The notes under the pieces are model-generated. The model was not told where the DNA came from and did no database searches. It was given only the letters and a program-made list of their open reading frames with translations. The translations under genes and the position numbers were made by a program. Below are positions 1 to 29,663 of a stretch of 29,663 nucleotides of DNA, one piece after another (the stretch's first letter is position 1; the number at the start of each line of letters is the position of its first letter). Source of the stretch: Candidatus Woesearchaeota archaeon (lineage in GTDB: Archaea > Nanobdellota > Nanobdellia > SCGC-AAA011-G17 > GW2011-AR17); NCBI GenBank assembly GCA_964358335.1, contig CAYHOW010000005.1, forward strand, positions 1 through 29,663. The letters are read 5' to 3'.

Positions 1-191
1 CAAGTCTTTTTTTTATGGTTCTTATGTCACCTAATCAACAGAATTATCTATATATTAATCAACTGAACACAGAAGAAGGGAAATCCCAAAAAATAATAGA
101 AGTGAGAAATAGTGGAACATATCGAAAAAAATATTATTAGCTTCATGGAATATACGCCAAAACCCGATTTATCGCCTAAAAAAGAATAAAA

Positions 192-199
192 TTTATATA
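192..199 (+). promoter_or_regulatory. TATA-box-like element (TTTATATA) about 23 nt upstream of the ORF at 223; suggests a leaderless or short-leader archaeal transcript
   Basis: TTTATATA at 192-199 matches the archaeal TATA consensus (TTTAWA); AT-rich spacer; ATG at 223. Confidence 0.35.
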
Positions 200-222
200 C
201 TTTTCAATCGTTTGATTTCTTC

Positions 223-702
223 ATGGAACCAATAATTCAGTTTCATGGTTATACGTTGACATATCAATTAGGGAAATATTTTTCTGGCACATCAAGGCAT
301 GATTGGCTAAGAGAACATCTGCTACATAACGGATTTGAAGTGAAGGGGCACAGTGTTTTACCTCTCGAATGGGATGGAACTGGCCAACATCACGTAAATG
401 ATAAGCCCCTACTTGGCCTTCTTAGGAGAAAAACATTTTGGCATGAAAATGAGTTCTGTCTGGATTATGCATACTTGCTGGGTATCCCATGCGTCACGGT
501 AACTAGGTCAACAGAGGATCATACGTCCTTGCTTGATATCCCATGGATTAAAGGAACTAAGTCGATAGGGGATGGAGTGTTTCATATCACAACGATAACA
601 ACGATAGGGAGCATTTGTTTTGGCACTTACAATCCTTTCGACGAAAGCAAGATAGAGCCATACGTCAGGCGCGTCAAGGACATCTGCGACAGATTAGAGT
701 AA
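223..702 (+). CDS. hypothetical protein (159 aa), no family recognised
   Basis: Clean 159-aa ORF with GC-rich coding composition distinct from AT-rich flanks; TATA-like element just upstream; no recognisable motifs. Confidence 0.45.
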   Translation: MEPIIQFHGYTLTYQLGKYFSGTSRHDWLREHLLHNGFEVKGHSVLPLEWDGTGQHHVNDKPLLGLLRRKTFWHENEFCLDYAYLLGIPCVTVTRSTEDHTSLLDIPWIKGTKSIGDGVFHITTITTIGSICFGTYNPFDESKIEPYVRRVKDICDRLE

Positions 703-813
703 AAGGTCAAGGTTTGTCCTCTAAAAAAGAATAAGCTTTTTATATGACTATTCTATTTCAAGGTGCAAGATTCCGATATAGTCTTTAATATCCACAAAAA
801 GGAGTGAACAACC

Positions 814-1968
814 ATGGACAGCATTCTCCGCGAGGCGGCAAACAGGAGCAGCGCCGAGGTCAACGAAGGCAATGCAAAAGGCCCGATGGGCCCGAAATTC
901 CAGGCCCAGATAAAGAGGAACCCTATGGATGAGGAGCTGGAGCAGCTCATATCAAGGCAGAAGGCGAAGATAAAGGTCGTAGGCGCCGGGGGCGGAGGAA
1001 ACAATTCCATCAACAGGATGACCGAGGTAGGCATCACCGGATGCGAGACAATAGCCGTCAACACTGACGCGCAGGACCTTCTTTACACTAACGCTGACAC
1101 GAAGATTCTCATCGGAAAAGAATTGACGCAGGGCCTGGGCGCCGGAAGCATTCCGCAGGTAGGCGAGGAAGCGGCGAGGGAAAGCGAGCAGGAGCTCAAG
1201 CAGAAAGTCCAGGGCGCCGACATGGTGTTCATTACATGCGGCATGGGCGGAGGCACCGGCACCGGCTCGACTCCGGTGATAGCGGAGATAGCCAAGAAGT
1301 GCGGCTCGCTGACCGTGGCCATAGTTACGTTGCCTTTCAGCATGGAAGGCTCGAGAAGGTACGAGAATGCGGTCATCGGGCTGGAAAAATTAGCGGCAAT
1401 CGTGGACACATTGATAGTCATACCCAACGACAAGCTGATGGAGCTGGCACCAGACTTGCCACTGCACACAGCTTTTAAGGTAGCAGACGAAATCCTTACC
1501 AATTCCGTCAAGGGGATAGCGGAACTGGTAACGAAAGCAGGCTTAGTGAACCTAGACTTCGCAGACATCCGCGCCGTTATGGGGAAGGGCGGTGTCGCGA
1601 TGATAGGCATCGGCGAATCAGACTCCGAGAACAGAGCCACCGAGTCAGTGGAGAAGGCCATCAACAATCCTCTCTTGGACGTCGACATTACCGGAGCCAA
1701 TGGCGCATTGATTAATGTTGCCGGCGGGCCGGACATGACTTTGGATGAAGCAAGAAGGGTGGTAGAGACCATCTCTGAGAGGCTGGACGAAGACGCAAGG
1801 GTGATTTGGGGCGCCCAAATTTCAGCCGACATGGCCGGGACAATAAGGACGTTGCTGATAGTGACGGGAGTCAGTTCGCCGCAGATTTTAGGGCCGAAGA
1901 AGAAAAGAAGCTCTGCTGAAATGAAGCAGGAAGTCCAGAACGAGCTAGGCATAGAGTTCGTGGACTGA
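814..1968 (+). CDS. ftsZ: cell division GTPase FtsZ
   Basis: Tubulin/FtsZ signature GGGTGTG (…[24 protein letters not shown]…), [14 protein letters not shown]-terminal GTP-binding region, C-terminal domain; AGGAGTGA Shine-Dalgarno 8 nt upstream; oligo-T after stop. Confidence 0.92.
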
Positions 1969-1980
1969 TTCTTTTTTTTG
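1969..1980 (+). terminator. oligo-T tract (8 T) directly after ftsZ stop; archaeal-type terminator
   Basis: ttcttttttttg immediately 3' of TGA at 1966-1968. Confidence 0.4.
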
Positions 1981-1987
1981 ATTAAAA

Positions 1988-2479
1988 ATGGGCTGGATAA
2001 GAAAAACATTAGGCGGGATAACTCTTTCTTTAGCCCTGGCTTCAGGATGCGGCCTGTTCCAGGAAGACCCTGAGCAGGTTAGGAAAGTGGAGAAAGCGAA
2101 GAACAGGAACGGCTACCTGAAAAGATGCGAGAAGGATTTAGGCGAGTACAGGAAGCTGGCCAAATCATACAATGACAATGGTCTTCTTAAATCATTAGGC
2201 AGCGAGAGATGGTGCTCTAAGGAGAGGTATGACAAGCACGAGGACATCGCTGAGCTGAGATACTTGGCAAGGAAGAGGTCGCTGGCATTCTGCAACGGCA
2301 GCTTCAGCGAAGCGCTCAAATCATCAGAAAAGTACGGCGACCCAGCAGGCAGGCTGATGCTGAGAAGGATAAGCAAGGACCAGGTGTGCGAAGGAAGCAT
2401 AAGGGGCAACTACGAGTCGGCGGAAATCTACATCGAATACGTTCAAGGCTTGAGGCGAAGGCAGAGGGTCCGCAGATGA
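1988..2479 (+). CDS. putative secreted lipoprotein (signal peptide + lipobox LASGC)
   Basis: N-terminus MGWIRKTLGGITLSLALASGCG = hydrophobic h-region followed by L-A-S-G-C lipobox; charged/Cys-containing mature part; stop overlaps coaD start (ATGA). Confidence 0.5.
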   Translation: MGWIRKTLGGITLSLALASGCGLFQEDPEQVRKVEKAKNRNGYLKRCEKDLGEYRKLAKSYNDNGLLKSLGSERWCSKERYDKHEDIAELRYLARKRSLAFCNGSFSEALKSSEKYGDPAGRLMLRRISKDQVCEGSIRGNYESAEIYIEYVQGLRRRQRVRR

Positions 2480-2982
2480 AGAAGGCGGTCTACGCAGGCA
2501 CTTTCGACCCGATAACCAACGGCCACCTGTGGATGGCCAAAGAAGGGGCGAGGCTGTTCGACAGGCTAGTCGTCTCGATAGGCGTGAACCCCAAAAAAAG
2601 GTGCACGTTCTCTTTAGAGGAGAGATTGGACATGCTGAAGAAGACATTGAAGGAGTTCCGCAACGTAAAGGTGGACTCGTTTTCGAACCAGTACCTTGCG
2701 AACTACGCGGCATCTATAAATGCAGAATACCTGCTGAGGGGGATAAGGACAGAGGGCGACTATCAATATGAACGCACGATGCGCCACATCAACAGCGACA
2801 GGAACCCTAACATAGTCACCGTCTACCTCATGCCGCCAAGAGAGATAGTTGAGGTCAGCTCGAGTATGGTCAAAGAACTTATAGGGCCCGAAGGATGGGA
2901 AGAGGCTATCAAGAGCTACGTCCCGGAATACGTCTACGGCAAGCTCATTGAAAAATTCAAAGCCAAGCCGCCCCAACAGTAA
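2476..2982 (+). CDS. coaD: phosphopantetheine adenylyltransferase, bacterial type (CoaD/PPAT)
   Basis: MKKAVYAGTFDPITNGHLWM… contains the bacterial CoaD nucleotidyltransferase motif GTFDPxTxGH; length ~168 aa typical of CoaD; start chosen at ATG 2476 inside the longer ORF 2386..2982. Confidence 0.85.
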   Translation: MKKAVYAGTFDPITNGHLWMAKEGARLFDRLVVSIGVNPKKRCTFSLEERLDMLKKTLKEFRNVKVDSFSNQYLANYAASINAEYLLRGIRTEGDYQYERTMRHINSDRNPNIVTVYLMPPREIVEVSSSMVKELIGPEGWEEAIKSYVPEYVYGKLIEKFKAKPPQQ

Positions 2983-3165
2983 CATTTATAAATGCGACCT
3001 ATTTCTTTATGCTTTAACATCGTTATCATGGACATAGGGCAGGAACTGTCCGAATCAAAGCCTGTCAGAGATGGAAACGAATTTCTGTCAATGAAGCAGG
3101 AAGCCATATCTTCAACATCCATAGGTGTTAGGGTATGAGTAGTTCACAACCAGCTAGTTTGGAAA

Positions 3166-3357
3166 ATGGCAAAACTAACAGAAAACTGGGTAAGGCTGAA
3201 GAGCTTCGTCAAGGAGTGCTACAGGGTAGTCCAGGTGACAAAGAAGCCTACCATGATTGAGTTCAAGACGATAGTCAAGGTCACGGGCATGGGCATAGCG
3301 GCCATAGGTTTGATAGGCTTTGTCATCGCTATAGCTGGCCAGCTGTTGGGAATATAA
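3166..3357 (+). CDS. secE: preprotein translocase subunit SecE / Sec61-gamma
   Basis: 63-aa protein with single C-terminal TM helix (VTGMGIAAIGLIGFVIAIAGQLL) and basic N-terminal amphipathic region; immediately upstream of spt5, the conserved archaeal secE-nusG(spt5) arrangement. Confidence 0.7.
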   Translation: MAKLTENWVRLKSFVKECYRVVQVTKKPTMIEFKTIVKVTGMGIAAIGLIGFVIAIAGQLLGI

Positions 3358-3361
3358 AAAA

Positions 3362-3832
3362 ATGGAAAACAAAATCTACGCACTGAGGACGACCGCAAAC
3401 AGGGAAGACCAGGTTGTCGACTTTATATCGTCACATGTTCAAAAGAAGAAGCTAGAGGTTTATGCTATCGTAAGGCCGCACGGCATGAGGGGCTATGTAT
3501 TCTTAGAGGCTAAGGATAAGGAAGCTGCCGAGGAATCTTTCTTCGGCGTCCCATACGCCAAGGGCCTGCTGAAGGAACCTATCAAGTACGAGGAGATCGA
3601 GCCTATGCTTGAGCAGGTCAAGACGCAGATAAATATCCAGAAGAACGACATAGTGGAGATCATATCAGGGCCTTTCAAGAGGGAGAAGGCGAAGATAGCG
3701 AGGATAGACCCGCAGAAGGAAGAGGTCGTCGTCGAGCTTTTGGAAGCCGCAGTGCCCATCCCGATAACCTTGAAGATGGACTCTGTCAAGGTCATAAGAA
3801 GGGAAGGCGAAGAGGACAACAAGGAATTATAG
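3362..3832 (+). CDS. spt5: transcription elongation factor Spt5 (archaeal NusG; NGN + KOW domains)
   Basis: N-terminal NGN-like (IYALRTTANREDQVVDFI…GYVFLEAKD) and C-terminal KOW (GPFKREKAKIARIDPQKEEVVVEL); synteny with secE. Confidence 0.8.
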   Translation: MENKIYALRTTANREDQVVDFISSHVQKKKLEVYAIVRPHGMRGYVFLEAKDKEAAEESFFGVPYAKGLLKEPIKYEEIEPMLEQVKTQINIQKNDIVEIISGPFKREKAKIARIDPQKEEVVVELLEAAVPIPITLKMDSVKVIRREGEEDNKEL

Positions 3833-3885
3833 GTTCCTTTTATTTCACGCTCAAAACCAATGATTGAATATTAGGAGGTTTCAAG

Positions 3886-4221
3886 ATGGATGAGAAAGAA
3901 ATGCAGGAGAGGGCTTTCGAGGTAATCGAGCTCGCGAAGAGGACTGGAAGAATCAAGAAGGGTTCTAACGAGGTTACAAAGGCGATTGAGAAGGGCGCGG
4001 CCAAACTGGTCGTTGCAGCTAAGGATGTAAATCCGCCGGAGATTGTCATGCACTTGGCTCCATTATGCAAGGAGAAAGGCGTGCCGTTCGTCATGGTCAA
4101 GAGCAAGGACGAGCTTGGCACGGCTGCAGGATTGGCGCTATCGACAGCGGCAGTTGCAGTGGTGCAAGAGGGCGACGCAAGGAATCTTCTAGAGAAGCTG
4201 TCAAAGGAAATGACTGAATAA
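3886..4221 (+). CDS. rpl7ae: 50S ribosomal protein L7Ae (K-turn binding)
   Basis: [54 protein letters not shown]… typical L7Ae/L30e fold signature; AGGAGGT SD 7 nt upstream; heads the conserved L7Ae-S28e-L24e-ndk cluster. Confidence 0.88.
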
Positions 4222-4223
4222 AA

Positions 4224-4505
4224 ATGGCAAAGAAAAACCCGGAACAACAAGCCGCTCAGAAGGAAGAGACAGCATCAACTAAATCTCTCTTTTCAGTAGC
4301 TGTTCCTGCAAGGGTTGAAGAAGTTGTGGGAAGGACAGGCACCAGGGGCGAGGTAGTCCAAGTAAGGTGCAAGGTCCTGGAAGGCAGGGACGCTAACAAG
4401 GTCCTCACAAGGAACGTCAAGGGCCCGGTAAGGGTCAGGGACATCCTGATGCTGAGGGAGACAGAGATTGAGGCTAGGAAGATGGGCAAGGGCGGTGGCA
4501 AGTAA
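4224..4505 (+). CDS. rps28e: 30S ribosomal protein S28e
   Basis: [48 protein letters not shown] matches S28e OB-fold consensus (EVIxxxGRTGxxGEVTQV…ILEGRD…TRNVxGP). Confidence 0.85.
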
Positions 4506-4679
4506 TGGCAAACTGCTCATTCTGCAACAAGGCTCTGGAGAAGGGCACGTGCAAGATGTTCGTATACGCATCAGGCAAGATATTGTATTTCTGCTCGACC
4601 AAGTGCGAGAAGAACATGCTAGTGCTCAAAAGGAAAGCGAGGACCCTTAAGTGGGCATCCGCGGAGAAGAAGAAATGAT
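4506..4679 (+). CDS. rpl24e: 50S ribosomal protein L24e (zinc-ribbon)
   Basis: 57-aa ORF absent from the >=60-aa track: [57 protein letters not shown]; C4 zinc-binding pattern CxxC…CxxC and the K(R)xARxxKW tail of L24e; overlaps ndk start. Confidence 0.8.
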
Positions 4680-5154
4680 TGAGGCGACGCTGGTGCTGGT
4701 GAAGCCCGACGGAGTCATGAGGGGCCTGATAGGGGAGATTGTCAGGAGGTTCGAGCAGAGGGGATTGAAGATTGCCGGACTCAAGATGATGAGGATAGAC
4801 CCTGGCTTCGCCAAGGAGCATTACGTCGAGCATGTCGGCAAGGCATTCTACAATGGGCTGGAAGAGTTCATAACATCCGGTCCGGTAGTGGCGATGGTGG
4901 TGGAAGGCGTGGACGCGGTCGAGCTGGTAAGGAAACTTGTTGGCGCAACAGAGCCCAAGTCAGCCTTGCCTGGCACGATAAGGGGCGACTACGCGCACAT
5001 ATCATACAGCCACGCTGACGAGAAGAAGATCTCAATCAAGAACCTGGTGCACGCATCGGGCAACAAGAAGGATGCCGAGAGGGAAGTCAACCTGTGGTTC
5101 AGCATCGACGAGCTGCACAACTACCCGATGGTCCACGACGAGCACGTCTTGTGA
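4675..5154 (+). CDS. ndk: nucleoside diphosphate kinase
   Basis: MIEATLVLVKPDGVMRGLIGEIVRRFEQRGLKIAGLKMM… NDK fold with NxxHxSD-equivalent (NLVHASGNKKDAE); start placed at ATG 4675 (MIEAT…, typical NDK N-terminus) rather than the upstream ATG 4651. Confidence 0.88.
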   Translation: MIEATLVLVKPDGVMRGLIGEIVRRFEQRGLKIAGLKMMRIDPGFAKEHYVEHVGKAFYNGLEEFITSGPVVAMVVEGVDAVELVRKLVGATEPKSALPGTIRGDYAHISYSHADEKKISIKNLVHASGNKKDAEREVNLWFSIDELHNYPMVHDEHVL

Positions 5155-5162
5155 TTTTTTTT
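5155..5162. terminator. T8 tract shared by convergent ndk (+) and wHTH regulator (-) genes
   Basis: tttttttt directly after the ndk TGA and next to the minus-strand stop at 5161. Confidence 0.4.
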
Positions 5163-5562
5163 ATATTTGCTTATCTATTTCTTCAGCTATATTTTTCATT
5201 GAAGTAAAGAATTCGTTGGCGTCTTTCTTCAGGAGATCTATGAGCTGGACAAGGTTATTCGTCCGGAGCATGTACTTGTTGCGTTTAGAGACGACGATGC
5301 CGGCGTCCATCAGGCGGTTAAGGTGATGCACCACAGTGCCTCTAGTGAGGTTAAGCTTGTAGGCTATCTCGTCGCTCGACAGCGGCTTGTCTATTTTGGA
5401 CGCCTTAAGGAGCTCGACGAAAATCCTGAAGCAGGACTTCTCCTTGTCCCTGAGGTTGAACAGCCCTAAGGAGTTGGAGAACCACTGTATCTCCTGGTTG
5501 ACGGTCTGCGTCCCGGCCTTGTCTATCTTGACAATGGTTATCCTCTTGAACGAATTTATCAT
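5161..5562 (-). CDS. small winged-HTH transcriptional regulator (ArsR/TrmB-like)
   Basis: LSSDEIAYKLNLTRGTVVHHLNRLMDAGIVVSKR is a canonical wHTH recognition helix–wing; start trimmed to Met at 5562 (MINSFKR…) because a TATA-like element TTTATA (5589-5596, minus strand) lies about 27 nt upstream. Confidence 0.55.
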   Translation of the reverse strand: MINSFKRITIVKIDKAGTQTVNQEIQWFSNSLGLFNLRDKEKSCFRIFVELLKASKIDKPLSSDEIAYKLNLTRGTVVHHLNRLMDAGIVVSKRNKYMLRTNNLVQLIDLLKKDANEFFTSMKNIAEEIDKQI

Positions 5563-5623
5563 TTCAATGATTAGAGTGCATAGGTTCGTATAAATAGTTT
5601 GTGATGGGAAAAATAAAAAAGAA

Positions 5624-6511
5624 TTATTTCTTCTGCTTTGCCGCAACGGCTTGAGCCGTGCCCTGGTCGATATCGGAGCTGTTTATCAGGAGCGTGGGGC
5701 TGATGCCCTTGTCCGTGAGGATGAACTTCGAGTTGTTCTTCAATGAGCTCTCGACGACCTCAAGCTGCTTAAGGAGCTGTGCGTTGCCCTTGAAGTACTT
5801 CTCTGCGGACTCGTTGATTATCTTTATCGCGCCTGCCTGCGCCTCGGCTTTTAACTTTATCGACTGCGCCTCGCCCTCGGCCTCCTTGATCTTTGCCCTT
5901 CTCGAGCCGTCAGCCTCTGTCTCCTTGGCTGTGGCGAAATCTATGGAGGCGGTCTTCTCGTTCTCGGCGATGACGACCTTGTTCATTGTGGCCTGGACGT
6001 CCTCGGGAGGATTGATCTCCTTCAGCTCGGCCCTGACAATCTCGATGCCCCAGTCAGCGGTCTCGGTGCTTAGCGTCTTCATGAGGTCCTTGTTTATCAT
6101 GTTCCTTTCGCCGTTCGCGTCAGAGAGCTTCATGGTGCCTATGATGTTCCTCAATGTCGTCCTTGCGAGGTTGACTATCTGGTTCTCGCAGTTGTAGACG
6201 TAGTACTGTGAGTTCTTGACGTTCTTCTCGTCTGCCCTTATCTTGAAATATATCTGGGCGTCGACTTTGGCGTTAAGCTTGTCGCTGGTGATTATCTCCT
6301 GGGACTCGACGTTGACCATCTTCTCCGTGATGTTGACGACAATCATCCTGTCCACTATTGGGATTATCCAGTTGAAGCCGTTGTTGGCGAACTTGTGGTA
6401 CTTGCCGAGCCTTTCTATGAGGCCCTTCTCTGTCGGCCTGATTATCCTTATGCCTGCGAAAAAAACCAGTGCAAATGCGCCTATAGCTGAATAGATATAG
6501 ATATTTGACAT
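5624..6511 (-). CDS. SPFH/band-7 family membrane protein (stomatin/prohibitin-like)
   Basis: N-terminal TM helix (IYIYSAIGAFALVFFAGI) then SPFH core (IIRPTEKGLIERLGKYHK…, QEIITSDKLNAKVDAQIYFKI, NIIGTMKLSDANGERNMI), C-terminal Ala/Glu/Lys coiled coil; start at Met 6511 (MSNIYIY). Confidence 0.8.
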   Translation of the reverse strand: MSNIYIYSAIGAFALVFFAGIRIIRPTEKGLIERLGKYHKFANNGFNWIIPIVDRMIVVNITEKMVNVESQEIITSDKLNAKVDAQIYFKIRADEKNVKNSQYYVYNCENQIVNLARTTLRNIIGTMKLSDANGERNMINKDLMKTLSTETADWGIEIVRAELKEINPPEDVQATMNKVVIAENEKTASIDFATAKETEADGSRRAKIKEAEGEAQSIKLKAEAQAGAIKIINESAEKYFKGNAQLLKQLEVVESSLKNNSKFILTDKGISPTLLINSSDIDQGTAQAVAAKQKK

Positions 6512-6730
6512 TTCGAGGATTAGAATCGGCGGTTTGTTTAAAAATGTTGCTAATCTGGGAGGCTTTGCACACAAACCCTGCCCTGCACATAAAGTCCATA
6601 TTTGATGGAATTGGCTGAAATCGCACTTGTCGACCTTAGATTGACAAGTTGCACATAAATGCATATAACCTTGTCAATGTTATCTTAGGATTTAAAAAAG
6701 AGCCAAGAAGAATTAGCCTAAAGTCAAATA

Positions 6731-8182
6731 CTACTTATAGAATTTTTTTGCTTCATCAAAAAGTTTAGTCAATTCATTTAAATCTAAATAAACCATCTTT
6801 TTTTGGTCTAACATTTCTAAACATTTGGGAGTAAAACCAGATTTCGAAACAAATAAATAATTGAAACTACCACTTTTATTTATTAATTTGGATTTTTCAT
6901 CTAATTTTTTTATATCTAATACATCCATTGGTTTATTTGTCCATTTAACTTCACAAAGAATAATTTGCCTTGTTTTTGAATTATTAGCTACAATTTCAAT
7001 CTCTTCAGTTACCCCTGCTAAATTTTTTCCCCACCACCAACTAATCTCATCAAAATTAATATGAAGTTCTTTTATATTTTTAGTATTATATAATATTAAT
7101 AATTCTCTTATAATTTCCTCAAATCTAAAACCTATAAAGCTATTCAAATCAGTCTCTATTTTCTTTTTTAATAAGTCCCTTCCTCCGATTTCAATTAAAG
7201 ATAGATTAGGATAAATAAATTTATACCAGAACTGAAAAAAATTATCAATAAATTTATATCTTGGTTTTATATTTCGTGTAGGAAAAAGAGGCTCTGTTTT
7301 TTTAATAAGATTTAAAAGTTCTATTAGGTTAGTGAAGTAGAAATCAATTGAACTTTGAGGAATTCCTGATTTTTCAATTATTTCTTCCCTAGTTCCATTA
7401 CTCTGTGCAATGGCATGTAGTATTGAATTATAGTTAGTTTCTTTCTTTAATTCCATTGTTATAAAATTTGTTGGTTCATCTATTAAAGGAGCAGATCTGC
7501 GTAAAACAAGTTTATTAATAATAGTCATTAAGTCTTTATTCGATTCATCTTTAACAAACCATAAGAAATGCGGTGTACCCCCAAATATAGAATAAAGTTC
7601 TACTTTCTTTGCTTCATCAAGATCTTCAAACATTTCTCTAAAATCAACATATCTAAATGGTTTAAATTCAATTTTTAAGGTCATACGCCCATATAAAGGC
7701 GCTGTTTTTTCCATAAATATATCATACATCATACTCATAGATGATCCAACCGCAAAAAACATTATATTTGTATATTTTAGTTTAGAATCCCAGAAATCTT
7801 GAAACATAGTCAAAAACTCAGGAGATTGTTCTTTTAATCTTGGAAATTCGTCCATTATAAAAATAAATTTTTCCTTAGATGCCTTTCTTTCTAAATATTG
7901 GAAGAAACTTGCCCATTCTACAAAAGTTTCTCTTTCCCCAGTTTGGTCAAAAATAGTATCTGATAATAAGGTCAGTAGTTCTTTTTTATTGGTTTTATTT
8001 ACAAAGTAATAAACTGCATTTTTTTTATCTTCTATAAATTTCTGAATAAATAAAGTTTTTCCGAGCCTTCTTCTTCCATATATGACGCAAAATTCACCCT
8101 TTTTAAGTTCCTTATATCTTCTATCTAAATCTTCTAATTCCTTTCTTCGGTCATAAAATTCCATTTTACCTAGTCTAACCAA
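6731..8182 (-). CDS. AAA+ ATPase of the archaeal Arch_ATPase/DUF234 family (483 aa)
   Basis: Walker A YGRRRLGKT, Walker B IFIMDEF, C-terminal DUF234-like region; coding region is strikingly AT-rich compared with neighbours. Confidence 0.75.
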   Translation of the reverse strand: MVRLGKMEFYDRRKELEDLDRRYKELKKGEFCVIYGRRRLGKTLFIQKFIEDKKNAVYYFVNKTNKKELLTLLSDTIFDQTGERETFVEWASFFQYLERKASKEKFIFIMDEFPRLKEQSPEFLTMFQDFWDSKLKYTNIMFFAVGSSMSMMYDIFMEKTAPLYGRMTLKIEFKPFRYVDFREMFEDLDEAKKVELYSIFGGTPHFLWFVKDESNKDLMTIINKLVLRRSAPLIDEPTNFITMELKKETNYNSILHAIAQSNGTREEIIEKSGIPQSSIDFYFTNLIELLNLIKKTEPLFPTRNIKPRYKFIDNFFQFWYKFIYPNLSLIEIGGRDLLKKKIETDLNSFIGFRFEEIIRELLILYNTKNIKELHINFDEISWWWGKNLAGVTEEIEIVANNSKTRQIILCEVKWTNKPMDVLDIKKLDEKSKLINKSGSFNYLFVSKSGFTPKCLEMLDQKKMVYLDLNELTKLFDEAKKFYK

Positions 8183-8201
8183 AGTAATTTACCTTGTTCT
8201 A

Positions 8202-8297
8202 ACAAGGTGAAGTAATACATATTTATAAACCTTTCTTTTTATTTTACATTCTTTTAACAAGGTTTTTTACCTTACTCTAACAAGGTTATTTTTATTA
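8202..8297. promoter_or_regulatory. Paired palindromic operator-like sites (ACCTTGTT-CT-AACAAGGT at 8202-8219; ACCTTACT-CT-AACAAGGT at 8280-8297; extra AACAAGGT at 8267-8274) flanking a TTTATAAA TATA box (8233-8240) upstream of the AT-rich ATPase gene
   Basis: Perfect 8-2-8 inverted repeat, a near-perfect second copy and a third half-site, all within 120 bp upstream of the minus-strand start at 8182. Confidence 0.35.
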
Positions 8298-8541
8298 ATT
8301 CAAAACTATTTTGAATTAGTAGCCTGATGGCTACAGGCTTTAGAGGACTTTGAAAAATTCCTATTTTTAAAAAGTTTTTCTATTTTCAGCCTGAGTTTGA
8401 CAGTTGTTGCTAATTCTTGAGAATTTTAGCGGAGTGCATGCTCCAGTTCGGCGTTAAGCCTGATTTCTAACCACTTTATGTGCAAAGCCTCCAAATCCGC
8501 AACCTTTAAATATAAGTTGCAGTTTACTTAAGAGAAATAGG

Positions 8542-8560
8542 CGTTGACTTAAAGTCAACG
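8542..8560. promoter_or_regulatory. Perfect 9-1-9 palindrome CGTTGACTT-A-AAGTCAACG between a TATA-like box (TTTAAATA ~8508-8515) and the grpE start; candidate heat-shock operator
   Basis: Exact inverted repeat read directly; ends 8 nt before the grpE ATG (8569), overlapping the expected TSS/RBS region (GAGGT at 8560-8564). Confidence 0.4.
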
Positions 8561-8568
8561 AGGTAAAA

Positions 8569-9120
8569 ATGAAAAATAACGATAAAACCAATGAAAACGT
8601 GGAAGTAAAGGCAGAAACAGCCATAAAAGAAGATGCCAAGGAGACCAAGCAGGAAATCCAAGAGGAGAAGAGAGACAATGAATCAGTAGCCAAGGAATAC
8701 CTCGACCAGCTTCAAAGACTCCAAGCCGAGTTCATCAACTACAGGCAGAGGATAGACAAGGAGCGCTCAGACATCGTCAAGTTCTCAAAGGAGGAATTAG
8801 TATTAGAACTCCTAGAAGTTCTGGACAATTTCGAACGCGCCTTGGATTCGATGAAAGAGGCTGAAGACGTCAGTTCGTGCAAGCAGGGCGTCGACATGAT
8901 ATTCGTCCAGCTAAGATCAATACTAGAGAAGGAAGGGCTCAAGGCTATAAACACAGACAAGAAAACATTCAACCCGTACGAGCACGAGGCCATCTCAAAG
9001 GAGCATTCAGAAGAGGACGAAGGCACAATCATAGGCGTATTCCAGAAAGGATACAAGCTTAAAGACAAAGTGATAAGGCCGTCAAAGGTCAAGATATCAG
9101 GAGGAAAGAAAAATGAGTAA
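8569..9120 (+). CDS. grpE: nucleotide exchange factor GrpE
   Basis: Long charged coiled-coil N-terminus then GrpE core ([19 protein letters not shown]…[11 protein letters not shown]…[17 protein letters not shown]); overlaps dnaK start by 8 nt. Confidence 0.88.
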
Positions 9121-10924
9121 GATAATAGGAATAGATTTAGGCACAACAAATTCAGCAGTCGCAGTCCTAGAGGGTGGCGTATCCACAATCATACCTTCGG
9201 TTGAAGGAGGAAGGATAGTGCCCTCTGTGGTGAGCATAAAGAACGACGAAATAATCGTCGGCGAAGTCGCAAAGAGGCAGGCGATAGTCAATCCGAGGAA
9301 CACCATAAGATCGATTAAAAGAATCATGGGAACCAAGGAGAAGATAGAGATTGAGGGCAAGAAGTACAGCCCAGAGCAGATATCTGCCATGATACTGCAG
9401 AAGATGAAGACCGACGCGGAAGCGTACTTAGGAACTAAGCTAACAAAAGCAGTCATAACAGTCCCAGCATACTTCGGCGATGCGCAGAGGCAGGCGACGA
9501 AAGACGCAGGCAAGATAGCAGGCCTGGAAGTCTTGAGGATAGTAAACGAGCCCACCGCAGCGGCACTGGCTTATGGATTAGACAAGCAGGACAAGACGCA
9601 GACGGTACTGGTATTCGACCTCGGCGGCGGAACTTTTGATGTCTCTATCCTGGAAATGGGCGAGGGAATCTTCGAAGTCAAGTCAACATCTGGAGATAAT
9701 CACCTGGGCGGCGACGATTTCGATGATAAGATCATCGACTGGCTAGCAGCTGAGTTCAAGAAGGACAACGGCATTGACCTGAGGGAAGACCCGATGGCGC
9801 TGCAGAGACTGAAGGATGCGGCAGAGAAGGGGAAGATAGAATTGTCCTCGATGTCGCAGGTCTCGATAAACCTGCCTTTCATAACATCAGACGCTAAAGG
9901 CCCGAAGCACGTCAACGTGAACCTATCAAGGGCGAAGTTCAACGAGATGACTGCTGACCTGATTGAAAGATTAATCAAGCCGACGAAGCAGGCATTGAAG
10001 GACGCGAAGATGTCGCCCAGCGACCTGAATAAGATCCTGTTAGTGGGAGGCTCGTCAAGGATGCCTTCAGTGCAGGATAAAGTAAAAGAATTGCTGGTTC
10101 AGGACGGCGAGAAGTCAATCAATCCCGATGAGGCTGTAGCCTTGGGCGCAGCTATCCAGGCAGGTATACTTGGCGGAGAGATAAAGGATATTTTATTGTT
10201 AGACGTCACGCCTTTAAGCTTGGGCATCGAAACTTTAGGCGGAGTCTGCACCAAACTTATCCAGAGGAACACCACAATCCCGACGAAGAAGACGCAGGTG
10301 TTCTCGACGGCATCAGACAACCAGACGGCAGTGACAATCAATATCCTCCAAGGCGAGAGGGAGATGGCAGGCGACAACAAGTCGCTGGGCAGGTTCGACC
10401 TTGTAGGGTTACCGCCCGCGCCGAGGGGCTTGCCCCAGATAGAGGTCACGTTCGACATCGACGCAAACGGCATAGTCAACGTCTCAGCCAAGGACACAGG
10501 CACCGGCAAGGAGCAGAGGATAACCGTCACCGGCGGCTCAGGGCTTTCGGACAAGGACATCGAGAAGATGGTCAAGGAGGCGGAAGAGAACGCTGAAGAG
10601 GACAAGAGGAAGAAGGAGGCCATCGACACTAGGAACGAGGCTGACTCCATAGTCTACAGCGCCGAGAAGACGCTGAAAGAGTACGGCGACAAGGTCGGCA
10701 AGGAAATCAAGGACAAGATAGAGGAGAAGATAAACGCGCTGAAAGAGTCCATGAAGTCCGACGACGTCGATAAGATGAAGAAGGGCATCGAGGATGTCAA
10801 CAAGACGCTCCAGGAGATAGGCCAGAAGATATACCAGCAGGCGCAGCAGCATCAGCAGGAGCAGAAGTCCGAGAAGAAGGGCAAAGTCGTCGATGCGGAA
10901 TACGAGGAAGAGGGGAAAGAATAA
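9113..10924 (+). CDS. dnaK: molecular chaperone DnaK (Hsp70)
   Basis: [37 protein letters not shown] Hsp70 signatures; full 603 aa with C-terminal lid and EEEGKE tail; T-rich tract after stop. Confidence 0.95.
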
Positions 10925-10937
10925 ATACCTCTTCACC

Positions 10938-10950
10938 TTTTTTTATTTAT
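10938..10950 (+). terminator. oligo-T tract after dnaK stop
   Basis: ctttttttatttat immediately 3' of TAA 10922-10924. Confidence 0.3.
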
Positions 10951-10951
10951 T

Positions 10952-11575
10952 ATGATACCGACATTAATGAAATGCCACGAATTGCAAGATAGGTATAATA
11001 TGATGTCTACCTCGAAGATACATGCTGGAAAGATAAGGGACATCTCATTGGACTTAGTCAGCAGATTAAAGCATAAAGGATATAATTTAGACGAAGAAGT
11101 CATGGAAGCTTCCGCATTGCTGCACGACATAACAAAGGTCCATCAGATAATTTCCGAAGCTGTAGAAAGCAACGATGTGGGCGAGCTGAACAGGCATATT
11201 AATTTAGTCCCGAATTCATTCTCGGACATATATGCGCAGATGATGTGGATGAGGAGGCAGTTCGCATTGCCCGACAACGTCGAGCACGCCGAGTCAGGCT
11301 GCCATCTTCTCACTTATTTAGGGTACGGGGAGATAGGCGGCATAATCAGGCGGCACAACGACCCTATTGTGGAAATAAGCGAAAGAGCCATATTATGCTA
11401 TTCTGACAGGATAGTCTCGTTGGACATCGTGCCTCTCGAAGAGAGGTTCAGGTACATCTACAGGAAGTACGGCGACAAGAGCGAGCTCTATAATAGCTCG
11501 AAGGAATTGGAAAGGCTTTTATTGTCAACGGCAGGCATAACGTTCGAGGAGTTGGAGAGGATGCACCATGGCTAA
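10952..11575 (+). CDS. HD-domain phosphohydrolase-like protein, inserted between dnaK and dnaJ
   Basis: H…HD motif ([10 protein letters not shown]) followed by downstream His/Asp positions ([13 protein letters not shown]); overlaps dnaJ start by 8 nt so co-transcribed. Confidence 0.6.
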
Positions 11576-12674
11576 GGACTATTACAGGATCCTTGGCGTG
11601 GACAAGAATGCGTCCAAGGAAGATATCAAGAAGGCCTACAAGATTCTGGCAAAGAAGCACCATCCCGACCTTAACAAGGAATCGGGCTCTGCCGAGAAGT
11701 TCAAGGAGATAAACGAGGCTTATTCTGCGCTGAGCGATGACACTAAGAGGTCCAACTATGACAGGTTCGGGGATTCGGGAGAGCAATATTCGGGTTTCCA
11801 GGGCGGTAATTTCAATGACGAGATGTTCAATGACATGTTCGACAACTTCTTCGAAGGAAGCATATTCGGCGGCCAGAAGAGGGGCAGAAGAAAGGGCGCA
11901 GACCTGAAATACGAGATGGAAATCGCTTTCGAGGAGGCTGCATTCGGCACCAAGAAGAAGATAGACATAACCAAGTTAGGCAAGTGCGACAAGTGCGGCG
12001 GCACAGGCGCAGAAGACGGGAAAGTAACGGCTTGCGACGCATGCAGCGGCGCAGGACACATAAGGCAGCAGTTCAGGACGCCGTTCGGCATGATACAGCA
12101 GTCTGTAGTATGCGGAAGGTGCAGGGGAAGCGGCAAGATGGCGAAGAGCGCATGCAAGGAATGCGGTGGCAAGGGCAGGAAGAAAGTGTCAAGGTCAATA
12201 ACAATATCCATACCTGCGGGCGTTGACAATGGCTCGACGCTGAGGGTGTCAGGCGAAGGCGAGGCCGGCGAGCAGGGAGGCAGCGAGGGCGACTTGTATG
12301 TAGAGGTTTACGTCAAGCCCCATCCCATATTCGAGAGGGAAGGCAACGACATAACATTGGAGCTTCCGATAAGCTTCGCGCAGGCGGCGCTGGGCGACGA
12401 GGTCAAGGTCCCGACGCTGGAAGGCGACGTCACGATGAAAGTTCCCGCAGGCACGCAGTCGCATTCTCTGTTCAGATTGAAAGCTAAGGGCATACCATAT
12501 TTAGACGGCTACGGCAGGGGCGACGAGATAGTCAGGCTGATAGTCAAGACTCCCAAGTCATTGTCGCAGAAGCAAAAGAAATTATTGCACGAGTTCGCTG
12601 AAGATAATAAAGAAAGCCTAAAAATAGAGAAAGGTTTTTTCGACAAGGTTAGGGACGCTCTAATCTCTGACTAA
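11568..12674 (+). CDS. dnaJ: co-chaperone DnaJ (J domain, G/F region, CxxCxGxG zinc finger, C-terminal domains)
   Basis: [31 protein letters not shown] (HPD tripeptide); four CxxCxGxG repeats ([32 protein letters not shown]). Confidence 0.92.
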
Positions 12675-13485
12675 TACTCTCATAGAACCTTATTGCTTCT
12701 TCTAAAGCAACTATGTGCGAGCCAGTAGCGCACTTATTGTTCATGTACGAGCTTGGCGCGACAAGGACCAATGCAGGTATGTTCCGTTCCTGGCACGCAA
12801 AAGCGAACTGGTTTCTCGTCCTGAACACCAAGTTTCCTTCCTCAACGAAACCCTGGAACACTACACCAGGCGAAGTCACGATGTGCCCGTCTCCCAAGTC
12901 TCCATCCTTAGGGTTAAGCAGGTGTACATTTTCCTGCATAAGCTTGTTAGCTAGCGAACCGCCAACGTCTTTAGCCTCCGGGAACAAGAATTTAAGCCTA
13001 TTCGTGCCATCATCTTCAGATTGGAGCGTGGTCAGCTGATAGAACATGAAATATCCGTTCAATGAAGGAGCCTCTTCAGCGAAAGCCTCAGTCAGAAGCA
13101 AAGCCAAGTTATACTTTTTGGAATCAAGCAAATTCAATAAGGAACTGACTTGGACAGGCTTGTCAGTTTCAAGGTAAGCAGAATCTAAGTATTTCTTGTT
13201 GCCTAAAGTGCATCCGATAGACGTCCTTGTGCCCGGATACCCTTCGGTGTCAAGCACAGGCACCATATCGACAGAAGTATGTGCTGGCTGTTTGAGCCTA
13301 AGCTTGTCAGCCACATAAAGCATCGCGTTAGTCCCAGAGACCTTGTCGCCGTGCTCAGCGCCGATGACTAATATCTTATACATTTCTTCCTTGGCAGGGA
13401 ACTGCAAGAATGGCAAAACGCCGTAACTGAAACTGTTGCCATACTCCTTCTGGAGTTTAGAAACCAAATCATTCATGATAAACAC
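12649..13485 (-). CDS. putative zinc hydrolase of the M14 / AstE-AspA (succinylglutamate desuccinylase–aspartoacylase) fold, tentative; last gene of the prkA operon
   Basis: [16 protein letters not shown] resembles the N-terminal G-x-H-G-x-E Zn-binding block of AstE/AspA/M14 proteins (E/H order atypical); later His at …GSHIVALEE; 38-bp spacing from clpP-like gene; 3' end overlaps dnaJ 3' end convergently. Confidence 0.4.
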
Positions 13486-13523
13486 CTCATTATATTCTAA
13501 AGCATTAGGGTATATTAAGCTTT

Positions 13524-14294
13524 TTACTTGCTCAGTTTCCCTTTGCCTTCGATAATTCCGTCGATTATGCCAAGCTTAACAGCTTGTTCGGCTGTCATGA
13601 ACCTGTCTTTCTGGAGCCACTTCTTGAACCAGACTTTTAGCTCAGCATCATCCATCTTTTTAGGTTTCATGTCAGTGACATGGTCCATATCTGTCTCTCC
13701 TCCGAACTGGTGGAAGTATCCATCTTTATCTCTATTGATATGCTTGAGGTATATGTCAATGAACCTGCTGAAAAGATCATTGATGTAATCGTTCTGCACC
13801 AGCATATCGCTAAGCCTTCCGCCAGTACCCCCACTGGCCTCATGCAGCATTATTGTGGCATTCGGCAAAGCATATCTTTTTCCTTTTGCGCCAGCGGCCA
13901 AGAACATGCTGGCCATGCTTCCGGCCATGCCTGTGACCACGGTGGAAACATCAGACTTTATGTGCTGCATGGTATCATAGACCACAAGCCCCTCTGTAAC
14001 CATTCCGCCGGGGCTGTTGATATACATGACTATGTCCCTATTGTCTTCCTTGCCCATCGAATCTAAAGCGAGCATTTGTTCCATGGCGGACTCGGAAGTC
14101 CCGGTGTCTACCATGCCCGTGAACATAATTATCCTCTGCCTGAACAGCAGCGACCTAGGCGAATATCTGGCAGAGCTGTCATACATGTACACGCCACCTT
14201 CTTGGGAGCACGAACGCGCATGGCCGCCCTCTAATTTATCTGCCAAGTCTTTTGGTCCCCAGTAGGGACCGGATTGAAAAATTCTTACAGCCAT
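13524..14294 (-). CDS. ClpP-family serine protease (Clp proteolytic subunit homolog) with N-terminal extension and C-terminal insertion
   Basis: Collinear with ClpP: RIIMFTG…DIVMYINSPGGMVTEGLVVYDTMQHIKSDVSTVVTGMAGSMASMFLAAGAKGKRYALPNATIMLHEASGG…DRFMTAEQAVKLGIID; Ser (GSMAS), His (LHEASGG) and Asp (DRFMTA) of the triad conserved; GGAGGA SD 5 nt upstream. Confidence 0.8.
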   Translation of the reverse strand: MAVRIFQSGPYWGPKDLADKLEGGHARSCSQEGGVYMYDSSARYSPRSLLFRQRIIMFTGMVDTGTSESAMEQMLALDSMGKEDNRDIVMYINSPGGMVTEGLVVYDTMQHIKSDVSTVVTGMAGSMASMFLAAGAKGKRYALPNATIMLHEASGGTGGRLSDMLVQNDYINDLFSRFIDIYLKHINRDKDGYFHQFGGETDMDHVTDMKPKKMDDAELKVWFKKWLQKDRFMTAEQAVKLGIIDGIIEGKGKLSK

Positions 14295-14312
14295 TTTTAG
14301 TCCTCCATATTA

Positions 14313-16715
14313 CTAAATGTCCACGTTACTAAAGTCCCACATCAAGTCGAAGAACACATACTCCAATGCTGACTTTGCGCATTTGTCGCAGTACAGCGCC
14401 TTCTTCTTGAGGTTAGTTATTATCCTATCTATCTCCTTTCTTGCAGGCGGATTAATTGACTGGTCCTTCTTGGTGCCTATCCATTGTACGCTCCTCCGCA
14501 ACTCTTCAGGAGTCACTTCCATCTTCTTGATTGCTCCCTTAAGCAATGAGTCATATATGAACTGATAATAGTCATCAAAAAGTTCAGTCACGTCAAGCTG
14601 AGGGATATTATCATATCCTTCTTCTTCTGCCTTAGTCCGAGCTTCCCTGTAGTCCACAGCCAGTTCCAATACAACGTCGCGCCTATGGCTTTCCCTCTGC
14701 TCAAGCATGGAAAACACGCCAATTAAGTCTTCAAGCCAGTTCATCTTCTTCTCGCTTGGCGGCTCATATTCCTTTGTTATCGGGTTGTATACAGTACTAT
14801 TCTCAGCCCAAGCCTGCACGTGAGTTACATACTCGATAATGTTCTTGTCGAGCTCTTCCTTTGGCATGCCTACTATTGCCCACTGCACGTCCTGCTGCAC
14901 TGCAGCATCATACTCATTTATTGCGCTTTCAAGCAAATGTCGTATGTTAAGGTACTTTTTCTCTTCCTTCTTGCTGTAAGTTAAAGCGCCAGGTATCCCG
15001 GACTCAACTATCTTTTCCAATTTTGCCTTGAAATCATTTATGCCGAGGCATACGCACTTCTTGGTCCTGCACTCGATGTCTTCCTTATATCCTATTACGT
15101 CAGTGATAAGGTCCATTATCCTTCTTGGAGATATTCCCGCCATGCCTTCTTTCTCATAGACAACGCCATCTTTTGTGATCTTGACCCCCTGAAGTGGATT
15201 ATGCTCTTCCCTGAGCAACTTTTTTATCATCGGCGCAACAATAAGCTTCTTCTCATAAGTTGCAAGTCCCAAAGGCATCTTGTCGTCGTATATCATTGCC
15301 TTCTGTATTGGAGAGAGATCCTTGATGATATCAAGGGTGTCTTTGTCAGCGCCATTTTCCTTATAGTATTCAGGGCTTGGCTTGTATAGCCTTGTCAGCA
15401 CAGCGAATAACGCAACAAAATCCCTTATGTGTGGCATGATATGCTTATGGTCGCCATGCTCAGGATCCTCGCTGTAACCGGCTTCCTTGAATTTTGATAG
15501 GTATATCTGCTTCTCGTCGGAAATTTTTATTAGGTAAGGGATGTCAAAGGAGCGAGTCCTGTCAAGGAGCGCCTTGTTGATGGCGTCCATCCTTACGGAA
15601 CTAAACCCTTCAATATTTGTGGTGCCTATTATAAGTGTGTCAACTGTTGCCTGCACGCCGTTGAAGTCCTGAATATGCTCCTGGACGGCGGAAAGAAGGT
15701 TGTTGTGCTTAGAGTCTCTCATGAACATATCGCTGAAATGCAGTATGCCCCTGTTGGCATCAACCCATTTGCCTTCAAACTGGTGAAGTGATATGCCGGG
15801 GAAAAGTTCAGCCAGATTCTGGTATGATGCGCCTTCCCTGACAAGCAACTTTGCATTGCCTTCGACGTTCTGGACGGGCTGGACGGTTGCTGCGCCAATC
15901 TGCTCAATCTCAGACACTAGCAGCCTAAGAACTTGGATGTGGTTAAGTACCTTGCCAATGTCACCGTCGTACTTGTCTAGGAGCCTATCATAGATGGTCT
16001 GGCAGTTCTTGCACAATTCATTCTCCAGAAGAATCTTAGGTATGACCACATCCTTGTGGCCGTCATTGACAACTTCCTCAAGATACTTTCTCCTTTTGTC
16101 CTTGGGTATAAGCATTAGCGGATGGTCGTTCATCTGGCAAGGCACCCTGATGAAAAGGTCCTCATCTGCTAGGTGCGCAAGCGACTTAGTATTATTAGAA
16201 TGGTCATGCGGAAGGTTAAATCCGATATTCTCCATGAAACTGTCCTCTACAAAGACCCAATCGAAAGTGTATATGCCCCCGTTACTGGTCCTTGAATAAT
16301 GCTGAAGACCGTTTATCAGAAGTCTTATTATAGAAGTCTTTGCCGTGCCCTGCGGGCCATGGAGAATGATTATCCTCTCATCGCCACCTTTGTTTGCGGT
16401 AGTTTCGATATAATTTACTATTGCTGACACCTGCCTGTCAAGCCCGAAGACAGAATGCTTGCCTAACTCGGAACTTATCTCCCTATCGAAAGGATCATCG
16501 AAGAGCTCGTACCTGATTATCTTCTCTCCGCAGTCAATAATATCGCGTGTGCCAAAATAGTTAATCATGTCTGATATCATCTGGAAAGCGGTCCTTGTGT
16601 AATTGTAAGGATTCATCTCAAGCTTGTGCAGGAATTCGTCGAACGACGCGACATACTTCCTTGCGGCATACTCTTCCCGAACTTCATTCTTTATTACGCT
16701 GAACTTGGTTGCCAT
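14313..16715 (-). CDS. prkA: PrkA-family serine protein kinase (AAA ATPase + PrkA C-terminal domain), paralog 1
   Basis: Walker A ILHGPQGTAKTS, PrkA-typical blocks (CQMNDHPLMLIPKDKRR, FSDMFMRDSK, LIIGTTNIEGF, ALLDRTR); start set to Met 16715 (MATKF…; AGGAGA SD upstream) because the longer ORF (to 16775) would overlap spoVR by 44 nt. Confidence 0.85.
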   Translation of the reverse strand: MATKFSVIKNEVREEYAARKYVASFDEFLHKLEMNPYNYTRTAFQMISDMINYFGTRDIIDCGEKIIRYELFDDPFDREISSELGKHSVFGLDRQVSAIVNYIETTANKGGDERIIILHGPQGTAKTSIIRLLINGLQHYSRTSNGGIYTFDWVFVEDSFMENIGFNLPHDHSNNTKSLAHLADEDLFIRVPCQMNDHPLMLIPKDKRRKYLEEVVNDGHKDVVIPKILLENELCKNCQTIYDRLLDKYDGDIGKVLNHIQVLRLLVSEIEQIGAATVQPVQNVEGNAKLLVREGASYQNLAELFPGISLHQFEGKWVDANRGILHFSDMFMRDSKHNNLLSAVQEHIQDFNGVQATVDTLIIGTTNIEGFSSVRMDAINKALLDRTRSFDIPYLIKISDEKQIYLSKFKEAGYSEDPEHGDHKHIMPHIRDFVALFAVLTRLYKPSPEYYKENGADKDTLDIIKDLSPIQKAMIYDDKMPLGLATYEKKLIVAPMIKKLLREEHNPLQGVKITKDGVVYEKEGMAGISPRRIMDLITDVIGYKEDIECRTKKCVCLGINDFKAKLEKIVESGIPGALTYSKKEEKKYLNIRHLLESAINEYDAAVQQDVQWAIVGMPKEELDKNIIEYVTHVQAWAENSTVYNPITKEYEPPSEKKMNWLEDLIGVFSMLEQRESHRRDVVLELAVDYREARTKAEEEGYDNIPQLDVTELFDDYYQFIYDSLLKGAIKKMEVTPEELRRSVQWIGTKKDQSINPPARKEIDRIITNLKKKALYCDKCAKSALEYVFFDLMWDFSNVDI

Positions 16716-16731
16716 TTTGTTTTTGGTCTCC

Positions 16732-18321
16732 TTATCTCCTTTTAAGGTCCTTGGTCTTAATGTCCTTTCCGTCATAAGTTATAATGACTGGCTTGCCACC
16801 TTCCCTTGTGGCTATATGGACAGTCCTGCCCCACACCTTGAATATGTTCTTCAGGGTCCTGTCCCTCTTGTCTGTCTCGAGAATAGTCTCATCATAAGAC
16901 TTATGGAAAAGCAACAATTCTCTGGAGTTTCCGAAGTTACCATTAATGACCTCAATCACCGGCTCGCCACAGTTAACTAGGGGCGCCATTATAGAGTCCC
17001 TTATCTTTTCAGGGTCCCTGTCATTGATTTTGTACCAGTTGTCCCTTTTGTCCAAGGAAAAATTATAGAACTGCTTCCTTTCAATCAAGTCAGGAGTGAA
17101 GAAAGTTCTTAGGAACTCATAGTCGTCCATGGTGTCCCTCACTTCGAACATCTTCTTCATGCCTTCTCCAGCCTTAGTGTCCCAATTCATTCTCTTCTCA
17201 GCATTGGTCTCACGTTCGAAATTGATTCCATGCCTTCCAGTGTCCCAGCATTCCTTGATATCCTGCCAAATCATGTAGCCGATATAGTAAGGGTTGACCG
17301 AGCCAGGAGCAGTAGCCAATACACTAGCATTTACCTTGCAGTACTGTATGACATCATCCCTAGCGAAACCTAGGTCTTCCATGAACTTCCTGTGCCAGTA
17401 GACAGCCCATCCTTCGTTCATTATCTTGGTCTTCCTTTGCGGAAGGAAATAATAAAACTCGTCCCTGATTATTGAAAGTATATCCCTCTGCCACGGAGTC
17501 ATGCCTTCTCCGTGCTGTATCAGGAACCTCAGGACGTCCCTCTGCGGTATTTTAGGGAACCTATCATTTGCCTTCTCATTGTCAGCGTCAATCTTCTTCA
17601 TCTCATCTATGAAATCCTGGGGATTGATGAAAGGGTCCATGTAAGGACTGCTTATCCTGAGCCTGTACTCGAGATTTTTTTGTTCTTCTTCCACTGTGCT
17701 GTCGCAACATCCGTGGTCGCCACTGCACTTATGGTCTTCGCTACAGCGGCCGCACCCCTTTTTATTTTGTATTACGGGGCTGCCGTCTTCCAGAGGCCTG
17801 AGGTCCAGATATGAAGCATCATAATCAATGAGGTTTTCGAGAGATATAGCAATCTCGATGAACTTCTCGACCTCTTCATACCCGAACTTCTGCTGGTAGA
17901 ACCTTATCATCTCGGCATGGTCTGACATGACATTATGCATGTTCCTGTTAGTCCTTGAGAATAGGTAATTGTTCTTGAAGAAATCCGCATGGCCGTAGAC
18001 ATGCGAGATAACCATCTTCTGTATGACCTGCGGGCTGGTCTCCAAAAGATAAGCTATGCTGGGATTGGTATTTATCACAAGCTCGTATATGTGCGAGAGC
18101 CCATAGCCCTGCTGCTTCTCATAATATTTCTGCTGCATGCCGAAGTACCAGTGCGGGAACCTCTTAGGCATTCCGACGTACGACGTTACTTCCATAAGCG
18201 TATCGAAGTCAACCATGACGAAATGGACAGGAAAATAATCCAGCTTGAACTCATTCCTTGCTATCATATCCATCTCTTTGCTTGCTTCTTTCAATTCTTC
18301 AGTAAGTGGCCCTTGTTTCAT
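16732..18321 (-). CDS. spoVR: SpoVR/YcgB-family protein
   Basis: SpoVR hallmarks: HVYGHADFFKNN, NEGWAVYWH, long conserved C-terminal region; contains a Cys/His-rich insert (GCGRCSEDHKCSGDHGCCDS). Confidence 0.85.
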   Translation of the reverse strand: MKQGPLTEELKEASKEMDMIARNEFKLDYFPVHFVMVDFDTLMEVTSYVGMPKRFPHWYFGMQQKYYEKQQGYGLSHIYELVINTNPSIAYLLETSPQVIQKMVISHVYGHADFFKNNYLFSRTNRNMHNVMSDHAEMIRFYQQKFGYEEVEKFIEIAISLENLIDYDASYLDLRPLEDGSPVIQNKKGCGRCSEDHKCSGDHGCCDSTVEEEQKNLEYRLRISSPYMDPFINPQDFIDEMKKIDADNEKANDRFPKIPQRDVLRFLIQHGEGMTPWQRDILSIIRDEFYYFLPQRKTKIMNEGWAVYWHRKFMEDLGFARDDVIQYCKVNASVLATAPGSVNPYYIGYMIWQDIKECWDTGRHGINFERETNAEKRMNWDTKAGEGMKKMFEVRDTMDDYEFLRTFFTPDLIERKQFYNFSLDKRDNWYKINDRDPEKIRDSIMAPLVNCGEPVIEVINGNFGNSRELLLFHKSYDETILETDKRDRTLKNIFKVWGRTVHIATREGGKPVIITYDGKDIKTKDLKRR

Positions 18322-19499
18322 TTTCCAGTCCCCAAGAATATTTTTAATGCAGCTAATATATCATCTTCGCCAGTTATCCTCGCTGTCATCAGCTTGTCTT
18401 TCTGATTTTTTTTCTCAGCATACTCCTTGATTTCTTTCAGATACACGCCCTCGGTATCAGTCCCGCCGTATACGCGGCCGTAATAGTCGGTGTAAGGCAG
18501 GTCAATCTGGCCGTAGCAGAAAAGGTTTGCCTTAGGCATTATCAAGTCAAGCATCTTGAACTCATCCTTGTTATTTCCCCAGTTATCTCCGTCCGACCAC
18601 TGGAAGCAGTAAATGTTCCACTCTTCAGGATTGAAGAACTGGTTGATGACAAGGTCGCAGAGTTCGTACGCTGAAGCGATTCTCGTCCCGCCAGAAGTCG
18701 ACGTCCTATAGAACTCATAGTAGCTTACCTGCTTAGCAGAGTAGTCATGTATGATATAGATGGACTCTATGCCCTTGTACTGAGACCTAAGGAAAGTATC
18801 AATCCAGAACGACGTCAGCCTGGCTATGCTCTTGTGCCTTTCGCTCATAGAGCCTGAAACATCCATCATATAAATTAATACTGCATCTGACTCGGGCTTT
18901 GTGGTAGTCTTCCACGACCGATACCTCATGTCCTCTTTCCTTATTGTTATTATAGGATCCTCCGGGTCATATTCGCCAGAGGCGATTGTCCTGAACAAGG
19001 CCTGCATGAAGGTAGCCTCGATGCGCAACAAAGCATCAGGGCCTACTGTTCTCGAGCCAGAATACCTGTCGAACTCAGTATATATCCTCTTCTTCCTGCC
19101 TTTATCCTCAACGTTAGGCAGCCCCAACTCTTCCTTCATTATACTTGCAAGAACTTCGAGATTGACCTCAACCTCTATAGAATGCTCACCTTCGCCCTCG
19201 CCGGCTTTCTTACCGTCGCCTTCGCCCTCGCCCTGCTGCCCAGGGAAAAGCTTATCACCTACATTTCCCGGTCCCCTGCCTACTCCACCTTGACCTTCAC
19301 CATCACCTTGGCCATCTTCAGAATTGTCAGGCGCTTTCTTGAACCGGGGAATCTCGACATGTGGCAAAGGTATAGAAATAGTCCCGTCCCTCTTTGGCTT
19401 CAAAATATCGTAGTTCTTGATGATATTCTTGAGGTCTTTCCTTACGCTACCCTTGATGATATCCTCGAATCTTTTTTTGTTCGAGTCTCCGTAAGCCAT
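18318..19499 (-). CDS. yeaH: YeaH/YhbH-family protein (DUF444, vWA-like) with low-complexity Gly/Glu/Asp-rich N-terminal segment
   Basis: DUF444 core (VLIYMMDVSGSMSERHK… = vWA MIDAS-like DxSxS; FCYGQIDL…); N-terminal GQGDGEGQGG…GEGEGDGKKAGEGEGE acidic low-complexity region typical of YeaH/YhbH. Confidence 0.8.
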   Translation of the reverse strand: MAYGDSNKKRFEDIIKGSVRKDLKNIIKNYDILKPKRDGTISIPLPHVEIPRFKKAPDNSEDGQGDGEGQGGVGRGPGNVGDKLFPGQQGEGEGDGKKAGEGEGEHSIEVEVNLEVLASIMKEELGLPNVEDKGRKKRIYTEFDRYSGSRTVGPDALLRIEATFMQALFRTIASGEYDPEDPIITIRKEDMRYRSWKTTTKPESDAVLIYMMDVSGSMSERHKSIARLTSFWIDTFLRSQYKGIESIYIIHDYSAKQVSYYEFYRTSTSGGTRIASAYELCDLVINQFFNPEEWNIYCFQWSDGDNWGNNKDEFKMLDLIMPKANLFCYGQIDLPYTDYYGRVYGGTDTEGVYLKEIKEYAEKKNQKDKLMTARITGEDDILAALKIFLGTGK

Positions 19500-19504
19500 T
19501 TCAA

Positions 19505-21610
19505 TTACCTGTTACGGGCATCTCCTCTTGCAAAGATGCTTGAAGCGGCCTCAAGGACTCTTCCAGCACAGACATCGCAATACCCGAACTCCTTCTTAAG
19601 ATTAGCCTTGATAAGGTCTATTTTCTCCATTTCTTCCTTGGTCCGGACTTCCTTGAACAGGGCGCTGAAATTAATCAAGTCTTTCTTTTCCTCGAAAAGC
19701 TTCAGCACAAGCCCGCGGTAAAGCGTCTCGTTAGTGTCATAGTTGAGCTGCTCCTTGCCCAAGGCGCACCTGGATATGAACGATACAATGCCGGACCTGA
19801 AATTGTCTTTCATAGCTTCGGTAATCTCAATTTTCTCCTCGATGCTTCTCATGAGCTTCTCGTCAGGATCGATCATCCTATGCGGCTGGAACGGATCCCG
19901 AAGCTTCTTCTTCTCGATGTAAGCTTGGAGGTTGTCAAGATACTTTGTGAACAGCGACCGGAGCTCTTCAGGGTTGTTGACTACTGCTCTGTTGACCTCA
20001 TCCTTGATTATCTCAAGGTACTGACCCTGTGACAACTTCAACAAAGCCTTATACTCCTTAATAGTCTCTTCGCTGTTTAAAATGGCGGACTTGTCAAGCA
20101 GCATCTCTATCTGGGCATAGACCTGGAATGGGTTCAAGCAGGACTCATCACGGTTTTTTACTGAGGCATCTCCTATTGCGTCAATGATGAACCTTGTTGA
20201 AATCCCATCCAATCCTTCCCTTTTTGCTTCTCTGATTAGTTTCCTCACATAGTTATCATCTTTATCGGGGAACTTTCTGCCATTGTAAAGCCACATCTTC
20301 TGGACCTTGCCAAGGCCGTCGTCGTTCGCCTCTTTTGGAGCCTCAAGCCTCGTAAGTTCGGCAAAGATTGATGCAAGCTGGAAAGTGTGGGGTGCGATGT
20401 GCTTCCTGACCTTTCCCGGCGTGAAAATCTTACCATAAATTTTCTCTTCTTGATCAAGCACTAAGTTGTAAGGGACATCGTACCTTGATGTCCTGTCCTT
20501 GAAAGCCTTCATAAGCTCGTCTTCCAGCAGCTTCCTGAACTCTTCCTCGTTCGTGTGCCCAAGAATGACCAAGTCGACATCAGTAAGCGCGAACTTCTTC
20601 GGCTTGATCTTCTGTTCCTGTGAAGCGACTAATAAATCGTAAAGGAATGCCCTCTCAAGCTTCAATATTTCTATGAACTCGATGATGCCCCTATTTGCTA
20701 CACAGAGCTCACCATTGAAGTTGAATGCTCTCGGATCCGAGTCGGAACCTAAGATAGCAATCCTTCTGAAATCCATACTGCCTGTAAGGTCAGCGGCATC
20801 CTGGTTTTTCTCATCTTTGGGCTGGAAAGTTCCGATGCCCCTCCTGTCGCCTTCGGAAATGAAGAACCTGAAAACCTTGATATGGTTCATGACCTTGTCC
20901 CAGTCTCCGCCATAGTGTGCCATAAGCATGTCATAGTTGAACCTGCAGTGCGGGCAGAGCTGCCCAATAATATCAATAGGATACTTGACTTTCTCATTGT
21001 TCCTGTTTGCGTCGTTTATGCTCCTTACGAGGTCAGGCCTCCTTGAGACATCCACCAGCTTCAATGGATCTTCATGCAGTTCGCACTCATGGTCGTACAG
21101 CTTGACAACTCCTACGCCTGGGGCATCTACAGTGAACCCAGAATTCTTGTCATCGTAATTGCCAAGGCCTAACCACCTGAATGTGTAGATGGGGTCTACG
21201 TGCGAATTGTTCTCTAAGCCTCTCTTAAGTAACGTTGCGATTGTGCTCTTTGCGCTAGCCACGGGCCCATGCAACAGCAATACTCTTTTCTCCTTGCCTA
21301 GCTTATGTGCTGCCGCATCGAAATGGTTGACAATATTTTCGAGGTGCTCATCAATGCCGAACAACGAATTCTCGGAGGGCGTTCCGTCGGGCTGGAGGTC
21401 CATGAAGAAATGGTAAGCTTTTACCTCATCCCCGAACCTCTTGTACTTCTGCGAACCTTTCTCAATAATCATATCGAATACCCTTTGGTTGGCGTTCCTT
21501 ACTGGCCTTGCATTTTCGTGCAGCAAGTCTAAGTACTCATGCATAGTTATCTCGCGCAAACCTGCATACTTTTCGATTTTACCGCCGAATTTAGAACTCG
21601 TTTCTGACAT
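19505..21610 (-). CDS. prkA: PrkA-family serine protein kinase, paralog 2 (shorter form)
   Basis: Walker A LLHGPVASAKST, PrkA blocks (CPHCRFNYDMLMAHYGGDW, ILGHTNEEEF); ATG at 21610 preceded by AGAGGT SD with ~10-nt spacing (the track ORF start at 21622 is a GTG). Confidence 0.8.
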   Translation of the reverse strand: MSETSSKFGGKIEKYAGLREITMHEYLDLLHENARPVRNANQRVFDMIIEKGSQKYKRFGDEVKAYHFFMDLQPDGTPSENSLFGIDEHLENIVNHFDAAAHKLGKEKRVLLLHGPVASAKSTIATLLKRGLENNSHVDPIYTFRWLGLGNYDDKNSGFTVDAPGVGVVKLYDHECELHEDPLKLVDVSRRPDLVRSINDANRNNEKVKYPIDIIGQLCPHCRFNYDMLMAHYGGDWDKVMNHIKVFRFFISEGDRRGIGTFQPKDEKNQDAADLTGSMDFRRIAILGSDSDPRAFNFNGELCVANRGIIEFIEILKLERAFLYDLLVASQEQKIKPKKFALTDVDLVILGHTNEEEFRKLLEDELMKAFKDRTSRYDVPYNLVLDQEEKIYGKIFTPGKVRKHIAPHTFQLASIFAELTRLEAPKEANDDGLGKVQKMWLYNGRKFPDKDDNYVRKLIREAKREGLDGISTRFIIDAIGDASVKNRDESCLNPFQVYAQIEMLLDKSAILNSEETIKEYKALLKLSQGQYLEIIKDEVNRAVVNNPEELRSLFTKYLDNLQAYIEKKKLRDPFQPHRMIDPDEKLMRSIEEKIEITEAMKDNFRSGIVSFISRCALGKEQLNYDTNETLYRGLVLKLFEEKKDLINFSALFKEVRTKEEMEKIDLIKANLKKEFGYCDVCAGRVLEAASSIFARGDARNR

Positions 21611-21776
21611 TTGTATTTTCACCTCTTAATTATCGGTTTTGTCTAATTTTTTAATATAATTTTAATATTGCTCTGAAAGAGCGTATTTCTGGTATCATAA
21701 AGAAGAGAATGTGCATTAAAAAGCTTGTGACAAAATAGAGTAACATTTATAAAATCTGACATATTTAATGGAATAA

Positions 21777-22436
21777 ATGGCACATACAACAAAAGAGGTA
21801 AAGCATATCCTAACAAATGACATAGCGGTCCAGAGCTGCCTTGCGAGGGATCTTATCAACGTGCGCGGGCTTGCCAAATACATCATAGACAAGTACAAGC
21901 TCAACGCTTCCGTGGATTCCGTCATAAGCGCGATAAGGCGTTTCGATGCAAGCTGCGAATTCTATTCCCACCACAACAGGATAAAGGACTTGTTTGCCGG
22001 CTCCTCGATAAAGACGACGACTAACCTGTCCGTCATAGACATCATAGGCAGGAACGACATCAGGAAATGCCTGGACCAGTTCAATTCGCTTGTGGACATA
22101 GACAAGGGCGACACGCTAAGGCTAGTCAAGGGCAACAACCACATGCGGGTCATAGTAGACGAGCACAACCTGCCCAAGCTGAAGGAAGCTTTCATACTTT
22201 ACGACAAGGTCAATGTGATAAACAATCTGGTAGAGCTCAGCATAATCTCTAAGTCGACAGATAGCCTCAATGAGACGAAGGGCGTCATGGCGAGGATATC
22301 GAACGAGATGGCGATGCAGAACGTCAACATAGTGGAGATGATATTCAACGCAGACACCATAAGCATCTATGTCGACAAGAAGGACTACGTCAATGCGAAC
22401 AGCATCCTTGTCTCTCTTTCGGAGATAAATATATAG
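21777..22436 (+). CDS. putative regulatory protein: N-terminal HTH-like segment plus C-terminal ACT-like small-molecule-binding domain(s), tentative
   Basis: N-terminal DLINVRGLAKYIIDKY resembles an HTH; C-terminal alternating beta/alpha hydrophobic pattern (LSIISKSTDSLNETKGVMARISNEMAMQNVNIVEMIFNADTISIYVD) typical of ACT domains; divergent from the prkA operon promoter, TATA (CATTTATAAAA) ~25 nt upstream. Confidence 0.4.
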   Translation: MAHTTKEVKHILTNDIAVQSCLARDLINVRGLAKYIIDKYKLNASVDSVISAIRRFDASCEFYSHHNRIKDLFAGSSIKTTTNLSVIDIIGRNDIRKCLDQFNSLVDIDKGDTLRLVKGNNHMRVIVDEHNLPKLKEAFILYDKVNVINNLVELSIISKSTDSLNETKGVMARISNEMAMQNVNIVEMIFNADTISIYVDKKDYVNANSILVSLSEINI

Positions 22437-22651
22437 ACTATTAATATCCGAATGAGAAAGTGAGGATTGATTTTAGCGATATCCAAAGCATCTCGCATTC
22501 TTTTGCTGATGAAATCTTAAAAAATAAGATGAATAACATTCAGTTTTCTAATTTGAATCCAAATATTAAAAAGATGTTTGAAATAATCGGAAAAAGATAT
22601 TCGAAGTAAAAGGAAAGCTTTTTATATTACCCGAGGGATTTCTAACGTAAA

Positions 22652-24364
22652 ATGATAAGGCAGCCCATAGTGGTGTTGGTAGGCCATATTGACCACGGCA
22701 AGAGCTCAATACTCGAGAGGCTGAAGGAGATAGTGGTGACTAAGCAGGAGGCCGGCGGCATCACGCAGACCATAAGGTCGTACAACCTGCCTATAGACAT
22801 GATACAGAAGAAATGCAAGGACTTATTGAAAGAGAAGGCATTCTCAGTCCCGGGACTGGTCATTCTTGATACTCCAGGGCATGCGGCGTTCAACAACATG
22901 AGGAAGCGCGGCGGCAACTTGGCCGACATAGCAATCCTGGTCATTGACGTCAACGAGGGCATAATGCCGCAGACGGTGGAGTCGATAGAAGTATTGAAAG
23001 CTTACAAGACTCCGTTCATAGTAGCATTGAACAAGATAGACAACATCAGCGGCTGGTACAGCCAGCCTGACAAGCATCTCAAGGCTAGCTTGGAGAACCA
23101 GAACGAGGCAGTCAAGCGCGTTTTCGACACGAAGTTCTACGAGATAGTAGGGAAGATTTACGAGAGGGGATTTGTCGGAGAGAGGTACGACAGGATAGAG
23201 GACTTCACCAAGCAGGTCGCCATAGTCCCTTGCTCGGCGAAGACAGGCGAGGGCATACCCGAGCTGTTGATGGTCCTAGTTGGTCTGGCCCAGAAGTTCC
23301 TGGAGCAGAGCCTGGAGACAAGCGTCGACAAGCCTGGGCACGGGACAATCCTGGAAGTGAAGGACGAGAAAGGCATAGGGACGATTTTGGATGCTGTAAT
23401 CTATGACGGCCAGATAAGGAGGGGCGACCAGATAGTCATCGGGGGCATCAGCGAGCCGATAGTCACGAAGATAAGGGGATTGTTCGAGGCTGAGAGAGGC
23501 AAGATGAAGCCCATAGAGAGCGCCAATGCGGCTGCGGGAGTTAGGATCGTCGCTCCGGACGTCAAGGGCGTCGTATCCGGCATGCCATTATTGGTTGCGA
23601 ATTCCAATCTTGAGGATGCTAAAGAGAAAGTGCAGGACGAGGTCGATGAGGTCGTCATCGAGACTGACAACGAAGGGGTTGTTGTGAAAGCTGATTCTTT
23701 AGGCTCCTTGGAAGCTTTGATAGGATTATTGAAAGAGAAGGGCATCAGCATCAAGAAAGCCTCTGTAGGGGAGATAACCAAGAAGGACCTGGCAGACGCG
23801 AGCGCAGAGGAGGAGCCGCTGAACAAGGTCATTTTGGCTTTCAATGTTTCCCCAGTAGAGGCGAAAGATGTGAAAATAATTTCAAATAATGTAATATACA
23901 AGATAATAGAGGATTATGTTTCATGGCAGGAAGAGGAGAGGAAGAAGCAGGAAGAGAAGAATCTTGAGAGCCTCATAAGGCCTGCGAAGATGGAAATCAT
24001 CAAGGGCTGCATATTCAGGCAGAGCAACCCGTGCGTGGTCGGAGTGAGGATACTTGAAGGCACGCTTAAGCCGGACGTCGAGCTGATGAAAGCCAACGGG
24101 AACAAGGCGGGCTACGTCAAGAGCATGCAGGTCGAGAACGAGACCGTGAAGAGCGCCGAGAGGGGGAAAGAGGTAGCCATCTCAATCCCAGGAATAATTG
24201 GCGGAAGGCAAATCTTAGAGATGGACATACTTTATGTCGACATGCCGGAACAGCATTTCCGCGATTTGAAGAAGTTCAAGAAGCTGTTGAAGCCAGCGGA
24301 GATAGAATTATTGAAGGAGATAGCCGAGATAAAGCGGAAGGAAAACAACCTCTGGGGCGTTTAG
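22652..24364 (+). CDS. infB: translation initiation factor aIF5B (IF-2 homolog)
   Basis: G domain VVLVGHIDHGKSSILERL (G1), DTPGH (G3), NKID (G4), SAKTGEGI (G5), followed by beta-barrel and C-terminal domains; 570 aa typical of archaeal aIF5B. Confidence 0.9.
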   Translation: MIRQPIVVLVGHIDHGKSSILERLKEIVVTKQEAGGITQTIRSYNLPIDMIQKKCKDLLKEKAFSVPGLVILDTPGHAAFNNMRKRGGNLADIAILVIDVNEGIMPQTVESIEVLKAYKTPFIVALNKIDNISGWYSQPDKHLKASLENQNEAVKRVFDTKFYEIVGKIYERGFVGERYDRIEDFTKQVAIVPCSAKTGEGIPELLMVLVGLAQKFLEQSLETSVDKPGHGTILEVKDEKGIGTILDAVIYDGQIRRGDQIVIGGISEPIVTKIRGLFEAERGKMKPIESANAAAGVRIVAPDVKGVVSGMPLLVANSNLEDAKEKVQDEVDEVVIETDNEGVVVKADSLGSLEALIGLLKEKGISIKKASVGEITKKDLADASAEEEPLNKVILAFNVSPVEAKDVKIISNNVIYKIIEDYVSWQEEERKKQEEKNLESLIRPAKMEIIKGCIFRQSNPCVVGVRILEGTLKPDVELMKANGNKAGYVKSMQVENETVKSAERGKEVAISIPGIIGGRQILEMDILYVDMPEQHFRDLKKFKKLLKPAEIELLKEIAEIKRKENNLWGV

Positions 24365-24404
24365 AAAGCTTAATATATTCTATATATATGATTTGTTTCT
24401 TATT

Positions 24405-24478
24405 GGGCCCATAGCATAACCCGGATATTGCAGTCGCCTTCGGAGCGATTGGCGCAGGTTCAAATCCTGCTGGGCTCA
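24405..24478 (+). tRNA. tRNA-Arg (anticodon UCG), 74 nt, no encoded CCA
   Basis: Manual fold: acceptor GGGCCCA/TGGGCTC (one G-U), T-arm GCAGG-TTCAAAT-CCTGC, anticodon stem GTCGC/GCGAT with loop CTTCGGA (U33, anticodon TCG, G37), D-loop with GG; antisense ORF 24276..24479 shows the classic GFEPAP tRNA-antisense artefact. Confidence 0.75.
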
Positions 24479-24502
24479 TCCATATCGATTAGCAGGGGCA
24501 AA

Positions 24503-24889
24503 ATGAAAAAGGGAATGGATAGTGAAGGGAGAGCTGTCTACAAGTTCAGCCATGGTGTGTGCCAAGGCGGATATCTATACGGGCATAAGACGAAAGAGGG
24601 CTTTACCATAGAAGACAAGGAAGGGCTGAAGAAAGCACTTAGCGCAGTTGCAGAGCGATATGGGCTGATGGATGTAACAATAAAAGCCTATGATGATGTT
24701 TTCTTTATTTTCTTCATGATGAGGCCGTCTCTTGCGCCGCAGAAGATAATCGACAGCATACAGAAAGAGATAGGGCAGATTTCAGAATGGCCTGAAGACT
24801 ATATCTTCAATGGCATTTCAGATTTGCGCAAAAAGAGCATCGAGGAAGAGCTGAATAAGTTGGGGATGAAAGATGAGCAAGGGCAATGA
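24503..24889 (+). CDS. IS200/IS605-like Y1 (HuH) transposase homolog lacking the HuH motif and C-terminal catalytic Tyr (probably inactive/domesticated), tentative
   Basis: N-terminal AVYKFSHGVCQGGYLYGH aligns by eye with TnpA N-termini (e.g. VLYKSNHNVVYSCKYH); the block MDVTIKAYDDVFFIFFMMRPSLAPQKIIDSIQKE occupies the position of …DHIHMLLEIPPKMSVSSFMGYLKGK… but His-u-His is replaced by VFFIF; start moved to Met 24503 because the upstream part of the track ORF overlaps the tRNA. Confidence 0.45.
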   Translation: MKKGMDSEGRAVYKFSHGVCQGGYLYGHKTKEGFTIEDKEGLKKALSAVAERYGLMDVTIKAYDDVFFIFFMMRPSLAPQKIIDSIQKEIGQISEWPEDYIFNGISDLRKKSIEEELNKLGMKDEQGQ

Positions 24890-25268
24890 GCAGATTTGCA
24901 GCGTCTGCAAAGAGAAAAACAACAGGGAAATATGCGATAGATACAGAGATCTTATAAAAAATGGCGCTTCCGAAGAGGCGGTTAAGCGGATGCTGTCCGA
25001 CAAGGAAACAAACAAGGTATGGGAAGAGAACAAGCACACCGCTAACATCCTAGCTGACGCATATTATGAGAGCATCCTTGATGAATTTAAAGGGGAGATG
25101 AAGAAAAGCAGCAAAGAAACTTTTGGCTACAACACATTTGCCGAAGGCATAACTATTGCACTTGACATCATAATGCCTATGCTGGACAAAGAATCTAGGG
25201 CAGTCGTAAAAAGAAAGATAGACATGATGATTAGTGCAAGGAAAAAGCATGGGAAGGGGAGAAAATGA
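24873..25268 (+). CDS. hypothetical protein (131 aa), Cys-containing N-terminus (CSVCKEKNNREIC)
   Basis: ORF overlaps upstream gene by 17 nt and downstream gene by 4 nt (translational coupling); coding-like composition. Confidence 0.5.
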   Translation: MSKGNEQICSVCKEKNNREICDRYRDLIKNGASEEAVKRMLSDKETNKVWEENKHTANILADAYYESILDEFKGEMKKSSKETFGYNTFAEGITIALDIIMPMLDKESRAVVKRKIDMMISARKKHGKGRK

Positions 25269-25885
25269 GAACCATAAAGACGTACGCATTGAGCGAAGAC
25301 ACATTGGAGAAGGACTTGGACAAGTTCATCAGGGCGGCAAAGGGAGGAGCATACCAGTTCGATTATAAGTGCGGCGGCGAAGGCCTGAAACTTATCAAGG
25401 CGTATTTCAGGATGATAGAGGCCGAATACAAGCAGGACAATTATGCCGTAGCAAGGGCGTGCTACAAGAATCTCATGTTCCTCCTGCTGCAAAGTGATTA
25501 TAACTACTTCAATTATGAGGACATCGTTGGCAAGCTGAATTTTGAGAAGTTCATAGGGAACTATTTCACATGCCTGATTCATACATGCGATGCCGATGAG
25601 CTGTTCAAGGAGTATGTCGAATACCTAAAGGTTAAAGTGGATTATGGCTTTGATTCTGCGCATGTCACGATAATCAACAGCCTGCCCGAGCCCAGCTTAA
25701 GCCGGTTCATGGAGTTAGTTACCAAGGAGGCAGAAAATGTAACAGAAGAGGATTATGCAATGCATGACATGATAGACTTACTGCTGGACATGGCCAAGTC
25801 AAGGAGCAATAAGGAAGAGTTTGATAGGCTATCAAAGAAATATGAGCATATACTTGGAGATGATATGGACGGAGAGCTTGCCTAA
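25265..25885 (+). CDS. hypothetical protein (206 aa)
   Basis: ORF in tight overlap chain (ATGA overlaps on both sides); no recognised motif. Confidence 0.55.
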   Translation: MRTIKTYALSEDTLEKDLDKFIRAAKGGAYQFDYKCGGEGLKLIKAYFRMIEAEYKQDNYAVARACYKNLMFLLLQSDYNYFNYEDIVGKLNFEKFIGNYFTCLIHTCDADELFKEYVEYLKVKVDYGFDSAHVTIINSLPEPSLSRFMELVTKEAENVTEEDYAMHDMIDLLLDMAKSRSNKEEFDRLSKKYEHILGDDMDGELA

Positions 25886-26310
25886 TGACCAAACTATACA
25901 TCGACACCAACATACTCATCTATGCTATTGAAGATAGCTTGAATCCCTTCGGAAAAGATATCAGCACATCCTCATCAAAGCTGTTTGGGGAAGCAGCTTC
26001 ATGCAAATATCAAGTAATCATATCGACATGGGCCCTTAGCGAAGTAAGAAGAATCAGGAACATCGATGATTTGGACATGCTGCTGAAAATCGTGGAAAAG
26101 AAAATAATCATCCAAAAGTACACGAAAGAGGATGTTGAACAGGCAAAAAGGCAGAATTCAGATCATTTTCAGGACGAGCTTCATGGAATGCTCGCATTAC
26201 GGGCAGGAGCGGATTACATCGTTACAAGGAACGTTGACGATTTCAAGCATCTCAACAAACAGATTAAGGCAGTAAAACCAGAACAATTACTTAAGCCCAG
26301 CTCTTCTTAA
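25885..26310 (+). CDS. PIN-domain nuclease (VapC-like)
   Basis: N-terminal LYIDTNILIYAIED (first acidic PIN residue), ISTWALSEV (middle), C-terminal ADYIVTRNVDDFK (distal Asp), the classic PIN pattern. Confidence 0.75.
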   Translation: MTKLYIDTNILIYAIEDSLNPFGKDISTSSSKLFGEAASCKYQVIISTWALSEVRRIRNIDDLDMLLKIVEKKIIIQKYTKEDVEQAKRQNSDHFQDELHGMLALRAGADYIVTRNVDDFKHLNKQIKAVKPEQLLKPSSS

Positions 26311-27456
26311 CAATTCATCCTGATAGGCGTTTTCACCATTCTCTGCCCTAATCTTCTCAAGCTTTTCATTCTGCTTACGCAATTCAACTTTATCTGCAGG
26401 TTTGGCTTTCTTGCGAATGGCTTTTATCTGCTGATACAGAGCGTCAGATGGCTCTTCTTCCTTTGGAATCAAGCACTGCAGTTCAGTGCCCAGCTCTATA
26501 ATCTCATCTTCCTGCTGCACAATGTCAAGATAGAAGTAAGACTTCAGTGCCTCTTCAGTATAGTACTTATGCTCCGACAGCTCTTTCTTGAAATTAAATA
26601 AAGCGATATATTTCCATATAGCCTCGAACAATAATATGAAATTCCTCTTGTGCTTGATGATTACATCAGCGTCAAATCCGCTATAGGCATCGAACATCAT
26701 GTCATGATAGGCGTCAAGAATATCGTCGTATTCCTTCCTTGAATCCTTGGGGCTGGCATCATATAGCCTCTTCAAAAATTTCAGGATGACAAATATTGAA
26801 TTCTTAGGATGTTCATCGAACTCCTTCGAATATAATATTGAGAGTATCTTTTCCTTGATTTCGTACAGGCTTTTAGGCTCTTCATGATACTGGATCTGCT
26901 TAACCTGATAAGCATACTGTACCTTGGAATATTCGACAGTTGTTGTCCTAATGAAAGTTTCAATCTTGGCAGGAAGGCCAGAATATGCATAATCCACATC
27001 ATTGTCAAAGATGAATATGTCAATTCCGCCATATTGGTACCATGCCCTTGGAAGGTGGTCCAATTCCTTAAAAGAATTGATTACTTTATATGCAATCTTC
27101 TTCGCATGTGTATTGGTCAATGGCTTGCTTGTTGACTCATTCCAGAACTTTTTTATTAAATAGTATAGCGAATTAAAATCCTTCTCCGCCTTATCAGTGA
27201 GGGGGAGTCCAAAATAGGTTTTGGATTTGTTGGCGCGGGCAAGCGTAAGCATCTTGCTGGGCCCTACATTCTCTTCATGCAACAAGCCAATATCCACAAG
27301 AATCTTTATGTATCTTGATACTGCAGTCCTATCAATGCTCATCTCCTCAGCTATTTCAGCAACCGATTTAGGACCCTTTGCCAAGCACTCAAAAATCTTC
27401 CTGATAAGAACCTGCGTAGAGCCCCTTCCCATAGTATATCGGTAAGATACAGGCAT
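26287..27456 (-). CDS. large winged-HTH protein (MarR/ArsR-like N-terminus + ~300-aa alpha-helical domain of unknown function)
   Basis: VAEIAEEMSIDRTAVSRYIKILVDIGLL wHTH motif near N-terminus; long Tyr/Lys/Glu-rich C-terminal region with no recognised motif; 3' end overlaps the PIN gene 3' end convergently. Confidence 0.6.
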   Translation of the reverse strand: MPVSYRYTMGRGSTQVLIRKIFECLAKGPKSVAEIAEEMSIDRTAVSRYIKILVDIGLLHEENVGPSKMLTLARANKSKTYFGLPLTDKAEKDFNSLYYLIKKFWNESTSKPLTNTHAKKIAYKVINSFKELDHLPRAWYQYGGIDIFIFDNDVDYAYSGLPAKIETFIRTTTVEYSKVQYAYQVKQIQYHEEPKSLYEIKEKILSILYSKEFDEHPKNSIFVILKFLKRLYDASPKDSRKEYDDILDAYHDMMFDAYSGFDADVIIKHKRNFILLFEAIWKYIALFNFKKELSEHKYYTEEALKSYFYLDIVQQEDEIIELGTELQCLIPKEEEPSDALYQQIKAIRKKAKPADKVELRKQNEKLEKIRAENGENAYQDELLRRAGLK

Positions 27457-27579
27457 ATAAAAAGGTTTTGTTTTAAAGAGATAAATAGATTCATCTTAAA
27501 GGTTATGTTGCTAAATAGCATTAAAACTTATAAGCTCGGGGCTATTTATAGAAATAACCAATTAAAGGAGGATGAAACA

Positions 27580-27774
27580 ATGGTTCAAAGAATATTCGGG
27601 CTTGGGCTCGGCGCAACAGGGATTGTAGGCACCCTGATTATCGCAGGAATCCTGCTAAAAGTGACAAACACTTCAGCAGGAACAGGGGACGTAGCTATCT
27701 TTAGCGGCATAGGGATAGGCTCCGTATTAGGCCTGCTAGGCATCGTTGCCGTTGCGAAGAGAGTAATGAAGTGA
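27580..27774 (+). CDS. small membrane protein (64 aa, two Gly-rich TM helices)
   Basis: GGAGGA SD 8 nt upstream of ATG 27580; MVQRIFGLGLGATGIVGTLIIAGILL…GIGIGSVLGLLGIVAVAKR. Confidence 0.5.
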   Translation: MVQRIFGLGLGATGIVGTLIIAGILLKVTNTSAGTGDVAIFSGIGIGSVLGLLGIVAVAKRVMK

Positions 27775-27778
27775 AACC

Positions 27779-28048
27779 ATGAAAGGGACAGTAACTAGGA
27801 TTATAGACGGAGACACATTCTGCGTGAACAGAAAGGTAGACGGCACAAACAAGATCAGGCTTGAGAACGTCAATGCACCGGAGAGGTCATCTATTGGCGG
27901 ACCGAAAGCCACTAACATCTTGCGAGGCCTGATTGGCGGGCAGACTGTGACAATAAACCCTGTAGGCAGAAGCTATGACAGGATTGTCGCAAAAGTGTCA
28001 AACGAAAGGAAAAGCATCAACAAGAGAATGATAGAAAAGGGATACTGA
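27779..28048 (+). CDS. minimal staphylococcal-nuclease (SNase/thermonuclease)-like protein, 89 aa
   Basis: VTRIIDGDTFCV… then IRLENVNAPE (cf. SNase …V.DGDT…IRL.GIDAPE) and SYDRIVAKV (cf. YGRxLAYV); overlaps downstream small gene at 28048. Confidence 0.65.
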   Translation: MKGTVTRIIDGDTFCVNRKVDGTNKIRLENVNAPERSSIGGPKATNILRGLIGGQTVTINPVGRSYDRIVAKVSNERKSINKRMIEKGY

Positions 28049-28293
28049 TGGGAAAAGCCACAATAGCCGCCGTAATAACATTCTCATTGGCATTGTTTGG
28101 CTTCCTCGTCTATGACTCTATAGAAGGAGCTATACAAGACACAGCCATCGATATGACGGGAGAAGCCGTAAAGGAAGCTCAAATGGACACCGGAATAAAA
28201 GCATCTATAATTAGCGCTTTTGACCTCTTAAAAATAGTAGGCATTGTTGGAACTATTGGTGGGATTGCATTATTAGCGAAGAAATATTTCTAG
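28048..28293 (+). CDS. small membrane protein (81 aa, N- and C-terminal TM helices)
   Basis: ATIAAVITFSLALFGFLVY … IVGIVGTIGGIALLAKKYF; ATGA overlap with SNase-like gene. Confidence 0.45.
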   Translation: MGKATIAAVITFSLALFGFLVYDSIEGAIQDTAIDMTGEAVKEAQMDTGIKASIISAFDLLKIVGIVGTIGGIALLAKKYF

Positions 28294-28353
28294 ACGGTTC
28301 AGCATCTGCAAATTTAATCAAAACAAATATAAACATCAACACTTTTTAAGGAA

Positions 28354-28824
28354 ATGAAGATGAAAGGCAACAGGATATTATTTGGAATGATTATATGCAG
28401 TGCTCTAGCTATAATAGTGGCTGCATATCTGGTCTACATCTATTACATGGCAGACGTCACAGGCATATGCCAGCCAGGGACGAAATTCGACTGTAATTCT
28501 GTCAGCCAGAGCAGGTACGGATTAATGTTCGGGCTCCCTGTATCGTTGTTCGGCCTGACTTTCTACACAGTATTCTTCCTTTTGGGCTTGGCGCTGTACA
28601 AGGGTCTTGAGCTAAGGCACATACATAAATCGCTGAGCAGGAACCACACGTTCTGGCTGATGTTCCTCATACCTCTGTTCGGCACGGCGTTCTCATTGAG
28701 GCTGAGCTACATAGAGGCGATGGTATTGAAGGCATGGTGCCCGTTCTGCGTGATACAGCAGTTCATAGTGTTCATAATGCTCATCTTGTCATTATCGATG
28801 CTGAGGCACAGGCACCAGATATGA
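28354..28824 (+). CDS. vitamin K epoxide reductase (VKOR)-family membrane oxidoreductase
   Basis: Multi-TM protein with loop Cys pair (CQPGTKFDC) and TM-embedded CxxC active site (WCPFCV), the VKOR arrangement. Confidence 0.7.
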   Translation: MKMKGNRILFGMIICSALAIIVAAYLVYIYYMADVTGICQPGTKFDCNSVSQSRYGLMFGLPVSLFGLTFYTVFFLLGLALYKGLELRHIHKSLSRNHTFWLMFLIPLFGTAFSLRLSYIEAMVLKAWCPFCVIQQFIVFIMLILSLSMLRHRHQI

Positions 28825-28949
28825 AGGAAAAATTTATAAACGACAAAAGGAACGAATAATTGTATAAAAAGAGGTTGGTATTGAATGATAGGGAAATGTT
28901 TAAAAAGAGCATATATATTCTACATTCAGAATCAGTCAGAGGGTAGAAA

Positions 28950-29192
28950 ATGGTAGAATTATTTTCAATTAAAGAAATACCAATAGAGGTAAGGATAGAA
29001 CTACTCAAGGAGTTAGGTTATGATTCTGATGGAGAATTTGTTCTCAAAAATAATAAGCCCCATCTAGATAGATATACTGAAGAACCTGTACGAGTTGATA
29101 ATATGGTAATCCTTCCTGGCAGTACTATAATTCTTGATGACAACCCTCTAAGTATCTCATCTTACTTTGAGGAGTTTGGAGATGTCATCTGA
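28950..29192 (+). CDS. hypothetical protein (80 aa) in AT-rich terminal segment
   Basis: ORF with 26-nt overlap to next ORF; AT-rich composition makes long ORFs less likely by chance. Confidence 0.4.
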   Translation: MVELFSIKEIPIEVRIELLKELGYDSDGEFVLKNNKPHLDRYTEEPVRVDNMVILPGSTIILDDNPLSISSYFEEFGDVI

Positions 29193-29634
29193 TAATGCTA
29201 CAGACGATGATTTAATCAGAGAAGCAACAAAAGGAGCCTTAGATTGGGCTAGCGAGAAAGGGAAGAGCCTTATCAAAAACCTAGCAGAAAAGATTAGGAA
29301 TAAGGATTTAGTTTTTATTGGTGATAGAGATACAATTGAAAGAGCTAAACAACAGCGCCATAAATCAGAGTTTACATTCTTTAAGCAAATAATAACGAAT
29401 ACTGACAGCCGTAACCTTTTTCAGATGGGTCTTACGCTAAGAAGCCTGCAAAGAGATAATAAAGAAGCAGAAATGAAAAATCTTAAAACAAAAATAAAGA
29501 ATAAATTTGATCATAATGGATTACACTTCGCATACTTTGTTCAGAATGGCCTATTTAGCAAATATTTGGGGATTGTCGGAATAAATGAATATGAAACAAT
29601 AGAACAACTTAGAGCCTGTCCCAGTAGCATTTAA
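29167..29634 (+). CDS. hypothetical protein (155 aa) in AT-rich terminal segment
   Basis: 155-aa ORF in an AT-rich stretch; no recognised motif. Confidence 0.45.
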   Translation: MRSLEMSSDNATDDDLIREATKGALDWASEKGKSLIKNLAEKIRNKDLVFIGDRDTIERAKQQRHKSEFTFFKQIITNTDSRNLFQMGLTLRSLQRDNKEAEMKNLKTKIKNKFDHNGLHFAYFVQNGLFSKYLGIVGINEYETIEQLRACPSSI

Positions 29635-29663
29635 ATATTAGTTTGATTTCTTAGATTATGGGG

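Follow-up and report, generated by a model that had tools for sequence, protein, structure and literature searches.

Starvation, osmotic stress and sporulation all induce the widespread PrkA/YeaG–YeaH–SpoVR module, whose mechanism is still unexplained. In the archaeal DNA studied here, a copy of this module is followed on the same strand by a gene for a ClpP peptidase and by a sixth gene (gene 6), which an earlier note had labelled an M14/AstE-like zinc hydrolase. The locus thus raises the question whether the output of the module is regulated proteolysis, as that note proposed.

The window (the whole stretch of DNA that was analysed, 29,663 nucleotides) carries six ORFs on the minus strand between 12649 and 21622, at the positions given earlier. 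PrkA-a (19505..21610, 701 amino acids from ATG) is a canonical PrkA/YeaG-type AAA+ ATPase with a PrkA C-terminal domain; its longest ORF starts at GTG 21622 and its likely start is ATG 21610, with GAGGTG 6 nt upstream. A spacer of 5 nt separates it from a DUF444 protein of the YeaH/YhbH type (18318..19499, 393 amino acids), which overlaps by 4 nt a SpoVR/YcgB-type protein (16732..18321, 529 amino acids). The fourth gene encodes PrkA-b, a divergent second PrkA paralog (14313..16715, 800 amino acids from ATG 16715). Its longest ORF (to 16775) overlaps SpoVR by 44 nt; counted from the likely start codon, ATG 16715 with GGAG before it, the gap is 16 nt. ClpP, a bacterial-type S14 peptidase of an archaeal subfamily (13524..14294, 256 amino acids), follows after 18 nt with GGAGG upstream. 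Gene 6 (12649..13476, 275 amino acids) begins beyond ClpP, after 38 nt if the start is GTG or after 47 nt if it is ATG 13476 (with GAGGTG before it), and at its 3' end it shares 26 nt with the convergent dnaJ.

These short gaps and overlaps bear out the tight, operon-like layout described earlier for the six same-strand genes, and the cluster is probably co-transcribed. From sequence reading, the operon promoter is presumed to lie on the minus strand in the AT-rich intergenic region upstream (21611..21776), which is shared with a divergent 219-amino-acid ORF. The spacer between ClpP and gene 6 (13477..13523, minus strand) holds a TATA-like CTTAATATA and the GAGGTG ribosome-binding site and may be an internal promoter; the TATA-like element is kept in the window and in three other loci (L002, L007 and L015), so that one transcript is not certain and gene 6 may be transcribed separately. 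The ClpP and gene 6 genes overlap in L175 and L177, in contrast to the spacer in the window. A scan with sigma-70 promoter and terminator models, which are not applicable to archaea, showed no enrichment.

Pfam HMM matches confirm the identities given before to the first five genes (two PrkA paralogs, DUF444/YeaH, SpoVR and ClpP). Membership of the PrkA family was defined by scores above gathering for both AAA_PrkA (PF08298) and the PrkA C-terminal domain (PF06798), and both paralogs belong to it: against a cut-off of 25, PrkA-a scores 268.5 bits (E = 1.2e-79) and 194.4 bits (3.5e-57), and PrkA-b 115.8 bits (2.9e-33) and 100.2 bits (2.1e-28). With NCBIfam PRK15455 they reach 193 and 76 bits, below the equivalog cut-off of 576, and are therefore PrkA family members, not equivalogs of E. 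coli YeaG. PrkA-a matches the solved PrkA structure 9xip with E 1e-176; no publication on this PDB entry was found in the papers searched. The two paralogs are collinear, with 28% identity over approximately 790 columns. Both retain the Walker A lysine and an acidic Walker B (GPVASAKST with Walker B-like IIEFIE in PrkA-a, GPQGTAKTS with ILHFSD in PrkA-b). The DUF444 protein matches Pfam DUF444 (PF04285) with 241.7 bits (2.1e-71, gathering 27) and NCBIfam PRK05325.2-3 with 1.2e-114, has a weak cobaltochelatase-subunit match, and falls slightly under the equivalog threshold of NF003711 (383.4, cut-off 388). The SpoVR protein is above gathering for both SpoVR (PF04293; 5.9e-114, 381.4 bits) and SpoVR_C (2.2e-08, 34.5 bits). 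The families, their order (PrkA–DUF444–SpoVR) and their tight linkage are those of the bacterial PrkA/YeaG–YeaH/YhbH–YcgB/SpoVR module. A haloarchaeal cluster likewise carries two PrkA genes (PMC3102087); in the present locus the second PrkA lies after SpoVR and not beside the first.

The ClpP scores 174.3 bits with Pfam CLP_protease (PF00574; 3e-51, gathering 20.2). All NCBIfam ClpP models remain below their cut-offs (best 169.5, cut-off 249), which marks it as a divergent member. As in the ClpXP, ClpAP and ClpCP systems, a ClpP approximately 40% identical to the bacterial proteins, with an intact triad, is encoded directly downstream of an AAA+ ATPase; the neighbouring ATPase here is of the PrkA type, and no ClpX, ClpA or ClpC gene was seen nearby. 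The Ser-His-Asp triad (Ser97-His122-Asp171, E. coli mature numbering) is intact in six of six aligned archaeal copies. One relative (L174) has two tandem ClpP paralogs, recalling ClpP1/P2 systems, the second with Asn for the triad Asp. Compared with ClpP of bacteria, the protein sits in an archaeal host and has an N-terminal extension and an insertion of approximately 29 amino acids; the insertion is common to all archaeal ClpPs, which points to one acquisition. Differences also concern the residues that we take to form the hydrophobic IGF-loop docking pocket and the N-terminal gating loop of E. coli ClpP. The gating loop lacks three residues (E8-Q9-T10). Nine of eleven pocket positions are conservative, and in every archaeal copy F49 is replaced by A, S, V or T and F82 by His, both positions being aromatic in bacteria. 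These features define a small archaeal subfamily with the insertion and a predicted remodelling of N-terminus and docking pocket, and the protein is, by its sequence, bacterial-derived and predicted to be catalytically competent. Three apparent strong relatives (P0014-P0016) were rejected as fused or duplicated bacterial ClpPs beside clpX. Scanning metagenomes with an alignment of the archaeal ClpPs served only as a negative control: the matches listed were ordinary bacterial ClpPs, with no further archaeal loci among them.

For gene 6, the profile check of the last two genes as peptidases gave the opposite result to that for ClpP. Searches of Pfam, NCBIfam and PDB sequences with the protein and its family returned no match or only noise (E up to 10). 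Neither membership of the M14 profile (PF00246) nor the AstE/AspA combination of catalytic domain (PF24827) and HxxE…H zinc site was found, and no close family member has a Pfam M14 or AstE match. The M14/AstE-like label therefore survives as remote homology and fold, not as profile membership: a profile of the family finds two true M14 proteins (E 3.5e-5 and 7.8e-5), and hhalign gives 97.9%. A first AF2 model from seven sequences was poor (pLDDT 56.5) and was replaced by one from 21 sequences; this high-confidence model predicts the M14 alpha/beta fold, with Francisella tularensis REP34 (4oko), carboxypeptidase B and 3ieh as the best structural matches. The M14 zinc ligands are H69, E72 and H196 in bovine CPA numbering. 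E72 aligns to K45 (HxxE to HxxK), Lys being found in most family members. H42 is present in the window, and several members have L, K or F at this position. Opposite H196 stands Thr (T129), the NRN motif with its N144/R145 anchor falls on a G-x-x-x-Y-L-D segment that contains no Arg, and the catalytic E270 aligns, via P0179 and in a less certain part of the alignment, to the hydrophobic V239.

Losses of this kind speak against the zinc hydrolase assigned before, and gene 6 is probably a pseudo-peptidase; catalytically inactive M14 relatives of the CPXM and AEBP1 types are familiar. Residues E41, G43, D44 and D76 are invariant or nearly so in the family, H42 and H198 are kept in the close relatives of the window, and one member (P0167) retains HGDE. 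Together with the fold, these residues would suit an active metallohydrolase that trims peptides released by ClpP through a non-canonical site, for example E41, H42, D44 and H198 in the clade of the window. With the zinc ligands and substrate anchor replaced as described, with no profile match among close members and with a whole clade that has gene 6 without ClpP, we regard such an activity as very doubtful. The cluster thus contains one credible peptidase, ClpP, and not the two peptidase-like genes counted earlier.

Because ClpP, PrkA and DnaK/DnaJ/GrpE are typically bacterial and all the data are metagenome assemblies, a chimeric assembly or binning error could in principle have placed clpP, prkA and dnaK on an archaeal contig. 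The contig (Nanoarchaeota/Woesearchaeota MAG) carries FtsZ, Spt5 and aIF5B, and its GC content is uniform over the whole cluster (approximately 0.45-0.48). More than ten independent assemblies (NCBI, JGI, ENA and Logan) show the same contiguous arrangement, on contigs shared with archaeal markers (aIF5B, Spt5, L7Ae, S28e, Hef and family-B polymerase); the arrangement is therefore not due to chance. An artefact is effectively refuted already, its probability being negligible.

Loci were located with a narrower PrkA-b alignment (A5), a further one (A4) being too diverse. The order PrkA-b–ClpP–gene 6 was found in nine divergent Nanoarchaeota lineages with differing flanking genes, and the association of both genes with prkA thus recurs elsewhere, contrary to the refuting case set out in the earlier note. 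ClpP and gene 6 are present in the window and in L001/L014, L002-5, L007/8, L015, L016, L175/176, L174 (two ClpPs), L177 and L178, with dnaJ, a 474-amino-acid ORF, YdjM, Hef helicase or CoA-transferase downstream. The spacing of PrkA-b and ClpP ranges from -8 (an 8-nt overlap) to +18 nt. Where the genomic context is known, all members of the gene 6 family (approximately 20 representatives) lie in PrkA clusters of Nanoarchaeota. Loci that lack ClpP form one clade (200/200 and 60/60 NJ bootstraps) nested among ClpP-containing lineages, and in these gene 6 directly follows PrkA-b. ClpP was hence lost once with the module otherwise kept, so that it is an accessory to the module and not its general output. 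Outside this lineage the linkage is missing: ClpP and the M14-fold protein are absent from 72 of 72 bacterial PrkA loci, where the conserved neighbours are 5'-nucleotidase, MscS, PEP-utilising enzyme and TPR proteins. The 80 ordinary ClpP loci among the matches listed likewise show no link to PrkA. In the loci surveyed, the PrkA–ClpP linkage is confined to one archaeal lineage. An S41 peptidase beside PrkA in L013 was a one-off and was rejected as a sign of a general PrkA–peptidase link in bacteria. PADLOC models gave no matches to any of the six proteins, and a defence system was rejected on this ground.

Among the observations against co-function are two on these loci. General synteny is conserved within the one lineage, with aIF5B upstream in every locus and grpE-dnaK-dnaJ also kept in several lineages, and the clade that lost ClpP shows no other visible change in the module. 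Both would fit a bacterial clpP that was acquired once, landed by chance between prkA-b and gene 6 and was kept by inheritance, its product being a housekeeping peptidase that acts alone or with a different archaeal AAA+ protein (PAN or Cdc48, for example) and has no particular tie to the PrkA module. The confinement of the linkage to this lineage agrees with such a passenger, as does a search for an insertion or motif of PrkA-b restricted to loci with ClpP, which found none. However, the adjacency outlasts divergence to approximately 36% identity for PrkA-b and 24% for gene 6 while the downstream flanks change, stop/start overlaps or gaps of 1-18 nt suggest translational coupling, every copy found of the ClpP subfamily adjoins prkA-b or sits at a contig end consistent with this, and the docking surface has been altered in comparison with bacterial ClpP. 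A passenger ClpP seems to us possible but somewhat unlikely.

The reading we prefer, to which we give an even chance, is a Nanoarchaeota (DPANN) version of the PrkA–YeaH–SpoVR stress module, vertically inherited and extended by PrkA-b, ClpP and an M14-fold protein. The AAA+ proteins of the module would engage and remodel target proteins in stress or dormancy, and the adjacent ClpP barrel would provide a proteolytic chamber for the output of the module in these archaea. That ClpP works functionally with the PrkA module is about as probable as that it does not. PrkA-b would be its most probable ATPase partner, since the prkA-b gene abuts or overlaps clpP; ClpP is described as missing from archaea (PMC6600665), and it is therefore plausible that a dedicated partner would be encoded close by. 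Since it stays when ClpP is lost, the dead M14 protein may belong with PrkA-b and not with ClpP, as a structural subunit or an adaptor. On the evidence of gene neighbourhood, coupling of the module to proteolysis is plausible and lineage-restricted; regulated proteolysis as the output of the module in general is not supported, ClpP being absent from the bacterial loci surveyed and having been lost once.

Direct docking of PrkA-b on ClpP is a more demanding proposal, and we consider it unlikely. PrkA-b has a subfamily-specific insertion of approximately 37 amino acids with an IGF tripeptide, which is missing from 9xip; 68 of 72 PrkA-b-type sequences contain the motif [ILVM]G[FLIMY] (11.8 expected). 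This conserved IGF/LGF-bearing loop defines the PrkA-b subfamily and is common to ClpP-minus and bacterial members too, the nearest relatives being stand-alone genes in Planctomycetota, Bdellovibrionota and Myxococcota. It is conceivable, at rather long odds, that PrkA-b-type proteins are an unrecognised class of ClpP-activating AAA+ unfoldases, in which a hexamer would dock on the co-encoded ClpP via the conserved (G)[IL]GF(G) of the flexible insertion, resembling the ClpX IGF loop, with the dead M14 protein as adaptor or regulator in Nanoarchaeota supposed to have no canonical Clp ATPase. If so, the stand-alone proteins of the three bacterial phyla would use the cell's own ClpP, and a peptidase that acts in trans would account for the conflicting reports of PrkA 'protease activity'.

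Bacillus subtilis PrkA was reported in 2022 as a Lon-like ATP-dependent protease (PMC9512850), and the claim was disputed in 2026 for Bacillus anthracis PrkA (PMC13001217): the intrinsic activity, seen with casein only and over 24 h, was slow, and the B. anthracis protein did not reproduce it. According to the latter work PrkA is an AAA+ ATPase; it forms oligomers with ATP and possesses a pore loop, with no evident protease site. Proteolysis by PrkA had thus been proposed before, and the novelty claimed for the link holds for ClpP, as no description of PrkA linked with ClpP in archaea was found in the papers searched. Both here and in the Lon-like proposal a PrkA-family AAA+ ATPase would stand upstream of proteolysis; in these archaea the proteolytic step would fall to a separate ClpP subunit and not to an intrinsic activity.

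The locus adds to biology a genuine ClpP subfamily that is fixed in archaea, a group described as lacking ClpP, and a new, very rare family of probable pseudo-peptidases. It also bears on the published dispute over PrkA, seen on one side as a protease and on the other as an AAA+ ATPase only. A PrkA paralog hard-wired to a separate ClpP is a natural experiment that names concrete proteins to test together, and it suggests that proteolysis may be one output of PrkA ATPases working as unfoldases.

Six ORFs lie on the minus strand of the window between 12649 and 21622, and five of the six are assigned by Pfam and NCBIfam. PrkA-a (19505–21610) matches the Pfam families AAA_PrkA (1.2e-79) and PrkA_C (3.5e-57) and is followed by DUF444/YeaH (18318–19499; DUF444, 2.1e-71), SpoVR (16732–18321; SpoVR, 5.9e-114), the divergent PrkA-b (14313–16715; AAA_PrkA, 2.9e-33; PrkA_C, 2.1e-28), ClpP (13524–14294; CLP_protease, 3e-51) and gene 6 (12649–13476; 275 aa). 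PrkA-a and PrkA-b are collinear paralogs with 28% identity; two adjacent PrkA genes together with DUF444 and SpoVR are known from haloarchaea (PMC3102087). With the ATGs at 21610, 16715 and 13476 as the likely starts, each with a GGAG or GAGGTG site ahead of it, the first two genes are 5 nt apart, the next pair overlaps by 4 nt, and the remaining gaps are about 16 nt, 18 nt and 47 nt. The six-gene cluster described in the earlier note stands, with the ORFs on one strand, families from Pfam and NCBIfam and junctions read from the sequence. The window is a whole NCBI contig of 29,663 bp; its relatives are labelled Nanoarchaeota, Woesearchaeota or plain 'archaeon', and FtsZ, Spt5, NDK, aIF5B and tRNA-Arg are also encoded in the window.

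The spacer between ClpP and gene 6 (13477–13523) contains a TATA-like element, CTTTATATA, about 36–44 nt upstream of the gene 6 ATG, together with a GAGGTG site. Both are kept in the ClpP–gene 6 spacers of the window and of the related loci L002, L007 and L015; in L175 and L177, by contrast, ClpP and gene 6 overlap. The element may be an internal archaeal promoter. Judged from the sequence, the six genes are likely to be co-transcribed, and gene 6 may have its own additional promoter. The sigma-70 promoter and terminator scan was not informative, as the host is archaeal.

Gene 6 is convergent with a grpE–dnaK–HD–dnaJ cluster and shares its last 26 nt with the 3′ end of dnaJ. The 207-aa HD-domain ORF between dnaK and dnaJ (10952–11575, plus strand) is also found in L002–L004 and L178 and is absent from L001. 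The location of an archaeal ATPase_2 and DUF234 gene (6731–8182, minus strand) coincides with a GC trough (27.5% at 7001–8000, about 46% around it); this stretch may be recently acquired DNA. Unconnected with the PrkA finding are an SPFH/Band_7 gene with an ArsR-type HTH gene (5161–6664, minus strand), a PIN_3 gene that follows two ORFs without a Pfam match (24873–26310, plus strand) and a VKOR homolog (28354–28824, plus strand).

The neighbourhood survey combined look-ups of exact proteins, a scan of the PrkA-b alignment against one genome per GTDB species and an HMM scan over every ORF of the fetched loci. The order PrkA-a–DUF444–SpoVR–PrkA-b–ClpP–gene 6, or the part of it that the contig allows, recurs in nine divergent Nanoarchaeota lineages: the window group (L002–L005), L001/L014, L007/L008, L015, L016, L175/L176, L177, L178 and L174. 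Across these, identity to the window drops to about 36% for PrkA-b and 24% for gene 6, the PrkA-b/ClpP junction ranges from an 8-nt overlap to an 18-nt gap, and the downstream flank varies (dnaJ, a 474-aa ORF, YdjM, Hef or a CoA-transferase). In a separate clade (L009/L010/L017, L012, L018 and L011/L021), gene 6 comes straight after PrkA-b and ClpP is absent; L020 has neither ClpP nor gene 6. In NJ trees of PrkA-b with bacterial homologs as the root, the loci without ClpP are monophyletic (200/200 and 60/60 bootstraps) and nested among the lineages with ClpP, which favours one loss of ClpP, or at least a single event. The same scan gave 72 bacterial loci, which are either stand-alone PrkA-b-like genes (Planctomycetota, Bdellovibrionota and Myxococcota) or PrkA–DUF444–SpoVR triads (Myxococcaceae and Chloroflexota); none has ClpP or gene 6 within ±10 kb, and the conserved neighbours are not peptidases. 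Separately, in the bacterial-looking locus L013 (5959–10263), a tail-specific (S41) peptidase gene is followed, 4 nt on, by a stand-alone PrkA-b-like gene, a pairing not found in the other bacterial loci surveyed. The 80 metagenomic loci listed with the most similar ordinary ClpPs contain no PrkA, DUF444, SpoVR or gene 6. The recurrence in nine lineages, with the absence from bacterial and ordinary-ClpP loci, shows that the PrkA–ClpP–gene 6 linkage is real, lineage-restricted and ancient within Nanoarchaeota. The cluster amounts to a real and conserved addition to the PrkA module of DPANN archaea.

The nearest relatives of the window ClpP are five proteins of the same archaeal lineage (52–65% identity), followed by ordinary bacterial ClpPs at about 40% identity; solved ClpPs are matched at E ~1e-37. 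In the alignment with E. coli ClpP, Ser97, His122 and Asp171 are kept in all archaeal copies. An insertion of about 29 aa immediately before the Asp-bearing segment is common to all of these copies and indicates that the archaeal subfamily was acquired once. The archaeal proteins have an N-terminal extension of 20–40 aa and an axial gating loop shorter by 3 residues. Positions 49 and 82 of the docking pocket (E. coli ClpP) are aromatic in bacteria and are A/S/V/T and His in the archaeal ClpPs. Archaea have been stated to lack ClpP (PMC6600665), so a fixed archaeal ClpP subfamily is itself unusual. In L174 (284–1781), a more remote member of the group, two tandem ClpP paralogs are located between PrkA-b and gene 6. 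The catalytic Asp is Asn in the second paralog, and the pair recalls heteromeric ClpP1/P2 systems.

Gene 6 has no Pfam or NCBIfam match, even at permissive thresholds, and its profile gave nothing meaningful against PDB sequences. Its family is very small, with 7 proteins in a 5.8-billion-sequence collection and 20 representatives among 1.84 billion sequences. The two weakest of the 20 representatives are themselves true M14 peptidases by Pfam (3e-22 and 5e-12), and hhalign of the gene 6 family against these two gives a probability of 97.9% (E 4e-13). The GGIHGDE of M14 reads GGEHGDK in gene 6, turning the zinc-ligand Glu into Lys, and several members of the family have L, K or F in place of the zinc-ligand His. 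H196 of M14 is opposite Thr, the N144/R145 anchor is missing, and E270 is opposite a hydrophobic residue, in a less certain stretch of the alignment. The changed zinc ligands (Glu to Lys, H196 to Thr) and the absent anchor speak against the putative zinc hydrolase that the earlier note had seen in this gene. The most likely reading is that gene 6 encodes a pseudo-peptidase with a degenerate active site; an unconventional metal site is a conceivable, less probable alternative.

PrkA-a matches PDB entry 9xip at E 1e-176. Entries 9xip, 9xiq and 9xir, for which no associated paper was found, are solved structures of a 692-aa 'Serine protein kinase' of the PrkA-a type (30 chains over the three entries). 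The PrkA-b profile aligns to 9xip save for a subfamily-specific insertion of about 37 residues following the YTFNW strand (residues ~150–190; window ~16150–16270), present in all PrkA-b-type loci (L001–L093). The insertion bears a tripeptide of the form [ILVM]G[FLIMY], in most cases LGF or IGF and frequently within GGIGFGG, which occurs in 68 of the 72 distinct PrkA-b-type sequences (11.8 expected by shuffling) and in 6/23 of the PrkA-a type. The IGF loop of ClpX docks on ClpP, and the PrkA-b loop resembles it; we regard this as a lead, not as evidence. The tripeptide loop is no less present in bacteria and in the archaea without ClpP. A pore loop would also suit, the insertion being located after β2. 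Conserved cysteine clusters are seen in PrkA-a, PrkA-b and 9xip, C…CxxC past the Walker A region and YCxxCA near the C-terminus (for example C212, C254, C257, C795 and C798 of PrkA-b), and may be zinc-binding elements.

For B. subtilis PrkA, a slow breakdown of casein that is ATP- and PMSF-sensitive has been reported (PMC9512850). PrkA of B. anthracis forms oligomers with ATP and has a pore loop; it is without protease active-site residues and, when fully purified, shows neither protease nor kinase activity (PMC13001217). In the literature searched, neither ClpP nor an M14-like protein is linked to PrkA. Regulated proteolysis as the output of the module, proposed earlier, is plausible for ClpP and fails for gene 6 as an enzyme; it does not extend to the PrkA module in general, as the linkage is confined to one lineage and ClpP is found in 0/72 bacterial loci. 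The most economical scheme, drawn from genomic context, is that the AAA+ remodelling module would select substrates, that PrkA-b would pass them to the co-encoded ClpP, and that the dead M14-fold protein would serve as a PrkA-b-associated subunit. The oligomeric state of 9xip is of direct relevance to the idea of PrkA as an unfoldase. The finding is of value chiefly for offering a specific PrkA-b/ClpP pair that can be tested and that matters to the dispute over what PrkA does biochemically.

What the first reader, a model, noticed from the sequence alone, without database searches (positions are those of the whole stretch)
13524..14294. ClpP homolog with intact Ser-His-Asp triad in an archaeal genome, carrying a ~35-aa N-terminal extension and a ~40-aa insertion before the catalytic Asp
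Archaea typically rely on the proteasome and Lon and generally lack ClpP. This protein aligns collinearly with ClpP: the catalytic Ser lies in GSMAS, the His in LHEASGG and the Asp in DRFMTA. It has an unusual N-terminus (MAVRIFQSGPYWGPKDLADKLEGGHARSCSQEGG…) and an insertion (KDGYFHQFGGETDMDHVTDMKPKKMDDAELKVWFKKWLQ). No ClpX/ClpA partner is visible in the window. It may act without an unfoldase, or with the PrkA AAA domains.
Basis: partly seen in the sequence, partly recalled or inferred. Interest (0 to 1): 0.6.

Follow-up and report, generated by a model that had tools for sequence, protein, structure and literature searches.

The report
ClpP protease embedded in archaeal PrkA operon
A small group of tiny (DPANN) archaea carries a genuine but remodelled copy of the bacterial ClpP protease, always wired into a conserved stress-response operon next to a PrkA-type ATPase, which suggests that ClpP here works with a partner other than the usual ClpX/ClpA machines.

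Summary
The ORF is real (window 13524-14294, minus strand, 256 aa) and is a true ClpP-family serine peptidase. Evidence: Pfam CLP_protease 174 bits, triad Ser126/His151/Asp230, a confident AlphaFold model, and only ClpPs among the top 50 PDB matches. SppA and phage prohead protease are rejected. It scores below every NCBIfam ClpP cutoff, so it is not a canonical ClpP. The contig is archaeal (NCBI 'Nanoarchaeota archaeon' MAG). The decisive result is context. The gene is the fifth of six tightly packed genes: PrkA1, DUF444, SpoVR, PrkA2, ClpP and X, where X has an M14-like fold without conserved zinc ligands. At least eight diverged lineages (ClpP 36-66% identical) keep PrkA2-ClpP-X adjacent, often with overlapping genes and in different flanks. 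Related Nanoarchaeia have the same operon without ClpP (L009, L010) or without ClpP and X (L016). All 16 family members share an insertion of about 30 aa at the aE-aF junction. They also share a remodelled ClpX/ClpA docking pocket (Phe82 to His in 15 of 16) and altered axial-loop residues. The N-terminal extension occurs only in a subclade. Best reading: a captured bacterial-type ClpP serves as the peptidase of the PrkA AAA+ module. Direct docking to PrkA2 is plausible but unproven.

The parts
13524..14294 (-). ClpP-family serine peptidase, 256 aa (PrkA-linked variant)
   Evidence: ORF. Pfam CLP_protease 174.3 bits. AF2 model pLDDT 82.6. Top 50 PDB fold hits are all ClpP. GGAGG Shine-Dalgarno 7 nt before the ATG, 18 bp after the PrkA2 stop.
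13917..13919 (-). Codon of catalytic Ser126 (AGC) in GSMAS
   Evidence: Aligned with E. coli Ser97; conserved in 16 of 16 family members.
13842..13844 (-). Codon of catalytic His151 (CAT) in LHEASGG
   Evidence: Aligned with E. coli His122; 16 of 16.
13605..13607 (-). Codon of catalytic Asp230 (GAC) in KDRFMTA
   Evidence: Aligned with E. coli Asp171; 15 of 16, Asn in the second tandem paralog of L015.
13650..13739 (-). Family-defining insertion of about 30 aa (residues 186-215, INRDKDGYFHQFGGETDMDHVTDMKPKKMD) at the aE-aF junction
   Evidence: Absent from canonical ClpPs and present in all 16 PrkA-linked ClpPs, with signature D-x-x-G...[FWY]GG...P..M. Left unaligned by HMMER against PDB ClpPs. 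Predicted as ordered, pLDDT 92-97.
13617..13649 (-). Rewritten aF helix (residues 216-226, DAELKVWFKKW) with two conserved Trp
   Evidence: Aligns with E. coli LEQIERDT. W222 and W226 are invariant in the eight close variants; W226 is kept in all 16 and W222 in 15 of 16 (shifted in the long-insert member P0168). Helix 216-226 in the model.
14166..14294 (-). N-terminal 43 residues: subclade-specific extension with a conserved Trp12-Gly13 (Gly replaced by Trp in P0010), followed by a remodelled axial-loop region
   Evidence: Alignments. pLDDT below 50 for residues 1-35. Canonical E8, E14, R15, D18, Y20 and R22 are replaced.
12649..13476 (-). Protein X, 275 aa: orphan family with a zinc-peptidase (M14-like) a/b fold but no conserved HxxE...H ligands
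14313..16715 (-). PrkA2: divergent PrkA-family AAA+ protein, 800 aa from Met21 (the ORF extends to 16775)
   Evidence: Pfam AAA_PrkA plus PrkA C-terminal domain. Walker A GPQGTAKTS at 16332-16358 and NIGFNLPH at 16206-16229. 26-29% identical to PrkA1. Immediately upstream of ClpP in all loci; its C-terminus is seen in L012 and L015.
16732..18321 (-). SpoVR/YcgB-family protein, 529 aa
   Evidence: Pfam SpoVR 381 bits.
18318..19499 (-). DUF444/YeaH-family protein, 393 aa
   Evidence: Pfam DUF444 242 bits.
19505..21622 (-). PrkA1: canonical PrkA/YeaG-type AAA+ protein, 705 aa; first gene of the operon
   Evidence: Pfam AAA_PrkA 268 bits and PrkA 194 bits. Intergenic gaps along the operon are 5, -4, -44 (or +16), 18 and 38 bp.

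Best explanation
The gene encodes an active ClpP-fold serine peptidase that is not a housekeeping ClpXP/ClpAP subunit. It belongs to a small, old clade of ClpPs found only in some Nanoarchaeia/Woesearchaeota-type DPANN archaea. The ultimate origin is probably bacterial. In that lineage the gene became fixed inside the PrkA1-DUF444(YeaH)-SpoVR(YcgB)-PrkA2 stress operon, between PrkA2 and the orphan protein X. Shown: ClpP family and fold, intact triad, co-directional tight packing with PrkA2 and X, conservation of that trio across deep divergence and different flanks, a family-wide ordered insertion at the aE-aF junction, and family-wide remodelling of the ClpX/ClpA docking pocket and the axial loops. 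Inferred: it assembles into a ClpP-like barrel and provides the proteolytic activity of the PrkA AAA+ module. PrkA proteins are AAA+ ATPases with a predicted pore loop and no protease site of their own. Substrates would be delivered by PrkA2 and/or PrkA1, with the new surface (the insertion plus the Trp-rich aF helix) and the altered pocket serving as the interface for PrkA2 or X. The stated confidence is for 'ClpP-family peptidase functionally dedicated to the PrkA module'. Direct PrkA2-to-ClpP threading is given separately under the novel case.
For: Family and fold: Pfam 174 bits; PDB sequence hits all ClpP; AF2 pLDDT 82.6; Foldseek top 50 all ClpP with TMt 0.83-0.93. Triad kept in 15 of 16 members. 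Operon: gaps 5, -4, -44, 18 and 38 bp, with a Shine-Dalgarno before ClpP. Linkage: PrkA2-ClpP-X in the window, L001, L002-4, L005/6, L008, L012, L014 and L015. Start/stop overlaps occur in L001, L012 and L014. Flanks differ in L005, L014 and L015. X homologs occur only on ClpP-variant contigs in the word-indexed search of a database of 5.8 billion proteins. ClpP-less (L009, L010) and ClpP-and-X-less (L016) versions of the same operon show that ClpP was added to a pre-existing module. Family-wide changes: insertion in 16 of 16, Phe82 to His in 15 of 16, Phe49, Tyr60 and Met92 changed, axial-loop residues replaced. The clade appears in an NJ tree on core columns. Only about 8 representative clusters among 40,286 ClpP hits carry the signature. 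Literature: PrkA is an AAA+ ATPase, not a kinase (PMC9512850). B. anthracis PrkA has a predicted hexamer and pore loop, oligomerises with ATP, and lacks a protease site (PMC13001217). YeaG, YeaH and YcgB act together (10.1101/072470). Haloarchaea have the 4-gene core (PMC3102087).
Against: No physical interaction is shown. The [IVL]GF tripeptide in PrkA2 also occurs in ClpP-less PrkA2s (L009, L010, L016) and partly in PrkA1, so it is not a ClpP-specific docking loop. The same operon works without ClpP in related archaea, in haloarchaea and in bacteria, so ClpP is an accessory rather than a core component. Bootstrap support for the clade on core columns is only 45/100. Co-transcription could reflect co-regulation only. 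The rest of the genome was not available, so a Clp ATPase elsewhere cannot be excluded. Barrel assembly and activity are untested.
Confidence: 0.7

Rival explanations
1. Stand-alone, ATPase-independent peptidase. The variant ClpP barrel, perhaps with an open or differently gated pore because of its rewritten N-terminus, degrades peptides or unfolded proteins on its own. It sits in the PrkA operon only so that it is expressed under the same stress conditions. X (peptidase-like fold) might further process the products.
For: ClpP is dispensable for the operon in relatives (L009, L010, L016). The canonical docking pocket and axial-loop residues are altered. No ClpP-specific docking motif was found in PrkA2. 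ClpP is always paired with X, which has a peptidase-type fold.
Against: The position between PrkA2 and X is invariant, with overlapping or abutting reading frames across 36-66% sequence divergence and changing flanks. That is tighter than co-regulation alone usually produces. The conserved, ordered surface insertion suggests a specific protein partner. X lacks conserved catalytic zinc ligands.
Confidence: 0.2
2. Ordinary ClpP acquired by horizontal transfer that works with a canonical Clp/Hsp100 ATPase (ClpX, ClpA or ClpC) encoded elsewhere in the genome. The operon position would be incidental.
For: NCBI annotates it as 'ATP-dependent Clp protease proteolytic subunit'. Triad and fold are canonical. 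Tyr62, Leu23, Leu48 and Leu114 of the pocket are kept. The rest of the genome was not examined.
Against: Below every NCBIfam ClpP equivalog or subfamily cutoff (169.5 vs 249; 143.3 vs 308.6). Phe82 to His and other pocket changes, plus loss of the E8/E14/R15/R22 loop residues that contact ClpX/ClpA, are family-wide. No Clp ATPase appears in the window or in any of the fetched flanks, about 10 kb each in 11 loci. Linkage to PrkA2 is invariant.
Confidence: 0.07
3. Not a cellular ClpP at all: a prophage head-maturation (ClpP-like) protease, an SppA-type signal-peptide peptidase, or bacterial contamination of the MAG.
For: PHROG head-maturation protease families and NCBIfam Clp_rel_HeadMat give secondary hits. 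ClpP-like proteases are common in phages.
Against: ClpP models score about twice as high (169.5 vs 79.9 bits; SppA 22.9 bits). Cellular ClpP structures are 32-37% identical against 25% or less for viral models. There are no capsid, portal or terminase genes nearby, and the flanking genes are archaeal housekeeping genes with conserved synteny in several MAGs (aIF5B upstream; DnaJ-HD-DnaK downstream). GC content is uniform across the cluster. No PADLOC hits.
Confidence: 0.02

Closest known systems
Bacterial/organellar ClpP (MEROPS S14, Pfam PF00574), e.g. E. coli ClpP (PDB 1TYF, 3MT6) and S. aureus ClpP
   Same: Same fold (TM 0.83-0.93 normalised to target). Same Ser-His-Asp triad in the same order and spacing. 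The handle region is retained, as are the YINSPGG and KGKRYALP motifs. 32-37% identity to solved ClpPs, and 43-47% on core columns to the closest bacterial sequences.
   Different: An ordered insertion of about 30 aa at the aE-aF junction and a Trp-rich replacement of aF. Docking-pocket substitutions (Phe82 to His, Phe49 to Ala, Tyr60 to Val, Met92 to Thr). Axial-loop residues E8, E14, R15, D18, Y20 and R22 replaced. Longer N-terminus. Encoded in an archaeon, next to a PrkA AAA+ gene rather than clpX. Below the NCBIfam ClpP cutoffs.
PrkA/YeaG - YeaH(DUF444) - YcgB(SpoVR) stress module of bacteria, and the two-PrkA four-gene cluster of haloarchaea
   Same: The first four genes of the window operon are this module in the haloarchaeal form (PrkA1, DUF444, SpoVR, PrkA2) (PMC3102087; 10.1101/072470).
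   Different: Neither the described bacterial nor the haloarchaeal clusters include a ClpP or the X protein. Here a subclade of Nanoarchaeia has appended X, and then ClpP between PrkA2 and X.
Two-component AAA+ proteases (ClpXP, ClpAP, ClpCP, HslUV, PAN/Cdc48-20S proteasome)
   Same: A self-compartmentalising peptidase gene lies immediately next to, and is probably translationally coupled with, an AAA+ ATPase gene. The ATPase family has a predicted hexamer and an aromatic pore loop (PMC13001217).
   Different: The ATPase is PrkA-type, with a large insertion in the AAA+ core and a kinase-like C-terminal domain. It is not Clp/Hsp100 and is not known to dock on any peptidase. No ClpP-specific IGF-type loop or HbYX tail was identified. 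The interaction is hypothetical.
ClpP1/ClpP2 and ClpP/ClpR heteromeric systems (mycobacteria, cyanobacteria, plastids)
   Same: One related locus (L015) carries two tandem paralogs, one of which has lost the catalytic Asp. This is reminiscent of mixed active/inactive rings.
   Different: The window has a single copy, and the paralogs belong to the PrkA-linked clade, not to known ClpP1/P2/R groups.
M14 metallocarboxypeptidases and AstE/ASPA-type amidohydrolases (for the neighbour X)
   Different: The zinc-binding His and Glu and the second His are not conserved across the family. No Pfam match. The model confidence is low (pLDDT 56).

Membership tests
ClpP (Pfam PF00574 / MEROPS S14) | Significant match to the CLP_protease profile above the gathering score | tested here: met
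   174.3 bits against a cutoff of 20.2, E = 3e-51.
ClpP (Pfam PF00574 / MEROPS S14) | Ser-His-Asp catalytic triad at the canonical positions | tested here: met
   Ser126/His151/Asp230 align with E. coli Ser97/His122/Asp171; conserved in 15 of 16 clade members.
ClpP (Pfam PF00574 / MEROPS S14) | ClpP fold (head domain plus handle strand and helix) | tested here: met
   AF2 pLDDT 82.6. Top 50 Foldseek PDB hits are all ClpP, TMt 0.83-0.93.
Canonical ClpP equivalog (NCBIfam TIGR00493 / NF001368) | Score above the curated whole-protein cutoff | tested here: not met
   143.3 vs 308.6 (TIGR00493); 169.5 vs 249 (NF001368); every ClpP model is below its cutoff.
Canonical ClpP equivalog (partner of ClpX/ClpA/ClpC) | Conserved hydrophobic docking pocket for IGF/LGF loops (E. 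coli Leu48, Phe49, Tyr60, Tyr62, Phe82, Ile90, Met92, Phe112, Leu114, Leu189) | tested here: not met
   The window has L, A, V, Y, H, V, T, Y, L, I at these positions. Phe82 to His occurs in 15 of 16 members; Phe49, Tyr60 and Met92 are changed family-wide; Tyr62, Leu48 and Leu114 are kept. Pocket residue identities are from established ClpP structural literature (own knowledge).
Canonical ClpP equivalog (partner of ClpX/ClpA/ClpC) | Conserved N-terminal axial-loop residues (E8, R12, E14, R15, D18, Y20, R22) | tested here: not met
   Only the R12 position is mostly retained; the others are replaced. The alignment is uncertain in this region.
Canonical ClpP equivalog (partner of ClpX/ClpA/ClpC) | A Clp/Hsp100 ATPase encoded in the same genome | not testable with these tools
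   None in the window or in the fetched flanks of 11 related loci. The rest of the MAG could not be searched.
ClpP (any) | Assembly into heptameric rings / a tetradecameric barrel, and peptidase activity | not testable with these tools
   Only a monomer model is available. The handle region is retained in length.
Phage ClpP-related head-maturation protease (NCBIfam NF045542; PHROG 94) | Best profile match, score above cutoff, and a phage structural-gene context | tested here: not met
   79.9 bits against a cutoff of 120. PHROG 94 gives 102 bits, lower than the ClpP models. Neighbours are PrkA, SpoVR and DnaJ, not phage genes. Viral models are 25% identical or less.
SppA (MEROPS S49) | Match to the SppA profile and a Ser-Lys dyad architecture | tested here: not met
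   TIGR00706 gives 22.9 bits against a cutoff of 155. The His and Asp of a triad are present instead.
PrkA-YeaH-YcgB (PrkA/DUF444/SpoVR) gene module | Co-directional cluster of PrkA, DUF444 and SpoVR genes | tested here: met
   Pfam hits of 268, 242 and 381 bits for the genes at 19505-21622, 18318-19499 and 16732-18321, plus a second PrkA at 14313-16715. Gaps of 5 bp or less, or overlaps.
M14 zinc carboxypeptidase (for neighbour X) | HxxE...H zinc ligands and a catalytic Glu | tested here: not met

The most novel reading that the evidence does not exclude
PrkA2 (alone or in mixed rings with PrkA1) is a substrate-translocating AAA+ unfoldase that docks on this remodelled ClpP through a new interface: the His82 pocket, the rewritten axial loops, and/or the aE-aF insertion. 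X would act as adaptor or cap. That would be the first ClpP-based ATP-dependent protease native to Archaea and the first ClpP partnered with a non-Clp/Hsp100 ATPase. By extension it would indicate that the enigmatic PrkA/YeaG family acts as protein unfoldases or remodellers, which would help resolve the dispute over whether PrkA is itself a protease.
Probability: 0.25. Interest if true: 0.85.

Novelty: new variant of a known kind. Interest (0 to 1): 0.6.

Why it matters
Archaeal proteolysis is usually described as lacking true ClpP (own knowledge). ClpP biology is built around Clp/Hsp100 partners that dock through IGF-type loops into a conserved hydrophobic pocket. Here a deep, rare archaeal ClpP clade has changed exactly that pocket and the axial loops, gained a conserved ordered surface element, and become locked next to a PrkA-type AAA+ gene.

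The PrkA/YeaG-YeaH-YcgB module is widespread in bacteria and archaea and matters for starvation survival and sporulation. Its mechanism is unknown, and whether PrkA has intrinsic protease activity is disputed (PMC9512850 versus PMC13001217).

Natural operons with and without ClpP and X, at the same chromosomal site, give a directly testable system: co-express PrkA2, ClpP and X and ask whether they form an ATP-dependent protease. A positive result would define a new class of ClpP partner and assign a biochemical activity to the PrkA family. A negative result would still leave a structurally distinctive stand-alone ClpP.

Tried and rejected
1. IGF-loop hypothesis. PrkA2 carries NIGFNLPH about 45 aa after Walker A, conserved in orthologs. 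However, [IVL]GF is also present in ClpP-less PrkA2s (L009 KVGFNS, L010 TVGFDL, L016 SIGFNS), and PrkA1 has SG[FL] at the aligned position. It is therefore rejected as ClpP-specific. A finer pattern, GFx[LI]P, occurs in 5 of 5 ClpP-linked against 0 of 3 ClpP-less PrkA2s. That comparison is phylogenetically confounded, so it is kept only as a lead.

2. C-terminal HbYX-like or other tail motif in PrkA2. The C-termini are variable and show no pattern.

3. SppA or prohead protease. Rejected by profile scores and fold.

4. Anti-phage defence system. No PADLOC hits for any of the six proteins.

5. X as an active M14 carboxypeptidase. The fold is similar but the ligands are not conserved.

6. Bacterial donor. 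The NJ tree and identities give no clear sister group. The closest canonical ClpPs are 43-47% identical and include Parcubacteria/Patescibacteria and Firmicutes sequences.

7. More family members. Both JGI metagenome scans (X profile, then the ClpP insertion pattern) found nothing. The genome-contig scan with the strict pattern W[LF]x[KER]WL[EQ]KD found only one species, identical to L001. That pattern would miss the more divergent members.

8. Promoter/terminator scan around ClpP: counts no higher than in shuffled sequence, and the tool does not model archaeal promoters.

9. AFDB fold search: the library was unavailable.

Full report
**1. Observation**

The ORF listing and translate confirm a 256-aa ATG-to-stop ORF at window 13524-14294, on the minus strand. 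The plus-strand translation is full of stops.

Pfam CLP_protease matches at E = 3e-51 (174.3 bits) in two stretches that flank an unmatched segment. NCBIfam ClpP models are the best hits, but all fall below their curated cutoffs (169.5 vs 249 for NF001368; 143.3 vs 308.6 for TIGR00493). The ClpP-related head-maturation protease model scores 79.9 bits (cutoff 120) and SppA scores 22.9 bits (cutoff 155). PHROG head-maturation families score at most 102 bits.

An AlphaFold2 model built on a 66-sequence alignment has mean pLDDT 82.6. Its 50 best Foldseek matches in the PDB are all genuine ClpPs (TM 0.83-0.93 normalised to target, 32-37% identity). Viral models are 25% identical or less. The protein is therefore a real ClpP-family member, not SppA and not a prohead protease, yet it is not a canonical equivalog.

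**2. Organism**

The window encodes FtsZ, an Spt5-type NGN+KOW protein, aIF5B, an archaeal ATPase_2/DUF234 protein, NDK and GrpE-DnaK-HD-DnaJ. The identical protein is NCBI MEK6816531.1, 'MAG: Nanoarchaeota archaeon', on a contig of exactly 29,663 bp, so the window is a whole MAG contig. Relatives are labelled Woesearchaeota, Nanoarchaeia or 'archaeon'. Their loci carry ribosomal L7Ae/S28e/L24e, RadA, PolB and Hef.

GC content is even across the cluster. The flanking synteny recurs in several MAGs: aIF5B upstream of PrkA1, and convergent DnaJ-HD-DnaK downstream. Contamination or chimerism is therefore unlikely.

**3. Anatomy of the protein**

Aligned with E. coli ClpP and three other canonical ClpPs, Ser126, His151 and Asp230 correspond to mature E. 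coli Ser97, His122 and Asp171.

The net insertion is about 29-30 residues (~186-215, INRDKDGYFHQFGGETDMDHVTDMKPKKMD). It lies between the end of the long handle helix aE and helix aF. The following residues, ELKVWFKKWLQ, occupy the place of canonical aF (E. coli LEQIERDT) but are rewritten with two conserved Trp. AlphaFold predicts residues 186-226 with pLDDT 92-97 as an ordered, mostly non-helical excursion followed by helix 216-226. Residues 1-35 are below pLDDT 50.

Unrelated ClpPs carry different inserts at the same junction: eukaryote-like P0206 and P0266 with low-complexity inserts, and P0251. This fits a solvent-exposed site. The exact location on the outside of the barrel is my inference from published ClpP structures and was not computed here.

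The N-terminus is about 13 residues longer than the E. coli precursor and about 26 residues longer than typical 195-aa ClpPs.

**4. A distinct, rare, old clade**

The word-indexed search returned seven relatives of 248-260 aa (43-65% identity). After them came a cliff to thousands of bacterial ClpPs at about 40% identity.

An exhaustive HMMER search of 1.84 billion representatives with the clade profile gave 40,286 ClpP hits. Only about eight representative clusters matched in one stretch through the insertion and carried its signature, D-x-x-G...[FWY]GG...P..M...W..[KE]W...DR[YFW]. A scan of 185,579 species-representative genomes with the strict insertion pattern found one species. Two JGI metagenome scans found none.

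Across 16 members:
- The triad is kept in 15. The exception, P0186, is the second of two tandem paralogs.
- The insertion is present in all 16.
- The N-terminal extension is absent from L008, P0163 and P0166, so it is a subclade feature.
- Pocket residues that bind the IGF/LGF loops of ClpX/ClpA/ClpC are systematically changed: Phe82 to His in 15 of 16, Phe49 to A/S/V/M/H, Tyr60 variable, Met92 mostly Thr. Tyr62, Leu23, Leu48 and Leu114 are retained.
- Axial-loop residues E8, E14, R15, D18, Y20 and R22 are replaced.

On 193 core columns that exclude the insertion, an NJ tree recovers the clade with bootstrap support of 45/100. Within-clade identity is 36-66%, as deep as the diversity among bacterial ClpPs. 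The nearest canonical sequences (43-47%) include Parcubacteria/Patescibacteria and Firmicutes sequences, so no donor can be named.

**5. Genomic context, the main result**

On the minus strand the window has six co-directional genes:
- PrkA1 (19505-21622)
- DUF444/YeaH (18318-19499)
- SpoVR/YcgB (16732-18321)
- PrkA2, a second, divergent PrkA (14313-16715/16775; 26-29% identical to PrkA1)
- ClpP (13524-14294)
- X, an orphan protein (12649-13476)

The gaps are 5, -4, -44 (or +16 from Met21), 18 and 38 bp, and a GGAGG precedes the ClpP ATG.

The same six-gene order is found in L001 (ClpP 52% identical), L002, L008 (a 234-aa ClpP) and L014 (a 242-aa ClpP, entirely different flanks). Contig-truncated loci L005/L006, L012 and L015 still show the PrkA2 C-terminus, then ClpP, then X. 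L015 has two tandem ClpPs. Reading frames overlap or abut in L001, L012 and L014.

X has no Pfam match. In the word-indexed search it has only seven detectable homologs, all on contigs that carry the variant ClpP.

Related Nanoarchaeia show the operon in simpler states. L009 and L010 have PrkA1-DUF444-SpoVR-PrkA2 followed directly by X, with no ClpP. L016 has only the four core genes, followed by the same convergent DnaJ-HD-DnaK as in the window. It is a natural empty site.

The four-gene core with two PrkA genes is the arrangement already described for haloarchaea (PMC3102087). The PrkA/YeaG-YeaH-YcgB trio behaves as one functional unit in bacteria (10.1101/072470). ClpP, always together with X, is thus an accessory added to a pre-existing module. 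In every sampled case it lies between PrkA2 and X.

**6. Protein X**

Across ten orthologs the would-be zinc ligands are not conserved. The His of 'EHGD' is L, K or F in some orthologs, and the His of 'GDGH' is Y, A or N. One Glu, one Asp and one Cys are invariant. X therefore has a peptidase-type fold with a non-canonical or inactive site. Its role (adaptor, cap or peptide-processing enzyme) is open.

**7. Mechanism**

Shown:
- A ClpP-fold peptidase with an intact triad.
- Operonic and evolutionary coupling to PrkA2 and X.
- Loss of the sequence features that define the ClpX/ClpA interface.
- Gain of a conserved, ordered new surface.

From the literature:
- B. subtilis PrkA binds and hydrolyses ATP through its Walker A motif, is not a kinase, and showed ATP-dependent casein hydrolysis (PMC9512850).
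- B. anthracis PrkA is classed as a classic-clade AAA+ protein with a predicted hexamer and an aromatic pore loop. It oligomerises with ATP, but when pure it has negligible protease activity and no protease active site (PMC13001217).

Inference: PrkA-family proteins look like AAA+ remodellers or translocases without a peptidase. In this DPANN subclade a captured ClpP supplies one. I put 0.7 on 'ClpP-family peptidase functionally dedicated to the PrkA module' and about 0.25 on direct PrkA2-to-ClpP substrate threading.

The one direct test I could run did not support docking. The [IVL]G[FY] tripeptide in PrkA2 does not co-vary with the presence of ClpP. A finer GFx[LI]P pattern does co-vary (5 of 5 against 0 of 3), but that comparison is confounded by phylogeny. 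The operon also functions without ClpP in relatives.

Rivals:
- A stand-alone peptidase that is merely co-regulated with the operon (0.2).
- An ordinary ClpP served by a Clp ATPase encoded elsewhere (0.07). This could not be excluded because only this contig is available.
- Phage, SppA or contamination (0.02).

**8. Comparison and novelty**

As a protein it is a member of Pfam CLP_protease/S14. It fails the tests for a canonical ClpP equivalog: NCBIfam cutoffs, docking pocket and axial loops.

Automatic annotation already labels it 'ATP-dependent Clp protease proteolytic subunit'. Six literature searches, three of them aimed at this point, found no description of a true ClpP clade in archaea or of a ClpP linked to PrkA (checked in PMC8204110). 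I rate it a new variant of a known kind.

Interest is 0.6. That score reflects a robust, surprising linkage that makes the function of the PrkA module experimentally approachable, set against the fact that the mechanistic core is still inference.

Noticed in passing
window 6731-8182 (-); GC profile 7001-8000: The archaeal ATPase_2/DUF234 gene lies in a sharp low-GC trough (GC 0.275 against about 0.46 in the rest of the contig). This may be a recently acquired or mobile segment.
   Followed up: no
window 10952-11575 (+): An HD-domain protein gene is inserted between dnaK and dnaJ. The same GrpE-DnaK-HD-DnaJ order recurs in L002/L003, L012 and L016, so it is a conserved feature of this lineage's chaperone operon.
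   Followed up: partly
window 16715-16775 (-): The first ATG of the PrkA2 ORF (16775) would overlap SpoVR by 44 nt and add 20 residues that orthologs lack. The likely true start is Met21 at 16715, giving 800 aa.
   Followed up: yes
L015 284-1075 and 1053-1781: Two tandem PrkA-linked ClpP paralogs. The second (P0186) has Asn in place of the catalytic Asp and Leu in place of the family-specific His82, which suggests a mixed active/inactive ring like ClpP1P2 or ClpP/R.
   Followed up: partly
L016 3162-10307 and L009/L010: Natural variants of the operon. L016 has the four core genes followed directly by DnaJ (no ClpP, no X). L009 and L010 have X but no ClpP. These are useful comparators for the order of gene gain and for experiments.
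   Followed up: yes
P0206, P0266, P0251: Unrelated ClpPs carry inserts at the same aE-aF junction: two eukaryote-like sequences with low-complexity inserts and one other. This loop appears to be a general hot spot that tolerates insertions.
   Followed up: no
window 16206-16229 (-) and orthologs: In PrkA2 the motif [IVL]G[FY]x[LI]P occurs in all five ClpP-linked orthologs. The three ClpP-less orthologs have GFNSK, GFDLG and GFNSV instead. The correlation is weak and confounded by phylogeny.
   Followed up: partly
window 5161-6664 (-), 25265-26310 (+), 28354-28824 (+), 24404-24482 (+): Other genes: an SPFH/Band7 protein with a downstream winged-helix HTH protein; a PIN-domain protein preceded by a 206-aa unknown (possible toxin-antitoxin pair); a VKOR-family protein; and tRNA-Arg(TCG), which overlaps a spurious 153-aa ORF.
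   Followed up: no
L016 1-1024: A Cdc48/VAT-type double-AAA ATPase lies about 2 kb upstream of the PrkA operon in L016. It is the only other unfoldase-type gene seen in any fetched flank, and no Clp/Hsp100 gene was seen anywhere.
   Followed up: no

Follow-up and report, generated by a model that had tools for sequence, protein, structure and literature searches.

The question raised by this locus is whether a tRNA gene followed by four overlapping protein genes marks one dedicated machine, the remains of a mobile element, or a set of separable parts. The window, by which we mean the whole stretch of DNA analyzed (29,663 nucleotides), comes from a tiny groundwater archaeon with a compact genome; contigs identical to it are present in Hainich groundwater samples. 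The features that matter here, with the four genes designated g1 to g4, are the following.

24405-24478, plus strand: tRNA-Arg(UCG) (Rfam RF00005, 61.6 bits, and reading of the sequence)
24503-24889, plus strand: g1, 128 aa
24873-25268, plus strand: g2, 131 aa
25265-25885, plus strand: g3, 206 aa
25885-26310, plus strand: g4, 141 aa
26287-27456, minus strand: winged-helix gene, 389 aa, convergent to g4 (Pfam HTH_20 and HTH_5)

The layout given in the preliminary description, a tRNA-Arg(UCG) followed by four ORFs on one strand with successive overlaps of 17 nt (g1/g2), 4 nt (g2/g3) and 1 nt (g3/g4), is exact according to ARAGORN (which calls the same tRNA-Arg(tcg) at 24404-24482), Rfam and the ORF coordinates, and each of the four is a genuine gene for which homologues exist. 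The convergent 389-aa gene, which that description did not mention, overlaps the 3' end of g4 by 24 nt. Since the gap between the 3' end of the tRNA and the start codon of g1 is only 24 nt, joint transcription of g1 to g4 seems probable, possibly via the tRNA promoter. An A/T-rich, TATA-like stretch can be read at approximately 24371-24389, roughly 20-30 nt 5' of the tRNA, and is a putative promoter from which tRNA and mRNA may be co-transcribed; searches for terminators and bacterial-type promoters gave none above shuffled expectation. The spacing is conserved in a relative (L006/L007), where the same tRNA lies about 20 nt before g1, and the tRNA-g1 adjacency occurs only in the lineage of the window, the other loci of the g1 family having no tRNA. 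The overlaps had been taken to imply stoichiometric co-expression, a step that we find hard to sustain: 10 of the 27 same-strand neighbour pairs in the window overlap anyway, the DnaK/DnaJ and PrkA operons among them, and because gene overlap is so frequent in the host genome it is weak evidence for stoichiometric complexes.

Taken alone, g1 remains below threshold in both relevant libraries (Pfam Y1_Tnp, E 0.082 and 13.5 bits against a cutoff of 23; NCBIfam IS200, E 0.046). The profile of the g1 family (A2) matches six solved TnpA structures from end to end (2fyx, 2f4f, 2ec2, 2xo6, 2vhg and 2a6m; E 7e-7 to 0.03), of which 2a6m and 2vhg are IS608, 2xo6 is ISDra2, and 2f4f and 2ec2 are from Sulfolobus; Y1_Tnp itself is matched by 7 of 22 family members, at best with E 2.6e-10. 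Alignment with hmmalign places V66-F67-F68 at the HuH position, E116 at the catalytic Tyr and L120 at the Gln, and in the beta4 region the conserved Trp (W96) and the structural Tyr (Y100) are kept. Close relatives likewise carry I/V-F-F at the HuH site, which is kept only in the distant members P0114 (HVH) and P0120 (HFH), and the catalytic Tyr is missing from these two and from P0082 as well. Judged by its sequence, then, g1 is a catalytically dead IS200/IS605-type Y1 (HuH) transposase-fold protein, much as the preliminary description had it, and is predicted to be a DNA binder that does not cleave.

Relatives of g1 number 40 among cluster representatives (the search also returned P0112, a 2667-aa low-complexity repeat protein with seven matched stretches, which was discarded). 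The 25 representatives found at E <= 1e-10 are full-length, at about 125 aa, and share the same substitutions, which indicates purifying selection rather than decay. Two members, P0098 and P0100, have the g1 domain fused to RecQ-type RQC+HTH_40 DNA-binding modules; a stand-alone RQC+HTH_40 gene lies immediately 5' of g1 in L032, and in L008, a locus that has no g1, such a gene sits inside the g3 cluster.

It is useful to set g1 against the families that it most resembles. The IS200/IS605 TnpA proteins (PF01797) are similar to it in length, in the order of secondary structure and in sequence profile, but g1 has neither HuH nor the nucleophile Tyr and differs from an insertion sequence in its context, with no subterminal hairpins, no tnpB partner, a single copy in the window, and g2 and a tRNA as neighbours. 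Short hairpins or repeats flanking g1 were likewise not found above shuffled expectation. A parallel is offered by RAYT/TnpA-REP proteins, which like g1 are related to IS200 TnpA, are fixed in the chromosome as a single copy and presumably serve the host. RAYTs are, however, described as retaining HuH and Tyr and as being flanked by REP palindromes (PMC8266576, PMC6006769), whereas g1 has neither motif and no REP-like palindromes were found in 22400-27700. In the published TnpA(Y1) census, only proteins with both motifs were kept and Archaea contained the IS200 subclass only (PMC6006769), so the g1 branch falls outside that census.

The two middle genes, whose reality the preliminary description had put to the test of homology, have relatives of their own. 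For g2 these are five homologues at 52-60% identity plus 12 metagenome loci, and for g3 they number 74, its sequence being highly conserved across Woesearchaeota/Nanoarchaeota. The g2 protein consists of an N-terminal zinc-ribbon and a helical domain with no enzymatic motif; its homologues share a CxxC...CxxC pattern, of which the fourth Cys is a Tyr in the window copy (alignment A3). Searches of g2 against Pfam, NCBIfam and the PDB gave no match, and its AF2 model is all-helical and poor (pLDDT 66.5). An ORF that follows g1 in L006 was considered as a g2 homologue and rejected for want of homology. The g3 protein is a highly conserved, DPANN-specific alpha-solenoid (TPR/SNAP-like) with no catalytic fold, which is predicted to act as an adaptor or scaffold; no DNA-binding domain was matched, with RHH, AbrB, Phd and HTH all absent. 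Profile searches of g2 and g3 against the PDB returned repeat-protein artefacts or nothing.

As single sequences, g1, g2 and g3 stayed below threshold in Pfam, NCBIfam, PHROGs and PADLOC. The PADLOC-DB v2 defence models gave only noise for these proteins, with E values of at least 0.01 apart from a match of g2 to a Cas10 model (E 1.4e-4, 18.8 bits), which we rejected as the libraries disagree and the score is far under the cutoff. Isolated matches to Sey1_3HB, Triabin and NrdE in the scans of g1 to g3 were set aside for similar reasons, being inconsistent between libraries and far under the cutoffs.

The last gene of the series does pass a family threshold, which bears out its earlier assignment as a PIN nuclease: g4 matches Pfam PIN_3 at E 2e-6 (29.1 bits against a gathering cutoff of 27), is named 'PIN domain-containing protein' by NCBI, and shares the acidic tetrad D7, E53, D97 and D118 with the 29%-identical PIN of L009. 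It is thus a predicted Mg2+-dependent RNase effector or toxin. Among about 24 distinct g3 loci, a PIN gene follows g3 in the window and in L009 only; in L009 the two genes also overlap, and a winged-helix homologue with 26% identity to the 389-aa protein is likewise convergent to them. The 389-aa protein has an N-terminal winged helix of ArsR/MarR type (Pfam HTH_20 and HTH_5, E ~4e-7) and is possibly a regulator. Its C-terminal domain is uncharacterised. With respect to VapBC systems, the PIN nuclease with its acidic tetrad and the overlapping upstream gene are shared features, but the upstream partner is a 206-aa alpha-solenoid rather than a small DNA-binding antitoxin, and g3 mostly occurs without any PIN. 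The domain scans of g3 therefore agree with the earlier view that this is not a standard VapBC pair.

The neighbourhoods of homologues in other DPANN archaea show how these genes are combined. Among approximately 40 fetched loci, the set g1-g2-g3-g4 was found only in the window organism, an outcome that the preliminary description had itself named as speaking against its proposal of a cassette conserved elsewhere. (L028, which belongs to this organism as well, is a short contig carrying g1 and the start of g2.) What recurs are sub-blocks in shuffled order: g1 and g2 are adjacent in L027, L029, L030, L037 and the window, g1-SWIM-g2-g3 is seen in L023, g1-g3 in L032 and L040-43, and g3-PRiA4_ORF3-g1 in L003, L012 and L016; g3 is also found without g1 or g2. 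The comparison contigs are often short, so that a partner missing from them is often uninformative. Profile HMM searches with g1, g2 and g3 of all neighbouring ORFs revealed no hidden paralogues, and the literature on co-occurrence of PRiA4_ORF3, UPF0158, SEC-C and DUF3800 yielded nothing useful.

Type I restriction-modification (R-M) operons are known to harbor accessory genes, for example the PrrC/RloC anticodon nucleases, YhcG/DUF1016, Fic, RhuM and Bro-N. Homologues of g1, g2 and g3 often occupy a comparable position amid hsdR/M/S genes, together with YhcG, Bro-N and AlbA_2, as in L014, L017, L021, L023, L025, L032, L033, L035, L038 and L040/41. The order is HsdR-x-HsdM-YhcG-x-g2-HsdS-RQC/HTH40-g1-g3 in L032 and HsdM-YhcG-..-HsdS-x-g1-g3 in L040, with HsdS-g3-(Bro-N)-HsdM in L014 and L017, HsdR-g1... 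in L023, HsdM...g2 in L021, L033 and L035, g2-HsdS in L025 and g3..HsdM in L038. Further neighbours of g3 are Fic, MNT/HepT (HEPN/MNT), PD-(D/E)XK, Bro-N and RhuM, and the surroundings of the homologues are defence-type, in line with the earlier suggestion. The trio differs from the established accessory genes in that it lacks catalytic domains of any kind, nuclease and ATPase domains included, and no R-M system adjoins the window copy; the window contains no R-M genes at all, so the R-M link is one made through homologues only.

With these observations in mind, the reading that we favor, and to which we would give about an even chance, is that the locus is a chromosomal accessory patch of the defence-island type composed of separable modules, rather than a dedicated four-component machine. 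One module would be g1-g2-g3, which is DPANN-specific and contains no enzymatic motifs; the other would be the PIN_3 RNase with its convergent winged-helix regulator. The dead fold of g1 cannot cut DNA but has most likely kept the ability to bind it in structured or single-stranded form. Together g1 and g2 would recognise nucleic acid, and g3 would bridge them in a physical complex to whichever nuclease is co-encoded (the PIN protein at this locus, type I R-M complexes in other genomes), so that the trio would tune or license nuclease activity upon invasion by foreign DNA.

The proposal closest to the preliminary description is an integrated four-component toxin-antitoxin or abortive-infection system, in which PIN would be the toxin, g3 (with g1 and g2) a dedicated multi-subunit antitoxin or sensor, and their ratios fixed by translational coupling. 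Three start/stop overlaps in a row, the intact PIN active site, and the recurrence in L009 of both the g3-PIN overlap and the convergent HTH gene are in its favor; the fact that the four-gene set is seen in no other organism among the fetched loci, that of about 24 distinct g3 loci just two have a PIN after g3, and that g1, g2 and g3 have many other partners in other orders makes it unlikely. Nor do the partners behave as a co-evolving cognate pair would, since g3 of L009 is 60% identical and its PIN 29%, and g3 has no DNA-binding antitoxin domain, with gene overlaps being common in this genome in any case. A remnant of a mobile element at the tRNA-Arg, either a degenerate IS200/IS605 transposon or an integrative element in which g1 is a decaying transposase and the rest cargo, would account for the tRNA-adjacent position, the descent of g1 from a transposase family, a GC content slightly lower than that of the flanking core genes (0.39-0.44 in the cluster vs. 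0.45-0.50), and a region that differs between relatives with 94%-identical aIF5B. We nevertheless regard it as very improbable. The 3' 22-mer of the tRNA occurs once when up to three mismatches are allowed, with no repeat in the 5.2 kb downstream, and no integrase-like ORF was found in 24.5-29.7 kb (the far boundary of an island could lie beyond the window end), so that the earlier suggestion of the tRNA as an integration site is not borne out; subterminal hairpins and REP-like repeats were not found either, and g1, g2 and g3 were not found in IMG/VR viral contigs. A full-length g1 family with common substitutions under purifying selection does not resemble decay, and the tRNA-g1 spacing is conserved in a relative, with the other loci of the family lacking the tRNA.

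Two further explanations can be considered. The trio may be DPANN housekeeping or regulatory proteins (accessory factors of DNA repair, replication or chromatin, or regulators of transcription) with the PIN gene as an unrelated neighbour, and proximity to R-M and toxin genes would then merely reflect variable regions that tolerate insertion. Conservation of g3 at 45-66% is unusual for a conflict gene and is an observation against a defence reading; combined with the occurrence of g3 without g1 or g2, it means that a housekeeping adaptor tolerating insertion in variable regions fits equally well. The core-gene setting of the window copy and L027 (aIF5B and a class I aminoacyl-tRNA synthetase are among the genes nearby), the lack of any defence-model match and the RQC/HTH_40 link, which suggests DNA metabolism, point the same way. 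On the other side are a patchy distribution with variable order and location, with only 11 matching loci in 185,579 genomes that represent the species of bacteria and archaea (a scan with two peptide patterns rather than a DPANN-specific census), and the repeated placement between hsd S, M and R genes. In addition, the genes show accessory-like divergence far above that of the neighbouring core gene, with identities of 65% for g1, 60% for g3, 29% for PIN and 26% for HTH vs. 94% for aIF5B in a comparison of contigs from one sequencing sample that are not shown to be one genome. We consider the housekeeping explanation unlikely to about the same degree as the toxin-antitoxin one. Alternatively, the trio may modulate restriction instead of acting against invaders itself, either as an alleviation or control module or as a guard that responds when the type I enzyme is inhibited; in the window it would be stranded without its R-M partner. 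Embedding between hsdS, hsdM and hsdR in several genomes and the non-enzymatic nature of the proteins, which suits regulators or adaptors, would agree with this, but many loci have no R-M gene in the fetched flanks (the window, L027, L012, L016 and L039 included) and the proteins bear no similarity to known controller or anti-restriction proteins, which leaves it quite improbable.

The modular reading also permits a more specific and decidedly doubtful conjecture, that g1-g2-g3 is a DPANN-specific sensing module in which an exapted dead transposase would recognise ssDNA hairpins of an invader and thereby license interchangeable nucleases. Its targets could be IS200/IS605 elements, rolling-circle plasmids or ssDNA viruses, and the signal would be relayed through g2, with its zinc-ribbon, and the TPR-like g3 to a type I restriction enzyme, PIN, PD-(D/E)XK or HEPN. 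This may amount to the domestication of a transposase as an immune sensor, with a logic like that of TnpB-derived regulators but for TnpA.

The three families g1, g2 and g3 are undescribed and mutually linked. None is covered by a model in Pfam, NCBIfam or PADLOC, and their members accompany type I R-M operons and toxin-rich islands of DPANN archaea. Among them g1 represents a branch of the IS200/IS605 TnpA fold in which both catalytic motifs are gone and which selection maintains as a host gene in single copy, a kind of protein that published Y1 surveys filtered out (PMC6006769). If DNA sensing is indeed coupled to interchangeable nucleases, these genes would reveal a new principle for regulating restriction or abortive infection; if it is not, the annotation would still be useful, and the apparent operon would be understood as a mosaic rather than a system.

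The preliminary description placed four same-strand reading frames behind a tRNA-Arg(UCG), with overlaps of 17 nt (g1/g2), 4 nt (g2/g3) and 1 nt (g3/g4), and this layout is confirmed by ARAGORN, Rfam and the ORF coordinates.

24405-24478 (Rfam, 61.6 bits) or 24404-24482 (ARAGORN): tRNA-Arg(UCG)
24503-24889, same strand as g2-g4: g1
24873-25268, same strand as g1, g3 and g4: g2
25265-25885, same strand as g1, g2 and g4: g3
25885-26310, same strand as g1-g3: g4 (PIN)
26287-27456, minus strand: 389-aa winged-helix (HTH) protein, convergent, 24-nt overlap with the PIN 3' end

Overlap is no special feature of the cassette: of the window's 27 same-strand neighbour pairs 10 overlap, among them pairs in housekeeping operons. 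In the NCBI annotation g1, g2, g3 and the HTH protein are hypothetical. The window comes from an archaeal chromosome (FtsZ, Spt5, L7Ae, S28e, NDK, GrpE/DnaK/DnaJ-type chaperones, ClpP, aIF5B). Identical or near-identical database proteins are named after a 'Nanoarchaeota archaeon' MAG, and homologues are found in Woesearchaeota/Nanoarchaeota groundwater metagenomes, so that the host belongs to the DPANN archaea. It also encodes, in a DPANN archaeon, a PrkA-DUF444 (YeaH-like)-SpoVR-PrkA operon (14313-21622, minus strand, 44- and 4-nt overlaps) with two PrkA paralogues; PrkA-DUF444-SpoVR is a conserved stress/sporulation-associated module mostly known in bacteria and haloarchaea. The G+C content falls sharply to 0.28 at 6500-8500, against 0.45-0.53 on either side, coinciding with a 483-aa ATPase_2 + DUF234 (archaeal ATPase) gene (6731-8182, minus strand) that is probably a recent horizontal acquisition. 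An 89-aa ORF (27779-28048) matches the staphylococcal nuclease (SNase) domain over the domain's N-terminal two-thirds only; around it lie a VKOR homologue and predicted membrane proteins of small size.

Taken alone, g1 gives weak but consistent IS200 matches (Pfam Y1_Tnp, E 0.082; NCBIfam, E 0.046; PHROG transposase, E 0.38). Searching 1.8 billion cluster representatives exhaustively with phmmer gave 40 relatives, and a family profile built on 22 of them matches six solved IS200/IS605 transposases (2fyx, 2f4f, 2ec2, 2xo6, 2vhg, 2a6m) over the whole length with E values from 7e-7 to 0.03. Since 7 of these 22 members also match Pfam Y1_Tnp singly (best 2.6e-10), homology to IS200/IS605 TnpA is established. 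The suspected loss of catalytic residues is borne out by alignment with the Sulfolobus and Deinococcus enzymes, in which V66-F67-F68 stands for HuH, E116 for the nucleophile Tyr and L120 for the Gln. The same losses are seen in close relatives; HuH persists in a few distant members (HVH, HFH), and the Tyr is kept by none of the members inspected. The family is conserved and uniformly about 125 aa long, so g1 is not a pseudogene, and fusions to RecQ-type RQC+HTH_40 DNA-binding modules occur in two relatives. None of the features that define a transposase or RAYT functionally (HuH, Tyr, hairpins or REPs, copy number) is found in g1, which should therefore be filed as neither; no IS200-like hairpins were detected. 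In a published Y1 census, motif-less proteins were deliberately left out and the members in Archaea are IS200-type only (PMC6006769). A full-length g1 homologue directly upstream of g3 (L040 4617-4994, likewise L041-L043; 127 aa, 42% identity) is missing from the source annotation's gene calls, so that protein-database counts of the family are underestimates.

Homologues of g2 carry an N-terminal CxxC...CxxC ribbon followed by a helical domain in which a GYNTFA motif is invariant; g2 has no family match in Pfam or NCBIfam and no structure match in the PDB, and its AF2 model is unreliable. The fourth ribbon Cys, present in four aligned homologues (P0078-P0081), is Tyr in the window copy (24873-24945, residues 9-24), whose zinc binding may therefore be impaired. 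For g3 (74 homologues, 45-66% identity) there is no Pfam domain, and a confident AF2 model (pLDDT 87.9) predicts an 11-helix solenoid. The identification of g4 as a PIN nuclease holds: it exceeds the PIN_3 gathering score and keeps D7, E53, D97 and D118, in common with a 29%-identical homologue.

We fetched 43 loci around homologues (about 40 without duplicates) and mapped the window proteins onto all of them.

Gene orders at homologue loci (L-numbers)
L027, L029, L030, L037: g1 directly before g2
L023: HsdR C-terminus-g1-SWIM(482 aa)-g2-g3, 4-nt overlaps
L032, L040-L043: g1 directly before g3
L032: HsdR-x-HsdM-YhcG-x-g2-HsdS-RQC/HTH_40-g1-g3-OB
L040, L041: HsdM-YhcG-x-x-HsdS-x-g1-g3
L003 (g1 fragment), L012, L016: g3-PRiA4_ORF3-g1
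L014, L017: HsdS-g3-(Bro-N)-HsdM
L021, L033, L035: HsdM ... g2
L025: g2-HsdS
L038: g3-x-x-HsdM
L009 only: g3-PIN-(convergent HTH)

The complete cassette was found in no other organism among these loci; a short contig of the window's own organism (L028) carries g1 and the start of g2. The linkage of g1, g2 and g3 in shuffled order across diverged genomes argues for a functional relationship among them rather than a rigid operon. In two lineages (L023 1443-2891; L024 13-1461) a 482-aa protein that has a SWIM zinc finger and, C-terminally, a long helical region sits between g1 and g2, joined by 4-nt overlaps; absent from the window, it may belong to the set as an optional fourth component. Type I restriction-modification (R-M) operons make up a striking share of the loci having enough flank, and g3 also adjoins Fic+wHTH, PD-(D/E)XK nucleases, MNT/HepT pairs, Bro-N proteins, RhuM, SEC-C-motif proteins, UPF0158 and a type IIG R-M enzyme. 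These neighbours constitute a defence-island signature. No R-M gene is present in the window. PADLOC models gave no match, and none of the three families was found on IMG/VR viral contigs.

Two contigs, L006 and L007, share the tRNA-g1 adjacency, and their aIF5B is 94% identical to that of the window; the other family loci scanned have no tRNA closer than 5 kb to the family genes, so the tRNA link is lineage synteny rather than a property of the module. In the window and in L006 the tRNA 3' end lies about 20-24 nt ahead of the g1 start codon (window 24455-24510; L006 4640-4685), and a GGGG/GG purine patch precedes the ATG. An archaeal promoter does not fit into this gap, and transcription could plausibly read through from the tRNA promoter; the shared spacing and patch suggest a tRNA-mRNA co-transcript on which RNase Z or RNase P may act. 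Compared with L006/L007 and L009, which come from one sequencing sample and are not shown to be one genome, identity is 94% for aIF5B and only 65% for g1, 60% for g3, 29% for PIN and 26% for the HTH protein. Together with the different gene that follows g1 in L006/L007, this marks the locus as a fast-turnover, accessory region. A 235-aa LAGLIDADG_3 homing-endonuclease gene lies between aIF5B and tRNA-Arg in L006 (3890-4597) and L007 (4096-4803) and is absent from the window (24365-24404), a presence/absence polymorphism right beside the cassette.

With middling confidence, we read the locus as a modular defence-island-type patch in which a non-catalytic trio has been placed beside a PIN RNase and a putative regulator of winged-helix type. 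Judging by domain content, gene fusions and neighbourhoods, we propose that the trio, comprising a dead transposase-fold protein predicted to bind DNA (g1), a zinc-ribbon protein (g2) and a predicted TPR-like adaptor (g3), would sense nucleic acid and then tune or license whichever nuclease is co-encoded. A dedicated four-part TA/Abi system is unlikely, as the four genes are not conserved together, g3 is promiscuous in its partners, and g3 is 60% identical where its PIN is only 29% identical. Nor is g3-PIN a VapBC pair, as the preliminary description had recognised, because g3 has no antitoxin-type DNA-binding domain and is rarely beside PIN (two of about 24 distinct g3 loci).

That the tRNA served as an integration site, leaving the cassette as the remnant of an inserted element, is very improbable: neither an integrase nor a repeat of the tRNA 3' end occurs over the remaining 5.2 kb of the window, and selection acts on g1. 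There is a small probability that the proteins have housekeeping or regulatory roles and hitch-hike in variable regions. We think it quite doubtful that the locus is a module that modulates restriction, or a guard module, left stranded with no R-M system of its own.

Of the toxin-antitoxin/defence-type interpretation, the defence-type surroundings of the homologues stand; no support was found for the four genes as a system in themselves. Defence-island accessory genes and exapted transposases are kinds already known; what is new here is the g1, g2 and g3 families and their linkage to R-M.
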